Virus record (IMG/VR): IMGVR_UViG_3300037484_000296
Coordinates: 26,268-90,267 of that record
Source of the DNA: a virus
Taxonomy: Duplodnaviria > Caudoviricetes
Reading direction: 5' to 3' (one strand)
DNA: 64,000 bases
Shown here: piece after piece, positions 1 to 64,000 of the stretch
How positions within the stretch are numbered: position 1 is the stretch's first letter
Layout of the letters: every line of letters starts with the position of its first letter
Position numbers and translations under genes: made by a program
The notes under the pieces: generated by a model
Databases searched by the model: none
What the model saw: the letters and a program-made list of their open reading frames with translations, nothing else
What the model was told of the DNA's origin: nothing

Positions 1-24
1 CACGGGGTTGATGAAGCTCGGAGA

Positions 25-528
25 ATGCAAAAGTATGTCGATTCTCAACAACTTCAAAAGCGCCAACTCGACCTTGCCAATGCAAAGATTTTTCAGGACA
101 AGTACGGTATCGACATGACATCGGCACTCAAGAAAATGGAAATGCAACTGAACGCACCTAAGATCGCGGCGGAAACGGAGAAGTTGACGCAAGAGGCCAC
201 GGCGGTACCGAAGTTGGCGGAAGCGGATACGTCATACAAGAAGTCTTTGGCTGATAATAAATCTCTTTCTGCAAAAAGTTATCGCGGCCAATGGTTTGTA
301 GATCAAGGGAAAATCCTGACGAACAAACTTTATGATCCCTTGACCCCTGAAGAGGAAAAGCCCGCTATCAGAACGGCCTTGACGCAAATTGAAGGAGACC
401 TTGCGGAACTGGAAAACAAGAGGAGCGATACGAAGCCTGAAGGATTTGACGAAGAAGTAACGAACCCGCAGGGCATTAAAGGCTATCGAAACAAAGAAAC
501 TGGGAAAATATGGTTTCCGGGCGCATAA
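25..528 (+). CDS. Putative internal virion (ejection) protein, possibly 5'-truncated
   Basis: Helical Q/E/K-rich ORF directly upstream of the giant protein. Confidence 0.5.
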   Translation: MQKYVDSQQLQKRQLDLANAKIFQDKYGIDMTSALKKMEMQLNAPKIAAETEKLTQEATAVPKLAEADTSYKKSLADNKSLSAKSYRGQWFVDQGKILTNKLYDPLTPEEEKPAIRTALTQIEGDLAELENKRSDTKPEGFDEEVTNPQGIKGYRNKETGKIWFPGA

Positions 529-559
529 TTTCCTCCATTCAAAGACAGGAGTTTAAAAC

Positions 560-3500
560 ATGCCGATTGTATCGGATAAAGAGTTTGAAGGGATAAGTTC
601 TGCAAAATCAGGCCAGATTCTTGATGAGTCTGACTTTATGAAAATTGCCCCAAATGTCCCCAAACCAGATACGGGAGTTGCGTCTATGGAAGCTCAGGCG
701 TCTACCATTCCGCAGCCTAAGCCTGTTGCGAGCGCTATGCCTGATTTGTCCACTCCCGTACAGCCGACAAGCGCAATGCCGGACTTGAAACCCGACGCGT
801 CCCCTGTTTCCATAAAGAATGTCGCCAAAACATTAGGACAGGGCGCAATGGACGTAGCGGGCGGGGTATCCTATCTTTCGCAATTTGTAAATCCTATGGA
901 TCTCGTGCTGAAAGCCGCAGGCCGTAAAACCCTGGGCGAAAGCGGAATGGAGCTTTCCGAGAAGGCAAGTAAGGCGCTGGAAGAATCTATTCCTGAAGCA
1001 GAGCGCCCGAGGCCCATTTTCTCCGAGAATACGAAAATCATCGAACCGATACTCAAGGGAGAACTTCCGACCATTGAGCTTAACCCTGAAGCAAGATTCA
1101 GCGACGTATTCATGCAGGGAGTACGGCAGGTTCCCCAATTTTTCGGAGGCATTGCGGGAAAATCTGAAAAGGCCGTATCTCTTGCGAATACGATTGGACA
1201 AAAGGTACTTCCAAAGCTCGGATCAACGCTTGAGCAGAAAGCTATCAGTATGGCCGAGAAGCACCTTGCTAAAACGGGGATGAATCTCGGTACAGATGCC
1301 GCTCGCAAATATGCAGAAAACATAATCGGGCAGACCATCATGCAGGCCGGCATCGGAGCGGCGCAAACCGGAGGCATGGACGCTGCTTCAGCCTATACTG
1401 ATGTAATGAACATGAAGCCTGAAGAGCTTCAGAGTACAGAATACAAGGACACCTATAACGATCTTCTTGCAAAAGGGCAAAACCCGGAAGACGCTAAGCG
1501 AATTCTTGCCAACGGGATTGCAAATCAGGTTTTTATTAAAACGGCGCCTTCGGGCATTCCGTCTCAACTTTTGGAATTTGTTCTTCCTGAAATATTGCAC
1601 GGCGGCAGGCTGAAAAGGTCAGTCAAAGGATTCCTTGCAGGCGCTCCCGGAGAGGCTTTGCAGGAAGGGTACGAGCAGAGAATCCAGAACGTTGAAGAGC
1701 AACGGGCTAATCCTGCAATAAATCCAGAACAAGGCGTAGCAGAATCAATGCTGCTTGGTGGGTTAATGGGCGGTCTTCCGGGTGCCGCGCAGGGATTAAA
1801 AGGACGTCCAGAAGCCAAAAAACCGTATGTGCCGAACCTTGAGAATCAATATTCCCCCGTCTTCCCGGATCTCACGATACCCCCGGCAGATAAAGCCGCT
1901 CCCGCAGCCCCGATAGCTGACTTCGATCTTACCTCCATGCAGCCGACCGAGCGAGGCCAGAAGATAATTTCCGCCATGCCCCAGATGCAGGCGCTCAAGG
2001 AAACCACGGCAGCATGGCGACAGGAAGCGGCTCAGGGCCGTCCGGCACCGTTTACCGGGCCGGGAACGGCAATGCCGCCCATAGATTTGACCGCGCAGGA
2101 TATCTTGAGCCAGCAGGCAGAACCGCAGGGCCAGGAAGAGCGTGGCAGGCCCGTTCCGGTAATTCCGTCATATTCTACAGAGCAATTTGAGCCCGGAACG
2201 ATCATGGACGCGGAAATTCCGACAAGGGAATTTACGCCGCCTCCGCCCTCACAATTCGCTTCATCGGTGGAAAAAGCAAGAGCGAAGCAGGGGCCACGTA
2301 AACCGCTTGAAATGGCGAGGCCGACAGAAACGGCCATGCCTGCTTTAGAAGGCGAGATTATGTCCCCGACAGCGAAGCAAGGGGCCGTTCCTTCATTGGA
2401 AAGCAACATCATCGAGGGGAAGGCGATTGAAGAGGATCGGGAACTTACAAGAAAGATAGATCAGGCCGCGTACAAGGCGGAAATGCCGAAGTCGGAAGCT
2501 CAAGCCTCTGCCGGAAACTATCGTCAAGGCGCTATCGTGCCTGTTCAGGGCCTCAATTTCCGGGCTGAAACCCCGAGGGGCATGTTCCGGGGAGGAAAGA
2601 ACAAAGACACCGGGGAAGTTTGGCGAACCAAAATGGAAGCTCATTATGGAAAATTAATCGACCTCCCCGGCGCTGATGGGGATGCAATGGACGCCTTCAT
2701 CGGGCCGAAACCGACCTCCCCGACCGTCTTTGTGGTAAATCAGGTCAACCCGAAGACGAAAGCCTACGACGAAAATAAAATTATGATCGGATGGGATTCT
2801 CTCGAATCAGCCAAACAAGCCTATATGGATCACTACGCAAAAGGCTGGCAGGGCTTCGGCGGTATCGTTCCCATGACCGCAGAGCAGTTGAAGCAGTGGG
2901 CGACCAAAGAGAACGTGAAGAAGCCTGCCCCGATGCTCCCGGCACCGGAAGCGAGGAAGGCGCTACCAGCGCCAGAAATTGCAGGGAAGCCGACAAGTGC
3001 AATGCCGGAAAGCTTACAATTGCCGCCCGAAAGGTTGTCAATTCCCGATCAAAAGGTTGTCAAAAGGCCGGTCCAGGCAGAGCAGAAGGCACTCCCAGCG
3101 CCGGAGCCCGTTTCACCGCCCGTTGAAACCGCCCCGGACAGTGAAACCAAGCCCTCTTTCGACGAACCCCGCGCAAAGAAGCTGATCGAAAAGCAGGGCA
3201 TGATTTACAAGGGAACGCAGGAAGACGCTGACGGGAACCCGGTGGACGTTTTATTTAACGATCCTCAGACCGACAACGCAACCTACACGCTCCCGGTCGG
3301 CAAAGTAAACGCCATGACCATCGCCCGGAAGATCCGAGAGAAGAGGGCAGAGTTTGCGAAAGCGCAGAAACCACAAGAAAAGGTTGTGGAACCGGAGAAA
3401 AAAGAAACTCCAATTGTCAAGGAATCCTTACAAGTTGGCTCCACCGTCCGCGTAGGGAACTCCCCTGAAGTGCATACTATTGAGAGAGAACTTCCCCAAA

Positions 3501-6500
3501 CTGAATCCGAAAAGGAACTCGGAGAAAAGTATTTTGACGTAAAGAACTCTAAAGGAGAGATCGATACTTACGAGGCAAAGGATTTAAAGCCCGTAAAAGT
3601 AGCGGAGAAAAAAGAGGAGGTGGAAGGCGGCTCGAAAGTCAGGACGATCCACGCTCTCATTGAATCCGGCGACAAGGAAATTACCCGCAAGGAAATAGCG
3701 AACCTCTACGAAGTGAAGCAGAAGCAGCTTTACAAAGGCCACATCATGACCGCCGGGGATGTTATCAGGGATTACCTGAAGCCGAACGGGATTAAGGTTG
3801 TGGGGAAGAAGACGGAGAAGCCATCTATAAAGACAACTTTAACAGTTGCCGGGAAAGGAGGGACGCCGAATGAAAAAGCAGTGCGACAAGAAGATGCCGA
3901 TGATGCCGCAGCCGAAGCCGGGCAAAAAGAAAAAGTAGCGACGACAACAGTAAAGTTGGGCGGGAAAACTGAGAAAACGGCCATGCCGGACACCGCCCAG
4001 ACTTCACATTTTCAAAAACTCAAAAAAGAACTTGCCTCGCTTAAAGGTAAGAATGACGAACAATCTCAGAAGCGCAGGGTTAACATCCTAGACGAACTCG
4101 AATCGTACCAGGAAGAAACTGCGCCTACTCCTGAAAAAATAAAGTCAGACAGGCAGGCCGCGGATGAATTTTTAAAGAAAAAACTCACTGAATCCCAGAT
4201 AGCCGGGGTAGCCGTCCGTCAGCAGGAAGAAATCCCGAAAGAGGTTGTGAAGGATGCAGTCGAGGCCGCTCCCGGAACGACCGCAAAGGAACTCAAGGCT
4301 CAAAAGAAATTCCTGATCGAGCATGTTGACGAGGCGATTAAGGATGCGCCGGAAGAAATCGAAGGGCTTGACCGAAAAGTTCAGCAAATTAATGACATAA
4401 ATAATAAAGCAAAAGCGGCTTACGACAAAGCTGCGAATCTTCGCCACTACAAGAAAGATGAAGATCAAGTACAAAAGTTGTTCTCTGAACGAGAAGCATT
4501 TCATAGGCAGGCGCGTGAGATTCAGGCAACTATCCCATCCGTAACCATAGAAGTCCCAAATGACGGAAACTTTACCGTATACAATGATAAAGCTACGCTC
4601 AAGAAGTTCAAAGAAATTGTAGCGAAGCAATTCCCGACGACGCCCGAGAAGGCGAAGAACTTGACGCAGCCTAGTGGGAAGGCGAGGGGATACCGAGCTC
4701 CGTCAGAACTGGAAGAGGGTATAGACTTCAAGCTGAATGGAAAGCCTGCATATACTAACGGGCACCTTTTGCTTCTTGGAGAGACAAAGGCGATCCCCGA
4801 AACTCTAGCGAAAAGATGGGGCGGGGCAGACAAAGAGACAAACCAGGAAAACCGCGAACGTCTCGCGGAGCAAGCAAAAAGACTTTTCGCGGAAAACGCA
4901 GAAAAAGCGAAGTTGCCCGTTGGCAAGATCAAATTCGTCGCGATTGACGAAAAGCCATACAATCCGGCAGATAAGAAGAACGACTTCCCTTACGGAGTGG
5001 CCGATTATCCAATTAGAGGGGAGAAGCAAAGTACTACAGTTCTTATTTCTGGTGACGTGTCAAACGCGATCAGCACAGACTATTACCAGCACATCATAGA
5101 CCACTACCCAGATGCAACGTTTAAAATCGGCGTGGAAATGTCTAAGGGCGACAATATATCCCCGGTCGGCGTCTACAGTAAAGGCAAACACGCAGGCATA
5201 GTTATGCCGTGGCGCTCGTCCGACGCGGTACAGATTGCCCGCGAACACATGCAGGAAGAAAGCGCAAGCGGAAAGACGGAGAGCGTGAAGGCCCCTAAAC
5301 AGGAAGAGATAAAGTCCGAGGCCCCGAGGGAAGCGCCAAAATACGCCTCAAGGGATTCCGACTTCACCAAAATCTCCGACTATATAAGCAAGAACTACGG
5401 CTCAAAAGTCAACATTCCCGCCTTCACTTCCAAGTTGCGGGAAATGGTAAAAAGTGCTACAATTACGGCAGAAAACGCGGAGAAAGTAATAGCTCGCCTG
5501 AAAGCAACAGGTGAAGTTACTATCCCCAAGTCGCAAGTGCTTGAAATAGCGGCAGAAGAGGGAAGCAATGTCACAAGACAAATCAAAGCCGAAAGATCGG
5601 GAGATAACTTGCGGGTCCCAGAGTCTTATGGCCCGCTCGAACTCGAAGCATTCCGCTTGGTTGAAGAAGATTTGGGGCGCACCATTGCCCCCTCTTCCAG
5701 AATCAGCCCAATCCAAAAACAAGTAGCAGGCGAATGGGAAAAATTCACCGGCACGAAGATTCTTTTTGCCAACAGCAATAACATTCCTTTCGATGGTGCA
5801 GTCCCGAAAAAGGGTTACATCATTGTCTCTGACGCACTCGATACGCCTCAACTCCTTTCAAAAGTAATCGGTCACGAACTGTTCCATAACATCGAACACG
5901 TAGCGAAACTGTCTCCTGAACTCGAAGCCAAGTATAAGAACTTTTCCGAGATTGCCAGAAGGCTTATAACCGACGCCAAAGTAAAAGAGTTTATGGAGGT
6001 CGAGAATAAGAAGCGTGTAAATCGTCTCGGCATGAAGCAGCTTGAGACCGTCGAAGAGGCATGGAGCGAATATGGCGCTCACATTCTGGGAGACGCGATT
6101 CGAGACAAGCGATTCTATGAGCGCATGTATCAGCAGGATCGTAACCTATTTGAAAAGTTTGTTGACTACATTGTAGGAGTATTCAAGAAATTAAAAATCC
6201 TTTCTCCTGATGTGGTAGAGAGTGAATATTACTCCCCCGAACAGGCGGTAAGGCTTATTAATGAATCTTCGGATTTGTTTGCTCAGTATCTTCGGGTAAA
6301 AGATGATTTCGGGGTAGTGTCCGGGGAGAGTGCGCAGGGTCCGGCGTATTCGACGAAACCAAATCAGAAATCACTTGATTCAATTGTGGGCAAATGGGAA
6401 AAACTTGGAGTCGCAATAGACGCTTTTGACTATCGCAACAAAAAGAATACTCGCATCCCTCGTCAATTATTGTCGATTAACCGAATTGAGGTAGACAGAG

Positions 6501-9500
6501 ACAAGCGCAAGCGCGGACTCGGCACTATGGCGATGCACGACCTGACAGATTTTGCTGATGAGAATGGATTGCGCATCGAGCTTTCCCCGGATGATAGTTT
6601 GGGGGCTACGTCAAAAGGCAGGCTCAAAGAATTCTACAAGCGTTTCGGATTTGTAGAAAACAAAGGGCGCAATAAAGATTTCCGCACTTCGGCAACAATG
6701 TACCGTGAAGCTATCACCGCTGAAGGCCAACCCCTCTACGCCGCTCAAGGCATAGCAGGAAAAGGTATGTCTAAACACGATGCAATTTTCGAGATGAAGA
6801 AGTTGGATATCGACTTTGACAATCTGGAAAATTTTGTCGTTGTGGAAAATGAAGCGAGACTTCCCGAAAACATTCAGAATGATATGTTGTCTAAAGGCCT
6901 TTCTGGGACTATTGAAGGGGCCTATGACGCTGACGCGAATGCTTTCTATATCATCGCGGGGAATATAGCCTCGGAGAAAAGATTGCAGCAAGTTGTTCAG
7001 CATGAGTTAGTTCATAAGGGTCTTCGTAACGTTCTCGGTCCCAGAATCGAACCCATATTCACCGCGATAGGGAAAAAGTACAGAAACGAAATTCGGGAAA
7101 TTGCAGACGAATATAACCTGAACGTAAACAAGAAGACAGAAATGCTCACGGCAGTAGATGAGTTTATAGCCCGATACGGCGAAGAGTACAAGGAACAACC
7201 GCTAATCAAACGAATGATCGCAATAGTCCGTAGCTGGCTTAGGAACCACGGCTTCACAGTAGACTGGTCAGACAACGATATTCTTAACCTTGCCGGTGCC
7301 GCCCTTAAAGCCGAGGGCATGGGAGAAGGGGTAAGGTACTCGTTTGCCGGGAAGAAAGCAAAGGGATTCAACGAGGCTCAAGGGAAGTTCTCCGACCTTG
7401 CGGACAGGCAGGAGAGGTTTGAGATTGATGATAACAAGGCAGAACTGCAAAATATTAAACTTGATAGCGAAGGAGTAGCGAATAGAACTATTTTACTTTC
7501 TGAAGTGCTTAGCCATGCCGAACTCTTTAAGGCGTATCCTGAATTTAAAAGTATGCTGACAAATATCAGTATTGACCCTAGCCTAGAAGAGAGCAATGGA
7601 CGATTTGACGAGGGAACGCCTGACACTAAAAGGTATTTTGGCCGCGAACCTGAAATAACAGTGAATGCTCGTAATTTGGAAGAAGCAAAAGATGTCCTGC
7701 TGCATGAAATACAACACGCACTTCAAGTAAGGGAGAATTTCGCAAAGGGCGGAATGCCAACGGTGGGGGGAGCAACGGAGTTGAAAGACCGCTTTGAAGA
7801 AATGCAAGACGAGTATAATCGTTTGAAGAAAAAACTGTGGGCCGAGCGAACGACAAGAGAAAATGCACGATTTGGTACGCTTGAGAATGAAATACGATTG
7901 CTCGCCAAGAGACTTGAAGGAGAATCAGTTGATCGATATCGCCGCCTCTCCGGCGAAGAAGAAGCCCGTCGCGTCTCCGCTCGCGCCGACATGACCGCAG
8001 AAGAAAGGCTTGGCACTCCTTACGAACGTACTGACCTTAGAGAAGGAGAAGAGAGGATCGTCAGGAGAGAGGGAGGGGTTGCGGAATCTAAAGAATCTGG
8101 TAAAATACCCCCCATGACCCCAAAGAAGGGGGCGGGCGAAAAACCCACTGAGAAAAACCCTGTAACGCCCGGAAGTGGGAATCAAGTTTATCGGTCGCGA
8201 GGTCCTGAAGATGCGCAATTAATGCGCGAAGAAGACCCGAACGGAAGTCTTGCAAACTACGATAAGCAAAGTCAGCGTGAATGGCTACGCGGCGCCAACC
8301 CCCCGTCGGATGGTAAAATTACGCTGTATCGCGCAACGCCGGAAGGAAAAGAAATTGCAGCGGGGGATTATGTAACAAGCAGCCGCAAGTACGCCGAGGA
8401 CCATATTAAAAACAATCTCGGAGGTGAGGGTAAGATATCGCAAATCAGCGCAACGCTTGATGATATTTATCCTGCCGATGGGCCGGGAGAGTTTTGGTAC
8501 GCTCCAAAAAACATCCTCACTGAAAAACCCGAGAGCAAGCCCGAGGGTGGGAAGTGGACGGCAAAGGGATGGGTAGTTGATTTTAACCCACAGCCTATAC
8601 TTGATAAGTATGGCCTCAAAAATGGCGATGAAGATATTTTACAAAAATTCGCAGGTGAAGGCGGGTTTATAAGCGATCTTTCTCGCTCTCAAGGGGAAAG
8701 GTACAACGGCTTAGAGCAGCAAGGTTTTATAGAAAGGAAGCATCAGGACGTTGGCCCTGGGGAATTAATGGGACAAGGTTTCCCGGCCAAAGAAGTTGAT
8801 AGGATGATATTGACTGACAGGGGAAGAGAACTCTTGTCAGGGATTAAGCGTGTCCACCGGGAAGCGGAGAAGAAATTTTTCGATCAATTAGCGTCCTCTG
8901 ACTCCCCCCGGTCGCCACAGTCGGGCGACCAAGCAGCACTCTCACGTTCATTTCAGGAAGGAGAAGAAAATGTGCAAGGTAATGAAGGCTTGCCAGAATC
9001 CCAACCCGGAATGGGTGAGGTTTATGGAGAGCCTGGCGCGGGAAGAGAGGGAGTTAATAAACTCAGGCCCGCTTCTGTCGGGAGCGAGCAAGGAGATAGA
9101 CGAGAGGATAGAACTACTAGAGGCGCTAATGGGCCGATACTTAGCAACCCGTCCTTCCGCAAATGGTTTGGAAACTCTGTAGTCACCGTGGATGGGAAGG
9201 CGGGATCGGAGCCGCTGGTGGTGTATCATGGAAGCCCGATAAAAGGGTTTGAACAATTTGATAAAAACAAAATAAATCCATATGACCCTGATGGCCCGTA
9301 TAATGGATTTTATTTTACCTCAGACGAGAAAGACGCACGGCGCTCAGGAGACTTCCCGTGGGGCAGGCCCAATACAAAAGGGGGCGGGGAAACGAGAGCG
9401 TATTATTTAGCCCTCCAGAATCCCGCGACAAGAAGCTACGCTCGTAAAGTGGCAAATGAAATTGCAAATACTTGGGAACAAAAGTATCCAGAAGCACGGT

Positions 9501-12500
9501 CCTTGAATGACGCCGTTAGAATGGATTTGCAGACTCGTGGACACGATGGGATAATTCACGAACCCTATTTTGTTCCGAGCAAAGAAGAATTTGAGCGTAG
9601 CGGTAAGGTTTCACTGAACAAGTTTGGTCGAGAATTAAGAAAAAGCGAAGAATATCCGGGCGGAGTGGACCTGTATAGCGGGAATGAACATATAACCGGG
9701 TATACAGATTTTAATGAAGCTGCGGATATGAACAGGCACGGGGTGTTTATTGCTTTTGAACCCACTCAAATCAAATCCGCAACCGGGAACACTGGAGAAT
9801 TCTCCCCTGAGAACCCCAATATTCTTTACTCCAAAGCCCGTGGCGCGAAGGTGGCGAGTGAGGCTACCGAAAAACTAACTCCTTATTCAGCAAAGCCGGA
9901 AAACAATATTTTCACGGAAATAGCGAGCAACCCAAAACGGTTCTACAGATCATACCGTCAGTCATTCGCGGATAACGATCTTTCTAAGCTGGAAAGATTG
10001 ATCGGCCTCCCGCACTGGATTGCCAAAAATTTTGCAGACTTCGACCGGGTGATGGATGTTGAAGAGATCCGACAAGAAAACAGGGACACCCTGAGAAACG
10101 GACTGCTTTCGGCAAGGATCAAGAAGAACAAAGACGGAATGCACGAATTCCTTGCCCTCCCGAAAGAGTCAAAGAAGAAGGTTGAAAAGTACCTACTTAA
10201 GTCCGACAAGGAAAATAGGGTGATGAATCCCGACGAATTGAAGGGGCTCGATACCGAAAGCAAATCGGCCTACTATTCTTGGAAGCGGGCTATGGATGCG
10301 GCGCTTGAACTTCGTATGCAGTGGCTTGAAAAAATGAACCTGCTTCCTTACGAGGACAAGTCCTGGTTCGAATCGCTCAAAAACGTCACATCTCAAAAGG
10401 GAAAGAAGAATAGGGATAAAACTAAAAAACAGGTACTTTCATCAATACCGGAAGATAGCCATAGAGCTTTCAACGAAGCCTATAACGCGGTGATTTTCGG
10501 GAGAACCGAGATTGCCAAGATGCGCAGACAGATAGGCCGAATCAAGTTCTATGTGCCCCATCAGAGAGAAGGAAATTATGTAGTTGACGTTCATGATCCG
10601 AGAGTAGCAAAGCCGACTGAATGGAATGAGAAGTTCATGGGTCCGTGGAAGGGAAGGCTCATTTGGTCGGAAAGATCTACAAATAAGGTCAAGGGAACAG
10701 AGACCCTGCTGAGACTTCAGCAAAAGTTTCCGGGCATGAAGATGTCTGAATACGTTTCAAAACAAGTGCCGGAAGAGATTTATCAGGCGATTTCCGAGGC
10801 AGCCATTGAAAGGTTCGTCGAGGGCAGTTTGAAACGCGCCGAATCCAAGGAAGGGGTATCTCCTGAAGCGGCTCACGCTCTTAGAAATGCGCTCTTTGAA
10901 ACCGTAACCGACGACCTCAGAAAGCGGGGATGGGAGAGACACGCTATTCATCGGTCGGAAACATGGGTCGGCGGATATGAAACGGAAAATCTTGACAAGG
11001 CTTTTGTTGATTACATGTCCGGGCTGTCCGGGTCTTTGACAAAGATGGAAGCGGCGTATAGATATACTCAAGCATTAAAGCAAATCGACAAGAAAAAGAC
11101 CGAACTCTACGCCTATGCGCAGAATTACGTTAAAAACCTGACCCGAAACCAGACGGATATCGACCGAAAAGTAGGAAAAGCAAAAGCGGCGGCGTTTTTC
11201 ATGTATATTACCGGGAAATTAAGTATGGTGCCTATCCAGCTTACGCAGAACTTCGTTACAGGCATTCCCCAGCTTGGACGCTACACAAGGGGCGCGGGAA
11301 GGAAATACAGCAAAGCTATGGCCGACGTAGCGACGCAGGGGCGCATTTCTAAGCTTTCCCCTGTCGAGCAAGCTGCTTTAAAGGACTTTCACGACAAGGG
11401 ATTAGATCAAGCGAAATTCTTAAACGACATTATGGGTCAGGTAGACGGCTATACGAAGGGAGCTTGGAATAAGGTTAACCGGGGACTCGGATTGCCCTTT
11501 TTCGCAATGGAACATTTTAACCGAAAATCTGCTTTTCTTGCGGCATACCGTGTTTTTGAGAATAAAAAAAACATCGACAATGAAAAGGGCTATGACGCAG
11601 GGGCCTTTAAGAGAGCTACAGATTTTGTACACGATACCCATTTTCAGATGGGAAGGGCAAATAAGCCTGAATTGGCAGCCGGGCCGGGGCCAGGCGGGGC
11701 ATTGCTTAATGCGGCATATACCTTCAACTCCTTCTCTCACAACTTCGTACTATCTCTCGCGGATGGGTTTAGGACGGGGAACGCAAAAGAGGGGGGATTA
11801 TTGGCGCTCAGAAGTCTTTTTTGGCTTACTATACTTGGCGGAATGACCTCAATACCCTGGTGGGATGACTTTTTGGATATCATGGAGAAACAATTCGGCT
11901 GGACTACACGGGCGACCGAGCGAAAATTCCTTCGAACTATCGGCGGGGAAACGCTGGAAACTTTCGGCATGCACGGGCTCCCGGCGCTTCTTGGATTTGA
12001 CCTGTCGGGAAGCATGAAAACCGCGATCCCATTCCATGAGGGAGTTTCCGAGACCGCTATGGGGGTTTATGGTGGACTTCTGGAAAAACTGTCGAGGGGG
12101 GCAAAGTCATTCAATCGGGGAGACTATTGGAGGGCGGCTGAACAGTGGAGCCCGTTATTCCTTGAAAACGCCATGAAGGGCGTAAGAATGTATGGAGAGC
12201 CTGCCACCACTCCGGGCGGCAGAATAGTTTATGATGCGGAAGGAAATCCGATAACCTTGAACGCAAAGGAGGCCGCAGGACAATTCTTTGGGATCAGGCC
12301 GGAAAAGGTATCCACAGCGCAGGCCAAGCGGCAGGAAATGATAAATACCGTCACCTACTACGCGGAACAGAAACAAGCGATCTACGATGAATTTGCGCTG
12401 GCTAATACCGCAGAGAAGCGAGCGAGAGTCATGAAAAAAGTGCGACAGTTCAATAGTAAAGTGAAAGACTTGAAAGGAGCGGTGCCGCTTATTACGGCGG

Positions 12501-12577
12501 CAACTTTAAGGCAGTCAATTATGAGAAAGCGCAGGCCAGACAAGAGGGCTATGTTATTCGACCGGGCGGTTCAATAA
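560..12577 (+). CDS. Large polyvalent virion/ejection protein (PPase-like, 3 HExxH modules, GNAT, ART-like domains, LPD-type C-terminus)
   Basis: 4005 aa; GADGDAMDAFIG..YDENKIMIG, HELFH, HELVH, HEIQH, RKRGLGT..FYKRFGF, KWFGNS..VVYHGS..GFYFT; last gene of the late operon. Confidence 0.85.
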   Translation: MPIVSDKEFEGISSAKSGQILDESDFMKIAPNVPKPDTGVASMEAQASTIPQPKPVASAMPDLSTPVQPTSAMPDLKPDASPVSIKNVAKTLGQGAMDVAGGVSYLSQFVNPMDLVLKAAGRKTLGESGMELSEKASKALEESIPEAERPRPIFSENTKIIEPILKGELPTIELNPEARFSDVFMQGVRQVPQFFGGIAGKSEKAVSLANTIGQKVLPKLGSTLEQKAISMAEKHLAKTGMNLGTDAARKYAENIIGQTIMQAGIGAAQTGGMDAASAYTDVMNMKPEELQSTEYKDTYNDLLAKGQNPEDAKRILANGIANQVFIKTAPSGIPSQLLEFVLPEILHGGRLKRSVKGFLAGAPGEALQEGYEQRIQNVEEQRANPAINPEQGVAESMLLGGLMGGLPGAAQGLKGRPEAKKPYVPNLENQYSPVFPDLTIPPADKAAPAAPIADFDLTSMQPTERGQKIISAMPQMQALKETTAAWRQEAAQGRPAPFTGPGTAMPPIDLTAQDILSQQAEPQGQEERGRPVPVIPSYSTEQFEPGTIMDAEIPTREFTPPPPSQFASSVEKARAKQGPRKPLEMARPTETAMPALEGEIMSPTAKQGAVPSLESNIIEGKAIEEDRELTRKIDQAAYKAEMPKSEAQASAGNYRQGAIVPVQGLNFRAETPRGMFRGGKNKDTGEVWRTKMEAHYGKLIDLPGADGDAMDAFIGPKPTSPTVFVVNQVNPKTKAYDENKIMIGWDSLESAKQAYMDHYAKGWQGFGGIVPMTAEQLKQWATKENVKKPAPMLPAPEARKALPAPEIAGKPTSAMPESLQLPPERLSIPDQKVVKRPVQAEQKALPAPEPVSPPVETAPDSETKPSFDEPRAKKLIEKQGMIYKGTQEDADGNPVDVLFNDPQTDNATYTLPVGKVNAMTIARKIREKRAEFAKAQKPQEKVVEPEKKETPIVKESLQVGSTVRVGNSPEVHTIERELPQTESEKELGEKYFDVKNSKGEIDTYEAKDLKPVKVAEKKEEVEGGSKVRTIHALIESGDKEITRKEIANLYEVKQKQLYKGHIMTAGDVIRDYLKPNGIKVVGKKTEKPSIKTTLTVAGKGGTPNEKAVRQEDADDAAAEAGQKEKVATTTVKLGGKTEKTAMPDTAQTSHFQKLKKELASLKGKNDEQSQKRRVNILDELESYQEETAPTPEKIKSDRQAADEFLKKKLTESQIAGVAVRQQEEIPKEVVKDAVEAAPGTTAKELKAQKKFLIEHVDEAIKDAPEEIEGLDRKVQQINDINNKAKAAYDKAANLRHYKKDEDQVQKLFSEREAFHRQAREIQATIPSVTIEVPNDGNFTVYNDKATLKKFKEIVAKQFPTTPEKAKNLTQPSGKARGYRAPSELEEGIDFKLNGKPAYTNGHLLLLGETKAIPETLAKRWGGADKETNQENRERLAEQAKRLFAENAEKAKLPVGKIKFVAIDEKPYNPADKKNDFPYGVADYPIRGEKQSTTVLISGDVSNAISTDYYQHIIDHYPDATFKIGVEMSKGDNISPVGVYSKGKHAGIVMPWRSSDAVQIAREHMQEESASGKTESVKAPKQEEIKSEAPREAPKYASRDSDFTKISDYISKNYGSKVNIPAFTSKLREMVKSATITAENAEKVIARLKATGEVTIPKSQVLEIAAEEGSNVTRQIKAERSGDNLRVPESYGPLELEAFRLVEEDLGRTIAPSSRISPIQKQVAGEWEKFTGTKILFANSNNIPFDGAVPKKGYIIVSDALDTPQLLSKVIGHELFHNIEHVAKLSPELEAKYKNFSEIARRLITDAKVKEFMEVENKKRVNRLGMKQLETVEEAWSEYGAHILGDAIRDKRFYERMYQQDRNLFEKFVDYIVGVFKKLKILSPDVVESEYYSPEQAVRLINESSDLFAQYLRVKDDFGVVSGESAQGPAYSTKPNQKSLDSIVGKWEKLGVAIDAFDYRNKKNTRIPRQLLSINRIEVDRDKRKRGLGTMAMHDLTDFADENGLRIELSPDDSLGATSKGRLKEFYKRFGFVENKGRNKDFRTSATMYREAITAEGQPLYAAQGIAGKGMSKHDAIFEMKKLDIDFDNLENFVVVENEARLPENIQNDMLSKGLSGTIEGAYDADANAFYIIAGNIASEKRLQQVVQHELVHKGLRNVLGPRIEPIFTAIGKKYRNEIREIADEYNLNVNKKTEMLTAVDEFIARYGEEYKEQPLIKRMIAIVRSWLRNHGFTVDWSDNDILNLAGAALKAEGMGEGVRYSFAGKKAKGFNEAQGKFSDLADRQERFEIDDNKAELQNIKLDSEGVANRTILLSEVLSHAELFKAYPEFKSMLTNISIDPSLEESNGRFDEGTPDTKRYFGREPEITVNARNLEEAKDVLLHEIQHALQVRENFAKGGMPTVGGATELKDRFEEMQDEYNRLKKKLWAERTTRENARFGTLENEIRLLAKRLEGESVDRYRRLSGEEEARRVSARADMTAEERLGTPYERTDLREGEERIVRREGGVAESKESGKIPPMTPKKGAGEKPTEKNPVTPGSGNQVYRSRGPEDAQLMREEDPNGSLANYDKQSQREWLRGANPPSDGKITLYRATPEGKEIAAGDYVTSSRKYAEDHIKNNLGGEGKISQISATLDDIYPADGPGEFWYAPKNILTEKPESKPEGGKWTAKGWVVDFNPQPILDKYGLKNGDEDILQKFAGEGGFISDLSRSQGERYNGLEQQGFIERKHQDVGPGELMGQGFPAKEVDRMILTDRGRELLSGIKRVHREAEKKFFDQLASSDSPRSPQSGDQAALSRSFQEGEENVQGNEGLPESQPGMGEVYGEPGAGREGVNKLRPASVGSEQGDRREDRTTRGANGPILSNPSFRKWFGNSVVTVDGKAGSEPLVVYHGSPIKGFEQFDKNKINPYDPDGPYNGFYFTSDEKDARRSGDFPWGRPNTKGGGETRAYYLALQNPATRSYARKVANEIANTWEQKYPEARSLNDAVRMDLQTRGHDGIIHEPYFVPSKEEFERSGKVSLNKFGRELRKSEEYPGGVDLYSGNEHITGYTDFNEAADMNRHGVFIAFEPTQIKSATGNTGEFSPENPNILYSKARGAKVASEATEKLTPYSAKPENNIFTEIASNPKRFYRSYRQSFADNDLSKLERLIGLPHWIAKNFADFDRVMDVEEIRQENRDTLRNGLLSARIKKNKDGMHEFLALPKESKKKVEKYLLKSDKENRVMNPDELKGLDTESKSAYYSWKRAMDAALELRMQWLEKMNLLPYEDKSWFESLKNVTSQKGKKNRDKTKKQVLSSIPEDSHRAFNEAYNAVIFGRTEIAKMRRQIGRIKFYVPHQREGNYVVDVHDPRVAKPTEWNEKFMGPWKGRLIWSERSTNKVKGTETLLRLQQKFPGMKMSEYVSKQVPEEIYQAISEAAIERFVEGSLKRAESKEGVSPEAAHALRNALFETVTDDLRKRGWERHAIHRSETWVGGYETENLDKAFVDYMSGLSGSLTKMEAAYRYTQALKQIDKKKTELYAYAQNYVKNLTRNQTDIDRKVGKAKAAAFFMYITGKLSMVPIQLTQNFVTGIPQLGRYTRGAGRKYSKAMADVATQGRISKLSPVEQAALKDFHDKGLDQAKFLNDIMGQVDGYTKGAWNKVNRGLGLPFFAMEHFNRKSAFLAAYRVFENKKNIDNEKGYDAGAFKRATDFVHDTHFQMGRANKPELAAGPGPGGALLNAAYTFNSFSHNFVLSLADGFRTGNAKEGGLLALRSLFWLTILGGMTSIPWWDDFLDIMEKQFGWTTRATERKFLRTIGGETLETFGMHGLPALLGFDLSGSMKTAIPFHEGVSETAMGVYGGLLEKLSRGAKSFNRGDYWRAAEQWSPLFLENAMKGVRMYGEPATTPGGRIVYDAEGNPITLNAKEAAGQFFGIRPEKVSTAQAKRQEMINTVTYYAEQKQAIYDEFALANTAEKRARVMKKVRQFNSKVKDLKGAVPLITAATLRQSIMRKRRPDKRAMLFDRAVQ

Positions 12578-12583
12578 TTCCTC

Positions 12584-12612
12584 TTGACCAGTGCGTAGGA
12601 AGTGCGTAGAAT
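12584..12612 (+). promoter_or_regulatory. Sigma70-type promoter with AGTGCGTAG direct repeats
   Basis: TTGACC-17 bp-TAGAAT; repeats at 12590 and 12601. Confidence 0.7.
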
Positions 12613-12642
12613 AGAAGTATAGAGGGGAATAAGGAGTTAAGC

Positions 12643-12867
12643 ATGGTAGAAGCAAATATGCTTGAACAGCAAGTGGTTGCGCTCAAGTGTCGATATTGTA
12701 AATCAGAAACCGATCTATTTGGAGCAGATGATGTTGACAGACTTTGGCATGTCTGTGGCGACCGGGAGCGAAGGCACTATTCTGAATGCGCGATACATGG
12801 GAAGCATGTTGACCCATTTTATTTTTGCGGATGCATTGACAGGCGTGTAGTTATGGAAACGAGATAA
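12643..12867 (+). CDS. Small Cys/His-rich hypothetical protein
   Basis: RBS AAGGAG; first gene after promoter. Confidence 0.6.
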   Translation: MVEANMLEQQVVALKCRYCKSETDLFGADDVDRLWHVCGDRERRHYSECAIHGKHVDPFYFCGCIDRRVVMETR

Positions 12868-13111
12868 CACCACAACGACGCGCATCGGAAAGGCCCCATA
12901 TGGACATCGTTCACATAGACCATGACGGCGATTACAGTCATTGCGAAACGCACCATGTCAGAAACAGTGATGCAATAAAATATTACTGCTTTGAATGCAG
13001 AAAATATATCGTTCCAGACGAAACCCATAAAACCGAAGAAGAGGCAATAGAGATATTAAAGAAGAACGGTACGTGGGAAGTGTTTGAAATGATACGCAGT
13101 GCGTATGCCGG

Positions 13112-13357
13112 GTGAAAAGTAAAATTATAATGGACGACTCTGAAAAGCAAATGCGCATTAATAATGCCAATGCACTTCATCAGGCGATTCGTGTGCTGGA
13201 TGAAGAAATAGATAAACTGCTAATGCCTGTTTTCCTTGACGCGCAAACTGCAACGGCAGAGGAAATCAAGAAGCTGATTATGGAATTCCCATCAGGAGCG
13301 CACCGGACAGATCTACGTGCCCTTTTAATAAAAAAAGAAAGGCAATGTAGCCCATGA
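13112..13357 (+). CDS. Hypothetical protein
   Basis: Tiles with neighbouring ORFs via overlapping start/stop. Confidence 0.55.
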   Translation: MKSKIIMDDSEKQMRINNANALHQAIRVLDEEIDKLLMPVFLDAQTATAEEIKKLIMEFPSGAHRTDLRALLIKKERQCSP

Positions 13358-13497
13358 AACGCGAAAACTTCTTCCTAACAGACAAACAAAGCAAGCAGCT
13401 TGCAGCCGAGGCCAAGAGGACAGACACGAAGAAGGCTGAGATTGTCCGTCGCGCACTGGACCTGTATTTTGCGTCGGCGAAGAAAGGCAAGGAATGA
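13354..13497 (+). CDS. Ribbon-helix-helix (CopG-like) regulator, 47 aa
   Basis: Own translation MKRENFFLTDKQSKQLAAEAKRTDTKKAEIVRRALDLYF; not in the ORF track. Confidence 0.65.
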   Translation: MKRENFFLTDKQSKQLAAEAKRTDTKKAEIVRRALDLYFASAKKGKE

Positions 13498-13703
13498 GCA
13501 TACCTCTACCAAAGCAATGGCCGTGTCTGGAAAATTTTATTTATGAAATTCCGCCAGAGGTCGAAAAGAAAATCAAGACGGGCACTTATGGAATGACCGT
13601 TGATTTTGACCATGCTCGCCGGTCGTCCACCTTGACGCTTACTCAAGATGGAATTGTAATTGCTGTTTTAGATGGGGTAGAGAAAAAGGAGGCAATGGAC
13701 TAA
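13494..13703 (+). CDS. Hypothetical protein
   Basis: ATGA coupling with the RHH gene. Confidence 0.55.
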   Translation: MSIPLPKQWPCLENFIYEIPPEVEKKIKTGTYGMTVDFDHARRSSTLTLTQDGIVIAVLDGVEKKEAMD

Positions 13704-13704
13704 T

Positions 13705-13911
13705 ATGAAGTACCCAATAGAACTATTCGTGTACGCGGAGGATGCGCACGACGTCCCCGTTGACGCATGGAGATGTGATGATGTCGATACGGTGCGCTAT
13801 CTGTGCGCAGACTTAAAATGTGAAGATTGCGGGAGCCTCAAGGAATGCGAAAGGGGCAAAGTTGGATTGGCGGCCTGCATGTCTATTGTTTGCGCGGAAG
13901 GGAATAAATGA
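13705..13911 (+). CDS. Hypothetical Cys-rich protein
   Basis: RBS GGAGG; tiling. Confidence 0.55.
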   Translation: MKYPIELFVYAEDAHDVPVDAWRCDDVDTVRYLCADLKCEDCGSLKECERGKVGLAACMSIVCAEGNK

Positions 13912-14141
13912 AAGAGATTGACGCGGACATTATTACTGATTGGATAAAGGGTAATTTAGACAGCGGGAAGTTTCTCGTAGTCTCTCCGTACATATACGAC
14001 CTATCCCCGGAATCATTGCGATGTCACCCTAACTTTATTAAGCAGAAAAAACTTAACCCGCATGAAATAGATGTATTGTACAATCCAGCCACGGGCAGGC
14101 CGTGGGTTAGTAAAGCGTTCAATAAGCCAGATCGTTCATGA
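13908..14141 (+). CDS. Hypothetical protein
   Basis: ATGA coupling. Confidence 0.55.
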   Translation: MKEIDADIITDWIKGNLDSGKFLVVSPYIYDLSPESLRCHPNFIKQKKLNPHEIDVLYNPATGRPWVSKAFNKPDRS

Positions 14142-14202
14142 TTTTTTTGAACAGTCATAAAAACTAAATAACCAAGACGGATCACCTGAGATTTAATCAG
14201 AG

Positions 14203-14250
14203 GCCGGGCCGGAAGATAGCAATTCTTCCGCGACCCGGCTTTTTTATTTT
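14203..14250 (+). terminator. Rho-independent terminator
   Basis: GCCGGG..GGAAGA/TCTTCC..CCCGGC followed by a T-run. Confidence 0.75.
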
Positions 14251-14271
14251 GCGGCAAGGGAGGTTGTCTGA

Positions 14272-14847
14272 ATGAAGATAGCATTGGACCCCGGACACGG
14301 GAATGACAAGCCCGGAGCAGTATTTGACCCCGATACATCAGTAGAAGGCGATGAAATCAAAGAAAAGGATATAAACCTGGAAGTAGCTTTATCGGCCGGA
14401 AGGCATCTCCGCGAAAAAGGCCATTTCGTTCTATTCACCCGCGACAAAGACATAGATGTTACCCTGAAGCAGCGCAAGGATATGATTAACCAGTTCAAGC
14501 CGGACGCCTTCGTGTCGATTCATTGCAATGCGTCCGAGAAGCATAATTCAAAAGGGATAGAGGCATTTTACAGGGACGATATCGACTTCCCGCTTGCGAA
14601 CATTATCCAAAAAGCCCTTGCGCAAATGACCGGGCTGAAGGATAGAGGCGTATTCAACGATATCGGGGATCTTAAAAAGAGGCTCACCGTTCTCGATGAT
14701 AGCGAGAAGATACCGGCCACATTAGTCGAACTTGGCTTCATCGACAACGAAGAGGACCGAAACTATATCACAAATAACATTCAGACGATAGCCGAGATCA
14801 TCGCTGAAGCTATTCATGGGTGGGCGGTCCAAAGGGGGATAGCATGA
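14272..14847 (+). CDS. Endolysin, N-acetylmuramoyl-L-alanine amidase (Amidase_3)
   Basis: IALDPGHG, E..INL, FVSIHCNAS, LVELGFIDN zinc-amidase motifs. Confidence 0.92.
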   Translation: MKIALDPGHGNDKPGAVFDPDTSVEGDEIKEKDINLEVALSAGRHLREKGHFVLFTRDKDIDVTLKQRKDMINQFKPDAFVSIHCNASEKHNSKGIEAFYRDDIDFPLANIIQKALAQMTGLKDRGVFNDIGDLKKRLTVLDDSEKIPATLVELGFIDNEEDRNYITNNIQTIAEIIAEAIHGWAVQRGIA

Positions 14848-15092
14848 TACAGGCAGTCATTTCATTTCTGAAAAGCACGGCGTTCTTCCTCGCTAAAGGT
14901 TCGCTAATCATGTGGGGATACACGATCAATATGGTAGTTCTCTCCTGGTACGCGACTACGCATAGCAAGACAATTGACAGCAGTGTGGCCGCTATGTATA
15001 TCGCTGCGCTCGGTGCCTTCGTCGGCAAGAAAGGTTTTGACGAGTACCAGAAGACCAAAGCCACAAAAAAAATGGAGAATGGCGATGTTTGA
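14844..15092 (+). CDS. Putative holin
   Basis: Small, two hydrophobic segments, charged C-terminus, follows endolysin. Confidence 0.55.
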   Translation: MIQAVISFLKSTAFFLAKGSLIMWGYTINMVVLSWYATTHSKTIDSSVAAMYIAALGAFVGKKGFDEYQKTKATKKMENGDV

Positions 15093-15477
15093 TAAACTAA
15101 AAACTTTTTTCAGCCAGTTCAAGATTTATGTCGCCGTGGCATTGGTCATATTGTCTTTTGTGGCCGGCGGGTACGTCGTCTACAAACTCAAGCAGCCGGT
15201 GATCGACAAGTTGAAGCTGGAAACCCAGGTTTTCCGAGATGCCAACCTAGTCAGTACGGCCACGATCAGCGCTCTCAAATCGGATGTGACCAAGGCCCAT
15301 ACACAATGCAAAGAACAAATAGATCGTCAGGCTCGGACGCAACGGAAATTGAAGCAAATTGACGAAGCAGGAGGGAAAGCAAATGTTCAAGTACCTAATA
15401 ACGGTGGCAGTGGGGACGCTTCTGGTGGCACTCTTCTTGACCTTGGAAACCGGGTGTTCGACCGTCCCGGTTACTAA
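15085..15477 (+). CDS. Putative i-spanin (Rz-like)
   Basis: N-terminal TM plus coiled coil; lysis cassette position. Confidence 0.65.
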   Translation: MFDKLKTFFSQFKIYVAVALVILSFVAGGYVVYKLKQPVIDKLKLETQVFRDANLVSTATISALKSDVTKAHTQCKEQIDRQARTQRKLKQIDEAGGKANVQVPNNGGSGDASGGTLLDLGNRVFDRPGY

Positions 15478-15655
15478 AACTGAATATGTTAAGGCAGAGA
15501 GGCCCGCACTTCCGGCCAAACCGCAACTTTATAAAGTGGTGTTCGCGGAGGAAGGAGAATGTTTTCATCTGACTAAAGAGAACTTCCAGAACCTTCTTAA
15601 AAACATCACGCTTCTGTTTGGGCACATTGACACTTTAGAGGCTGGATGGGAGTAA
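15383..15655 (+). CDS. Putative o-spanin lipoprotein (Rz1-like)
   Basis: Overlaps i-spanin 3' end; signal peptide ending TGC, Pro-rich mature part; imperfect lipobox. Confidence 0.6.
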   Translation: MFKYLITVAVGTLLVALFLTLETGCSTVPVTKTEYVKAERPALPAKPQLYKVVFAEEGECFHLTKENFQNLLKNITLLFGHIDTLEAGWE

Positions 15656-15674
15656 TTGGCGATGCTTCCATTTA

Positions 15675-16339
15675 TCACTCTGAATTCCCGTAACGTTGCA
15701 CCCTGTCCGCCTTGTCTTTGCCGTGTTTGCGAACCAACTTTTTATACGCGTTTGCCCTGGCCCGGTCATCAGCGGCATCGCGGTTCTTCTTGTCGGCAAC
15801 TTCTTTTTCGTCGTACATTGCGGCCCACATATTATCTGACATGATATCCAGCCCGGCGGTATCGGCTACACCGACTTCACGGGCGTCAACGGTTCCCGGC
15901 TCGACTTGCTTGATCGACTTGATGTCCTTTGCGCTTATGCAGTCCTCGAACAAACTTCGTTGCGTACAATACTGACCGTTCCTTTTTTCAAGGTTGTGCC
16001 ATACCTGAGCGTAACCGGTTTTGGTGATTATTACGTAGTCGTATTCGGTTTCCGCGAAAGCAATAGAACCGAAAAGCAGAATCATAAACAGTGCTATAAA
16101 CATTTTCATGACGCGCCTCCATAAATTGGGAATCGTGGAAATGAAAAAGTTTCGAGTATAATAACAAGCCATCCATAACCAAAAAGGCTTTCTAATGGTA
16201 ATGGTGCAATCATTGTTGACCGATTCTACCACCCACGGGCCGTTAGCATAGGGCTTATTGCTGCCTGCTATCTTGATATAATCTCCCTTATGGAAATCTG
16301 CGGCAAGGGGATTAATGGTGGTTATGTTGTCACTTTTCA
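15675..16339 (-). CDS. Exported hypothetical protein (internal RBS and start near 16114 with signal peptide)
   Basis: MKMFIALFMILLFGSIAFA signal-like segment. Confidence 0.5.
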
Positions 16340-16743
16340 TATTCCTCGCAAATCTTTCTAGCTTCATCTTCTGTTAAAGCTCTCCCTGTTTCCATAAAGC
16401 GATAAAATATCTGTGACACTTTTAATGGGGTCATTATGAACCCGTCTGGCGTATACGCAATAATTTGTCTGCCAGCAACCCCATCGGCATATAGTACTCC
16501 GGAAGAAAATGATGGGGCATCGGACATATCCCAAGTGACATTGGCGTGATGGATAGGTTCATCATTGATGTCCAATAATTCCGGCGGCGTACCTGCGTAG
16601 ATCTTTATTTTGGATGCCCCCCCAAAAATCGACTTTGCAATATCAGGGTTGAGCGGTTTCGAACTGAGATTTGCCCCTTTTCGCGGAGGCGCTATAGCTC
16701 GAAACTCATCCCATAGCCTTTTCGATTCTTCGTCCATTTCCAT
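16330..16743 (-). CDS. Hypothetical protein
   Basis: RBS AGGAG; follows structured leader. Confidence 0.6.
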   Translation of the reverse strand: MEMDEESKRLWDEFRAIAPPRKGANLSSKPLNPDIAKSIFGGASKIKIYAGTPPELLDINDEPIHHANVTWDMSDAPSFSSGVLYADGVAGRQIIAYTPDGFIMTPLKVSQIFYRFMETGRALTEDEARKICEEYEK

Positions 16744-16758
16744 TGTCGCTCCTGCTTA

Positions 16759-16928
16759 AATCCCATGCGGGGCACTACGAGCGTATCGGCATCGCCGGTC
16801 TGACCGGGCAATCCTCCGTGATCAGCGGTGTTCCAATCTTTTAACTATTAGGCCCTGGTCAACTTCTTCCCGCCTGTTCCCGCACACGGCCATTACCGTG
16901 CATGGTTCGTAGTCTCCCGTATGGGATT
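16759..16928 (-). ncRNA. Candidate ~170-nt structured RNA or leader
   Basis: Closing helix AATCCCAT/ATGGGATT, CGGG/CCCG, ACTACGA/TCGTAGT; internal stems. Confidence 0.6.
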
Positions 16929-16940
16929 CATCACTCTTAA

Positions 16941-16969
16941 AGTATATCCAAAAGTATTAATATTTTCAA
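16941..16969 (-). promoter_or_regulatory. Sigma70-type promoter for the structured RNA
   Basis: TTGAAA-17 bp-TATACT on the minus strand. Confidence 0.7.
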
Positions 16970-17172
16970 GGTAAATTTTCTGGCATTATGGCATCTGATT
17001 TTAGGCATATGGCATTGCCATCTATCTCTGCTGGAATGCCGCCGCGATCTATACAGGCAATTTTTTGTTTATGAACGTCATACGCCAAATTGGTCCATCC
17101 CCATACCCATCCCCATATCGCGACAGACAATAATAAGTAAAACACAACATCAATAAGAGTGCTAGATTTCAT
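16966..17172 (-). CDS. Small membrane protein
   Basis: N-terminal TM; tiling. Confidence 0.55.
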   Translation of the reverse strand: MKSSTLIDVVFYLLLSVAIWGWVWGWTNLAYDVHKQKIACIDRGGIPAEIDGNAICLKSDAIMPENLP

Positions 17173-17513
17173 TGTCTTCCCTCCATTCTTTCAAGCGCTT
17201 TTTGTGCCTCTTTCGCCGCCCATGTTTTCGGATGCTCTGCTTCTCCTTTGCAATAAATGCATCCGGAGCCGTCGCAGTAGGTTTCTCCTGCGATCTTTTC
17301 TAGGGCTTCGCGGGCTATTACGGTCGTAGTTATAGTTGACGGGGGAGACCATCCTAGCTCAATAAGCGCATTACGGACGGCATGATCCGTAAGGTCGAGA
17401 TGGCGCTTGAACGTCATGTCAAAAATACTCTCCGTGGCTTCAATTAAATAGGATTTTAACGTGTCTATCTGGAATGAGAGTTTATTGTTTGTCATGATGC
17501 TCCTAACTATCAA
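17169..17513 (-). CDS. Hypothetical protein
   Basis: Tiling. Confidence 0.55.
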   Translation of the reverse strand: MIVRSIMTNNKLSFQIDTLKSYLIEATESIFDMTFKRHLDLTDHAVRNALIELGWSPPSTITTTVIAREALEKIAGETYCDGSGCIYCKGEAEHPKTWAAKEAQKALERMEGRQ

Positions 17514-17788
17514 TCCTTCGGCCTTAATACAAACCTCTGCCCGTCCGCAGCGGTCACGCCCTCGGTCATTAGATCGAACGACATAGCCTTACCTGATAAC
17601 TGTAATATTTTTTGCTGTTGCTTCATCATACATTCGTGCATCTGGATAATCACCGCCCGGAGCATGGTTAACTCGTCTACCCCAGCGATTAGCGCTGCCC
17701 GTCGTGTTGCACATGCGGTTACATTGTTGGTCCAAACGGCATAGAGGTCTTGATCGTATAGTTCGAACGGTCCTTGATTGTCTGGCAT
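17510..17788 (-). CDS. Hypothetical protein
   Basis: Tiling. Confidence 0.55.
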   Translation of the reverse strand: MPDNQGPFELYDQDLYAVWTNNVTACATRRAALIAGVDELTMLRAVIIQMHECMMKQQQKILQLSGKAMSFDLMTEGVTAADGQRFVLRPKD

Positions 17789-18316
17789 TTAAATGTTCTC
17801 CCATTCCTGCTTCTCCGCATTCCATTGCTTATTGAACTTCTCTTTCATGACGAATGCAATCCACAACTGCTCTGCGGACGGGAAAGCCACTCCACTGTTC
17901 ATGAAGAAGTGAAATTCCAAGAGCATTAACGATACTGCATTCTTGCCTCGCACAGTGCCAAAATTGTCGATGACCATATCTTGAAGTTGGTCTTGACGAG
18001 GCAACCATATGAAATATTCAGAAGCAAGCCCATCATGTTTTTGCTCAAAATAATGTCCGCCACGGTCGTGTTCTATCCTGTAGGTAAAATAATTTACGTT
18101 TTCAGGGCCAAGATGTTTAGCAAGATTTGTGATCTTATCGCAAACAATAGACCACTGGCGGTACAAGCCGTGAGAAAAAATATCGCCAACGTTAATATTT
18201 GATTTTAATTCTTCCCATCCATTCTCGTGCAAAATCTCCCATGCTGGCTTGCGCCAATAGTTTTGCATCTCTTCTGCTTTAGAACACAATAAAACGTACT
18301 CTGGGGAAAGATCCAT
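17789..18316 (-). CDS. Hypothetical phage protein
   Basis: WLPRQDQLQ..EQLWIAFVMKEKFNKQW phage-type motif. Confidence 0.6.
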   Translation of the reverse strand: MDLSPEYVLLCSKAEEMQNYWRKPAWEILHENGWEELKSNINVGDIFSHGLYRQWSIVCDKITNLAKHLGPENVNYFTYRIEHDRGGHYFEQKHDGLASEYFIWLPRQDQLQDMVIDNFGTVRGKNAVSLMLLEFHFFMNSGVAFPSAEQLWIAFVMKEKFNKQWNAEKQEWENI

Positions 18317-18327
18317 GGCTATCCTTT

Positions 18328-18624
18328 CTATTTGAACGCACAGTTTGGGTTAGAGTTATAGTTCATGGCTAGATCTTCCAGCGTAAGCGCTCCATCGTCC
18401 TTAATCTCGCCAACAATTTTATCCAGCAATTCGTAATATTGCTGATCGCTACCTTCGCCGCAGTCATGACGATTCAAGCAAACTATTTTGCGCTTGCCGT
18501 CAGGGGCCAATATGGTGAACCCTCGCTCTATTGTAGCGTGAGCAACGAATCCTTCTTCGCTTCCAAAGGGGCCGATAACCTTCACTTCTTTCCCAATGAT
18601 ATCGTGGATCAAGTTTTCTTTCAT
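18328..18624 (-). CDS. Hypothetical protein
   Basis: RBS AAAGG; tiling. Confidence 0.55.
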   Translation of the reverse strand: MKENLIHDIIGKEVKVIGPFGSEEGFVAHATIERGFTILAPDGKRKIVCLNRHDCGEGSDQQYYELLDKIVGEIKDDGALTLEDLAMNYNSNPNCAFK

Positions 18625-18626
18625 GG

Positions 18627-19001
18627 TTAGCCTTTCAGTAGTTCAGGGTTTTCATAGATATTCCCAATAACGTGCATCCCTATGTTGTCAACGTCCCATT
18701 GCTCAAGAATGGGGAATTCTATACTACTATCCCATTTGTGCCGGAAATACTTTTTTCTAAATGCACACTTTTCGAATATGACAATGAAGGTAGAAGGGTC
18801 TCCTTTGTAGCCGCAAACATCCCCCTCGAATATTTTATTGCCCTTGCAGTCCGTGAGGCCCGTGAACAACATGGGAATCCAGTGATCTCCACTCAAGACA
18901 GAATCAAAATACCCTTCCGACTCCCATTCTGCTTGCAACTCTTTCCATGACAGCATTTGCTTTGCTTCTATATCCCAGGCTCTTATTTCAATGGGGAACA
19001 T
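18627..19001 (-). CDS. YopX family protein
   Basis: IRAWD..FTGLTDCKGNKIFEGD..VIGNIYENPELL. Confidence 0.88.
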   Translation of the reverse strand: MFPIEIRAWDIEAKQMLSWKELQAEWESEGYFDSVLSGDHWIPMLFTGLTDCKGNKIFEGDVCGYKGDPSTFIVIFEKCAFRKKYFRHKWDSSIEFPILEQWDVDNIGMHVIGNIYENPELLKG

Positions 19002-19003
19002 GG

Positions 19004-19447
19004 TTATCCTTTCTTTTGCTCGTTATTATAATAGGGCGTGTCTCCCCATTGGAATCCGGGGTCACGGCACATCAATTCGTGCGCCCTCTTATAGATATAT
19101 TCCAATAAAGCTATATGCTTTTTATATCCATCGGGTCCGCACCAGTGAAGTTGTCCGCGTTCAATATCTGAGCATCCGTCATATTCCCCTAGCCCGGACA
19201 TATATTTTTCTGCCTCATCTATGTTTTCCGTGCTGTCTCCCGGAGAATGGATTGCATTTTTTAGGAGAAAAAATGCTTCGCTGTTATCTTCTGCCCGCAT
19301 AGCTATTTCGAATACTTCAAAGTCTGCTCGCTCATCTTGAACAGACCAGCGGATGCGAAAACCAAATTCTCCGAATATGTCTTCTATTATAATTATTTTA
19401 CCGGTCTTGTTAATCCGGTTTTCGTTTTTCAATGGTTTTATTTGCAA
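19004..19447 (-). CDS. Hypothetical protein
   Basis: Tiling. Confidence 0.55.
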   Translation of the reverse strand: MQIKPLKNENRINKTGKIIIIEDIFGEFGFRIRWSVQDERADFEVFEIAMRAEDNSEAFFLLKNAIHSPGDSTENIDEAEKYMSGLGEYDGCSDIERGQLHWCGPDGYKKHIALLEYIYKRAHELMCRDPGFQWGDTPYYNNEQKKG

Positions 19448-19846
19448 CGTCCTTTATGTATTCTTTGTCAAAGTCTTCTTGAGTATACGCAAGGCATTCT
19501 CCAAGCCTTGTTGCATAAACCCAGTACGTTTTTCCACAATGCTCGCACACGCTCTCGAAAAAAGCAGGGCTTTGCTTTGTCATTGAATTGCATACCATGG
19601 CGTCACAGTAGGGGCAGTCTCCGAAGATCATGATTAGCCTTTCTTCTTATCTGGATAATATTCATCTTTATGGCGCTTAATCAGGAGTACCGTTGCCTTA
19701 GCGCACTTTTGAGCACCGTGGATCATGGAATAGAAATCAGCATCAGGGCATTCCCTGAATTCTCTGAGAAACCTTAGTGATTCTTCGAGTTTTCTTTTTG
19801 CTTTGAATATGTCTTCTGGTAGGGTACGCAATGGCTTCCTTTTAAT

Positions 19847-19923
19847 TGGTCGGGGCGGCCCGATTTGAACGGGCGGCAGCACGGTCCCAGGCCGTGAACT
19901 CTACCAGGCTGAGTTACGCCCCG
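19847..19923 (-). tRNA. tRNA-Pro(TGG) with C33
   Basis: Full cloverleaf CGGGGCG..CACGG CCTGGGA CCGTG..TTCAAAT..CGCCCCG A CCA. Confidence 0.9.
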
Positions 19924-20501
19924 ATTGGTTATCCTTTCACCACCCAAGCACCCACCCGACAACCTTCTCCCCGGCAGCCAAGACGGCCCATGCCGCCCCG
20001 CCAACTATCAGGTCATAGTAGGGTATCCCTGCGCTTACGAAAATAACGAGGTTGAATATTCTAAGGATGTTCATGGTATCCTCCTTTCAATTGCTGCGTT
20101 GTTATAGGTTGCGCGAATCATTATTGCTTTGTTATGAATGAGAGGATTTATAAGCTTGGTACTCATGTTCAAGTCCTTCGCAGTCATAGACTGGCTCTGT
20201 TGATTCTCCCATGATACGCTCCCAATTGTCCGAAGCCCACCGAAGGAACGTAGGATATTCATTCTTATCAGTTTCAATCTGTTCGCCCGAAATAGGAGTT
20301 ATTTTTGTAATGGCCATTCTCAAGGTTCCTTTCAAGCTCCATAGAGCAAGCGCCACCCATAAAACATAATGATCAGGTGCATCGTGTTGTCCGTGGCCGT
20401 GCATGTCAGCCATCCAAGGCCATTGTGCTTCGACTTTCCGAGCGCCATCCAGTTATTTTGGAAAAGGTAGTCACCTGCCAAATGCCCGAGGAATATTTCG
20501 A

Positions 20502-20969
20502 TCATGATTTTTGCTCCTTCTCGCTCGGATAGAACGCGAACAAGTTTTTAAACGTACTCTTCACTAATTGCATTTCTTCGCTTTCAACCGGCACATAAGA
20601 ACAAATTGCAAACGTTTCGTCAAGGTCATACTCGTCTATATGTTTCTCAATGAAGTCGGCTATGCTCATGACGAAAACTGTACAATTAGGCGTTATAAAT
20701 TTATCACAGTCTGATTCGTCTACGGAAATAAACGCCTTGTGCTTCTGAAAATAAAAGCATTGAGGATTGTACGCGCACCCCAAATCAATCACCGTGAAAT
20801 GACGGGGAATGATCGCCGCAAGGTTCTCGTAAATCTCTGTGAAGCCGAGAAAGTCGGGGGCGATATCGCCTGAGTATTTTTTCAATATCCGCGCATATTG
20901 ATCTTCCGGCAATAACTCCCGGAGCCTTTTCAGGTGTAAATTATAGCTTGCTTCGCGTAAATAATTCAT
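20502..20969 (-). CDS. Putative class I SAM-dependent methyltransferase-like protein
   Basis: VIDLGCA motif I-like, followed by ISVD. Confidence 0.5.
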   Translation of the reverse strand: MNYLREASYNLHLKRLRELLPEDQYARILKKYSGDIAPDFLGFTEIYENLAAIIPRHFTVIDLGCAYNPQCFYFQKHKAFISVDESDCDKFITPNCTVFVMSIADFIEKHIDEYDLDETFAICSYVPVESEEMQLVKSTFKNLFAFYPSEKEQKS

Positions 20970-20987
20970 AAGGGCCTTTCTGAAAAT

Positions 20988-21074
20988 TGGTGGGGGTGTA
21001 GGGATTCGAACCCCCAGCTCCGAAGAGCCACAGATTTACAGTCTGCTCCCGCTCGCCGCCTCGGGCGCACCCCC
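20988..21074 (-). tRNA. tRNA-Tyr(GTA)
   Basis: GCAGA CTGTAAA TCTGT, long variable arm, TTCGAAT, encoded CCA. Confidence 0.9.
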
Positions 21075-21119
21075 AACAGACTCAACTACATTCTTTCCTG
21101 CATGTTTTTAACGAGGTTT

Positions 21120-21827
21120 TCATGCATCACCATTTACAAACAAGTGCCCGATAGCCTCGTTTATAGTATTATATGTTGGCAAAATATCAGTGCGCTCCGT
21201 TATTCCTGCATCTGAAACAACTAGAAACGTGCCATTCCTTTGTCGTTCGGAAAGGTCGGTTGCCCAGTTCTTCCCGATGCCATACAACATTTCATGCATA
21301 GCCGTATGATTCTTGCCGTGTAGCTCTTTATGAGAAAAAAAATCCCGAGCGTACATCTGAAGACTATTTCTCTCCCAATCTTTCGCCCTCCATAAAAAGG
21401 CGTTAACAACATCTCCAACCGGAACGGTAAATGCCCTGCTATCAAATACCGGAGCGCGATCTGACGGGAATGCTTTATTGAAATGAACTGTCATAGTAGC
21501 CGCAGATATGGACACCATTTTAGCGAGGTCATAATCGAACCAAGCTTGAGTTTCATTGGAGTCGTAATCGGTCAGGCAAAACGTAGCTTCATCCGACTGA
21601 ACATATCCGGCCTTAAACCCTTGCATTTCTGATGCTGATTCTATTGCGGCATAGAGCATTGCCTGGATCAATTTGCTATCAAACGGCTTTTCGCAGTGCC
21701 TCGTAAACGTATGAAATGCCCGCCCATCAACCCGGATCATAACCGGCATCTTGCGTAATGTCATATAGTGGAATGTTTTTTCGTAACGTTTTATTCTATC
21801 GCCTAGCGTCATATGTTCTCCGATCAA
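21120..21827 (-). CDS. tRNA(His) guanylyltransferase Thg1-like protein (3'-5' polymerase)
   Basis: RVDGRAFHTFT, YVQSDE, VFDSRAF, RNSLQM, KELHGKN. Confidence 0.92.
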   Translation of the reverse strand: MIGEHMTLGDRIKRYEKTFHYMTLRKMPVMIRVDGRAFHTFTRHCEKPFDSKLIQAMLYAAIESASEMQGFKAGYVQSDEATFCLTDYDSNETQAWFDYDLAKMVSISAATMTVHFNKAFPSDRAPVFDSRAFTVPVGDVVNAFLWRAKDWERNSLQMYARDFFSHKELHGKNHTAMHEMLYGIGKNWATDLSERQRNGTFLVVSDAGITERTDILPTYNTINEAIGHLFVNGDA

Positions 21828-22321
21828 AAAGATATCTCGCCTTCATCCACTGCTTCCGGTACCTCCTCGGAATGCCCCTGACCATTGCGCTTCGCATTTC
21901 TCCTTGGTTTTGCAACCTCGTTTTCCATTATAGTTGCTTTTACCGGCCTGTTAGAACAGTACGTGCATGTCTCATCGGAACATGCCGATTCGATCCATTC
22001 TCCCGTGTCCATATAATATCTCGCATCATATTGTGAGCTATACCCTATATCATATTTTATTTTTTCAAGCGCCTTTGCCAACTGCCAGCACATCCAAGAA
22101 GCTTCCTCTTTCGTATCGCAGGCAAGCGCAGTAATGCAGAACGATTGCCCGTCAACAACCAAGAAAGCATTATGCGCGTCCGGCTCGCCTTCGACAACGC
22201 AGGGGCTTATGCGGGTATGTTTCTCCATAATTTCCACAATGCCCTGCGCCCGATAGTGCTCCGGCGGTATTGGCAGATGCGATACGTCCGGCTTTACAAA
22301 ATTATCCTGACTTGTGTTCAT
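21824..22321 (-). CDS. Hypothetical protein
   Basis: Tiling; ESACSDETCTYCSNRP. Confidence 0.55.
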   Translation of the reverse strand: MNTSQDNFVKPDVSHLPIPPEHYRAQGIVEIMEKHTRISPCVVEGEPDAHNAFLVVDGQSFCITALACDTKEEASWMCWQLAKALEKIKYDIGYSSQYDARYYMDTGEWIESACSDETCTYCSNRPVKATIMENEVAKPRRNAKRNGQGHSEEVPEAVDEGEISF

Positions 22322-22581
22322 GCCTCTCCTTAAATTCCCCGCCGGCAGGGCTTGATACCTGCTATTTAAATGGATGAAACAATACGACTGCCGCGAAGAT
22401 TGCCAGCGTTAGTAATTGAACGGGGAAATGCCACCAACGCTTTCCTTCTGGGAACATTTGAGTCATTCCGCTAAATCCCACAAATACAAAAATAAGATCT
22501 ACAGAGATTAGTAATGACAGAAACCATACGATAGTAAGTAGCGCTTGCATTTTTTCTTCCTTTCCACGCCGCAGCGGGGGA

Positions 22582-22863
22582 TTATCGGGTTAATTCCTTC
22601 AGTCTTGCCGCTATCATCGACCTAATCTCTTTAACTCTCGTGCCGCCGCGAGAATAATCTTGCGCTGCTTCCAGCATCATATCGGCCTGATTAAGGGCCT
22701 GCTCTTCATTCCAAATTTTCATCCCCGGATTTACTGATAGCCGCAGTTGATCTAACTTTACAGATTGATCATGGGTAAATATCATATCCCCACATTTTGG
22801 GCACTTTTCTGCCTCGACAGTGGCATATTCTGCCTCATTACACTTTAAGCATTTCATCGTCAA
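22582..22863 (-). CDS. Zinc-ribbon hypothetical protein
   Basis: CxxC...CxxC. Confidence 0.55.
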   Translation of the reverse strand: MTMKCLKCNEAEYATVEAEKCPKCGDMIFTHDQSVKLDQLRLSVNPGMKIWNEEQALNQADMMLEAAQDYSRGGTRVKEIRSMIAARLKELTR

Positions 22864-24265
22864 TCCTTTCCGTTTTTTGTTCTCATTACCCGTTTCAGAA
22901 GTCTGGAAATTAATTTTTTCTTTTCGCGTTCCATTGCTCGCCTTTCATTTCCATGCCTATAATAATAGGGGCGGGAGATAGCTACCCTACTCCATTCCAT
23001 CCGACAAACGCACAAAGCGCACGGTCTTCTACCCCAAACCTTGCATGCCCTCCTAATATTTCAAGCAGGTCAATTCGGACAACGTGCAAGTCGTTTGGGT
23101 GCCGCTTAAACGCTTCGCCAACGTCTTCTGGCGTGATGTATTCTCGACCGTCTTTTCTGGCTATTTCTACGATGATGTTTGGCGTGTCTTTCATTTGGGG
23201 CCTCCAAAGCTATCCTTCTTTTGCAGTAATGACTTTTCGGCTGTAGCTGTTCCGATGCCGAGAACGGTCCATACGAATAGAGCGGCGATTGCGAGTGTAA
23301 TGTTCAATGGGTTATTCCAAATCTCTTTTAATGGCAGGGCTTCTAAAGCGCGTCAAGGGTTCCTATCTTTTCGTTGAGCGCTTTAATTTCTGCCTCATAT
23401 TTAGCTACCTCAGTCTGGGCCTGAGTAATTAATACAATCGCGCTGGCAACATATCCATCAGTACGGCAATCTGTCCATGTCCTTGGATCGCGATTTATTT
23501 CTTTCAACTTTGCTATTGCTTCATCGAGCTTTTTCATGGTGGTTCTCGATTCTCCGTTCTCTTTCGCGTCTCAAGTTGGAAGCGTTAAATCCTATTCATA
23601 GAATCCGCGCACTCTCGGCAAAGCCTCACGGTATCGCACAAGACGGAAATAATCGCATTGTCTGGATTCGGCTTGTTTTGCTGTTCGGCAATATAAAATT
23701 TTGCCCGTCGCTCAAGTGCTGCAAGTGACCCTTCGTAGCGCCGTCCGGCTACTTCTGGCAAGTCGTTCATATTATCCTTTCCGGCTGACCGGGAAACTAT
23801 GGGGCTATGCCCTCAAGCGTTGTAATACATAGTTTCTCGATCATTTCCTTGAATGCCCTGACGTAGTCTAGCGGCTTACTAGGGTCGTTATCAACGTGGT
23901 TAATATCAACTGAGACATTCCCCGCCCATAAACATTTTTCAATAATGATATGATTCGGGATCTGTTTCGCTAGGATTTCAAGTTCGGTCATAAACAATCT
24001 CTCCTTTTCTGTTCATCCATCCTGCCGCATAAGGATTATTGTCTTGCCGTCAGAACAATTGCCGCAACACCAAGAATTGTAAATATCACCGTAGCTGCGA
24101 AACAAACGACCTTGTTCCATGTTTGTTTTGCGGTAGGAATTGCAGCCGCAAATGTGCTCGCTAAAAATAGCCAAAGGAAAAGATTGTCTGTGATCATGCT
24201 CGCTTCCTTTCATCCCGGTACCCGCAATAGCATTTTTGCCCTGACGTTTGTTACATCTTAAAGTG

Positions 24266-24652
24266 TTATGACATTGCCGCCAGAAGAGCCGCTTTGCAAA
24301 TTGCTTCCGGTGCCGTCTTTCCTTTAAAACTGAATTGCGGCCCGTGGTTCGCGTCCTCGATCATGCATCTGATCCCTCGGTGCGGTTCGTATATCCAGAG
24401 ATTAACCTCGTTCCCGCGATGGCGCATTGTTTCAACAACGGACCATGCATCGTTAATTTTTGCGGAAGGGTTAAAATATGACCACTCGAACGGGTTTGAT
24501 TCAAATGTGACCATCCCGTCAACATACATAGGGAGTACATATTCGTTTGGAATGCCGTCGTAAACGGTCCACTTCATAACCTTTTCAACTATCAATCGAT
24601 CAAGGCCTGGTCCCGGTTCCATTGCATTTACTTCTTCCCATTTCTCGTGCAT
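24266..24652 (-). CDS. BC1872-like / phage ABA-sandwich domain protein
   Basis: LDRLIVEKVM..FNPSAKINDAW..TAPEAICKAAL. Confidence 0.6.
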   Translation of the reverse strand: MHEKWEEVNAMEPGPGLDRLIVEKVMKWTVYDGIPNEYVLPMYVDGMVTFESNPFEWSYFNPSAKINDAWSVVETMRHRGNEVNLWIYEPHRGIRCMIEDANHGPQFSFKGKTAPEAICKAALLAAMS

Positions 24653-24737
24653 ATCAAATCCTTCCTAATCTCCCTCCCTACTTGACATTAATATCCGTCA
24701 CGGCTCCTATACGGCTTGTGTGGCGGGTTAATGATGG

Positions 24738-24983
24738 TTATGGCCTTTGCTTTGCCTCTGCCTCAAACGTGGCCCGAGTTTCAACATCCCATGTTGTTAT
24801 CTGCTTCCCGTCGTCAACGCGTACCGCGATAGGTTCCCGTCCAACTTTTTCATAGTGCGCCGACTCACAGATATATTTTTCGACCGCCCTCACAGCAGCA
24901 TCTTCAGCGCTGTGTACCTCGTTGACCCCTGTGAGACTTTCCCATCCGTCTTCATGCCAAGATTCAATTTGGACTTTATACAT
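24738..24983 (-). CDS. Hypothetical protein
   Basis: RBS AAAGGA. Confidence 0.55.
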   Translation of the reverse strand: MYKVQIESWHEDGWESLTGVNEVHSAEDAAVRAVEKYICESAHYEKVGREPIAVRVDDGKQITTWDVETRATFEAEAKQRP

Positions 24984-25025
24984 TACATCCTTTCCTTACG
25001 CGCTTCGCGGCGTGTCAAATTGGCG

Positions 25026-25250
25026 TTAAACGAGTTCTATTTCGTCAAGTTCAAATTTCAATTTCATATAATCGTAATTATCCCCTTGAGTTTCCCACAC
25101 GTTGCCTTCAGCGTCGGTCATTGGCAAGGGGAATTGCACACAGGCATATTGTCCGTCAAAGTTATACAACTCGCCTACTGTGTTCTTTGGCGGGCAAGGC
25201 GTTCGTAATTCCTTAAACGGTTTTATTACTCGGACTTTTATGGTGTCCAT
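25026..25250 (-). CDS. Hypothetical protein
   Basis: RBS GGAGG; stop inside GTTTAAC. Confidence 0.55.
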   Translation of the reverse strand: MDTIKVRVIKPFKELRTPCPPKNTVGELYNFDGQYACVQFPLPMTDAEGNVWETQGDNYDYMKLKFELDEIELV

Positions 25251-25367
25251 TTATAGCCTCCCATTGCTCATTAACCTGCGCCCACTATGCGCCCACCCGA
25301 TTAGAAAACACGCGAAAATGGGCTGTTTTTGAATGTACCGGGCTGATTCGTAATCAGCAGGTCCGGA

Positions 25368-25898
25368 TTAAACGTTTGTGCCTTTTAGTCGCTTTCGGCC
25401 TTCCCACGGCGCAGCGTTCATGCCCTGCATCAGTTGCATAATACGCATTGCCCGTGCTCGGCTGTCCGGTGTGTGCTCTTTCTGTCGTTTGTCGTCGTCG
25501 CCTTCGTCTGGTGCGAAAAGTCGGTTCGCGTTCACAAAAGCGGACATCATATCTTTCAACTGTGACCGCCATGCCTTGCGGTAGTGCCTGAAACAGTCCT
25601 CAACGTCAATGGCCTGTGCTTTCGTAAGCTCGAAGTATATTGCTCTGCCACGCTTCCAGTTCGTGATTTTCTGTGTCTGACAGATGTTCATTGCGACGTG
25701 AGATAATAAAGTCACGTCGAGCTTGTCCTTGAACGCAAACCGATACGGCTTTTTCTCCTGCGAAATGATTTGATCAAGCGTGATCCCGTGTTTTTCGCAG
25801 AGCGCGTCAAGCATTCTCTGTGCGGTTTCTTTTTCGCCGCCGATGCCTGACCGGGCCAGCGCTTCAATTTTTCTGAGTTTGTCGATTAATAGTTCCAT
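25368..25898 (-). CDS. DUF2786-like protein
   Basis: DKLRKIEALA..GEKETAQRML..KHGI N-terminus. Confidence 0.5.
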   Translation of the reverse strand: MELLIDKLRKIEALARSGIGGEKETAQRMLDALCEKHGITLDQIISQEKKPYRFAFKDKLDVTLLSHVAMNICQTQKITNWKRGRAIYFELTKAQAIDVEDCFRHYRKAWRSQLKDMMSAFVNANRLFAPDEGDDDKRQKEHTPDSRARAMRIMQLMQGMNAAPWEGRKRLKGTNV

Positions 25899-26062
25899 AG
25901 TTCAACCCCGCACATTATAAAGTTGCCGGACTCCCACCGGCTGTAGACGACATACGTTATGCGCTTTTGATCCCCGCCGAATCCTTTATAGGGACGCCCC
26001 AAACGGCACACGAGGGTTTGGCACTCGCTCGGCAGGGAACAGAAACGCACAACCCGAATCTG

Positions 26063-26355
26063 TGTTACATTTTCTGTTACAATTTTGTTACGGAGAAGAG
26101 GGAAGAGGTAAAATCAGGCTTGTAAGTGATTGAAATAGAATAGAATGGGAATGGTGCCGCTGCCCAGGATCGAACTGGGATGGTCAAAGACCGAGAGATT
26201 TTAAGTCTCTTTTGCAGCGCTTTATACCCCTTCGCTATCTGCTTGATTTTACTGTTTTCCCTTTCTCCGCCAAATACTTACCGGCTTTATTCTGTCGGCT
26301 ATAATTGGCCACAATTGGCCAGACCACCAACCGTCAGTGTTACATTAATGCTACG
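26063..26355 (-). other. attP: 3' part of tRNA-Leu(TAA) (26152-26210) flanked by TGTTACA arm-type repeats and IHF-like sites
   Basis: AGAGA CTTAAAA TCTCT, variable arm, T arm, CAGCGGC A CCA; 5' half absent; repeats at 26063, 26075, 26086, 26338, 26349. Confidence 0.85.
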
Positions 26356-26378
26356 TTTTTAAATCGGCTACTATTCGT

Positions 26379-26609
26379 TCAAATGCCCCACTCGTTCTCT
26401 TTGGGGGCTTCTTTGCTTTCATAGATAATCCATTGCCCTTTATGGTCTGGGCGAGGGTCCATGTGCTTATAGCCGGGCTTGCAACCTACGGGCCTTCCTT
26501 TTGAGTCGCACGGCGCGAGATCGGAAATTTCACAGCCGCATGGCACGTCGGGACAATAAAGTCCGTCGAAACCGTTCTCCGCAAGCCATTTTTCTTTACC
26601 TGAAATCAT
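26379..26609 (-). CDS. Small Cys-rich hypothetical protein
   Basis: RBS AGGAG. Confidence 0.55.
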
Positions 26610-26656
26610 TAAGCTACTCCTTCTCCCGCCATCTTTGCAAGGGCGGGGGATGATTG

Positions 26657-26902
26657 TTACTCCATATAGACGGACTTAATTTTTAGCATACGACACGCCA
26701 TCGTTGCAAAACGTGAATTTGCGCCATCGTACTTGTATCCAAGCCCGACCAGAAGCGCGATGTCGGCAGTCTCGGCGATAAAATTCAGTTCCTTTCCGTC
26801 AACAATGGTCTTATATACAACTTCATCATCTGGCAATTCCGGGAACCATTTCATTGACGGTTTTTTGTTATGAAGATTATTTACTGCTTTAACCTCGACC
26901 AT
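26657..26902 (-). CDS. Hypothetical protein
   Basis: RBS GGAGG before ATG at 26902. Confidence 0.55.
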
Positions 26903-26918
26903 ATCGCCTCCCGATAAG

Positions 26919-27170
26919 TTATTTCTTCTTCCCCAGCGCCTTCTCTGTTGCCGCCTCGACCCTTTTCTCGTGTTGTTTGCAATAGAGCTCCGCAGGGCCG
27001 TGACCGTTTGTGCGGCAGCACTGATCTGGCAGGCTCCCGCGGCCCGCGCTCCATACTTCGAAGGCGCAATATTTAGGGTTATAAGCGTACCCTCTTGGGT
27101 TGCCTCTCCATTTATTGTATCTGTACTCCCGGGCTTCTTCAAGCGTCTTAGGAGCTTCACTGTCAAACAT
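26919..27170 (-). CDS. Hypothetical protein (CxxC/His, possible zinc binding)
   Basis: ATG overlaps the HTH gene stop. Confidence 0.55.
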   Translation of the reverse strand: MFDSEAPKTLEEAREYRYNKWRGNPRGYAYNPKYCAFEVWSAGRGSLPDQCCRTNGHGPAELYCKQHEKRVEAATEKALGKKK

Positions 27171-27354
27171 TTTTCTTCCTTCCCTTAATCGCCTTCTCAA
27201 TGCACGGGATCGCAATATCACACATGCCCGGAACCCTGCGCATTTTTCTTTCCCAATCCTGATAAGTACGGTATGGGGTATTCAATTCCTCTGCCATTTT
27301 CTTTTGAGTGAGCCCTAAGCGCTTCCGGGCTTTTTTTAATTCTGCGGCTGTCAT
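27163..27354 (-). CDS. XRE/Cro-type HTH regulator (apparently leaderless)
   Basis: LKKARKRLGLTQKKMAEELNTPYRTYQDWER. Confidence 0.85.
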   Translation of the reverse strand: MTAAELKKARKRLGLTQKKMAEELNTPYRTYQDWERKMRRVPGMCDIAIPCIEKAIKGRKKNV

Positions 27355-27361
27355 GCTTAAT

Positions 27362-27390
27362 ACTATACACGCAATGCGTGTCTTTGTCAA
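27362..27390 (-). promoter_or_regulatory. Sigma70 promoter with palindromic operator CACGCA-N-TGCGTG in the spacer
   Basis: TTGACA-17 bp-TATAGT; ATG 7 nt after the -10. Confidence 0.8.
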
Positions 27391-27417
27391 TATGTTTTTT
27401 CATAGGGGCGGAGTTTT

Positions 27418-28584
27418 CTATTTATTATGTCGCCTAATTTCCTCTTCCTGTTTCTTCAAATATTCTAGCGTCTTATCGGCTACGCTCTTCTGTTCTTCCT
27501 CGCCGGTGATATTATACCGGGTAAACATGGAGCCCGTTTTCCAGCCGCCGATTTGCTTAATGTCTTCCTCGGGATTTCCGGCGTTCTTCATATTCTTCGC
27601 TGCGCTTCGTCTGATATCGTGGAAGATGGTTTCATTCGCCTTTTTGAATTTGTTCTCTTTGCAGGATCGACACTTTAAATCCTCTCGCTTTTCTCCGAGA
27701 GAGAGATATTCAAAGTTGCCGCACTTTTTACATTTGAACCGGATCTTTTGCCCGGTCCTCATTAACGCGGATTCCCATGCTGTGCGAAAATCCGTCACAC
27801 GCTTCCCCTTGAGGTTGACGATATATTCACATTCAGGATATTCCCGCTCGGTTTTTTGTACCCAATCGAACACTTCTTGATAGAATTGACCTCTGAGGAA
27901 AAACCCTCGCTGTTCGTTATTCTTGGTCTCTTCCAGCAAAACGTAGCCGGTGATTTTGTTGAACTGATGGATTTTGAGCGTGAAAACTTCCGTCTTCCGT
28001 ACTGTGCTAGCATATGAAATGAGTAGCGCTATTTGCAAATAGTCCGGCAGTTCCGGCTTAAACCTTAAATAAAATTCATGGTCAATGAATCCCTTTCTTA
28101 CGTTGTTCTCTTCCAACTTTATTATTTTGGGTATCCGCGCTACAAGCTGCGGCTCGTGATTAAAGCCTAAAGAAAACATTCGTTGAAGTGCCGACAGATA
28201 GCGATTTATATATGCGTTAGAATCTCCCTTGTTCTGACAAAATATAATAAATGATTTGATACGAGAGGGGATATGGATAGCTTTTTCTTTCTTGCCGAAA
28301 AACTTTTCCATGCGCTTGATTCTGTTGATTTGGCTGGTTAGAGACTTGCGATTATTGATCGTGTAATCTTCAATAAGAAGGCGGGAGAGGTCTTCAAAAT
28401 CAACCTCGTCGATTTTCTTGCCCTTGTATTCATGCTTTAAAACTTCGGCTTCGCGAATAGAAAGTTGCGCCTCGGCTTCTCTTTTTTTTGTCCACTTGGG
28501 CGATCCATGCTCATATTGTCTTTTTTTGTGCTGATCGACAAACCAGATATGCCAGTACTTCTTGCGCCTGTATACGCCTCCCAT
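27418..28584 (-). CDS. int: Tyrosine integrase with zinc-ribbon insertion
   Basis: VRKTE, HDIRR, GGWKT, FTRY catalytic motifs; N-terminal arm-binding region. Confidence 0.93.
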   Translation of the reverse strand: MGGVYRRKKYWHIWFVDQHKKRQYEHGSPKWTKKREAEAQLSIREAEVLKHEYKGKKIDEVDFEDLSRLLIEDYTINNRKSLTSQINRIKRMEKFFGKKEKAIHIPSRIKSFIIFCQNKGDSNAYINRYLSALQRMFSLGFNHEPQLVARIPKIIKLEENNVRKGFIDHEFYLRFKPELPDYLQIALLISYASTVRKTEVFTLKIHQFNKITGYVLLEETKNNEQRGFFLRGQFYQEVFDWVQKTEREYPECEYIVNLKGKRVTDFRTAWESALMRTGQKIRFKCKKCGNFEYLSLGEKREDLKCRSCKENKFKKANETIFHDIRRSAAKNMKNAGNPEEDIKQIGGWKTGSMFTRYNITGEEEQKSVADKTLEYLKKQEEEIRRHNK

Positions 28585-28785
28585 AGGTTATCCTCTATCT
28601 GCCGTATGATTTTTTATCCCAGCACTCCTGGCACTTATCGCCCAAAAGATGAAGGGCAAAAGCGATGATCTTTTCCCGGTCCCATTCCCTCAGGAGGTGA
28701 GCGGTAATCATTTTTTCATCATTGAGCACTTCGACTGCTTTTCTTACTCCTGCCTCATACGATGTTTTACACATAGCCACCTCGA

Positions 28786-28839
28786 TCATAACGAGTCGTT
28801 TGTTTCGGTCGCTCCGCGCAGGACAACTCGTCGTTATGC
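28786..28839 (-). repeat. attC-like site
   Basis: GCATAAC...GTTATGA hairpin; contains the stop of the upstream gene. Confidence 0.65.
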
Positions 28840-29064
28840 TATAAATTTCCACATGACGTAGATCAACCCATTGTGCAAAGAATCTAAATCGCAAACACAG
28901 GAATCCTCACCATGCGTCATTAAAGTTTCCCCTCTTTTTGTTATAGCGATATAATCAGCGATATTACCTCCTTCATCGCATACCATCAACCAGAGGCCTT
29001 CTTTATCTGGTTTTGTTTCGCTATATCCTTGCTTTTTTCTGTATTCAATGCTTTTCTTTTCCAT
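28834..29064 (-). CDS. Hypothetical protein in attC-bounded cassette
   Basis: Starts after GTTATGC, ends in the complementary GCATAAC. Confidence 0.65.
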   Translation of the reverse strand: MEKKSIEYRKKQGYSETKPDKEGLWLMVCDEGGNIADYIAITKRGETLMTHGEDSCVCDLDSLHNGLIYVMWKFIA

Positions 29065-29084
29065 GCGACTCCTTCCCGACGAGC

Positions 29085-39249: not shown

Positions 39250-39500
39250 TTCTTAAAAAGAGATTTGAACTATACGTCTTGCGATTCTTTCAAATCGCTG
39301 GCAGTGAACTGCTACCCTGCGTACCCGGCAGGAGGGTTATCTACTGCGATCTCTCACGCTCAATCGTAAGATTGGCAGAGAGGGGAAGCTGCTTATGCAG
39401 ACTTTTTCTTTGAGCACTCCGGACAAACACGGAGGATGGTGCAACCTGATCCAATTCTCTCTCCGGTGCGGAATGGAGTACGGGGCATTGGATCTCCGAT
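39250..39500 (-). ncRNA. Candidate structured leader RNA upstream of the coiled-coil gene
   Basis: Dense hairpins GATCCAAT/ATTGGATC, CTCCG/CGGAG, CAATC/GATTG, CCTGC/GCAGG, GCGATT-GAAA. Confidence 0.45.
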
Positions 39501-39504
39501 TCAT

Positions 39505-40203
39505 TTATGTTGATATCAGGTTATGCTGCTTCAACAGGTTATGAATAAAAGCGACGCCTTTTGCGGTTACGAGTGTTTGGGCTTTATTTTCATCGCATTG
39601 GCTGATGAATGTTTCCTTCACGGTAAAATATCCAGAATCAATGTAGCGTTGAAAGGGAAGGTTGTTCCGCATTACAATAAGCTCGTTGCGCAGTATGGAA
39701 AATAATTTGTTCCTGCCGATATTCAAGGACTTTGCAACCTCGTTCATGGTCTGGCTGTTTTTGGCACCAAGGAAGGTATCGAAGGCGGCGACCTTGGGCC
39801 GGTTCGTTTCTTCTCGATCTACTGAGTCCGCCAGCATGCGGAGGGCTTCGGAATAGGTTTTGGGGAGCTGCAGGGAATAGCCGCCGGTTTTGCGGATCGA
39901 GGGCAGAACTTCGCCGACAACCCATTCTTCAAAGCGTTCAGCAGAGGGGAGTTTGCTTCTCATGATCAGGCGGTATACATCGCGTTCGGGAATTATAGTA
40001 ATGCCACGCGGGCTAGTGGTCAAAGGTGTTGATTCGACACCTTTTAATAAAATCGCAGACTTACAGTGATCAGACACGGCCTGCCTGCAGTCTGCATATC
40101 CGAGAACTGCCGCAATGTCATTAGCCACAAACCACGGTTCCTTGTCCCTTATAATTGTCCTAACTTGTGAGTTCTGGTAATTGAATATTTGAAGGCCGTT
40201 CAT
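39505..40203 (-). CDS. ant: Phage antirepressor (BRO-N + KilA-C/ANT)
   Basis: FNYQNSQVRT..PWFVANDIAAVLGY; AKSLNIGRNKLF..QRYIDSGYF..TLVTAKG. Confidence 0.92.
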   Translation of the reverse strand: MNGLQIFNYQNSQVRTIIRDKEPWFVANDIAAVLGYADCRQAVSDHCKSAILLKGVESTPLTTSPRGITIIPERDVYRLIMRSKLPSAERFEEWVVGEVLPSIRKTGGYSLQLPKTYSEALRMLADSVDREETNRPKVAAFDTFLGAKNSQTMNEVAKSLNIGRNKLFSILRNELIVMRNNLPFQRYIDSGYFTVKETFISQCDENKAQTLVTAKGVAFIHNLLKQHNLIST

Positions 40204-40210
40204 GGTGATA

Positions 40211-40299
40211 ATATTAACCGATAGGCTAATACTTGTCAAGAAAAAAATAGCCGATAAGCTAAAATATTTATTGACCGAAAAAAATCAATATGTTAGGAT
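40211..40299. promoter_or_regulatory. Divergent promoters with two CI-type operators
   Basis: Minus: TTGACA-17-TAATAT; plus: TTGACC-17-TAGGAT with TG extension; operators at 40213 and 40246. Confidence 0.8.
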
Positions 40300-40321
40300 T
40301 CAGGGCAACTGAGGGGGAGCG

Positions 40322-40620
40322 ATGAAGATGGCAAAGAAGAAGTCTGCAAGCAGATTGTAATAATTGAATGGCAGGATTCGCATGGAAGCGTAACCGGATG
40401 GGAGCCGCTGGCGAATCTCAACGTGCCTGCGATTGCAACATGCTATTCAGTTGGCTGGTTAATCCATGACGGGAAAGATAGTAAGGTTATTGTTCCCCAC
40501 GTGTCGGGGGATGGCGAGGACGTAGCTATTACGGGCCGTGGATCTATGACTATCCCGGCTTCGGCAATTATTCAAGTGAGAGGACTAAGCGAGCAAAAGG
40601 TGAAACATAAAAAGATATAA
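40322..40620 (+). pseudogene. Frameshifted small phage protein gene
   Basis: RBS and ATG at 40322 out of frame with the conserved-looking IIEWQDS..GW..CYSVG body. Confidence 0.45.
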
Positions 40621-40629
40621 AATATAACC

Positions 40630-41046
40630 ATGCCTATTCATGAACAGAAGTTTGTAAAAGTCAATGTGCCGGTAGATAAAGGTATTAGCGGGATAATTTG
40701 CGCCCTTTCAAATTTTAGCACACTAGAGACTGTTGAGAGTTGTGAAGGAAATCAAGAAAGAGGGCCGTGGGTCTGTTTTTATTACGGGGAGTACTGGGAA
40801 CATGACTGGCGGGAATTGGCAGAGTTTGTTTTAAACTATTTGGCCCCTGGTTTATATGCAGCGGTTGGAGACGATGTTAATGTCAAAATACAAACGACGC
40901 CAAGCGGTGTATTTGGCGAAATATCTGTCCGCCCAGGGGCCACTAATCAAGTCGAAAAGGCTTTATATGATTTGTCAAAAAACTTTATCTCTTGCCGGTC
41001 CCATAACTCGGCGTGTTCCGATGACATACCTGACACATGCCCTTAA
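40630..41046 (+). CDS. Hypothetical protein (moron)
   Basis: Starts 9 nt after the previous stop. Confidence 0.6.
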   Translation: MPIHEQKFVKVNVPVDKGISGIICALSNFSTLETVESCEGNQERGPWVCFYYGEYWEHDWRELAEFVLNYLAPGLYAAVGDDVNVKIQTTPSGVFGEISVRPGATNQVEKALYDLSKNFISCRSHNSACSDDIPDTCP

Positions 41047-41209
41047 CATTACTAAGGGCATCAGGACCGCCTGCGGTAATGTGATGAATCTCCCATTCTC
41101 CGCGCAACAGCGCACCACAGCGCCCTTTATGCCCGCAGGAAGTCATTGCGCACTCACATTTCCCTCCGGAACGCTTAAATACATCTTCACGAAGACCCAT
41201 GGCCATCAC
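40985..41209 (-). CDS. Small HNH-like protein
   Basis: GGKCEC..WEIHHI..SNVKGMCQVCH. Confidence 0.65.
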   Translation of the reverse strand: MMAMGLREDVFKRSGGKCECAMTSCGHKGRCGALLRGEWEIHHITAGGPDALSNVKGMCQVCHRNTPSYGTGKR

Positions 41210-41228
41210 CTCCCCTCTAATTCAAATA

Positions 41229-41549
41229 TCAATCCGTGCATGTTCCATACATTGAATTGTTCATTTTGATGCAGTTGCCGCCTATGCCACAGTCAAGCCT
41301 GGAAGAGCACTCTTTCCCGGCCTTGGATCCCCACCCGTCCTTCGGGCTGTCATCTTCATAGTATTTTTCGCGTCCGCGTGTTTCGCTGGCCCCAAACCTA
41401 TTTGTACATACTCCATCCATATCACGACCTGTTTTAATGCACGTTCCTCCGATACCGCAATCAAAATCTGAAGAGCAAGCTTCCGCGCAAATCGAGAATG
41501 CAAATATTGCCACGACCACGATTCCTGATGTAAAAAGTTTTTTCTTCAT
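41229..41549 (-). CDS. Exported Cys-rich protein with internal repeat
   Basis: Signal peptide; repeated CSS..DCGIGG.CIK. Confidence 0.65.
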   Translation of the reverse strand: MKKKLFTSGIVVVAIFAFSICAEACSSDFDCGIGGTCIKTGRDMDGVCTNRFGASETRGREKYYEDDSPKDGWGSKAGKECSSRLDCGIGGNCIKMNNSMYGTCTD

Positions 41550-41823
41550 TGCAGCTCCTTTCGCACTATATTAGGATATAAATACATCTAAAGTATTATT
41601 TACAAATAAACAGACTTATGCTTTATTTATATAATTCTAAAGCTACAATTTTACGACTAATAAAGGAGGCTTATTTGAACGCACAAATAGTTAATATTTT
41701 TGACATTAAGAAGCAGAAGAATCCAGCAAAACGCATCAAAGGTCAGAAAGAGATAAAAATTGAAAAATATGAAGCAGCGCTGGTTTCCATTGCCGATATT
41801 ATTATGAAACTGCAGGACGATGC

Positions 41824-42285
41824 TTAGGCCACTCCTTTCTTTTTTGGTTTCATGCCCCTTTCCCCCAACTCCTTCCACGTTTGCTTGATTTTTTCGCCAG
41901 GTTCAGGAGCGGGGCCTTCTCCGTCCTCTTTTGGCTGTGGCGGCAGGGTGGGGATTATTTTTAAAATAGTATCGGCCTTGTCATAGCCATACTTTTCAAA
42001 TTGCTCTCTGACCGCCTGCATTTTCCGATCATGTTCGGGGTATAAATTTTTCTCACCCACTAAGTCGTCCATCGTAACGCCTAGGCCAATAGCAATTTTT
42101 TGAACTTCATCAAGAGATACCTTCGGCATTTTTCCGGTAAGTATTCTGCTTATTGTAACCGGGCTAATATCTGCCTTGTCTGCTAATTCATATCCTGCTA
42201 AATCGCGCTCTTCTAAGAATTTTTTCAGCCGATCTATCAATACTGCAACTACAAGGGGGATTTTTTTGGGGGAGATTTTTTTCAT
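41824..42285 (-). CDS. cI: CI-like repressor (HTH, no S24 peptidase domain)
   Basis: ELADKADISPVTISRI HTH; divergent from cro. Confidence 0.8.
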   Translation of the reverse strand: MKKISPKKIPLVVAVLIDRLKKFLEERDLAGYELADKADISPVTISRILTGKMPKVSLDEVQKIAIGLGVTMDDLVGEKNLYPEHDRKMQAVREQFEKYGYDKADTILKIIPTLPPQPKEDGEGPAPEPGEKIKQTWKELGERGMKPKKKGVA

Positions 42286-42318
42286 GTTTAATAATATCCT
42301 TTTGGCTAATTTAACACA

Positions 42319-42372
42319 ATAACTGACAGGCTAAAAATGCTTATTGACAAATATTAGCTGATAGGCTAATAT
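42319..42372 (+). promoter_or_regulatory. cro promoter and operators
   Basis: TTGACA-17-TAATAT; palindrome ATTAGCTGATAGGCTAAT in the spacer; second site at 42319. Confidence 0.85.
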
Positions 42373-42379
42373 ATTCAGC

Positions 42380-42595
42380 ATGAGGAAAGCTGAGCAAAAA
42401 ACAATCGCACACAATATCAAAATGCATGAAGTTTTTATCTCCCGCGTAAAAACCGGAAAGCGTTATACCGAAAGAGAAGACCTGGCGGTCGCACTATCAC
42501 GGCTCACCGGAAAACCAGCCATTGGATTTATCGCCCCTAGGCTTCGCAAGGTGTATTTACGGGCAAATCCAGCCTTGAAAAAAGTCTCTACCTGA
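42380..42595 (+). CDS. cro: Cro-like HTH protein
   Basis: Small basic protein divergent from cI; FISRVKTGKR. Confidence 0.7.
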   Translation: MRKAEQKTIAHNIKMHEVFISRVKTGKRYTEREDLAVALSRLTGKPAIGFIAPRLRKVYLRANPALKKVST

Positions 42596-42677
42596 TTCAT
42601 GTCGGCGCAGTATACGGATTTCGCAACTCAACGCAAGGTATACATGGTTTCCGAAAAGTACAGGAATCGAGGCGCAA

Positions 42678-42854
42678 ATGTCCGCTGAACGAGAAAAACT
42701 AACGGAAACATTCAGCATGAAAATCACCACGAGATTGAAAACCGGATACGATCAACTGAACGCCGCGCAGAAATTCAGACTCCAGGAGCGGCTGAAGTAC
42801 GAAATGGCGAGAGCGATTCATGAAGCACTTTTTGACCCGAAAAAGTATTTGTGA
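42678..42854 (+). CDS. Small putative regulator (CII position), 58 aa
   Basis: Own translation MSAEREKLTETFSMKITTRLK; RBS GAGG. Confidence 0.45.
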   Translation: MSAEREKLTETFSMKITTRLKTGYDQLNAAQKFRLQERLKYEMARAIHEALFDPKKYL

Positions 42855-42929
42855 TTACGCTCTTTTTTTGCCTGTTGAAAAACTAAAGTAGCGATTAATA
42901 CTGCGAGATTCAGCGCAAAGGAGAACTCC

Positions 42930-43238
42930 ATGAACACACTAGATGCATGGAAAGCATTGCGGCAAGGGAAAGACGTAGAGCGCCCCAACCAAGTAAGGAC
43001 TGCTCTACATTGGAAGACTGGGACGCTTAAAGAATTCCTTAACGCATTACACGAAGAGGAAATACTCGCCAACGATTGGGAAGTCGTAAGAGAGAAAAAG
43101 ACAATGGCCGGAATAGTAACTTGGGCCATGCAGTATGGAATCCACTATCCAATGGGGACAGAATTCGGCAGCAATAATCTTAATTTCCGTAATATCCAGG
43201 GCAAGACAACCAAAATCACAATCGAGTGGGAAGAGTAG
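42930..43238 (+). CDS. Hypothetical protein
   Basis: RBS AGGAG. Confidence 0.6.
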   Translation: MNTLDAWKALRQGKDVERPNQVRTALHWKTGTLKEFLNALHEEEILANDWEVVREKKTMAGIVTWAMQYGIHYPMGTEFGSNNLNFRNIQGKTTKITIEWEE

Positions 43239-43355
43239 CGGAGGCTATTGTGGCCGACATTCGCGAAGCAAGAATAATAATCAAATGCATACTAGCGGGG
43301 ATCGGAATATGGTCCTTGCTGTTGTTTATTGGCTGGTGGTTGTGGAGGTAAAACA

Positions 43356-44354
43356 ATGCGCATCCTGAGAAACATAAAAGTTCCTACCGGGAATATCCTT
43401 GTCGTGGAAGGAGAGCGGGGCAAGCTAGAAATGCTTTCTCTCGGAGACTACGGGAAAGATATAAACGTAAAATGCGATTGCATGGGCCTGACGCGGGAAA
43501 TCGAGAAGGTTGACCATTGCGCCCTTTTACCTCTTGAAGAGAAGTGGGTTATTACGATCAGCACACAGTACGGCTGCTCAATGGGCTGTAAATTTTGCGA
43601 CGTGCCGAAAGTTGGCCCCGGCATAAACGCAACGACAAACGACCTAATAAAGCAGGTCTTGACCGGAATTCGATTGCACCCTGAAGCTCAGACCACGAAC
43701 CGGCTGAATATCCACTTTGCACGGATGGGTGAGCCGACCTGGAACCCAAATGTGCTTGACGCTACGAAGTGGTTTAAGACGCACATCGACCCGGAGTACA
43801 AAATACACCCTGTTGTTTCTACTATGATGCCGAAGCGGAACGAATGGCTGAAGACATTCATTCATACATGGATGAGAATTAAAAACCGTCTTCTACAGGG
43901 AGAGGCTGGACTACAGATAAGCGTAAACAGCACAGACGAGGCCGAACGCTCGGAGATGTTCAACGGCAACTGCCACACGCTTGAAGACATAGCTCGGATC
44001 ATGGAAGGCATAATTCCCGTAGGCCGAAAAATCACGTTGAATTTTGCGCTTGCTAGACACGAGATTGACCCGGCGAAGCTCCTAAAATACTTCAACCCTG
44101 ACGACTATATTATAAAACTTACGCCGATGCACAAGACGGCACGGGCAATTCAAAACGGGATCGAAACGGCGGGTGACTACACAACATTCACACCGTACCG
44201 AGAAGATGAAGGACGATTAAAAACCGCAGGATATGATGTACTAGTTTTCATCGCGTCAGAATACGAGGACCTGGGCCGGATCACTTGCGGCAATGCGATA
44301 CTGAGCGGAACGATGCCGTTATGCACTTATGAGGAAATCAAATGCAAAAGCTAA
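43356..44354 (+). CDS. RlmN/Cfr-like radical SAM enzyme
   Basis: ISTQYGCSMGCKFC, RMGEP, C-terminal ITCGN. Confidence 0.8.
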   Translation: MRILRNIKVPTGNILVVEGERGKLEMLSLGDYGKDINVKCDCMGLTREIEKVDHCALLPLEEKWVITISTQYGCSMGCKFCDVPKVGPGINATTNDLIKQVLTGIRLHPEAQTTNRLNIHFARMGEPTWNPNVLDATKWFKTHIDPEYKIHPVVSTMMPKRNEWLKTFIHTWMRIKNRLLQGEAGLQISVNSTDEAERSEMFNGNCHTLEDIARIMEGIIPVGRKITLNFALARHEIDPAKLLKYFNPDDYIIKLTPMHKTARAIQNGIETAGDYTTFTPYREDEGRLKTAGYDVLVFIASEYEDLGRITCGNAILSGTMPLCTYEEIKCKS

Positions 44355-44859
44355 CCATAGCAATTCTCATGGCAATCGTTCTCTATTCTCCCTTTTATCT
44401 GTTCTTTTCAGCAATCCAAACAGAAATGGCACGGGAATACGAAGCCCCTCCGCGAGAAGCCGCACCGAATGCGTACAGAGAGAGTAGGAAGGTTAAGTGG
44501 AAACGCACGGCTTGCTCAAGGTGCCATGTAGACGGGAATGCGGAGTTTGTTGAGAGGGTGAAGGTGTAACGCCGTTGTGAGGAGCGCCATATGATAGCGA
44601 AGAAGCCGGAGGCGGTGCAAGTTGTAGCCTGCCGAGACTGCGGCGCCCCATATTCCGATTCGGGACGCCTTGACATGGTACTACCTGATCAGCAGTGGAA
44701 AAAAATATGTCCCGAAGGCGGCATTCTGTGCCCTAATTGTATTTGCAAACGGGCGGAAAAATTCGGAGGGCGGGTGATTCTTGCTTGGATAGACCAAATT
44801 GATTATGCGAAGCGGTGAGCATTGGGCCTTGATGGATATTTTCACCAAGGCCCGAGAGG

Positions 44860-45021
44860 TTAAATCCCTTGACGGTTGCACTTGGCGCACTCTTCGCAAA
44901 GCGGCTTTCCGCCTGTTCCTTCTCTGTAGTTTTCGCGCTCGATGTTGTTTCCAGTGTTGCAGTTTGTGTTGTTGTGGTGGACGTTTGCTTTGATAGAATG
45001 CCAAGGTGCTTTTTTAGGCAT
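44860..45021 (-). CDS. Small His/Cys-rich protein (MPKKAPWHS...)
   Basis: RBS AGGAGG; oriented against the operon. Confidence 0.65.
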   Translation of the reverse strand: MPKKAPWHSIKANVHHNNTNCNTGNNIERENYREGTGGKPLCEECAKCNRQGI

Positions 45022-45106
45022 GATGTTCACCTCCTTTCCTATAGTAGGTTGGCCAGGCCGTATTATAGCAAAGGATATAATTTTATGCAACGAATCGTAG
45101 TCGTAA

Positions 45107-45164
45107 GGATAACGCTGAGTTGAGCATCGCGCTCCTCAGCGAATGATCGAACGTTTTGTTGGGC
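45107..45164 (+). repeat. attC-like site
   Basis: GGATAAC...GTTGGGC, 58 nt. Confidence 0.65.
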
Positions 45165-45175
45165 CGGGGGTTGAA

Positions 45176-45502
45176 ATGCCAAAAAAGAAAAGACCGTTGA
45201 AGTGCATGGAATGCGGGACCACAAAGAAGGCCGATGAAGTGCGCCGGAACTGCATCACTTGGACGGCATGGGGCCGGAATTCATTCGATTTTAATTGGTC
45301 GCGGAATCGAACCCGCGTTGACCTCTGCGGCAATTGTGAAAACGGAAAATGGATCATGTGCTCAAATTGTTTCGCACTGATCGACAGTTATGATTACGGA
45401 CGCGGATACCTGCCAGAGGATCACGATGGAGAATCCATCTGTCCGGGATGCGCCAAGAAAAAGGGGTTTGCAATTACCGTTGGAATGCCAGAAGGATTTT
45501 AA
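45176..45502 (+). CDS. Multi-CxxC zinc-binding protein in attC-bounded cassette
   Basis: Flanked by GTTGGGCC and GGCCCAAC. Confidence 0.65.
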   Translation: MPKKKRPLKCMECGTTKKADEVRRNCITWTAWGRNSFDFNWSRNRTRVDLCGNCENGKWIMCSNCFALIDSYDYGRGYLPEDHDGESICPGCAKKKGFAITVGMPEGF

Positions 45503-46112
45503 GGCCCAACCAGGTATTAACTCAACTTTGCACAGTTTAGGCCACACCAAGGTAAACCAATGACCCCAGATGAATACACTCAATCAATAGAAATGCTCCG
45601 CACACAGTTCCCGGCCTTCCAGCAATACGAGGAAAAAATAAAAACAGCACGGGAAGCCCGCGAAAAAGAAATATATCAGCACGTAAGGGATCACGGTGCA
45701 TCAGTCCGAATTCTGCTGGATACTCTCATGTTGTCAAACTCAAAAGAATACCGTGAGGAAATGTGCCACAGAATTCACGAGGCCGATGATGAATTGTTGA
45801 ATAAAATTCTAGATGGGAGGAAAGCGTAACGGGAGGGATTATGCGCGGGAAATGTGAATCAGATATGTGTCATGCAAATAACGGCGGGGAGTGTATGAAT
45901 GTTGTTCATTGTGACATCTTTTATGCTCATAAGCCCGAAACGAACGAAAGCTTTTCGTCCCCCCATATGACCGAATCAGACATAAACAAAATAATCATCT
46001 ACTGTGAAACCGGAATAGACGCCGCAGATGGTAAGCGGAAAAATAAAACTCAGGCCCGGTCGGTTGAGCAGGTGATGCTTGAGAAGATATTAGAGATTGT
46101 AGGGAATAAACA

Positions 46113-46559
46113 GTGAACTACTTAAAACCCTGTCCGAAGCCAACCAGAAAACCCAAAGAGAAGTCTATCCGGCCTCGAAAAGTGGCTATGGAATCCAACC
46201 CGTTAGAATCGATGGAACAAGAAACCGTCGCGGACTGGCTGGATCTTCACAAGGTGCTTTATTGCGCCTCAGTCGCCGGGGCCTACCTTCATCCGGCTAC
46301 ATTCAATCGCATAAAGAAAATCGGATACAAGCGAGGACTTCCGGATATTTTGATCTTCCAAGCGCCGCCAGCATACAACGATAAATATGTCGGCGTAGCT
46401 CTCGAAATGAAGCGTAGGAAGGGCGGAATTGTATCAGACGAACAAAGGGTATGGTTGGAGGATTTAAATCGAAACGGCTGGCTTGTAGGCGTTATGAAGG
46501 GCGCTGACGAGGCGATTGAGCTGCTTGAATTGTGCGGGTATGGATCAAAGAAATTATGA
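46113..46559 (+). CDS. VRR-NUC nuclease
   Basis: EQETV..GLPDILI..LEMKRRKGGIVSDEQ..WL. Confidence 0.85.
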   Translation: MNYLKPCPKPTRKPKEKSIRPRKVAMESNPLESMEQETVADWLDLHKVLYCASVAGAYLHPATFNRIKKIGYKRGLPDILIFQAPPAYNDKYVGVALEMKRRKGGIVSDEQRVWLEDLNRNGWLVGVMKGADEAIELLELCGYGSKKL

Positions 46560-46729
46560 TCAAATCAATCACCATAAAAGACAAAGACGGCGAACTTCTG
46601 CTAAAAATCTCCTGTAGTAAAAACGGGGAGTACGAACAGATAATCAGGAGCGACCTGCATCATTGGAAAATATCAGCCCGGAACGAGAAAAACCAGAAGA
46701 TTTATCTTCCGGAATAGAAAGGGTAGGCA

Positions 46730-47482
46730 ATGAGGCCATTACTTTATACGCCTTCGGGAAGAGCGGGGGAATACGCTGACAAGGGATATGCGGCTAATAT
46801 TTTTAGCGGCTGCGATCACGGATGCCTCTACTGTTACGCTCCTGGATGCAGGAGAATGAATGGGGCGGCGGGAAAGGCTAAGTTTCACTCTTCTGTAAAT
46901 CCAGTGCCAGACCTGTTTGCACGGCTTGCAAAAGATTGCTCCAAACCTGTGCCAGATCCAATATTTTTATCGTTCCTTTGCGACGTTTATCCGGCAAACC
47001 GTGATGTTCATTCTGTCACCCGAGAGTGTCTTGAGATTATTGCCAATTCCGGCAACTCCGTCAACATTCTCACTAAGGGCGGCTCCCGAGCAATTAAGGA
47101 TTTCGATTTGCTTGCCAAAGATCCAAGAAACAAGATCGGAGCTACCCTCACTTTTTTAGACAACGCAAAATCCCGCCATTGGGAGCCTAAAGCGACCCTT
47201 CCCGACGACCGTTTGCACATGCTGGCGGCGGCAAAGGACGCGGGAATATATACCTGGGCCTCCTGCGAGCCCGTAATTGAGCCCTCAGAGACGCTACGCA
47301 TCATGTATTTTGCGGCTCCCTATGTCGATGAATTCAGAATTGGGAAGTGGAACCACGATCAAAAGGCAAAAGAAATCGACTGGAAGAAATTTTACAACGA
47401 CGCGAAGAACCTCATGGGACAACTCGGTAAAAAGCACATGTTTAAAATTGATTTGCTTGAAGCGGCAGGCGTGAAGTCATAA
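46730..47482 (+). CDS. Radical SAM protein (SPL/SplB-like family)
   Basis: GCDHGCLYCYA; ILTKG; ASCEPVI. Confidence 0.75.
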   Translation: MRPLLYTPSGRAGEYADKGYAANIFSGCDHGCLYCYAPGCRRMNGAAGKAKFHSSVNPVPDLFARLAKDCSKPVPDPIFLSFLCDVYPANRDVHSVTRECLEIIANSGNSVNILTKGGSRAIKDFDLLAKDPRNKIGATLTFLDNAKSRHWEPKATLPDDRLHMLAAAKDAGIYTWASCEPVIEPSETLRIMYFAAPYVDEFRIGKWNHDQKAKEIDWKKFYNDAKNLMGQLGKKHMFKIDLLEAAGVKS

Positions 47483-47778
47483 AGGAAAAAACAAGTGGAG
47501 CCAGAAATAGAAAAAGTGTCGCACGGTATAAGCATTACCGACCCCGCATCAACAGTGTCTATTTTTGAGGATGTAAACCCCGGAGAATACAACATTGAGA
47601 ACGTGTTGAGCTTAATAAGACGAGCACTACTTGGGCTTGGCTACGACCCTGATTTAGTGAATGAGAGAATTATTGTGAAAGAATGAAAGGTAGAAATAAA
47701 GCCTCTCCTTGATCTGCCTCTGTGTATCGCGAAGGAGAGCGCCGTCGAGTGTCCTGGCTATAGTGCGGGGTAACTTAC

Positions 47779-48603
47779 TTGGTAAAATTTAAACTTGTCA
47801 ATGACCACTTCCAGAATTACAAACGCCACAATATTCACAAGGCGCAGCTGGTCATTGCTGACATTCCCTACAATATTGGGATAAACGCCTATGGTTCAAA
47901 CCCTTCGTGGTACGTCGGCGGAGACAATACCAACGGCGAAAGTGAACTGGCCGGGAAAGAGTTTTTTGATACCGATAAGGATTTCAGAATCACTGAGTTT
48001 TTACACTTCTGCTCAACACTGATGGTGAAGGAGCCGAAAGAAGCGGGGAAAGCGCCCTGTATGATTGTTTTCTGTGCGTTCGAACAACAGTTTGAGCTGA
48101 TCGAAAAGGCGAAAAAGTACGGGCTTATGAAATATATCAACCTTGTTTTCAGAAAAAACTTTTCCGCTCAAGTACTCAAGGCAAATATGCGGGTTGTTGG
48201 AAACTGTGAATATGCGCTGCTTCTTTACCGGGACAAACTACCGAAGTTTAACAACGACGGGAAAATGGTTTTTAACTGCATGGATTGGGAGAAGGATTCT
48301 GACACTCCTAAAATTCATCCCACGCAAAAACCAGTCAAGCTATTGGAACGGTTAATCCGAATTTTCACAGATGAGGGGGAAGTCGTAATTGATCCAGTGG
48401 CCGGTAGCGGCACTACGCTTTTGGCCGCAATGAATTGCAATAGGGCTTCGTATGGTTTTGAAATCAAGAAAGACTTTTACCGAGAAGCAACGAATATGCT
48501 GGAAGAGCGCAAGAGTATACTTAATGAAATTGAGAAGTATGGGTTTTCACCAACAGAACAGGGAAAGACGCACCCATCGTTATTTTCAGGGCTAGCACTG
48601 TAA
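47779..48603 (+). CDS. DNA adenine/N4-cytosine methyltransferase (beta class)
   Basis: IADIPYN; HPTQKPVKLLERLI..VIDPVAGSGTT. Confidence 0.92.
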   Translation: MVKFKLVNDHFQNYKRHNIHKAQLVIADIPYNIGINAYGSNPSWYVGGDNTNGESELAGKEFFDTDKDFRITEFLHFCSTLMVKEPKEAGKAPCMIVFCAFEQQFELIEKAKKYGLMKYINLVFRKNFSAQVLKANMRVVGNCEYALLLYRDKLPKFNNDGKMVFNCMDWEKDSDTPKIHPTQKPVKLLERLIRIFTDEGEVVIDPVAGSGTTLLAAMNCNRASYGFEIKKDFYREATNMLEERKSILNEIEKYGFSPTEQGKTHPSLFSGLAL

Positions 48604-48637
48604 TGCACTGCCTGATGAGGGCTAAGGAGGTGAATGT

Positions 48638-49099
48638 ATGCAGGATAAAAAAACACAATACAGTGAAAAATTAAAAGATCCGCGTTGGCAGAAAAAACGT
48701 CTTGATATATTACAGAGAGATGGTTGGTTTTGCCAAAAATGTTTTAACAAGGAAGCTACCTTACATGTTCACCACAGAAGATATATTCCAGGACGCGACC
48801 CTTGGGATTATTCAAACCATCTCCTTGTCACACTGTGCGAGGAATGCCATAGCGTTGAACGAGAAGACTGGGATCACAGCGCGGATAGTTTATTAGAGCA
48901 ATTACAGGAAAAATTTTTAGGCGATCAAATTTTCGACTTTGCTTCCGGGATTAACGGTATAGAACTATTGCAGCGCCCTGAAATAGTGTCTGCGGCGTAT
49001 TGTTATGCATTAATAGATATAGAAATGCAGAAATATATACTCCAAAAATATTTTGAATGGATGGAGAGTATTTACGCTAAAAAGGAAGAAAATAAATAG
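48638..49099 (+). CDS. HNH-domain protein
   Basis: LKDPRWQKKR..CQKC..LHVHH..LVTLCEECH. Confidence 0.85.
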   Translation: MQDKKTQYSEKLKDPRWQKKRLDILQRDGWFCQKCFNKEATLHVHHRRYIPGRDPWDYSNHLLVTLCEECHSVEREDWDHSADSLLEQLQEKFLGDQIFDFASGINGIELLQRPEIVSAAYCYALIDIEMQKYILQKYFEWMESIYAKKEENK

Positions 49100-49942
49100 A
49101 TGGCAAGTCCGCAAAAAGAAAACGGATACACCTCTATTGCAAATGAAATAATGGACCGTCTGTGTCGTGTGCGTGTACCTGGGGAGTGGCGACAAGTGCT
49201 GGATTTTATCATCCGTAAAACATATGGGTGGAATAAAACGGAAGATCAAATATCTCTTTCGCAGTTTGTCGATGGAACCGGATTGTCTAAAATTGCTGTT
49301 TGTAAAGCTGTAAATGGTCTAATAAAAATGAATCTTATTACCAAAAAAGGTAACGTTACCCAAAACGGTAACGACTATATTCCAACATACTGTTTTATAA
49401 AGAATTATGAGAAATGGACCCCATTACCCAAAAAGGTAAAGTTACCCAATAGGGTAATCGCCCTTACCGAATTAGGTACGAAGCCATTACCCAATTCACA
49501 GACCACAAAAGACACTATTACAAAAGACACTATTACAAAAGACACTATTACAAAAGACAATAAACCTCGGTCGAAAAAACCGACCGATCCCCGCATAGCG
49601 GAATTCACAAAAAATTATTTTGAAAAATATGAAGCAGAATTTCATATCAAACCTCCATTTTTTGGCAGTCGGGACGGCCCAACGATTAGGCGTATGCTTT
49701 CTAAAATAAGCCTTGAAGAGCTTATCCAAAGCATTGCGCTGTATTTTAAATCTCAGGATCAATTTATAAAAAACAATGCGTATGATATCCCCAGACTAGA
49801 AAAATTTATATCTGGTAAGGCAGTGGGCGGCTATTCAGGAGGCGGCAATGGAAAACTCTACGTTGAGCGACAAGAGGAATACGACAAGCGAAAATACGAA
49901 TCAGCTCTCACAGACCTTGGAGAAACGCCAATACGCAACTAA
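49100..49942 (+). CDS. Replication initiator, lambda O-like
   Basis: MASPQKENGYTSIANEI..FIIRKTYGW N-terminus; internal iterons. Confidence 0.88.
   Translation: MASPQKENGYTSIANEIMDRLCRVRVPGEWRQVLDFIIRKTYGWNKTEDQISLSQFVDGTGLSKIAVCKAVNGLIKMNLITKKGNVTQNGNDYIPTYCFIKNYEKWTPLPKKVKLPNRVIALTELGTKPLPNSQTTKDTITKDTITKDTITKDNKPRSKKPTDPRIAEFTKNYFEKYEAEFHIKPPFFGSRDGPTIRRMLSKISLEELIQSIALYFKSQDQFIKNNAYDIPRLEKFISGKAVGGYSGGGNGKLYVERQEEYDKRKYESALTDLGETPIRN
49338..49559. repeat. Origin: TTACC-N6-GGTAA iterons plus 15-bp tandem repeat
   Basis: Iterons at 49338, 49356, 49424, 49442, 49464; ACAAAAGACACTATT x3.7 at 49505-49559. Confidence 0.85.
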
Positions 49943-50408
49943 TTGGGTCCGCTTTATAGAAAACTTTCTCGGGCTAAGACTGGCGGACGATCAAGTTAAA
50001 ACCTGGGTTGTGTCCCTTGAGAGATATGAGAACTGGCGTCTCGATGAATTGATTAATTTCCGACTGAACGAAGAGGGGCGCGGTAGAACATTGGCCGATG
50101 TTTGTCGGTTTCTCGATGCGCTCATGCCCCATCCAGAAAGAGAATCCGTGCGTGAGGATACGGGGTATAAGCAAATAACCGAAGAGCCCGAAAGTAAAAT
50201 TTCGGAAAGAACCCAGCTTGCCCGCGATGTAAACGCGCATATTCAGCGCATGATTTCATTTATCGGAGATGGAAAATTAACCGAAGAGTCTCTTTCCGAG
50301 AAAAGACGCGTTGAATATGCAGGACTGCAAGAACTACATGAAAAATATCCTCACGCTGGCTTTAATCGTGTGATGAAAGAATCGCGGTTTAACAAAATCC
50401 CGGCCTGA
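49848..50408 (+). CDS. Hypothetical protein (helicase-loader position)
   Basis: Directly follows the O-like gene; true start uncertain. Confidence 0.45.
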   Translation: MENSTLSDKRNTTSENTNQLSQTLEKRQYATNWVRFIENFLGLRLADDQVKTWVVSLERYENWRLDELINFRLNEEGRGRTLADVCRFLDALMPHPERESVREDTGYKQITEEPESKISERTQLARDVNAHIQRMISFIGDGKLTEESLSEKRRVEYAGLQELHEKYPHAGFNRVMKESRFNKIPA

Positions 50409-50615
50409 TCGGTAAAACAGGAGAAAGCACACGATTCAGAAAAGCAAAAACGTAACATCTCGGGGCCGGTTGGGATGCAGCCGGTCCCAAACAAACGACG
50501 GCGTGCATCCCGTGGAACTCGGGAGATTTTCGGGAATGAAATATAAGCCGAGCCGTCATTTTAACACGCGGGTAACACGCGACGCGAAGCGGCGTCGTAG
50601 TTGACCCTGCTGGTT

Positions 50616-51032
50616 ATGCCCGCAGGGTTCAGAGGACCTAAATTGAAAGATAGATATTGGTTAACACCAAACGGGGTATATGCACCATTGAACGAGGAGT
50701 TTTCTTTTGACTTTGATCCATGTCCGTGTCCGAAGCCGGACGGGTACAACAGCCTAAGCGTCGAATGGGGAAAGATGAATTACGTCAATCCACCGTTTCG
50801 TCGAGAAGACGGGAACGGCGTAGGACCTACCGCCTTCGCCCGGAAAGCTATAGAGGAAAAGAAAAACGGAAAATCATCAGTGCTTTTGTTACCCGTGCAG
50901 TCATACGTCAATCTGCTGTTGGAGGCGGGAGCAGAGTTGCGGTCCTTGGGCCGAGTAAAATGGATAGAGGTCGAGACGGGCAAAGAATGTCCGCACCCGT
51001 CACCGACGTGCTGTTTTGTTCTGCGGGCATAA
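50616..51032 (+). CDS. Phage DNA N6-adenine methyltransferase (Dam-type), cassette 1
   Basis: YWLTP..FDFDPCP..YVNPPF. Confidence 0.85.
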   Translation: MPAGFRGPKLKDRYWLTPNGVYAPLNEEFSFDFDPCPCPKPDGYNSLSVEWGKMNYVNPPFRREDGNGVGPTAFARKAIEEKKNGKSSVLLLPVQSYVNLLLEAGAELRSLGRVKWIEVETGKECPHPSPTCCFVLRA

Positions 51033-51104
51033 CGTGCGCGTGTGGGGCTCGTCGTTTGCGTCCCGCACGACGCCGCTTGTTAGACGGATTTTTAGGAGAA
51101 AACC

Positions 51105-51479
51105 ATGTGGGAAAATATTGATCCAAAAAACGACGACGCTCATTATTCCGTCATGCGAAAACAACGAGGCGTTGGAGGCATGACCGCATTGCGCGGGATG
51201 TTCCCGAACGCCGAGGCCGATAATATGAATCTGGTTTTGTTCTCAACGTCAGGCGTTCACGGAACATATAACACCATCGAGGAAGCAGAGGCAACGATTA
51301 ACGGCATTCCCCACGAAGGTGGACAATTTGCCGAGGTAACTTTTTTAATAGTGCATCCTCGGCTCGTGGCGTTGCGATACGGCGTCTGCAATCCGAAGAA
51401 TCAAAAAGACATTGATTATCTAAAGAAGCTGAGAGCCAGCAGTCATGCGGTATTGGCGAAGGTTGGTTTAAACGTCTAA
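51105..51479 (+). CDS. Hypothetical protein, cassette 2
   Basis: RBS AGGAG; stop in GTCTAAC. Confidence 0.75.
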   Translation: MWENIDPKNDDAHYSVMRKQRGVGGMTALRGMFPNAEADNMNLVLFSTSGVHGTYNTIEEAEATINGIPHEGGQFAEVTFLIVHPRLVALRYGVCNPKNQKDIDYLKKLRASSHAVLAKVGLNV

Positions 51480-51536
51480 CGACCCAGCTGAACCGCCCCG
51501 GCGGTATTTTGCCGGGGACGGTTTCGAGCCCGATGG

Positions 51537-51935
51537 TTAGGCCCGCTTTTTACGGGGTCTGCCTTTCGGGTAGCCACCGAGTTTTCCGTTTTCAGCAGAG
51601 GTGAGCGCTTTTGTAGGAGAGGTTGATGATCCACCGAGACGACCGAGTTCAGACCGATACTGAAACCCTGCCAGTGTTTTCATTGCCTGTTGGATATTCT
51701 GGCCATCGACGCCAGCCCGATAGCCGAGGCCGCGCATTTTGCGGGATGGGTCCGAATCGTCAGCGAGAGACAGCCAGAGTTTGTGTTCCGCTGCGGTCCC
51801 GAATTTATCGCCGTGTTTGTTGCGACGGAGGCCGCGCTGATAGCCGGTCCAGAACTCCTGCTCGTCGGGATCAGAAGAAAGGCGGCGGAACGTGTCCGCC
51901 GCCGTCATGTTGGTTTGAAAATCAGCGTTACGCAT
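51537..51935 (-). CDS. Putative DNA-binding protein, cassette 3
   Basis: C-terminal GRLGG..SAENGKLGGYPKGRPRKK. Confidence 0.6.
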   Translation of the reverse strand: MRNADFQTNMTAADTFRRLSSDPDEQEFWTGYQRGLRRNKHGDKFGTAAEHKLWLSLADDSDPSRKMRGLGYRAGVDGQNIQQAMKTLAGFQYRSELGRLGGSSTSPTKALTSAENGKLGGYPKGRPRKKRA

Positions 51936-52230
51936 TGGCATACTCTCTCTCAAATTCACGCTCAGACATTACGTTTTTTACTATTTCGGTGGTTACTAAT
52001 TCTCCGTCGAGATGTTCCAACAGAGTTGACAGGCGGGCATTATTAGCGATGGCATTCCGAACCAATTTTACCAGATCAGCCAATGCCGCCTCGAACTCGG
52101 CATTTTCATCGTCGATTGACGGCATCCCGGAAATCATGCCCATTCTATATCCAGCGATTTTCCGAACGTCAGCGCGAGCCTGTTCTAATCTGGTTACTGC
52201 GGAGTCGATTTTTGCATAATTGGTTTTCAT
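51928..52230 (-). CDS. Hypothetical helical protein, cassette 3
   Basis: RBS AGGAGG; own promoter. Confidence 0.65.
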   Translation of the reverse strand: MKTNYAKIDSAVTRLEQARADVRKIAGYRMGMISGMPSIDDENAEFEAALADLVKLVRNAIANNARLSTLLEHLDGELVTTEIVKNVMSEREFEREYANA

Positions 52231-52277
52231 ATTGCCTCCTGAGCGGGTTGACCGCCTGTTTTGTTCTACCTGAGAAC

Positions 52278-52306
52278 AGTATACCAAACCCGGTTAGGTT
52301 TGTCAA
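52278..52306 (-). promoter_or_regulatory. Cassette-internal sigma70 promoter
   Basis: TTGACA-17 bp-TATACT. Confidence 0.8.
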
Positions 52307-52441
52307 GGGGAAAAGTAAAATATTTTTTCGATTGCAAAAGAATGCAACTCAGGCCGGTTTGAGGGCCTAACATGTAAGTCAGCCGCCGTCCTTTTTGGAC
52401 GGCTGGACTGACTGGTTATCTAATTTTAATGGAGAAGAATT

Positions 52442-52687
52442 TTGGCAAAGAGCGTTTGGATGATCGAAAAAACAATTGATGGCGTTCCTCATTGGTGGAT
52501 ACGCAAACCGGATCAATATGGATATTGGGACGATTCGGACAGATGGACAACGGATCCGAACAAAGCCAGACATTACAGCGAACAGTGGGAAGCAATTCAT
52601 GTAATAGGTTCGGATATGGTTGGGTGTGTTGCCACCGAGCATGTGTTTATGGATCAGGGGTCGCAGGTCCAGGAATCTGCGGAGTAA
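52442..52687 (+). CDS. Trp-rich hypothetical protein, cassette 4
   Basis: RBS GGAG, TTG start. Confidence 0.65.
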   Translation: MAKSVWMIEKTIDGVPHWWIRKPDQYGYWDDSDRWTTDPNKARHYSEQWEAIHVIGSDMVGCVATEHVFMDQGSQVQESAE

Positions 52688-52810
52688 ACGGCAATCAAAC
52701 CTTATATTGCCACCCCTGATTTTACAGATAACGCGGCGCTGACCTGCCGCAGCGAAGCGAAGGCCAGTGTCGAGCGTCCTGGTTGTGACCGGGGGATCAG
52801 AAAGGATATC

Positions 52811-53116
52811 ATGAAAAATTGCAAACATCTCTTGCTCGTAGAGCCGGAATATTTACCGGGGAAATCATTTTGCGATAGCTGTGGCGATCTTGTAAATACG
52901 GTAAAAATTAACAATGACTATCTTCGGGTATCATATAACAGTGACAAAGAGGAGCTAACGATAAGCCATATTGTCTCCGATAGCGGCTGGAAAATAGTTG
53001 CCAATGCCAGCGGTAAGTTTCATGTTTTCGAGGTGCAAATGGATCAGGATGACCATTGGGAAGCGACATGTCCGACAATTGTAGAGGCAATGGCAATAGT
53101 CTCTAAGTGGTCATAA
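52811..53116 (+). CDS. Hypothetical protein, cassette 5
   Basis: RBS AAAGGA; stop in TCATAAC. Confidence 0.7.
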   Translation: MKNCKHLLLVEPEYLPGKSFCDSCGDLVNTVKINNDYLRVSYNSDKEELTISHIVSDSGWKIVANASGKFHVFEVQMDQDDHWEATCPTIVEAMAIVSKWS

Positions 53117-53187
53117 CATGTAAGTCAGCCGCCGTCCTTTTTGGACGGCTGGACTGACCGGTTATAATTTTTTCGTCGGAGGCAACA

Positions 53188-53496
53188 TTGAATACTCAAT
53201 TTGATTGGCAAGGTCTTTTAAAAGCTCAACAAGAAGTGTCGAAGGCGCATGTAATGCCGTTGCCTCATTTTTCTGCGTGTTCCGTGTGCCTCGGATCAAA
53301 TACGCCTGGACAAAGATCGTATCCAGCGGGCGCATGGTGCTGTGGTTTATGGTGCGATGGTTTTGTCGGATATTCTAATCTCGCGTTTGGTTTCTGCGAA
53401 CGATTTAAATTATGCGAAGAATCATTGCAAGTGCTCGTTTACAAAGTACGACCCAAACCGGAGCAACCAGCATCATATAAGGCAGAAAAATTATAA
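53188..53496 (+). CDS. Cys-rich hypothetical protein, cassette 6
   Basis: RBS GGAGG, TTG start; stop in TTATAAT. Confidence 0.55.
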   Translation: MNTQFDWQGLLKAQQEVSKAHVMPLPHFSACSVCLGSNTPGQRSYPAGAWCCGLWCDGFVGYSNLAFGFCERFKLCEESLQVLVYKVRPKPEQPASYKAEKL

Positions 53497-53668
53497 TGCC
53501 AGCATGAGCGGCGGAGCGCAGCGTAGTCCGTCTCCATGCTCTGGTTGAAAGGGGGTGATTATAAAATGGGAAAGACAACCAAGAAAACATCAAAGAAGAA
53601 AACAAGCGGGAAGCCCAGCAAGGAAATGCCGGGGAAGATGTGCTAGGCAGTGCTCATTTGTAGTAAGA

Positions 53669-53695
53669 GCCGGGGTGAATAGCCCCGGTTGTTTT
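53669..53695 (+). terminator. Rho-independent terminator
   Basis: GCCGGGG/CCCCGGT plus TGTTTT. Confidence 0.6.
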
Positions 53696-54274
53696 AAAGG
53701 GGGGCAAATTGATTTATGACAACTGGAAGCAAATAGCTGATTATTGGCTGTGTTCGATCAATACGGCGAAGAAGCACAGTAAAACGATTGACGATACGGA
53801 AATATTCTATGTTGCATTGGTGACCCGTAGGCCGCATCTGGACAGCGAAAGGTATGAGACCAAATACGGGAGCCCTAGAAGTTCCCCGTAGGGCCTTACC
53901 GTTCGTTTCACCCCGCCTTAAAAGTAGGGCCGCAAACCATGCGGGCTACTGCCAACCTTTCTCAATTCCCCATTTGACGATTTTGACGATTTTGACGGCT
54001 TATTTTTTTGGTCAATACATGAAATAATACCAGCATATAGCTATAGGGCCTTAATTGCGTTTGTAGTTTACATGTTCAAAAAAATTAAAATCTATGTCGC
54101 AAGAGATCAAAATAACAAGACAAAACGCCCTCCGCGTTCTTAGGACCGCGCAGCCACTTACCCCAGAGATCCGGCAGCAGTGCGAGAACGCGAGGAAAGG
54201 ATAGCGTGGGCAAAAATTAATCTTCGCACGATTTAAAATAAGCCATTCTCGCAAGTAAAGGCATAGCAAGATAA

Positions 54275-54853
54275 TTGGCTGAATTGTGGTTGGTGGAGAA
54301 AGGGATACAAGGGATTGTGTTAGAACAGAAAAAAAAGAAGGGAAAAATAAAAAAGAATCTAAGGGAAGAGCGGTTTCCCTATGAGTATGTCATTGATTTA
54401 AATGGTCAAAAAGCCGCTGAACGCTGCGGAGTAGCAAAGGCAGGTGCGAGAGTATGGGCGTCTCGTACTCTATCAAAGCCTAACGTTCAAGCCAAAATCA
54501 AGGAGTTACAGGAGAAAAAGAACCAAACAGCTTTAATGTCTGCGGAAGAAGCCGACCGCCGATTGACATGGTTGGCGCGGGTGAACTTCAAGGATTTGGT
54601 GGACAACGAAGACAATGCTAGGCCCATGAGTGAGTTGACAGAGGAACAAGCCTACTGCCTCAAGGAAGTCACGTTCATCGAGACGCAGCTTGGAACTCAC
54701 CGGAAGGTTAAGGTCACAGATCCACATGCAGCGCTCCGGACGGTATTCGAACGACGCGGGATGTTGAAGCAGGTGCAAGAGGTAGTAACAGAATCATACC
54801 CTGATCGAATCAAGCGGCTCGAAAAAGAATCAAAAGAAGCATCGGAGAAATAA
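54275..54853 (+). CDS. terS: Terminase small subunit
   Basis: EYVIDLNGQKAAERCG..LSKPNVQAKIKEL; coupled to terL. Confidence 0.88.
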   Translation: MAELWLVEKGIQGIVLEQKKKKGKIKKNLREERFPYEYVIDLNGQKAAERCGVAKAGARVWASRTLSKPNVQAKIKELQEKKNQTALMSAEEADRRLTWLARVNFKDLVDNEDNARPMSELTEEQAYCLKEVTFIETQLGTHRKVKVTDPHAALRTVFERRGMLKQVQEVVTESYPDRIKRLEKESKEASEK

Positions 54854-56637
54854 TGGCACCTGTGGCGACGGAAGAAAATATATCTGTTCAATCTGAAGAG
54901 CAGATTAAAGCAACATTCGAGCGTCGCCTGCGGGCCTCATATGAGTATTATTCCAAGCGTATTATTCGCATTAAAAACAAACTATCCCAACTAGTCCCAC
55001 TCGAAAGAAATACTGTCCAAAAAATCGTTGAAGAAATAGAGCAAGATATCCGAAAGAGTGGCCGGCTTGTAAGAATTATCATGCTGAAAGGCCGTCAGTT
55101 TGGTATTTCGACCGACCGGCTGGCGAAAAACTATTGGCGCACGTCAACCAATTCTCACAAAACCGCGATGTTTGTCACGCAGGAACCAAAGGCGACCGCT
55201 CACCTATTTGGCATTGTTAAGCGGATGCACGAGAACATACCGCTGATAGAATGGAAGCCGGACATTAAATATTCAAACGCCTCTGAACTGGTTTTTGCCG
55301 GGATCGACTCGGCAATCCGCGTCGGAACGGCGGGGACCGATAACGTAGGAACCTCACAGACAATCAATTATCTCCATCTGTCCGAGCTCGCAAAATACCC
55401 AAAGCATACCGCGAAATCAATCCTCACATCTATTCTTCAGTGCGTTCCTAAATCAGACCCAGAATCAGAGGTCTTTATAGAATCCACCGCGTTCGGGATC
55501 GGGAATGAATTCTACGAACGTTTCATAGGAGCGAGGTACGTTTATACCGTATATCTGTATAAGGGCAAGCCCGCATGGAAAATGGTAATAAACGAGAAGG
55601 CCGATAAAGATAACGCCTACTCAAGCATTTTCATCCCGTGGTTCTGCCATGGCGAATATGTGCGTGATCCTGAGCCGGGATTTACCCGGACGGAAAAAGA
55701 ACAGGCCCTTGTCGCCCTGCATGGCATTAACGATGCCCATCTCGCATGGAGAAGGGACACGATAGCGAACGAGTGCGGCGGGAGTGAAGAAGAGTTTGAG
55801 CAGGAATACGCCACCACTCCGGAAAGCGCATTCCTTGGTAGCGGTCGCCCGGTGTTCCCCACTCAGAAGATAGCCCTCCAAAAGAAAGCAATAGAAGAGC
55901 TTCAGGCGACAAAGGACAATCGCAAGTTTTATTCGTGTCTGTTGTCGAACGGGCAATGGATGTCTACAACTCCTGAGATGGGGAAGACGGATAGTTTGCT
56001 GGTCGTCTATGAAGAACCTAAGCCGGGCATGGCCTACGTTGTCAGTGGGGACGTAGCAGAAGGACTTGAGAAGGGCGATTTCGATTCTCTGCATGTTGTT
56101 GAGCAACTTTCCGGAAAGGACGCGGCAACGTGGCACGGCCATATTGACCCAGATTTGTTCGGGACGCTCATGTACCACGTCGGGAAGCGCTACAACATAG
56201 CATGGGTTGCTCCCGAAAGAAATAATCACGGCAATACGACCGTAACGAAACTGGTCAACATGGATTATCCGAACATCTACGTTGAAACCGTGATCGAGCC
56301 TCCGAATAAACCAAGAAAGCGTTACGGTTGGTTTACTGGAAGATCCAAGACGGCCAAAGGAGGACTGATCGACGCGCTTGTTGCCGAGTATCGAGATCAT
56401 CCCCAGAATTTCAGAGACGCGGAAACGCTCGGAGAAATGCTTACGTTTGCCCATCAAGACGACGGCGGGATGGAAGCCGTCCAGGGAAAGTTTGACGACC
56501 GGGTGATCAGCAGGGCTATTGCCAATTATGTGCGTGGGAGATTGCCACTTCCTTCAAGCAATTCAGTAACGCAAGCTGGAATTTTGGGACCGTCATCGGT
56601 TTCCTCCAAGAAACCCCCGGCGAGTGCGTATACGTAG
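54853..56637 (+). CDS. terL: Terminase large subunit
   Basis: LKGRQFGIST, LHLSE, FIESTA, GDVAEG, FDDRVIS. Confidence 0.95.
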   Translation: MAPVATEENISVQSEEQIKATFERRLRASYEYYSKRIIRIKNKLSQLVPLERNTVQKIVEEIEQDIRKSGRLVRIIMLKGRQFGISTDRLAKNYWRTSTNSHKTAMFVTQEPKATAHLFGIVKRMHENIPLIEWKPDIKYSNASELVFAGIDSAIRVGTAGTDNVGTSQTINYLHLSELAKYPKHTAKSILTSILQCVPKSDPESEVFIESTAFGIGNEFYERFIGARYVYTVYLYKGKPAWKMVINEKADKDNAYSSIFIPWFCHGEYVRDPEPGFTRTEKEQALVALHGINDAHLAWRRDTIANECGGSEEEFEQEYATTPESAFLGSGRPVFPTQKIALQKKAIEELQATKDNRKFYSCLLSNGQWMSTTPEMGKTDSLLVVYEEPKPGMAYVVSGDVAEGLEKGDFDSLHVVEQLSGKDAATWHGHIDPDLFGTLMYHVGKRYNIAWVAPERNNHGNTTVTKLVNMDYPNIYVETVIEPPNKPRKRYGWFTGRSKTAKGGLIDALVAEYRDHPQNFRDAETLGEMLTFAHQDDGGMEAVQGKFDDRVISRAIANYVRGRLPLPSSNSVTQAGILGPSSVSSKKPPASAYT

Positions 56638-56691
56638 CAGAGTGTGAAGGCGCGGAAAGAGGCGGGAAGAAAGGAAGGGACGGTAATAAAA

Positions 56692-57534
56692 ATGATAATA
56701 GCCGGGATAATTTTAGTTGCAATATGCATGTTTATAGTCGGGTATTTATTCCGAGGATGGATAGACAAAGAGCGGCGGGAACTTGATGCCGCTATAGCTA
56801 CTTCGTCCACTGCCTTCATAAACACGCTTAAATCATTGTCTGATTTACAGGCGCCGGAATATAAGCCCGCGACAGAGCAAGCGCCCGTATCCGAAACCGT
56901 CGATTGCGCTACCTGCGGCTGTACGATCAAAAAAGAACTAGCAGCTGAGGGAGGGTCATGGATTAAAACAACGCCACAGTTTATCGTCGTAGATTATGCG
57001 GGCAATCCGATAAAGCAAAAAAAGGAGATAGTCACTCCCTACTACTGCAAGCGCTGTGCGCCGAAGCAGGAAGAGGCGAAGACGACAGAACAGGTAAGCG
57101 ATCAACCCAAGCCCCGCGATTACAGGGTAATGTGCGCAGAGGCGCGAAGCATTATATATCGCAGGTTGCCTAAGTTGTGGAGGACAACCTATAAAAATAA
57201 AATTCTACGCAAGGGCGATACGGCGGTGATTGGAGGGGAACTTTTTCAGAAACCCATAGCGCTTGTTTGCGACAAATCATTTACGGTCGCTTTTTTTGCA
57301 GACGCATACGATTTAGCTCAAATAATATCAGAGCAATTAATGGAGGATGAAGTATTCAGCGCGGCATTTTCCCCAGATATTGGCGGGACGTTGATGGATA
57401 CCGCTTCTGGAACCAGCATGTTTATGAATCGTTCGTCCATCGCTTTTGCTATGGATGTAATTCTACGCAATGACTGTGAGGCCGAGGTTTTTTACGGGTG
57501 CCAGCCGATTAAGGCAGAAGGGAAATCAAAATAA
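56692..57534 (+). CDS. Membrane-anchored hypothetical protein
   Basis: N-terminal TM; CxxC pairs. Confidence 0.55.
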   Translation: MIIAGIILVAICMFIVGYLFRGWIDKERRELDAAIATSSTAFINTLKSLSDLQAPEYKPATEQAPVSETVDCATCGCTIKKELAAEGGSWIKTTPQFIVVDYAGNPIKQKKEIVTPYYCKRCAPKQEEAKTTEQVSDQPKPRDYRVMCAEARSIIYRRLPKLWRTTYKNKILRKGDTAVIGGELFQKPIALVCDKSFTVAFFADAYDLAQIISEQLMEDEVFSAAFSPDIGGTLMDTASGTSMFMNRSSIAFAMDVILRNDCEAEVFYGCQPIKAEGKSK

Positions 57535-57909
57535 ATGTTTATAAGCAGGAAGGAATTTGAAGCAATTCTTGCAAGAATAAGCACGGTAGAAGTAAATTTG
57601 AAACGGGTTGCCGAGCTGCATAAGGACGACAAGTTACGATGGAATGGCGATGCATTATTCCACATAAGTCACGATAAGGTATTTGAGGACGTGAAAGCAG
57701 TTTTATCGGCAATCTTGAAAACAGAAGTGCAGAAAGAATTGTCCGGCGCAGATCGGGCTAAAAAGAAAGACAACATAACTGCGGTAGACCGCCAAATAGA
57801 GGAATCGTCTGGCATACCCGCGCCGGAAGTGGCATGGCTTCGAGAAAGCATTAAAACTTCCATTCTTGACGCGCTGAAGAAAAATAAAGCAGAAAGGAAA
57901 AAGAAATGA
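57535..57909 (+). CDS. Hypothetical protein
   Basis: Tiling. Confidence 0.55.
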   Translation: MFISRKEFEAILARISTVEVNLKRVAELHKDDKLRWNGDALFHISHDKVFEDVKAVLSAILKTEVQKELSGADRAKKKDNITAVDRQIEESSGIPAPEVAWLRESIKTSILDALKKNKAERKKK

Positions 57910-58537
57910 AAATGAAAAAATACATCATAACCATTGCGGAATACGCCATGATGGGCGACCGACCCACGGGCCTCGTGGAGTTTATCCACGAAGCAAGTAG
58001 CGCAAGCGTGGCCTATGAAGTCGGTAAGGTCCAAGGGAAGACCATTTTCCCCAAAGGTTGCTCAGTAGAAGCGCGGGAGATTTTCACCGTTTCATGGATC
58101 AAGCTAATTTTCGGCATCGGGAGGTAGCGTGCCAAGATCGGCAACATCCAGCCAGATAGTAATTGCAATGCAGTACGGCATTCCTCAAAAGCTGGCGTAC
58201 ACAATTAACATCAAAAAATATGGGGAGTACTGTAAATATTTAGCGTCCCCAATGGCAAGGCTGGAAGCATGGCTTGATCGGCAATCTGAAAACAAGGGCT
58301 ATGCCGAAGTATAAGGACTGTATGAGGAAGGGGAGCATATGAATAAATGCATAACTTGCACATCCCGAGATGAAACGGGGCACTGTAACAGCGAAAAACT
58401 ACAAGAAGATCATTGCCAGCCCGAGAAAAAAAGGGCAGATATGCTAATTTACAGTGAAGATGAAGATGGATCTTTCTGGGTCGGAGAAAACTTCGGTTGC
58501 GTTCATCATTCTGCAAACAGCGAGAGGGGGGCATAGT

Positions 58538-58855
58538 ATGAGGTTATCACGCAGATCATTTCTGAAAAGAATAATGTTGTTTTTCGGTGGCGCGGTTGCC
58601 GCGATCATGGTGCCAAAAATATCCAGTGCAAAGCCCCCCGTTATAAGCGATGAGAATTTCCAGATTGTCAAATTTGAAAAGTATAAGCCGGACATGCTTC
58701 CCTACATAGACGCAGTAAGAGGCTACGCCGTACATAAAGACGGCAGGGAGAAAGCTTTTAATTTTGCCATTGAAAAAGACTGGACCGCAAAAAAGATTTT
58801 GGAAATTGCAAGAAAAGACTGCCGGTGGGCATTTAGTCTTGACCGTCCGAAATAG
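58538..58855 (+). CDS. Protein with twin-arginine signal
   Basis: MRLSRRSFLK plus hydrophobic stretch. Confidence 0.6.
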   Translation: MRLSRRSFLKRIMLFFGGAVAAIMVPKISSAKPPVISDENFQIVKFEKYKPDMLPYIDAVRGYAVHKDGREKAFNFAIEKDWTAKKILEIARKDCRWAFSLDRPK

Positions 58856-59205
58856 AAAGGAGCCGATATGAAACTATATCACACGACAAAGGATTTAACG
58901 CATCTTCCTCACGGGATTGGGAAGCGCCTGAATGAGGATGGGTTGCCCCAATGCTGGCACATCACCATCCCATATTGGGTTGACCTATTTAAAAAGCCAT
59001 ACATGAGTGAACGTAGTTTTGGGATAGACAAGCGTGGACGCCATGAATATTCCATACATTTTATTTATTGGAGTAAATATCGCCGTTCGCGCTCACATTC
59101 ACACTCAACGTCTGGATATTATTCGCGTTCTGTGCCGATGTTTGAGGTGCAGTTAAAAAAACACCCGATAGGCAAGCAAGAAGACGTTGAATGTTTGGAG
59201 AACTA

Positions 59206-59595
59206 ATGGGTAGCCTAGGAAACCTCAGAAACAAAGTAAAAAAGAATCTGCAAGAACGCATGCAGGTGAAATACAAGCTCTCGCCCGATATGGTCTACAA
59301 ACTATTCAAGGCGAGGGATAAAGCGTTTTTCCGGTGCCTGGACGAACTTGGCGTATCCGATCATGGATTGCGGGATTCAAAAGGAAACATCGACCAATCG
59401 GCGCTACTCAGGAGAATGCAATTGGCCGGAGTCTCAATTAAGAACATTACAGAACACGCCAACCCAAAAGACAACGGGACCGTGTTTTTCAAGAATGGAA
59501 TTCCGATGGTGGCAATCAGCCAGCCGTACATCGAGAAGGGAGATATACACGTTGAGATAGTCAAGCCGTCTGCGCTTATCTCAGGGAGTGCGTAA
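59206..59595 (+). CDS. Hypothetical protein upstream of portal
   Basis: Coupled to the portal start. Confidence 0.6.
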   Translation: MGSLGNLRNKVKKNLQERMQVKYKLSPDMVYKLFKARDKAFFRCLDELGVSDHGLRDSKGNIDQSALLRRMQLAGVSIKNITEHANPKDNGTVFFKNGIPMVAISQPYIEKGDIHVEIVKPSALISGSA

Positions 59596-61791
59596 ATGCA
59601 AAACGAATTCGAACAATCAGCGATGCCATCAGAAGCGGAGCTTATGGCGCCCCAGACGCCTACGAGTTTTAACGTGCGGCAAAGCGAAGTGCCTATGGGA
59701 ACGCCCAGGTCGTTTTCAGAGACAACCTCTGACGTTACTGCTACGGCGACAAGGTCCGCGACCAATACAGCCGCGTCTACACAGGTTATAGGCAGCCTGT
59801 CGGGATATTTACACGGTGAGTGGGCACAGGCAAAACAACATCGCGAGACCTCCGGGGTTGATGCGCAGATTGTTCGAGCAAAAAGAGCGAGGGACCAACA
59901 ATACGAACCTGCCAAACTTGCCGCAATCAAGAATGTTTTTGGGCAGGACTATGATCCTCCTTATGACCCGATTATAGACGTGAAATGCAGGGCATTGGAG
60001 GCTTGGCTGTCCGATATTATCCTGACTCCCGGCGATAGGTCCTGGACCCTCGAACCTACTCCGATACCGGATCTGCCGAAAGAAATTCAAGATACGATGG
60101 GGCAGATGATCGAACAGCGCATAGCCGCCATGGTTTACAATGAAGCGCTTGCGCAAGGAAGAGTCCCCACCGTTGACGAAGTTGAAGAGCGGACCAAAGA
60201 AGTCATGCCTACCATGAGGGTCGTATTCCTTGCCGAAATGAAGCGGAAGGCCAAAGAAGCGGTAGAGAAAATGACGCAGAAAATCGACGATCAATTGACC
60301 GAGGGCGGATGGAGAGAAGCGGTCAAGGCTCTGCTTTATGATTTTGTCACCTATCCGGCCTGTTTTCTGAAGGGTCCGACGCTCAAACGCGACCGCAGAT
60401 TTACCCAGAAATTTAATCAAACCACGAGAAAATATGAAACGGTTATCGAAGAGAGAAAGATTGATACGTGGGCGCGTGTTGCTCCTGACAAAATATACCC
60501 CGAACCCCATAGTTCAGGGATTAACGACGGGTATTTGTTTGAGCTCGCCTCATATAAGCGCAAAGATCTATACAACGCTAAAGACATTGAGGGCTACAAA
60601 GAAGACGCTATCCGAAAAGTTTTGAACGATCACTTGTCGGGCGGGCTTCACGAATGGACGTTGCTCGATACGGAAAAAAGGCAAATAGAAAAGAAGTCCA
60701 CGTTTGAATTCGGGTCAGATATTGATTGTCTGATTTTCTGGGGAACGGCTCCGGGGAGGCTCCTGCTTGAGTGGGGAATGCAGCCGGGATTAATCGACGA
60801 TCCCGACCGGGAATATGATATCTGGGCTGAAATGATCGGCAATGATGTGATCATGGCGAGGCTGAATCCTGATCCGCTCGGGCAGAAACCGTACTATAAG
60901 ACCTCCCTGATCGAAGATCCTGACCGTTTCTGGAATAAGGCCATGCCAGATCTTCTCTGGGATATCGCAAGCCTGTGCAATGCGGTTCTCCGGTCCTGTG
61001 GACGCAATGCTTCGTTTGCCGCGAGCCCTATGGCGGAAATAGCGGTTGACCGGCTGGAAGATCGCAACGATACCGCGCTGTATCAGGAGAGAGTGTTTAA
61101 GTCTACGTCAAAGGCGATGCTGGAATCTCCCGTTGTCAGGTTCTTTCAGCCACAGCTTCATACAGGGCCATTATCGCAATTTCTTGAAGCCTGTCATACT
61201 CTGGCAGACGAATGGAGCGGGGTTCCACGTATTACTCATGGAGGGGACCAGTCTTCCTCGGGAGTAACAAGCACGGCGTCCGGAACATCAATGTTTATTA
61301 CGCAAAGCTCGCGAGGCGTTAAATCATACGCCAAAAATATTGACTTCGGAACCATTCAACCTTCCGTGACCAAGCAGTATCAAACAAACCTCTGGGAGAA
61401 CAAAAACGACGAGTATTCCAGCCCGTATTTGGACGCAAAAGTTATTGCCCGTGGGTCATCCTCGCTCATCGCAAAAGAACAGCAGTCGGTGCGAAGAAAC
61501 GAATTCTCCGCAACCCTTTCACCTGAAGAAAAACAGATCCTCGGGCTTGAAGGAATCAAGGAAGTCTTGCGCGAAAAAATCAAGTCTCTGGAAATGGATA
61601 CGGACAAGCTGCTTCCGGAAGATAGAGACGTGATTGAGAAAATGACAGGACTACAGATACCGGGACAAGCTCAGCCACAATTAGCCGGTCCTGAAAGCGC
61701 AATGCCGGACATGGGCGCGGAAACGCTGGCCCCTTCAGGGGAAAAATCGGGGGGGAGAGAGTATGCGCTGTTTCAGGGAGCGCAGGCGTAG
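59596..61791 (+). CDS. Portal (head-tail connector) protein
   Basis: 731 aa after terL; DFVTYPACFLKGP, RVAPDKIYP, DEWSGVP; podoviral type. Confidence 0.85.
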   Translation: MQNEFEQSAMPSEAELMAPQTPTSFNVRQSEVPMGTPRSFSETTSDVTATATRSATNTAASTQVIGSLSGYLHGEWAQAKQHRETSGVDAQIVRAKRARDQQYEPAKLAAIKNVFGQDYDPPYDPIIDVKCRALEAWLSDIILTPGDRSWTLEPTPIPDLPKEIQDTMGQMIEQRIAAMVYNEALAQGRVPTVDEVEERTKEVMPTMRVVFLAEMKRKAKEAVEKMTQKIDDQLTEGGWREAVKALLYDFVTYPACFLKGPTLKRDRRFTQKFNQTTRKYETVIEERKIDTWARVAPDKIYPEPHSSGINDGYLFELASYKRKDLYNAKDIEGYKEDAIRKVLNDHLSGGLHEWTLLDTEKRQIEKKSTFEFGSDIDCLIFWGTAPGRLLLEWGMQPGLIDDPDREYDIWAEMIGNDVIMARLNPDPLGQKPYYKTSLIEDPDRFWNKAMPDLLWDIASLCNAVLRSCGRNASFAASPMAEIAVDRLEDRNDTALYQERVFKSTSKAMLESPVVRFFQPQLHTGPLSQFLEACHTLADEWSGVPRITHGGDQSSSGVTSTASGTSMFITQSSRGVKSYAKNIDFGTIQPSVTKQYQTNLWENKNDEYSSPYLDAKVIARGSSSLIAKEQQSVRRNEFSATLSPEEKQILGLEGIKEVLREKIKSLEMDTDKLLPEDRDVIEKMTGLQIPGQAQPQLAGPESAMPDMGAETLAPSGEKSGGREYALFQGAQA

Positions 61792-62115
61792 AAAGGATAG
61801 CAATGAGACAAATGCTTAATCGCGACGATGAAGACGCCGTTGTTATTAATATGGTGCAAGAAAAACTTGATTCTATTATTGGCGACGCAAAAGCATATGT
61901 GCGCTGTTTTGTTTTCGAAAAACCAGATTGTTTTCCTCTTACGGTTGAAGCTGGGTATTTAAAGGCCGACGTGGATAGAATAATACCTAAACTAAAAAGA
62001 ATTATGCCTGACCTGAGAGAAGTGCGCGGGACCGCACATGAAAGATCGTTTTGGTGGCGCATAGAAGGGCTGGTTGCAGATTCACGGGAGAGTATAGACG
62101 AAGCGGCAAAAAGAA

Positions 62116-62778
62116 ATGCGTGACTTACTAAGAGAACTAAAACAGCAACCAGAGTTTGCACACTGCACGGGAGGCTGCCCTGGTCCATGGTGCGGAATAT
62201 GGTGCGTTCGGGTTGATGCTACGCAAATATATTGCATAAGGCATGTGATGGCGTTGTTGGCTGACTATGAAATTCAAAGAACCGCACAACCTACGGTCGG
62301 AAGGGAAATAATTATGGACAAGAAAAAAGAATGCGGCACATGTCAGGCTTTTGTTTTGCACGAGGGGTATGGCATAGGAGAAGACAACCAGAACCAGGGA
62401 TCATGTCGCTTACACGCTCCCGTCATGCGCAGTATAGGGTATGGCATGAGTGCGGGCGGGTGGCCGTCAGTAAATTCTGATACAACGGCATGTCTTGAGC
62501 GCGTCGGACAAAAACAAGAAGATGATGGAGAATTCGACGCCCCGGTGCTTGAAAAACTGTTGCCCGAGGACAAATTGCTCCTAGCACAAGTAAACGCAAT
62601 GGTTAAGCAAGAATTAAATGATGAGTTGGAGCAGTATTACAAAGATATTGGAGACCCGAACGGCGGGATGGAGCGGGCAAGATTAAGAATATGCAAGCGC
62701 AATATGATGCGCTCTGACGCCGAAAAACTGCAATATACAATCCAGCGAGCCCTATGGCGGAAATATCAGAAGACGTAA
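62116..62778 (+). CDS. Hypothetical Cys-containing protein
   Basis: Tiling; may be two genes. Confidence 0.45.
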   Translation: MRDLLRELKQQPEFAHCTGGCPGPWCGIWCVRVDATQIYCIRHVMALLADYEIQRTAQPTVGREIIMDKKKECGTCQAFVLHEGYGIGEDNQNQGSCRLHAPVMRSIGYGMSAGGWPSVNSDTTACLERVGQKQEDDGEFDAPVLEKLLPEDKLLLAQVNAMVKQELNDELEQYYKDIGDPNGGMERARLRICKRNMMRSDAEKLQYTIQRALWRKYQKT

Positions 62779-63371
62779 TGGCAGAAAGGATAGCGATGAG
62801 GCACCTGATTGATGCTATAAGGCGGGGAGAATATGACATAGATTTCGAACTACAGAAAGGAAGCACAATGAATTTACACGAACAAGCGCAAACAGGCAAG
62901 CCGGAAATTATTAATCCCGACCCAAAGTTGATCGAGATTGCCGAGAAGGTCATCGAGCAGAATAACCGTATTTTGGCGATGAATGAAAGTCTGCTTCTGA
63001 AATTGACAAGCCCTATTGTTTGGGTGCCGGGAGAAACAGGACAAGTAAAATATGAGGCACCGCAATACTGTGCTCAATGCAATGAAAATACAATTCCGGA
63101 AGCATGTGTTAGAGATATGGCTTATGCTTCGTGCAAGAAAAAGGCAGGAGGGGAGTAGCATAAAAAGAATTGCCAAAGCTCGAATTGACTACAGTGATCT
63201 TGAGCGCATGTTAAGGCTTCCATCAGGAGTCAAGATCGTACAAATTGAACAATCAGCAGAAAATAGGCTACATGATCAAGTTGTATTTTACTTCGAAGGG
63301 GAGTTTTTGCCAGAAGTCGCCAGGAACGCTGACTGTATGGAGTTAACTTTTGAATCTGATGCGAGGATCAT

Positions 63372-63623
63372 ATGATTTCCCCCGATAAAGATGTAATAGC
63401 GTCCCTCTATCGTTTGCGCGGAGACATAAGTTTCCAACGAATCATAAAGTGGATTCAGGATAGCTACGAAGAGCAGAGTTTCAGGAACAACCACGAGCGC
63501 GAAGAGTATATGAGAATCCAAAGACAGGGCCGCAACCTGGAACTGGAAGAATTTCTTGATCATTATAAAAACGCAGAGGCCGATTTCAAGCGGCTACAGG
63601 AACCGAAGAAGGGAATGGTGTAA
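63372..63623 (+). CDS. Conserved podoviral protein downstream of portal (Bbp19-like position)
   Basis: FQRIIKWI..QRQGR..LEEFL pattern. Confidence 0.5.
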   Translation: MISPDKDVIASLYRLRGDISFQRIIKWIQDSYEEQSFRNNHEREEYMRIQRQGRNLELEEFLDHYKNAEADFKRLQEPKKGMV

Positions 63624-64000
63624 AAAATGTTTGGCATAAAACTTTACCGCGAAGCAAAGCACGAGGATATAGCTAGGCCGGGGCTAAGCAAATACCCTGA
63701 TTTTTGGGCTATTGCCATACCATTTTGGATTAACGTTTTTAAGCATCCGCACGATTATCCATTTAGTTTTAATATCAGTCACTACGGCAGAAGGTGGTTT
63801 CAACTCGGCATAGTATTTCGTAATGACGGCAAAAAAATATTTCACAAGCTGGCTCATGAAATTGGTCCGCAGACAGAAATCCCAAAACTGCCCGAAAAGC
63901 CGCTGACGGAAAAACAGAAGCGGGCGCAAGTGGCTAGGGATTTTGAGCTGCTTGGGACGCGATGGGCGCTGTTTGAAATGATTGAGAAGAAATTTGCGGA

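Follow-up and report, generated by a model that had tools for sequence, protein, structure and literature searches.

A probable integron-type cassette array without its own integrase in a temperate sediment phage, with most genes on the predicted attC bottom strand

The array at 50559-53550 and its cassettes

A total of seven imperfect hairpins of the form xxxTAAC...GTTxxxx were found within 3 kb (positions 50559-53550) of the window, i.e. the whole 64-kb stretch analysed, which belongs to a temperate sediment phage of ~90 kb. This main array has replication genes on one side and the terminase on the other, and all the hairpins of the original prediction were present in it. These candidate attC sites (W1 to W7), with the bottom strand assigned to the + strand, were scored with two covariance models: R1, trained on phage sites in coding-strand orientation, and R2, built without any sequence of the window or of the phage contigs L001 and L002, the E-values being rough given a short calibration. 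W1 (50559-50619; R1 36.1 bits, R2 E-value 1.5e-4) presents the left box TTTTAAC, the loop GCGAAGC and the right box GTTATGC, with four 1-nt bulges in its 3' arm. It is followed by W2 (51027-51085; R2 4.5e-5), also bulged in the 3' arm, W3 (51474-51542; R2 3e-4), with three extra bases in the 3' arm of the + strand, W4 (52365-52421; R2 1.9e-7), W5 (52726-52788; R2 6.6e-4), with the loop GCGAAGCG and four 3'-arm bulges, and W6 (53111-53167; R2 9.6e-5), which shows canonical geometry on the minus strand and a 45-nt core identical to that of W4. Finally, W7 (53491-53550) was weak, with 30.3 bits for R1, of which it was a training member, only 0.37 for R2 and a fold energy of -6.4 kcal/mol. The left box of W1 and the right box of W7 (GTTGAAA) pair at 7 of 7 positions, including one G.T, and W7 is probably the body of a resident attC.

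The terminal R boxes (RYYYAAC...GTTRRRY) were mutually pairing in the seven sites, with helix 1 being 100% paired, and TAAC and GTT were invariant except for AAT in W7. R'' boxes of the GTTATAAT type were also present. Moreover, the L helix with its bulged G covaried, as 85.5% of the cells were paired vs. 74.4% in shuffles, none of 500 shuffles being as high, and slid controls gave 20-46%. Free folding yielded z values between -0.2 and -1.8 for W1, W2, W5 and W7, so that folding alone is not decisive at these sites, and RNAalifold on a MAFFT alignment returned no structure, which was thus supplied by hand; the structural support comes from the covariation of the L helix with its bulged G and from the covariance models. 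As judged from sequence, the sites have the build of classical attC sites: R boxes, L boxes with a bulged G, and loops of the GCGAAGC type.

Six cassettes are delimited by these hairpins. Cassette 1 (50565-51032, + strand) comprises the W1 body, the R'' box GTTATGCCCGCAG and a Dam-like N6-adenine methyltransferase ORF with a probable start at 50643 and ending in TAA, whose original assignment as a Dam methylase holds weakly (PF05869 with 29.7 bits for a cut-off of 28.1; PHROG 111 with an E-value of 7e-14). Cassette 2 (51033-51479, +) carries an ORF of 124 aa (51105-51479) for a widespread phage early protein of unknown function. Its homologue in locus L100 is 75% identical and has the same GTTAGRCG / CGYCTAAC boxes, with a hairpin upstream and none downstream, and in two further loci (L098 and L099) the protein lies inside overlapping operons with no attC match. 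Cassette 3 (51480-52370, minus strand) is the sole cassette in the canonical sense and holds two genes, at 52230-51928 (~100 aa) and 51941-51537 (134 aa), the stop of the second falling within GGGCCTAAC on the minus strand. It has a predicted promoter of its own at 52278-52306 on the minus strand (TTGACA, 17 nt and TATACT, with TG; 11 of 12 positions matching), the only strong promoter-like site in 50300-53800. Homologues of this cassette elsewhere adjoin IS1595 transposases; a toxin-antitoxin or defence role was considered for it and dropped, with no match in Pfam, NCBIfam or PADLOC. The three remaining cassettes, all on the + strand, have ORFs of unknown function: cassette 4 (52371-52731; ORF 52442-52687, 81 aa), cassette 5 (52732-53116; ORF 52811-53116, 101 aa) and cassette 6 (53117-53496; ORF 53188-53496, 102 aa). 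Searches of Pfam, PHROG, NCBIfam and PADLOC gave no family assignment for any cargo other than the methylase. Overall, the proposal that phage-type cargo travels here as cassettes was supported, the Dam-like methylase included.

Every unit between hairpins starts with the reverse complement of its own end, bearing out the complementary boxes described earlier for the six cassettes, one with a mismatch and one ending in AAT. The footprints were exact for cassette 1 (GTTATGCCCGCAG at 50613 and CTGCGGGCATAAC at 51033, 13 nt), cassette 2 (GTTAGACG / CGTCTAAC, 8 nt), cassette 3 (GTTAGGCCC / GGGCCTAAC, 9 nt) and cassette 4 (GTTATCT / AGATAAC, 7 nt), followed by cassette 5 (GTTGTGACC / GGTCATAAC, 9 nt with one mismatch) and cassette 6 (GTTATAATTTTT / AAAAATTATAAT, 12 nt with AAT replacing AAC). 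Such circle-type footprints were also found in L001 (7 of 7) and in part of locus L104. Counted singly, inverted repeats of at least 7 nt were at chance level (228 vs. ~210 in shuffles), and both single counts of 6-7 nt and loose chains were the same as in shuffles, only the strict chain test being informative. In this test, the chain of consecutive footprints with hairpin-sized gaps had a length of 8, whereas 200 shuffles typically gave 3 and never more than 6, although four upstream links of the chain may be due to chance. Each cassette has a box complementarity of its own on either side of its gene, which points to a circular intermediate cut at a fixed point rather than to homologous exchange. 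Furthermore, four of the five forward gene stops fall in the left box, as had been noted (51030-51032, 51477-51479, 53114-53116 and 53494-53496), the ORF at 52442-52687 having its stop outside.

Covariance models and polarity of the sites

R2 was trained on the array of another phage, on the attC sites of phage TJE1 validated with IntI1 and on an intI-adjacent bacterial integron. With this model, 10 sites were recovered in the window on the coding strand (E-value ≤ 0.008), at the same coordinates as the array hairpins plus four elsewhere, and nothing further appeared across the 64 kb at an E-value ≤ 1 except W7. R1 matched all eight sites of the bacterial integron L118, which adjoins a full IntI (417 bits); here the matches and the 12 cassette ORFs were on opposite strands. 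It also matched the three sites of TJE1, whose attC are recombined by IntI1, again on the strand opposite to the genes, and the 600 kb of prophage DNA used as control gave no match. Since R1 served to select the training sites of R2, the independence of the two models is incomplete. Two other scanners, a permissive one for boxes and one based on energy, had a background of 1-3 matches per 20 kb and were thus unable to judge relatives. The original prediction had named a lack of attC covariance-model hits as evidence against itself, and both of our models match the sites.

In a canonical integron cassette, a promoterless ORF occupies the attC top strand and is followed by the attC. The original prediction had assumed this polarity (gene then attC, with xxxTAAC as R'' after the gene and GTTxxxx as R'), which was contradicted by five independent lines. 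In the first place, the 1-nt bulges of W1 to W6 are confined to the 3' arm of the + strand; the extrahelical G reported in the first site is real and sits on this arm, which makes the + strand of W1 the attC bottom strand. Secondly, the strict 7-5-8...7-5-7 geometry of W4 and W6 fits only with the minus strand as top strand, the exact form R''7-5-L''8-centre-L'7-5-R'7 of W4 being obtained on the minus strand only. Thirdly, in an attC adjoining aadA1, it is the bottom strand that W1 aligns to, and aadA1 is on the other one. Fourthly, the loci with single cassettes (45107 and the xis-int interval of the window, L002 and L100) consist of a hairpin, a gene and then a bare half-site. Finally, 9 of 9 new sites in L104 were on the coding strand. 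The coding strand is thus read as the bottom strand of the sites, each attC preceding its gene and the crossover being predicted at TAA|C. Five of the six cassettes are reversed in this manner and have the ORF on the bottom strand, their order in the mRNA sense being C, hairpin, GTTxxxx, ribosome site, gene, xxxxTAA; the two-gene cassette is canonical. In contrast to these five, the L118 and TJE1 controls showed the canonical layout under the same model.

Further cassettes, related phages and recombinases

At least four additional cassettes were found at three other places of the early region, giving at least 10 at four loci. A single cassette at 45107-45510 (+ strand) presents a hairpin (45107-45164; R1 E-value 5e-3, R2 8e-5), GTTGGGCC, a zinc-finger ORF (45176-45502) and GGCCCAA|C, with no hairpin after it. 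Two cassettes at 28586-29138 (minus strand) lie between a xis-like gene (29378-29133) and int (28584-27418), which match Pfam HTH_17 and Phage_integrase, respectively; their hairpins are at 29138-29085 and 28839-28786 (R2 1.8e-7 and 8e-3), and a bare half-site GGATAA|C precedes the int start. Another cassette at 31603-31944 (minus strand) has a hairpin at 31944-31888 (R1 1.9e-3, R2 3.4e-3), GTTATCTGC, a 75-aa ORF (31876-31649), GCAGATAA|C, a 9-nt footprint and a weaker hairpin at 31654-31603.

Comparison with related phages, proposed as a check on the array, showed that the cassette content differs at the same place. In particular, L002, with a TerL 51% identical, has two different cassettes in the same position, before a conserved small ORF and TerS, and no cargo was common to the window and L001, L002 or L104. 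Moreover, identical attC cores were found in phage contigs from other samples, among them the W4 core in L001; the exact W4 core was absent from the species genomes searched. Neither a megablast of the region against GenBank phages nor a TerL-pattern search of IMG/VR returned a match or relative, respectively, and the TerL relatives at a greater distance, from Nitrospirota and other genomes, had no sites of this attC family. The two sequencing runs holding this DNA are contigs, maybe of the source sample, which break at the W4/W6 repeat; one lacked any contig from about 52441 to 52807 and was of low depth at 52808-53174. As no recombination joint was found in either run, this coverage gap is not evidence of excision.

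No match to IntI (TIGR02249) was found in the 90-kb contig, whose sole tyrosine recombinase is a phage Int of generic type (27418-28584; Phage_integrase, 48.8 bits) with no match to the IntI model. With seven sites and no intI in the contig, the array is not a complete integron, and the proposed CALIN without IntI in a phage genome was supported. We infer the host solely from the 41-45% TerL identity to prophages. IntI above the curated cut-off was present in 32 of 81 genomes of the class holding the nearest prophage relatives, and in none of five magnetotactic Nitrospirota genomes with related prophages, where only Xer-like recombinases were found. A host IntI may plausibly act in trans.

Interpretation and comparison with known systems

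Considered together, the region 50559-53550 is probably a genuine integron-type array of six cassettes and seven attC sites without its own integrase, whose cassettes would be exchanged by a host IntI. The host-supplied enzyme would excise cassettes as circles. These would then enter either a resident attC, as in the main array, or, for the single cassettes, secondary sites consisting of a bare AAC/GTT, turning over the accessory genes of the phage. With a crossover at TAA|C, an inserted cassette would land directly 3' of the stop codon of the upstream gene, so that the new gene would be read through from phage promoters. Given the reversed polarity, a phage cassette entering a bacterial integron would lie antisense to Pc, and a regular bacterial cassette would remain silent in the phage if not provided with a promoter, as cassette 3 is. 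The recombinogenic strand of these sites is predicted to be the coding strand.

An array acquired in the past by an integron-type process, whose sites no longer recombine and persist as gene spacers, is an unlikely account. The degenerate W7, the mismatched footprint, the contig data without joints and the lack of IntI in both the phage and the five nearest candidate host genomes would fit with it, but perfect complementarity is retained in footprints as long as 13 nt, the 45-nt core of W4 and W6 is identical, the same cores recur in phage contigs of other samples, and related phages differ in content at this locus. Use of the sites by another recombinase, either the phage tyrosine integrase or a host Xer-type enzyme, is quite improbable. 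Two cassettes end right at the start of int, whose start codon abuts the half-site, and the Xer-like enzymes of the five prophage-bearing genomes would be at hand; yet the sites bear every structural hallmark of IntI substrates, the models also recognize IntI1-validated and intI-adjacent attC sites, the phage Int is only a weak generic match with none to the IntI model, and L001 has arrays with no tyrosine recombinase in its 30 kb (an incomplete record). It is scarcely credible that these are regulatory or terminator hairpins, or REP-like repeats between which genes are shuffled by homologous recombination, as with the PeSL of T4-type phages, since although intergenic hairpins can serve as RNA signals and the W4/W6 repeat breaks assemblies as any repeat would, the flanking boxes are cassette-specific as expected from a circular intermediate, T-runs are absent, terminator-like matches are as frequent as in shuffles and none coincides with a full hairpin, and the sites match the attC of a true integron (L118) and of TJE1.

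Integrons are regarded as bacterial gene-capture devices, and the phage-borne attC clusters recently reported have been described as ordinary arrays. Here, the cassette array inferred for one temperate phage would be part of a set of about 10 cassettes at four loci, with one pair exactly between xis and int. Several phage contigs of other samples share these site types, and in every one of them the strand bearing the genes is the reverse of the integron rule. If this were general, site-specific cassette exchange would account for a large part of the moron and early-gene mosaicism seen in some phages, and a cassette pool oriented to phage operons would exist beside the bacterial one. A possible, if somewhat doubtful, extension is that some phage lineages keep a mirror-image cassette pool, with genes on the bottom strand, the hairpin as 5' leader and the crossover at the stop codon before it. 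Host IntI would swap these cassettes among co-resident phages, while in transcription they would be insulated from bacterial integrons, as neither phage cassettes behind Pc nor bacterial cassettes in phage operons would be expressed. In such a pool, transcription of the phage might itself favour folding and recombination, the bottom strand being non-template.

Phage CALINs have already been published, with methylase cassettes among them, and phage attC sites were shown to be IntI1 substrates (Qi et al. 2023). In that work, where reversed polarity is not mentioned, the minimum for a CALIN is two attC sites, compared with about 10 cassettes at four loci in this phage. Phage TJE1 resembles the window in its attC-bounded cassettes, the lack of a nearby IntI and its DNA methyltransferase cargo, and the sites of both were recognized by our models (R2 for the window sites, R1 for those of TJE1). 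However, the attC comes after the gene in TJE1 and the bottom strand is non-coding, whereas in the window it comes before the gene and the bottom strand is coding. The sedentary chromosomal integron L118 (Thermodesulfovibrionia-class) shares the attC family, as defined by covariance model, and small single-gene cassettes, and sedentary chromosomal integrons also have the occasional cassette with its own promoter. In contrast, L118 has an intI with the array running from it and 12 of 12 ORFs on the attC top strand, while the phage array has no intI, is placed inside phage operons and has five of six cassettes antisense to the L118 orientation.

As in SALINs and attG insertion (Loot et al., bioRxiv 10.1101/2022.09.11.507474), single cassettes appear at GWT secondary sites outside integrons, where G|TT corresponds to AA|C in the phage and one attC plus a bare half-site is left (45107-45510, xis-int, L002 and L100). 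SALINs occur in bacterial chromosomes, while the phage targets would be stop-codon-proximal TAA|C sites in operons, with the cargo on the bottom strand. Finally, the attC sites of class 1 integrons (aadA1/aadA7 type) have in common with the phage sites the R boxes, the 7/8-nt L box pair with a bulged G and the GCGAAGC loop, W1 and the aadA1-adjacent attC of pJJ1897_1 sharing CGCGAAGCGGCGTCG. However, the resemblance is to the strand opposite to aadA1, and in the phage it is that strand that carries the genes.

Array anatomy and phage context

The 64-kb window forms the end of an IMG/VR virus record that is 90 kb long and rated complete. Its gene content (an endolysin, an Ant anti-repressor, an exonuclease, an excisionase-like HTH protein, one tyrosine integrase, an O-like replication initiator, TerS, TerL and a head-tail adaptor (connector) protein) identifies the source as a temperate phage. 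The original prediction placed an integron-type array of seven junction elements (W1-W7) and six cassettes at 50559-53550, and the seven positions were confirmed. Each element consisted of an imperfect palindrome between a left box that ends in TAAC (TAAT in W7) and a right box that begins with GTT. The complementary cassette ends were likewise found, the start of each unit being the reverse complement of its own end exactly in four cassettes and nearly so in two, with footprints (paired start and end boxes) of 13, 8, 9, 7, 9 and 12 nt for cassettes 1-6, that of cassette 5 having one mismatch and that of cassette 6 ending in AAT; four of the five forward ORFs had their stop within the left box, as claimed. 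Single short inverted repeats were no more frequent in the window than in shuffles; the longest run of consecutive exact footprints (at least 7 nt, spaced by hairpin-sized gaps) was eight, compared with a maximum of six and typically three in 200 shuffles.

The outer boxes of the entire array, TTTTAAC and GTTGAAA, pair together, which fits stepwise insertion of cassettes into a single resident attC, its body surviving as W7. Similar outer boxes were observed in the phage contig L001 (window TTTTAAC ... GTTGAAAGG, 50559-50565 and 53544-53555; L001 TTTTAAC ... GTTGGAAAGG, 4008-4014 and 1549-1555) despite the different gene contexts of the two arrays, and may be due to a resident attC common to both or to whole arrays having moved. 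W4 and W6 had an identical 45-nt core (52368-52412 and 53114-53158), also present in L001 (2462-2518), from a different sample, and the assemblies of both public runs were interrupted at this repeat.

The array is flanked by the replication genes on one side and, on the other, by a small conserved ORF preceding TerS. Directly 5' of TerS, a tiny Lys/Gly-rich ORF (MGKTTKK...; window 53567-53647, prophage L002 8157-8249) is kept in both phages and indicates which side of the array is backbone. Elsewhere, a single 4005-aa ORF (560-12577) adjoins the endolysin region, and outside the cassettes the phage encodes a Thg1-like tRNA-His guanylyltransferase, two weak radical-SAM matches and a second DNA methylase (N6_N4_Mtase), jointly at 21120-21827, 43329-44354, 46730-47482 and 47779-48603. 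The TerL of the window has 594 aa and no intein or homing-endonuclease domains; several homologues (P0021, P0042, P0093 and others) have about 950 aa and carry such domains.

Identification of the sites as attC

Unconstrained folding was unimpressive for four array sites; the structural evidence is comparative. Across 17 aligned sites, drawn from the window and from two further phage records, pairing of the R helix was seen in every one, and the L helix, which contains a single bulged base, covaried (85.5% of cells paired vs. 74.4% in shuffles; 0 of 500 shuffles as high, slid controls 20-46%). A covariance model (R1) built from these 17 phage sites in coding-strand orientation located further sites at 28786-28839, 29085-29138, 31888-31944 and 45107-45164, each of them on the strand that is coding at that locus; the structural genes and the record's initial 26 kb had none. 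As controls, R1 gave eight matches beside a full-length IntI (417 bits, cut-off 265) in one bacterial genome of the same class as the nearest prophage relatives, and, across unrelated prophage DNA totalling 600 kb, no matches at E <= 0.1. It also matched all three sites of the published CALIN (attC cluster without IntI) of Tetrasphaera phage TJE1 (E 2e-5 to 3e-4), whose attC sites recombine with IntI1 (PMC9892861).

A second model (R2), trained solely on sites from the L104 phage array, TJE1, this bacterial integron and locus L100, recovered every array site but W7 (six sites, E <= 7e-4) and the four other window sites, with identical coordinates; W7 scored E 0.37, and nothing else in the 64-kb window reached E <= 1. 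Furthermore, W1 aligned directly to the attC beside aadA1 of a class 1 integron, a GCGAAGC-type loop being common to both. From the covariation, the R1 controls, the R2 recovery and this alignment, it is concluded that the window sites are integron-type attC sites, as predicted; since the recombinase search of the phage found only a generic integrase, and IntI was absent from the record, the array qualifies as a CALIN. The apical motif GCGAAGC(G), known as a very stable DNA mini-hairpin, was seen on the coding strand of W1, W5, 29085-29138, 31603-31654, 31888-31944 and several L001 sites, and aadA1-type attC sites carry it on their bottom strand.

Cassette content across phages and possible source of the recombinase

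Array content was found to vary across relatives. Prophage L002, with a TerL 51% identical to that of the window, had two cassettes of different cargo at the same position, 5' of the same small ORF and TerS. L001 and L104, from other samples, had eight and nine sites, and the cores of some of these were the same as in window sites; almost no cargo was common to them and the window array. The R1 search found no sites in the stretch of L003 examined, and the cassette-2 protein family, accompanied by attC in L100, appeared in overlapping operons with no attC match in L098 and L099. In X2, one of two sediment runs, no contig crossed cassette 4 (about 52441-52807), and cassette 5 (52808-53174) was present at low depth only, with flanks at about 75-87x and no joint reported; this gap could reflect a population without these cassettes or an assembly or filter artefact.

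The TerL relatives point to magnetotactic Nitrospirota. Five such genomes yielded Xer-like enzymes only, but IntI was found above the cut-off in 32 of 81 sampled genomes of the class of these relatives, so that action of a host IntI in trans on the phage sites is plausible. No excision joints were found in the contigs of the public runs containing window DNA.

Cassette polarity

The predicted polarity, gene followed by attC, was not supported, as five concordant lines of evidence identify the coding strand as the bottom strand of attC. Firstly, the single-base bulges of W1-W6, with R boxes forced to pair, were almost all on the 3' arm of the + strand; in classical attC sites, it is the bottom strand that carries the extrahelical bases, on its 3' arm. 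Secondly, the strict geometry R''7-5-L''8-centre-L'7-5-R'7 fitted W4, W6 and the L001 and L002 sites only opposite the genes. Thirdly, in record pJJ1897_1 the W1-like strand lay opposite aadA1. Fourthly, R1 matched the coding strand in these phages, but in the bacterial integron the strand opposite all 12 cassette ORFs, and in TJE1 the one opposite orf1-3. Finally, in insertions of single cassettes or pairs, the hairpin was 5' of the footprinted gene, with a bare half-site alone 3' of it: one cassette at 45107-45510, two between xis and int in the window, and the loci in L002 and L100, the latter encoding a homologue 75% identical to the cassette-2 protein within the same boxes as window cassette 2 (GTTAGRCG / CGYCTAAC). 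With the coding strand as bottom strand, a cassette reads C, hairpin, GTTxxxx, gene, xxxxTAA, with the predicted crossover between TAA and C.

Cassette 3 is the exception to this reversal. Its two genes are on the minus strand and end in a minus-strand box, and it carries the sole strong promoter of the array interval; thus, it is a canonical-sense cassette bearing its own promoter. For the two genes (window 51537-52326), homologues of about 80% identity were found directly upstream of IS1595-family DDE transposases in bacterial contigs (L119-L121), two copies being in one MAG, with the second gene and promoter region homologous at the DNA level. The attC search of these loci gave no match. 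The gene pair may be an IS passenger module captured as a cassette.

Phage CALINs and methylase cassettes (PMC9892861), as well as the insertion of single cassettes at GWT sites (10.1101/2022.09.11.507474), have already been published, and reversed cassettes in phages were not mentioned in the literature searched. The window array differs in polarity from the published TJE1 array: by the R1 test, the latter has the canonical orientation, unlike the reversed window cassettes.
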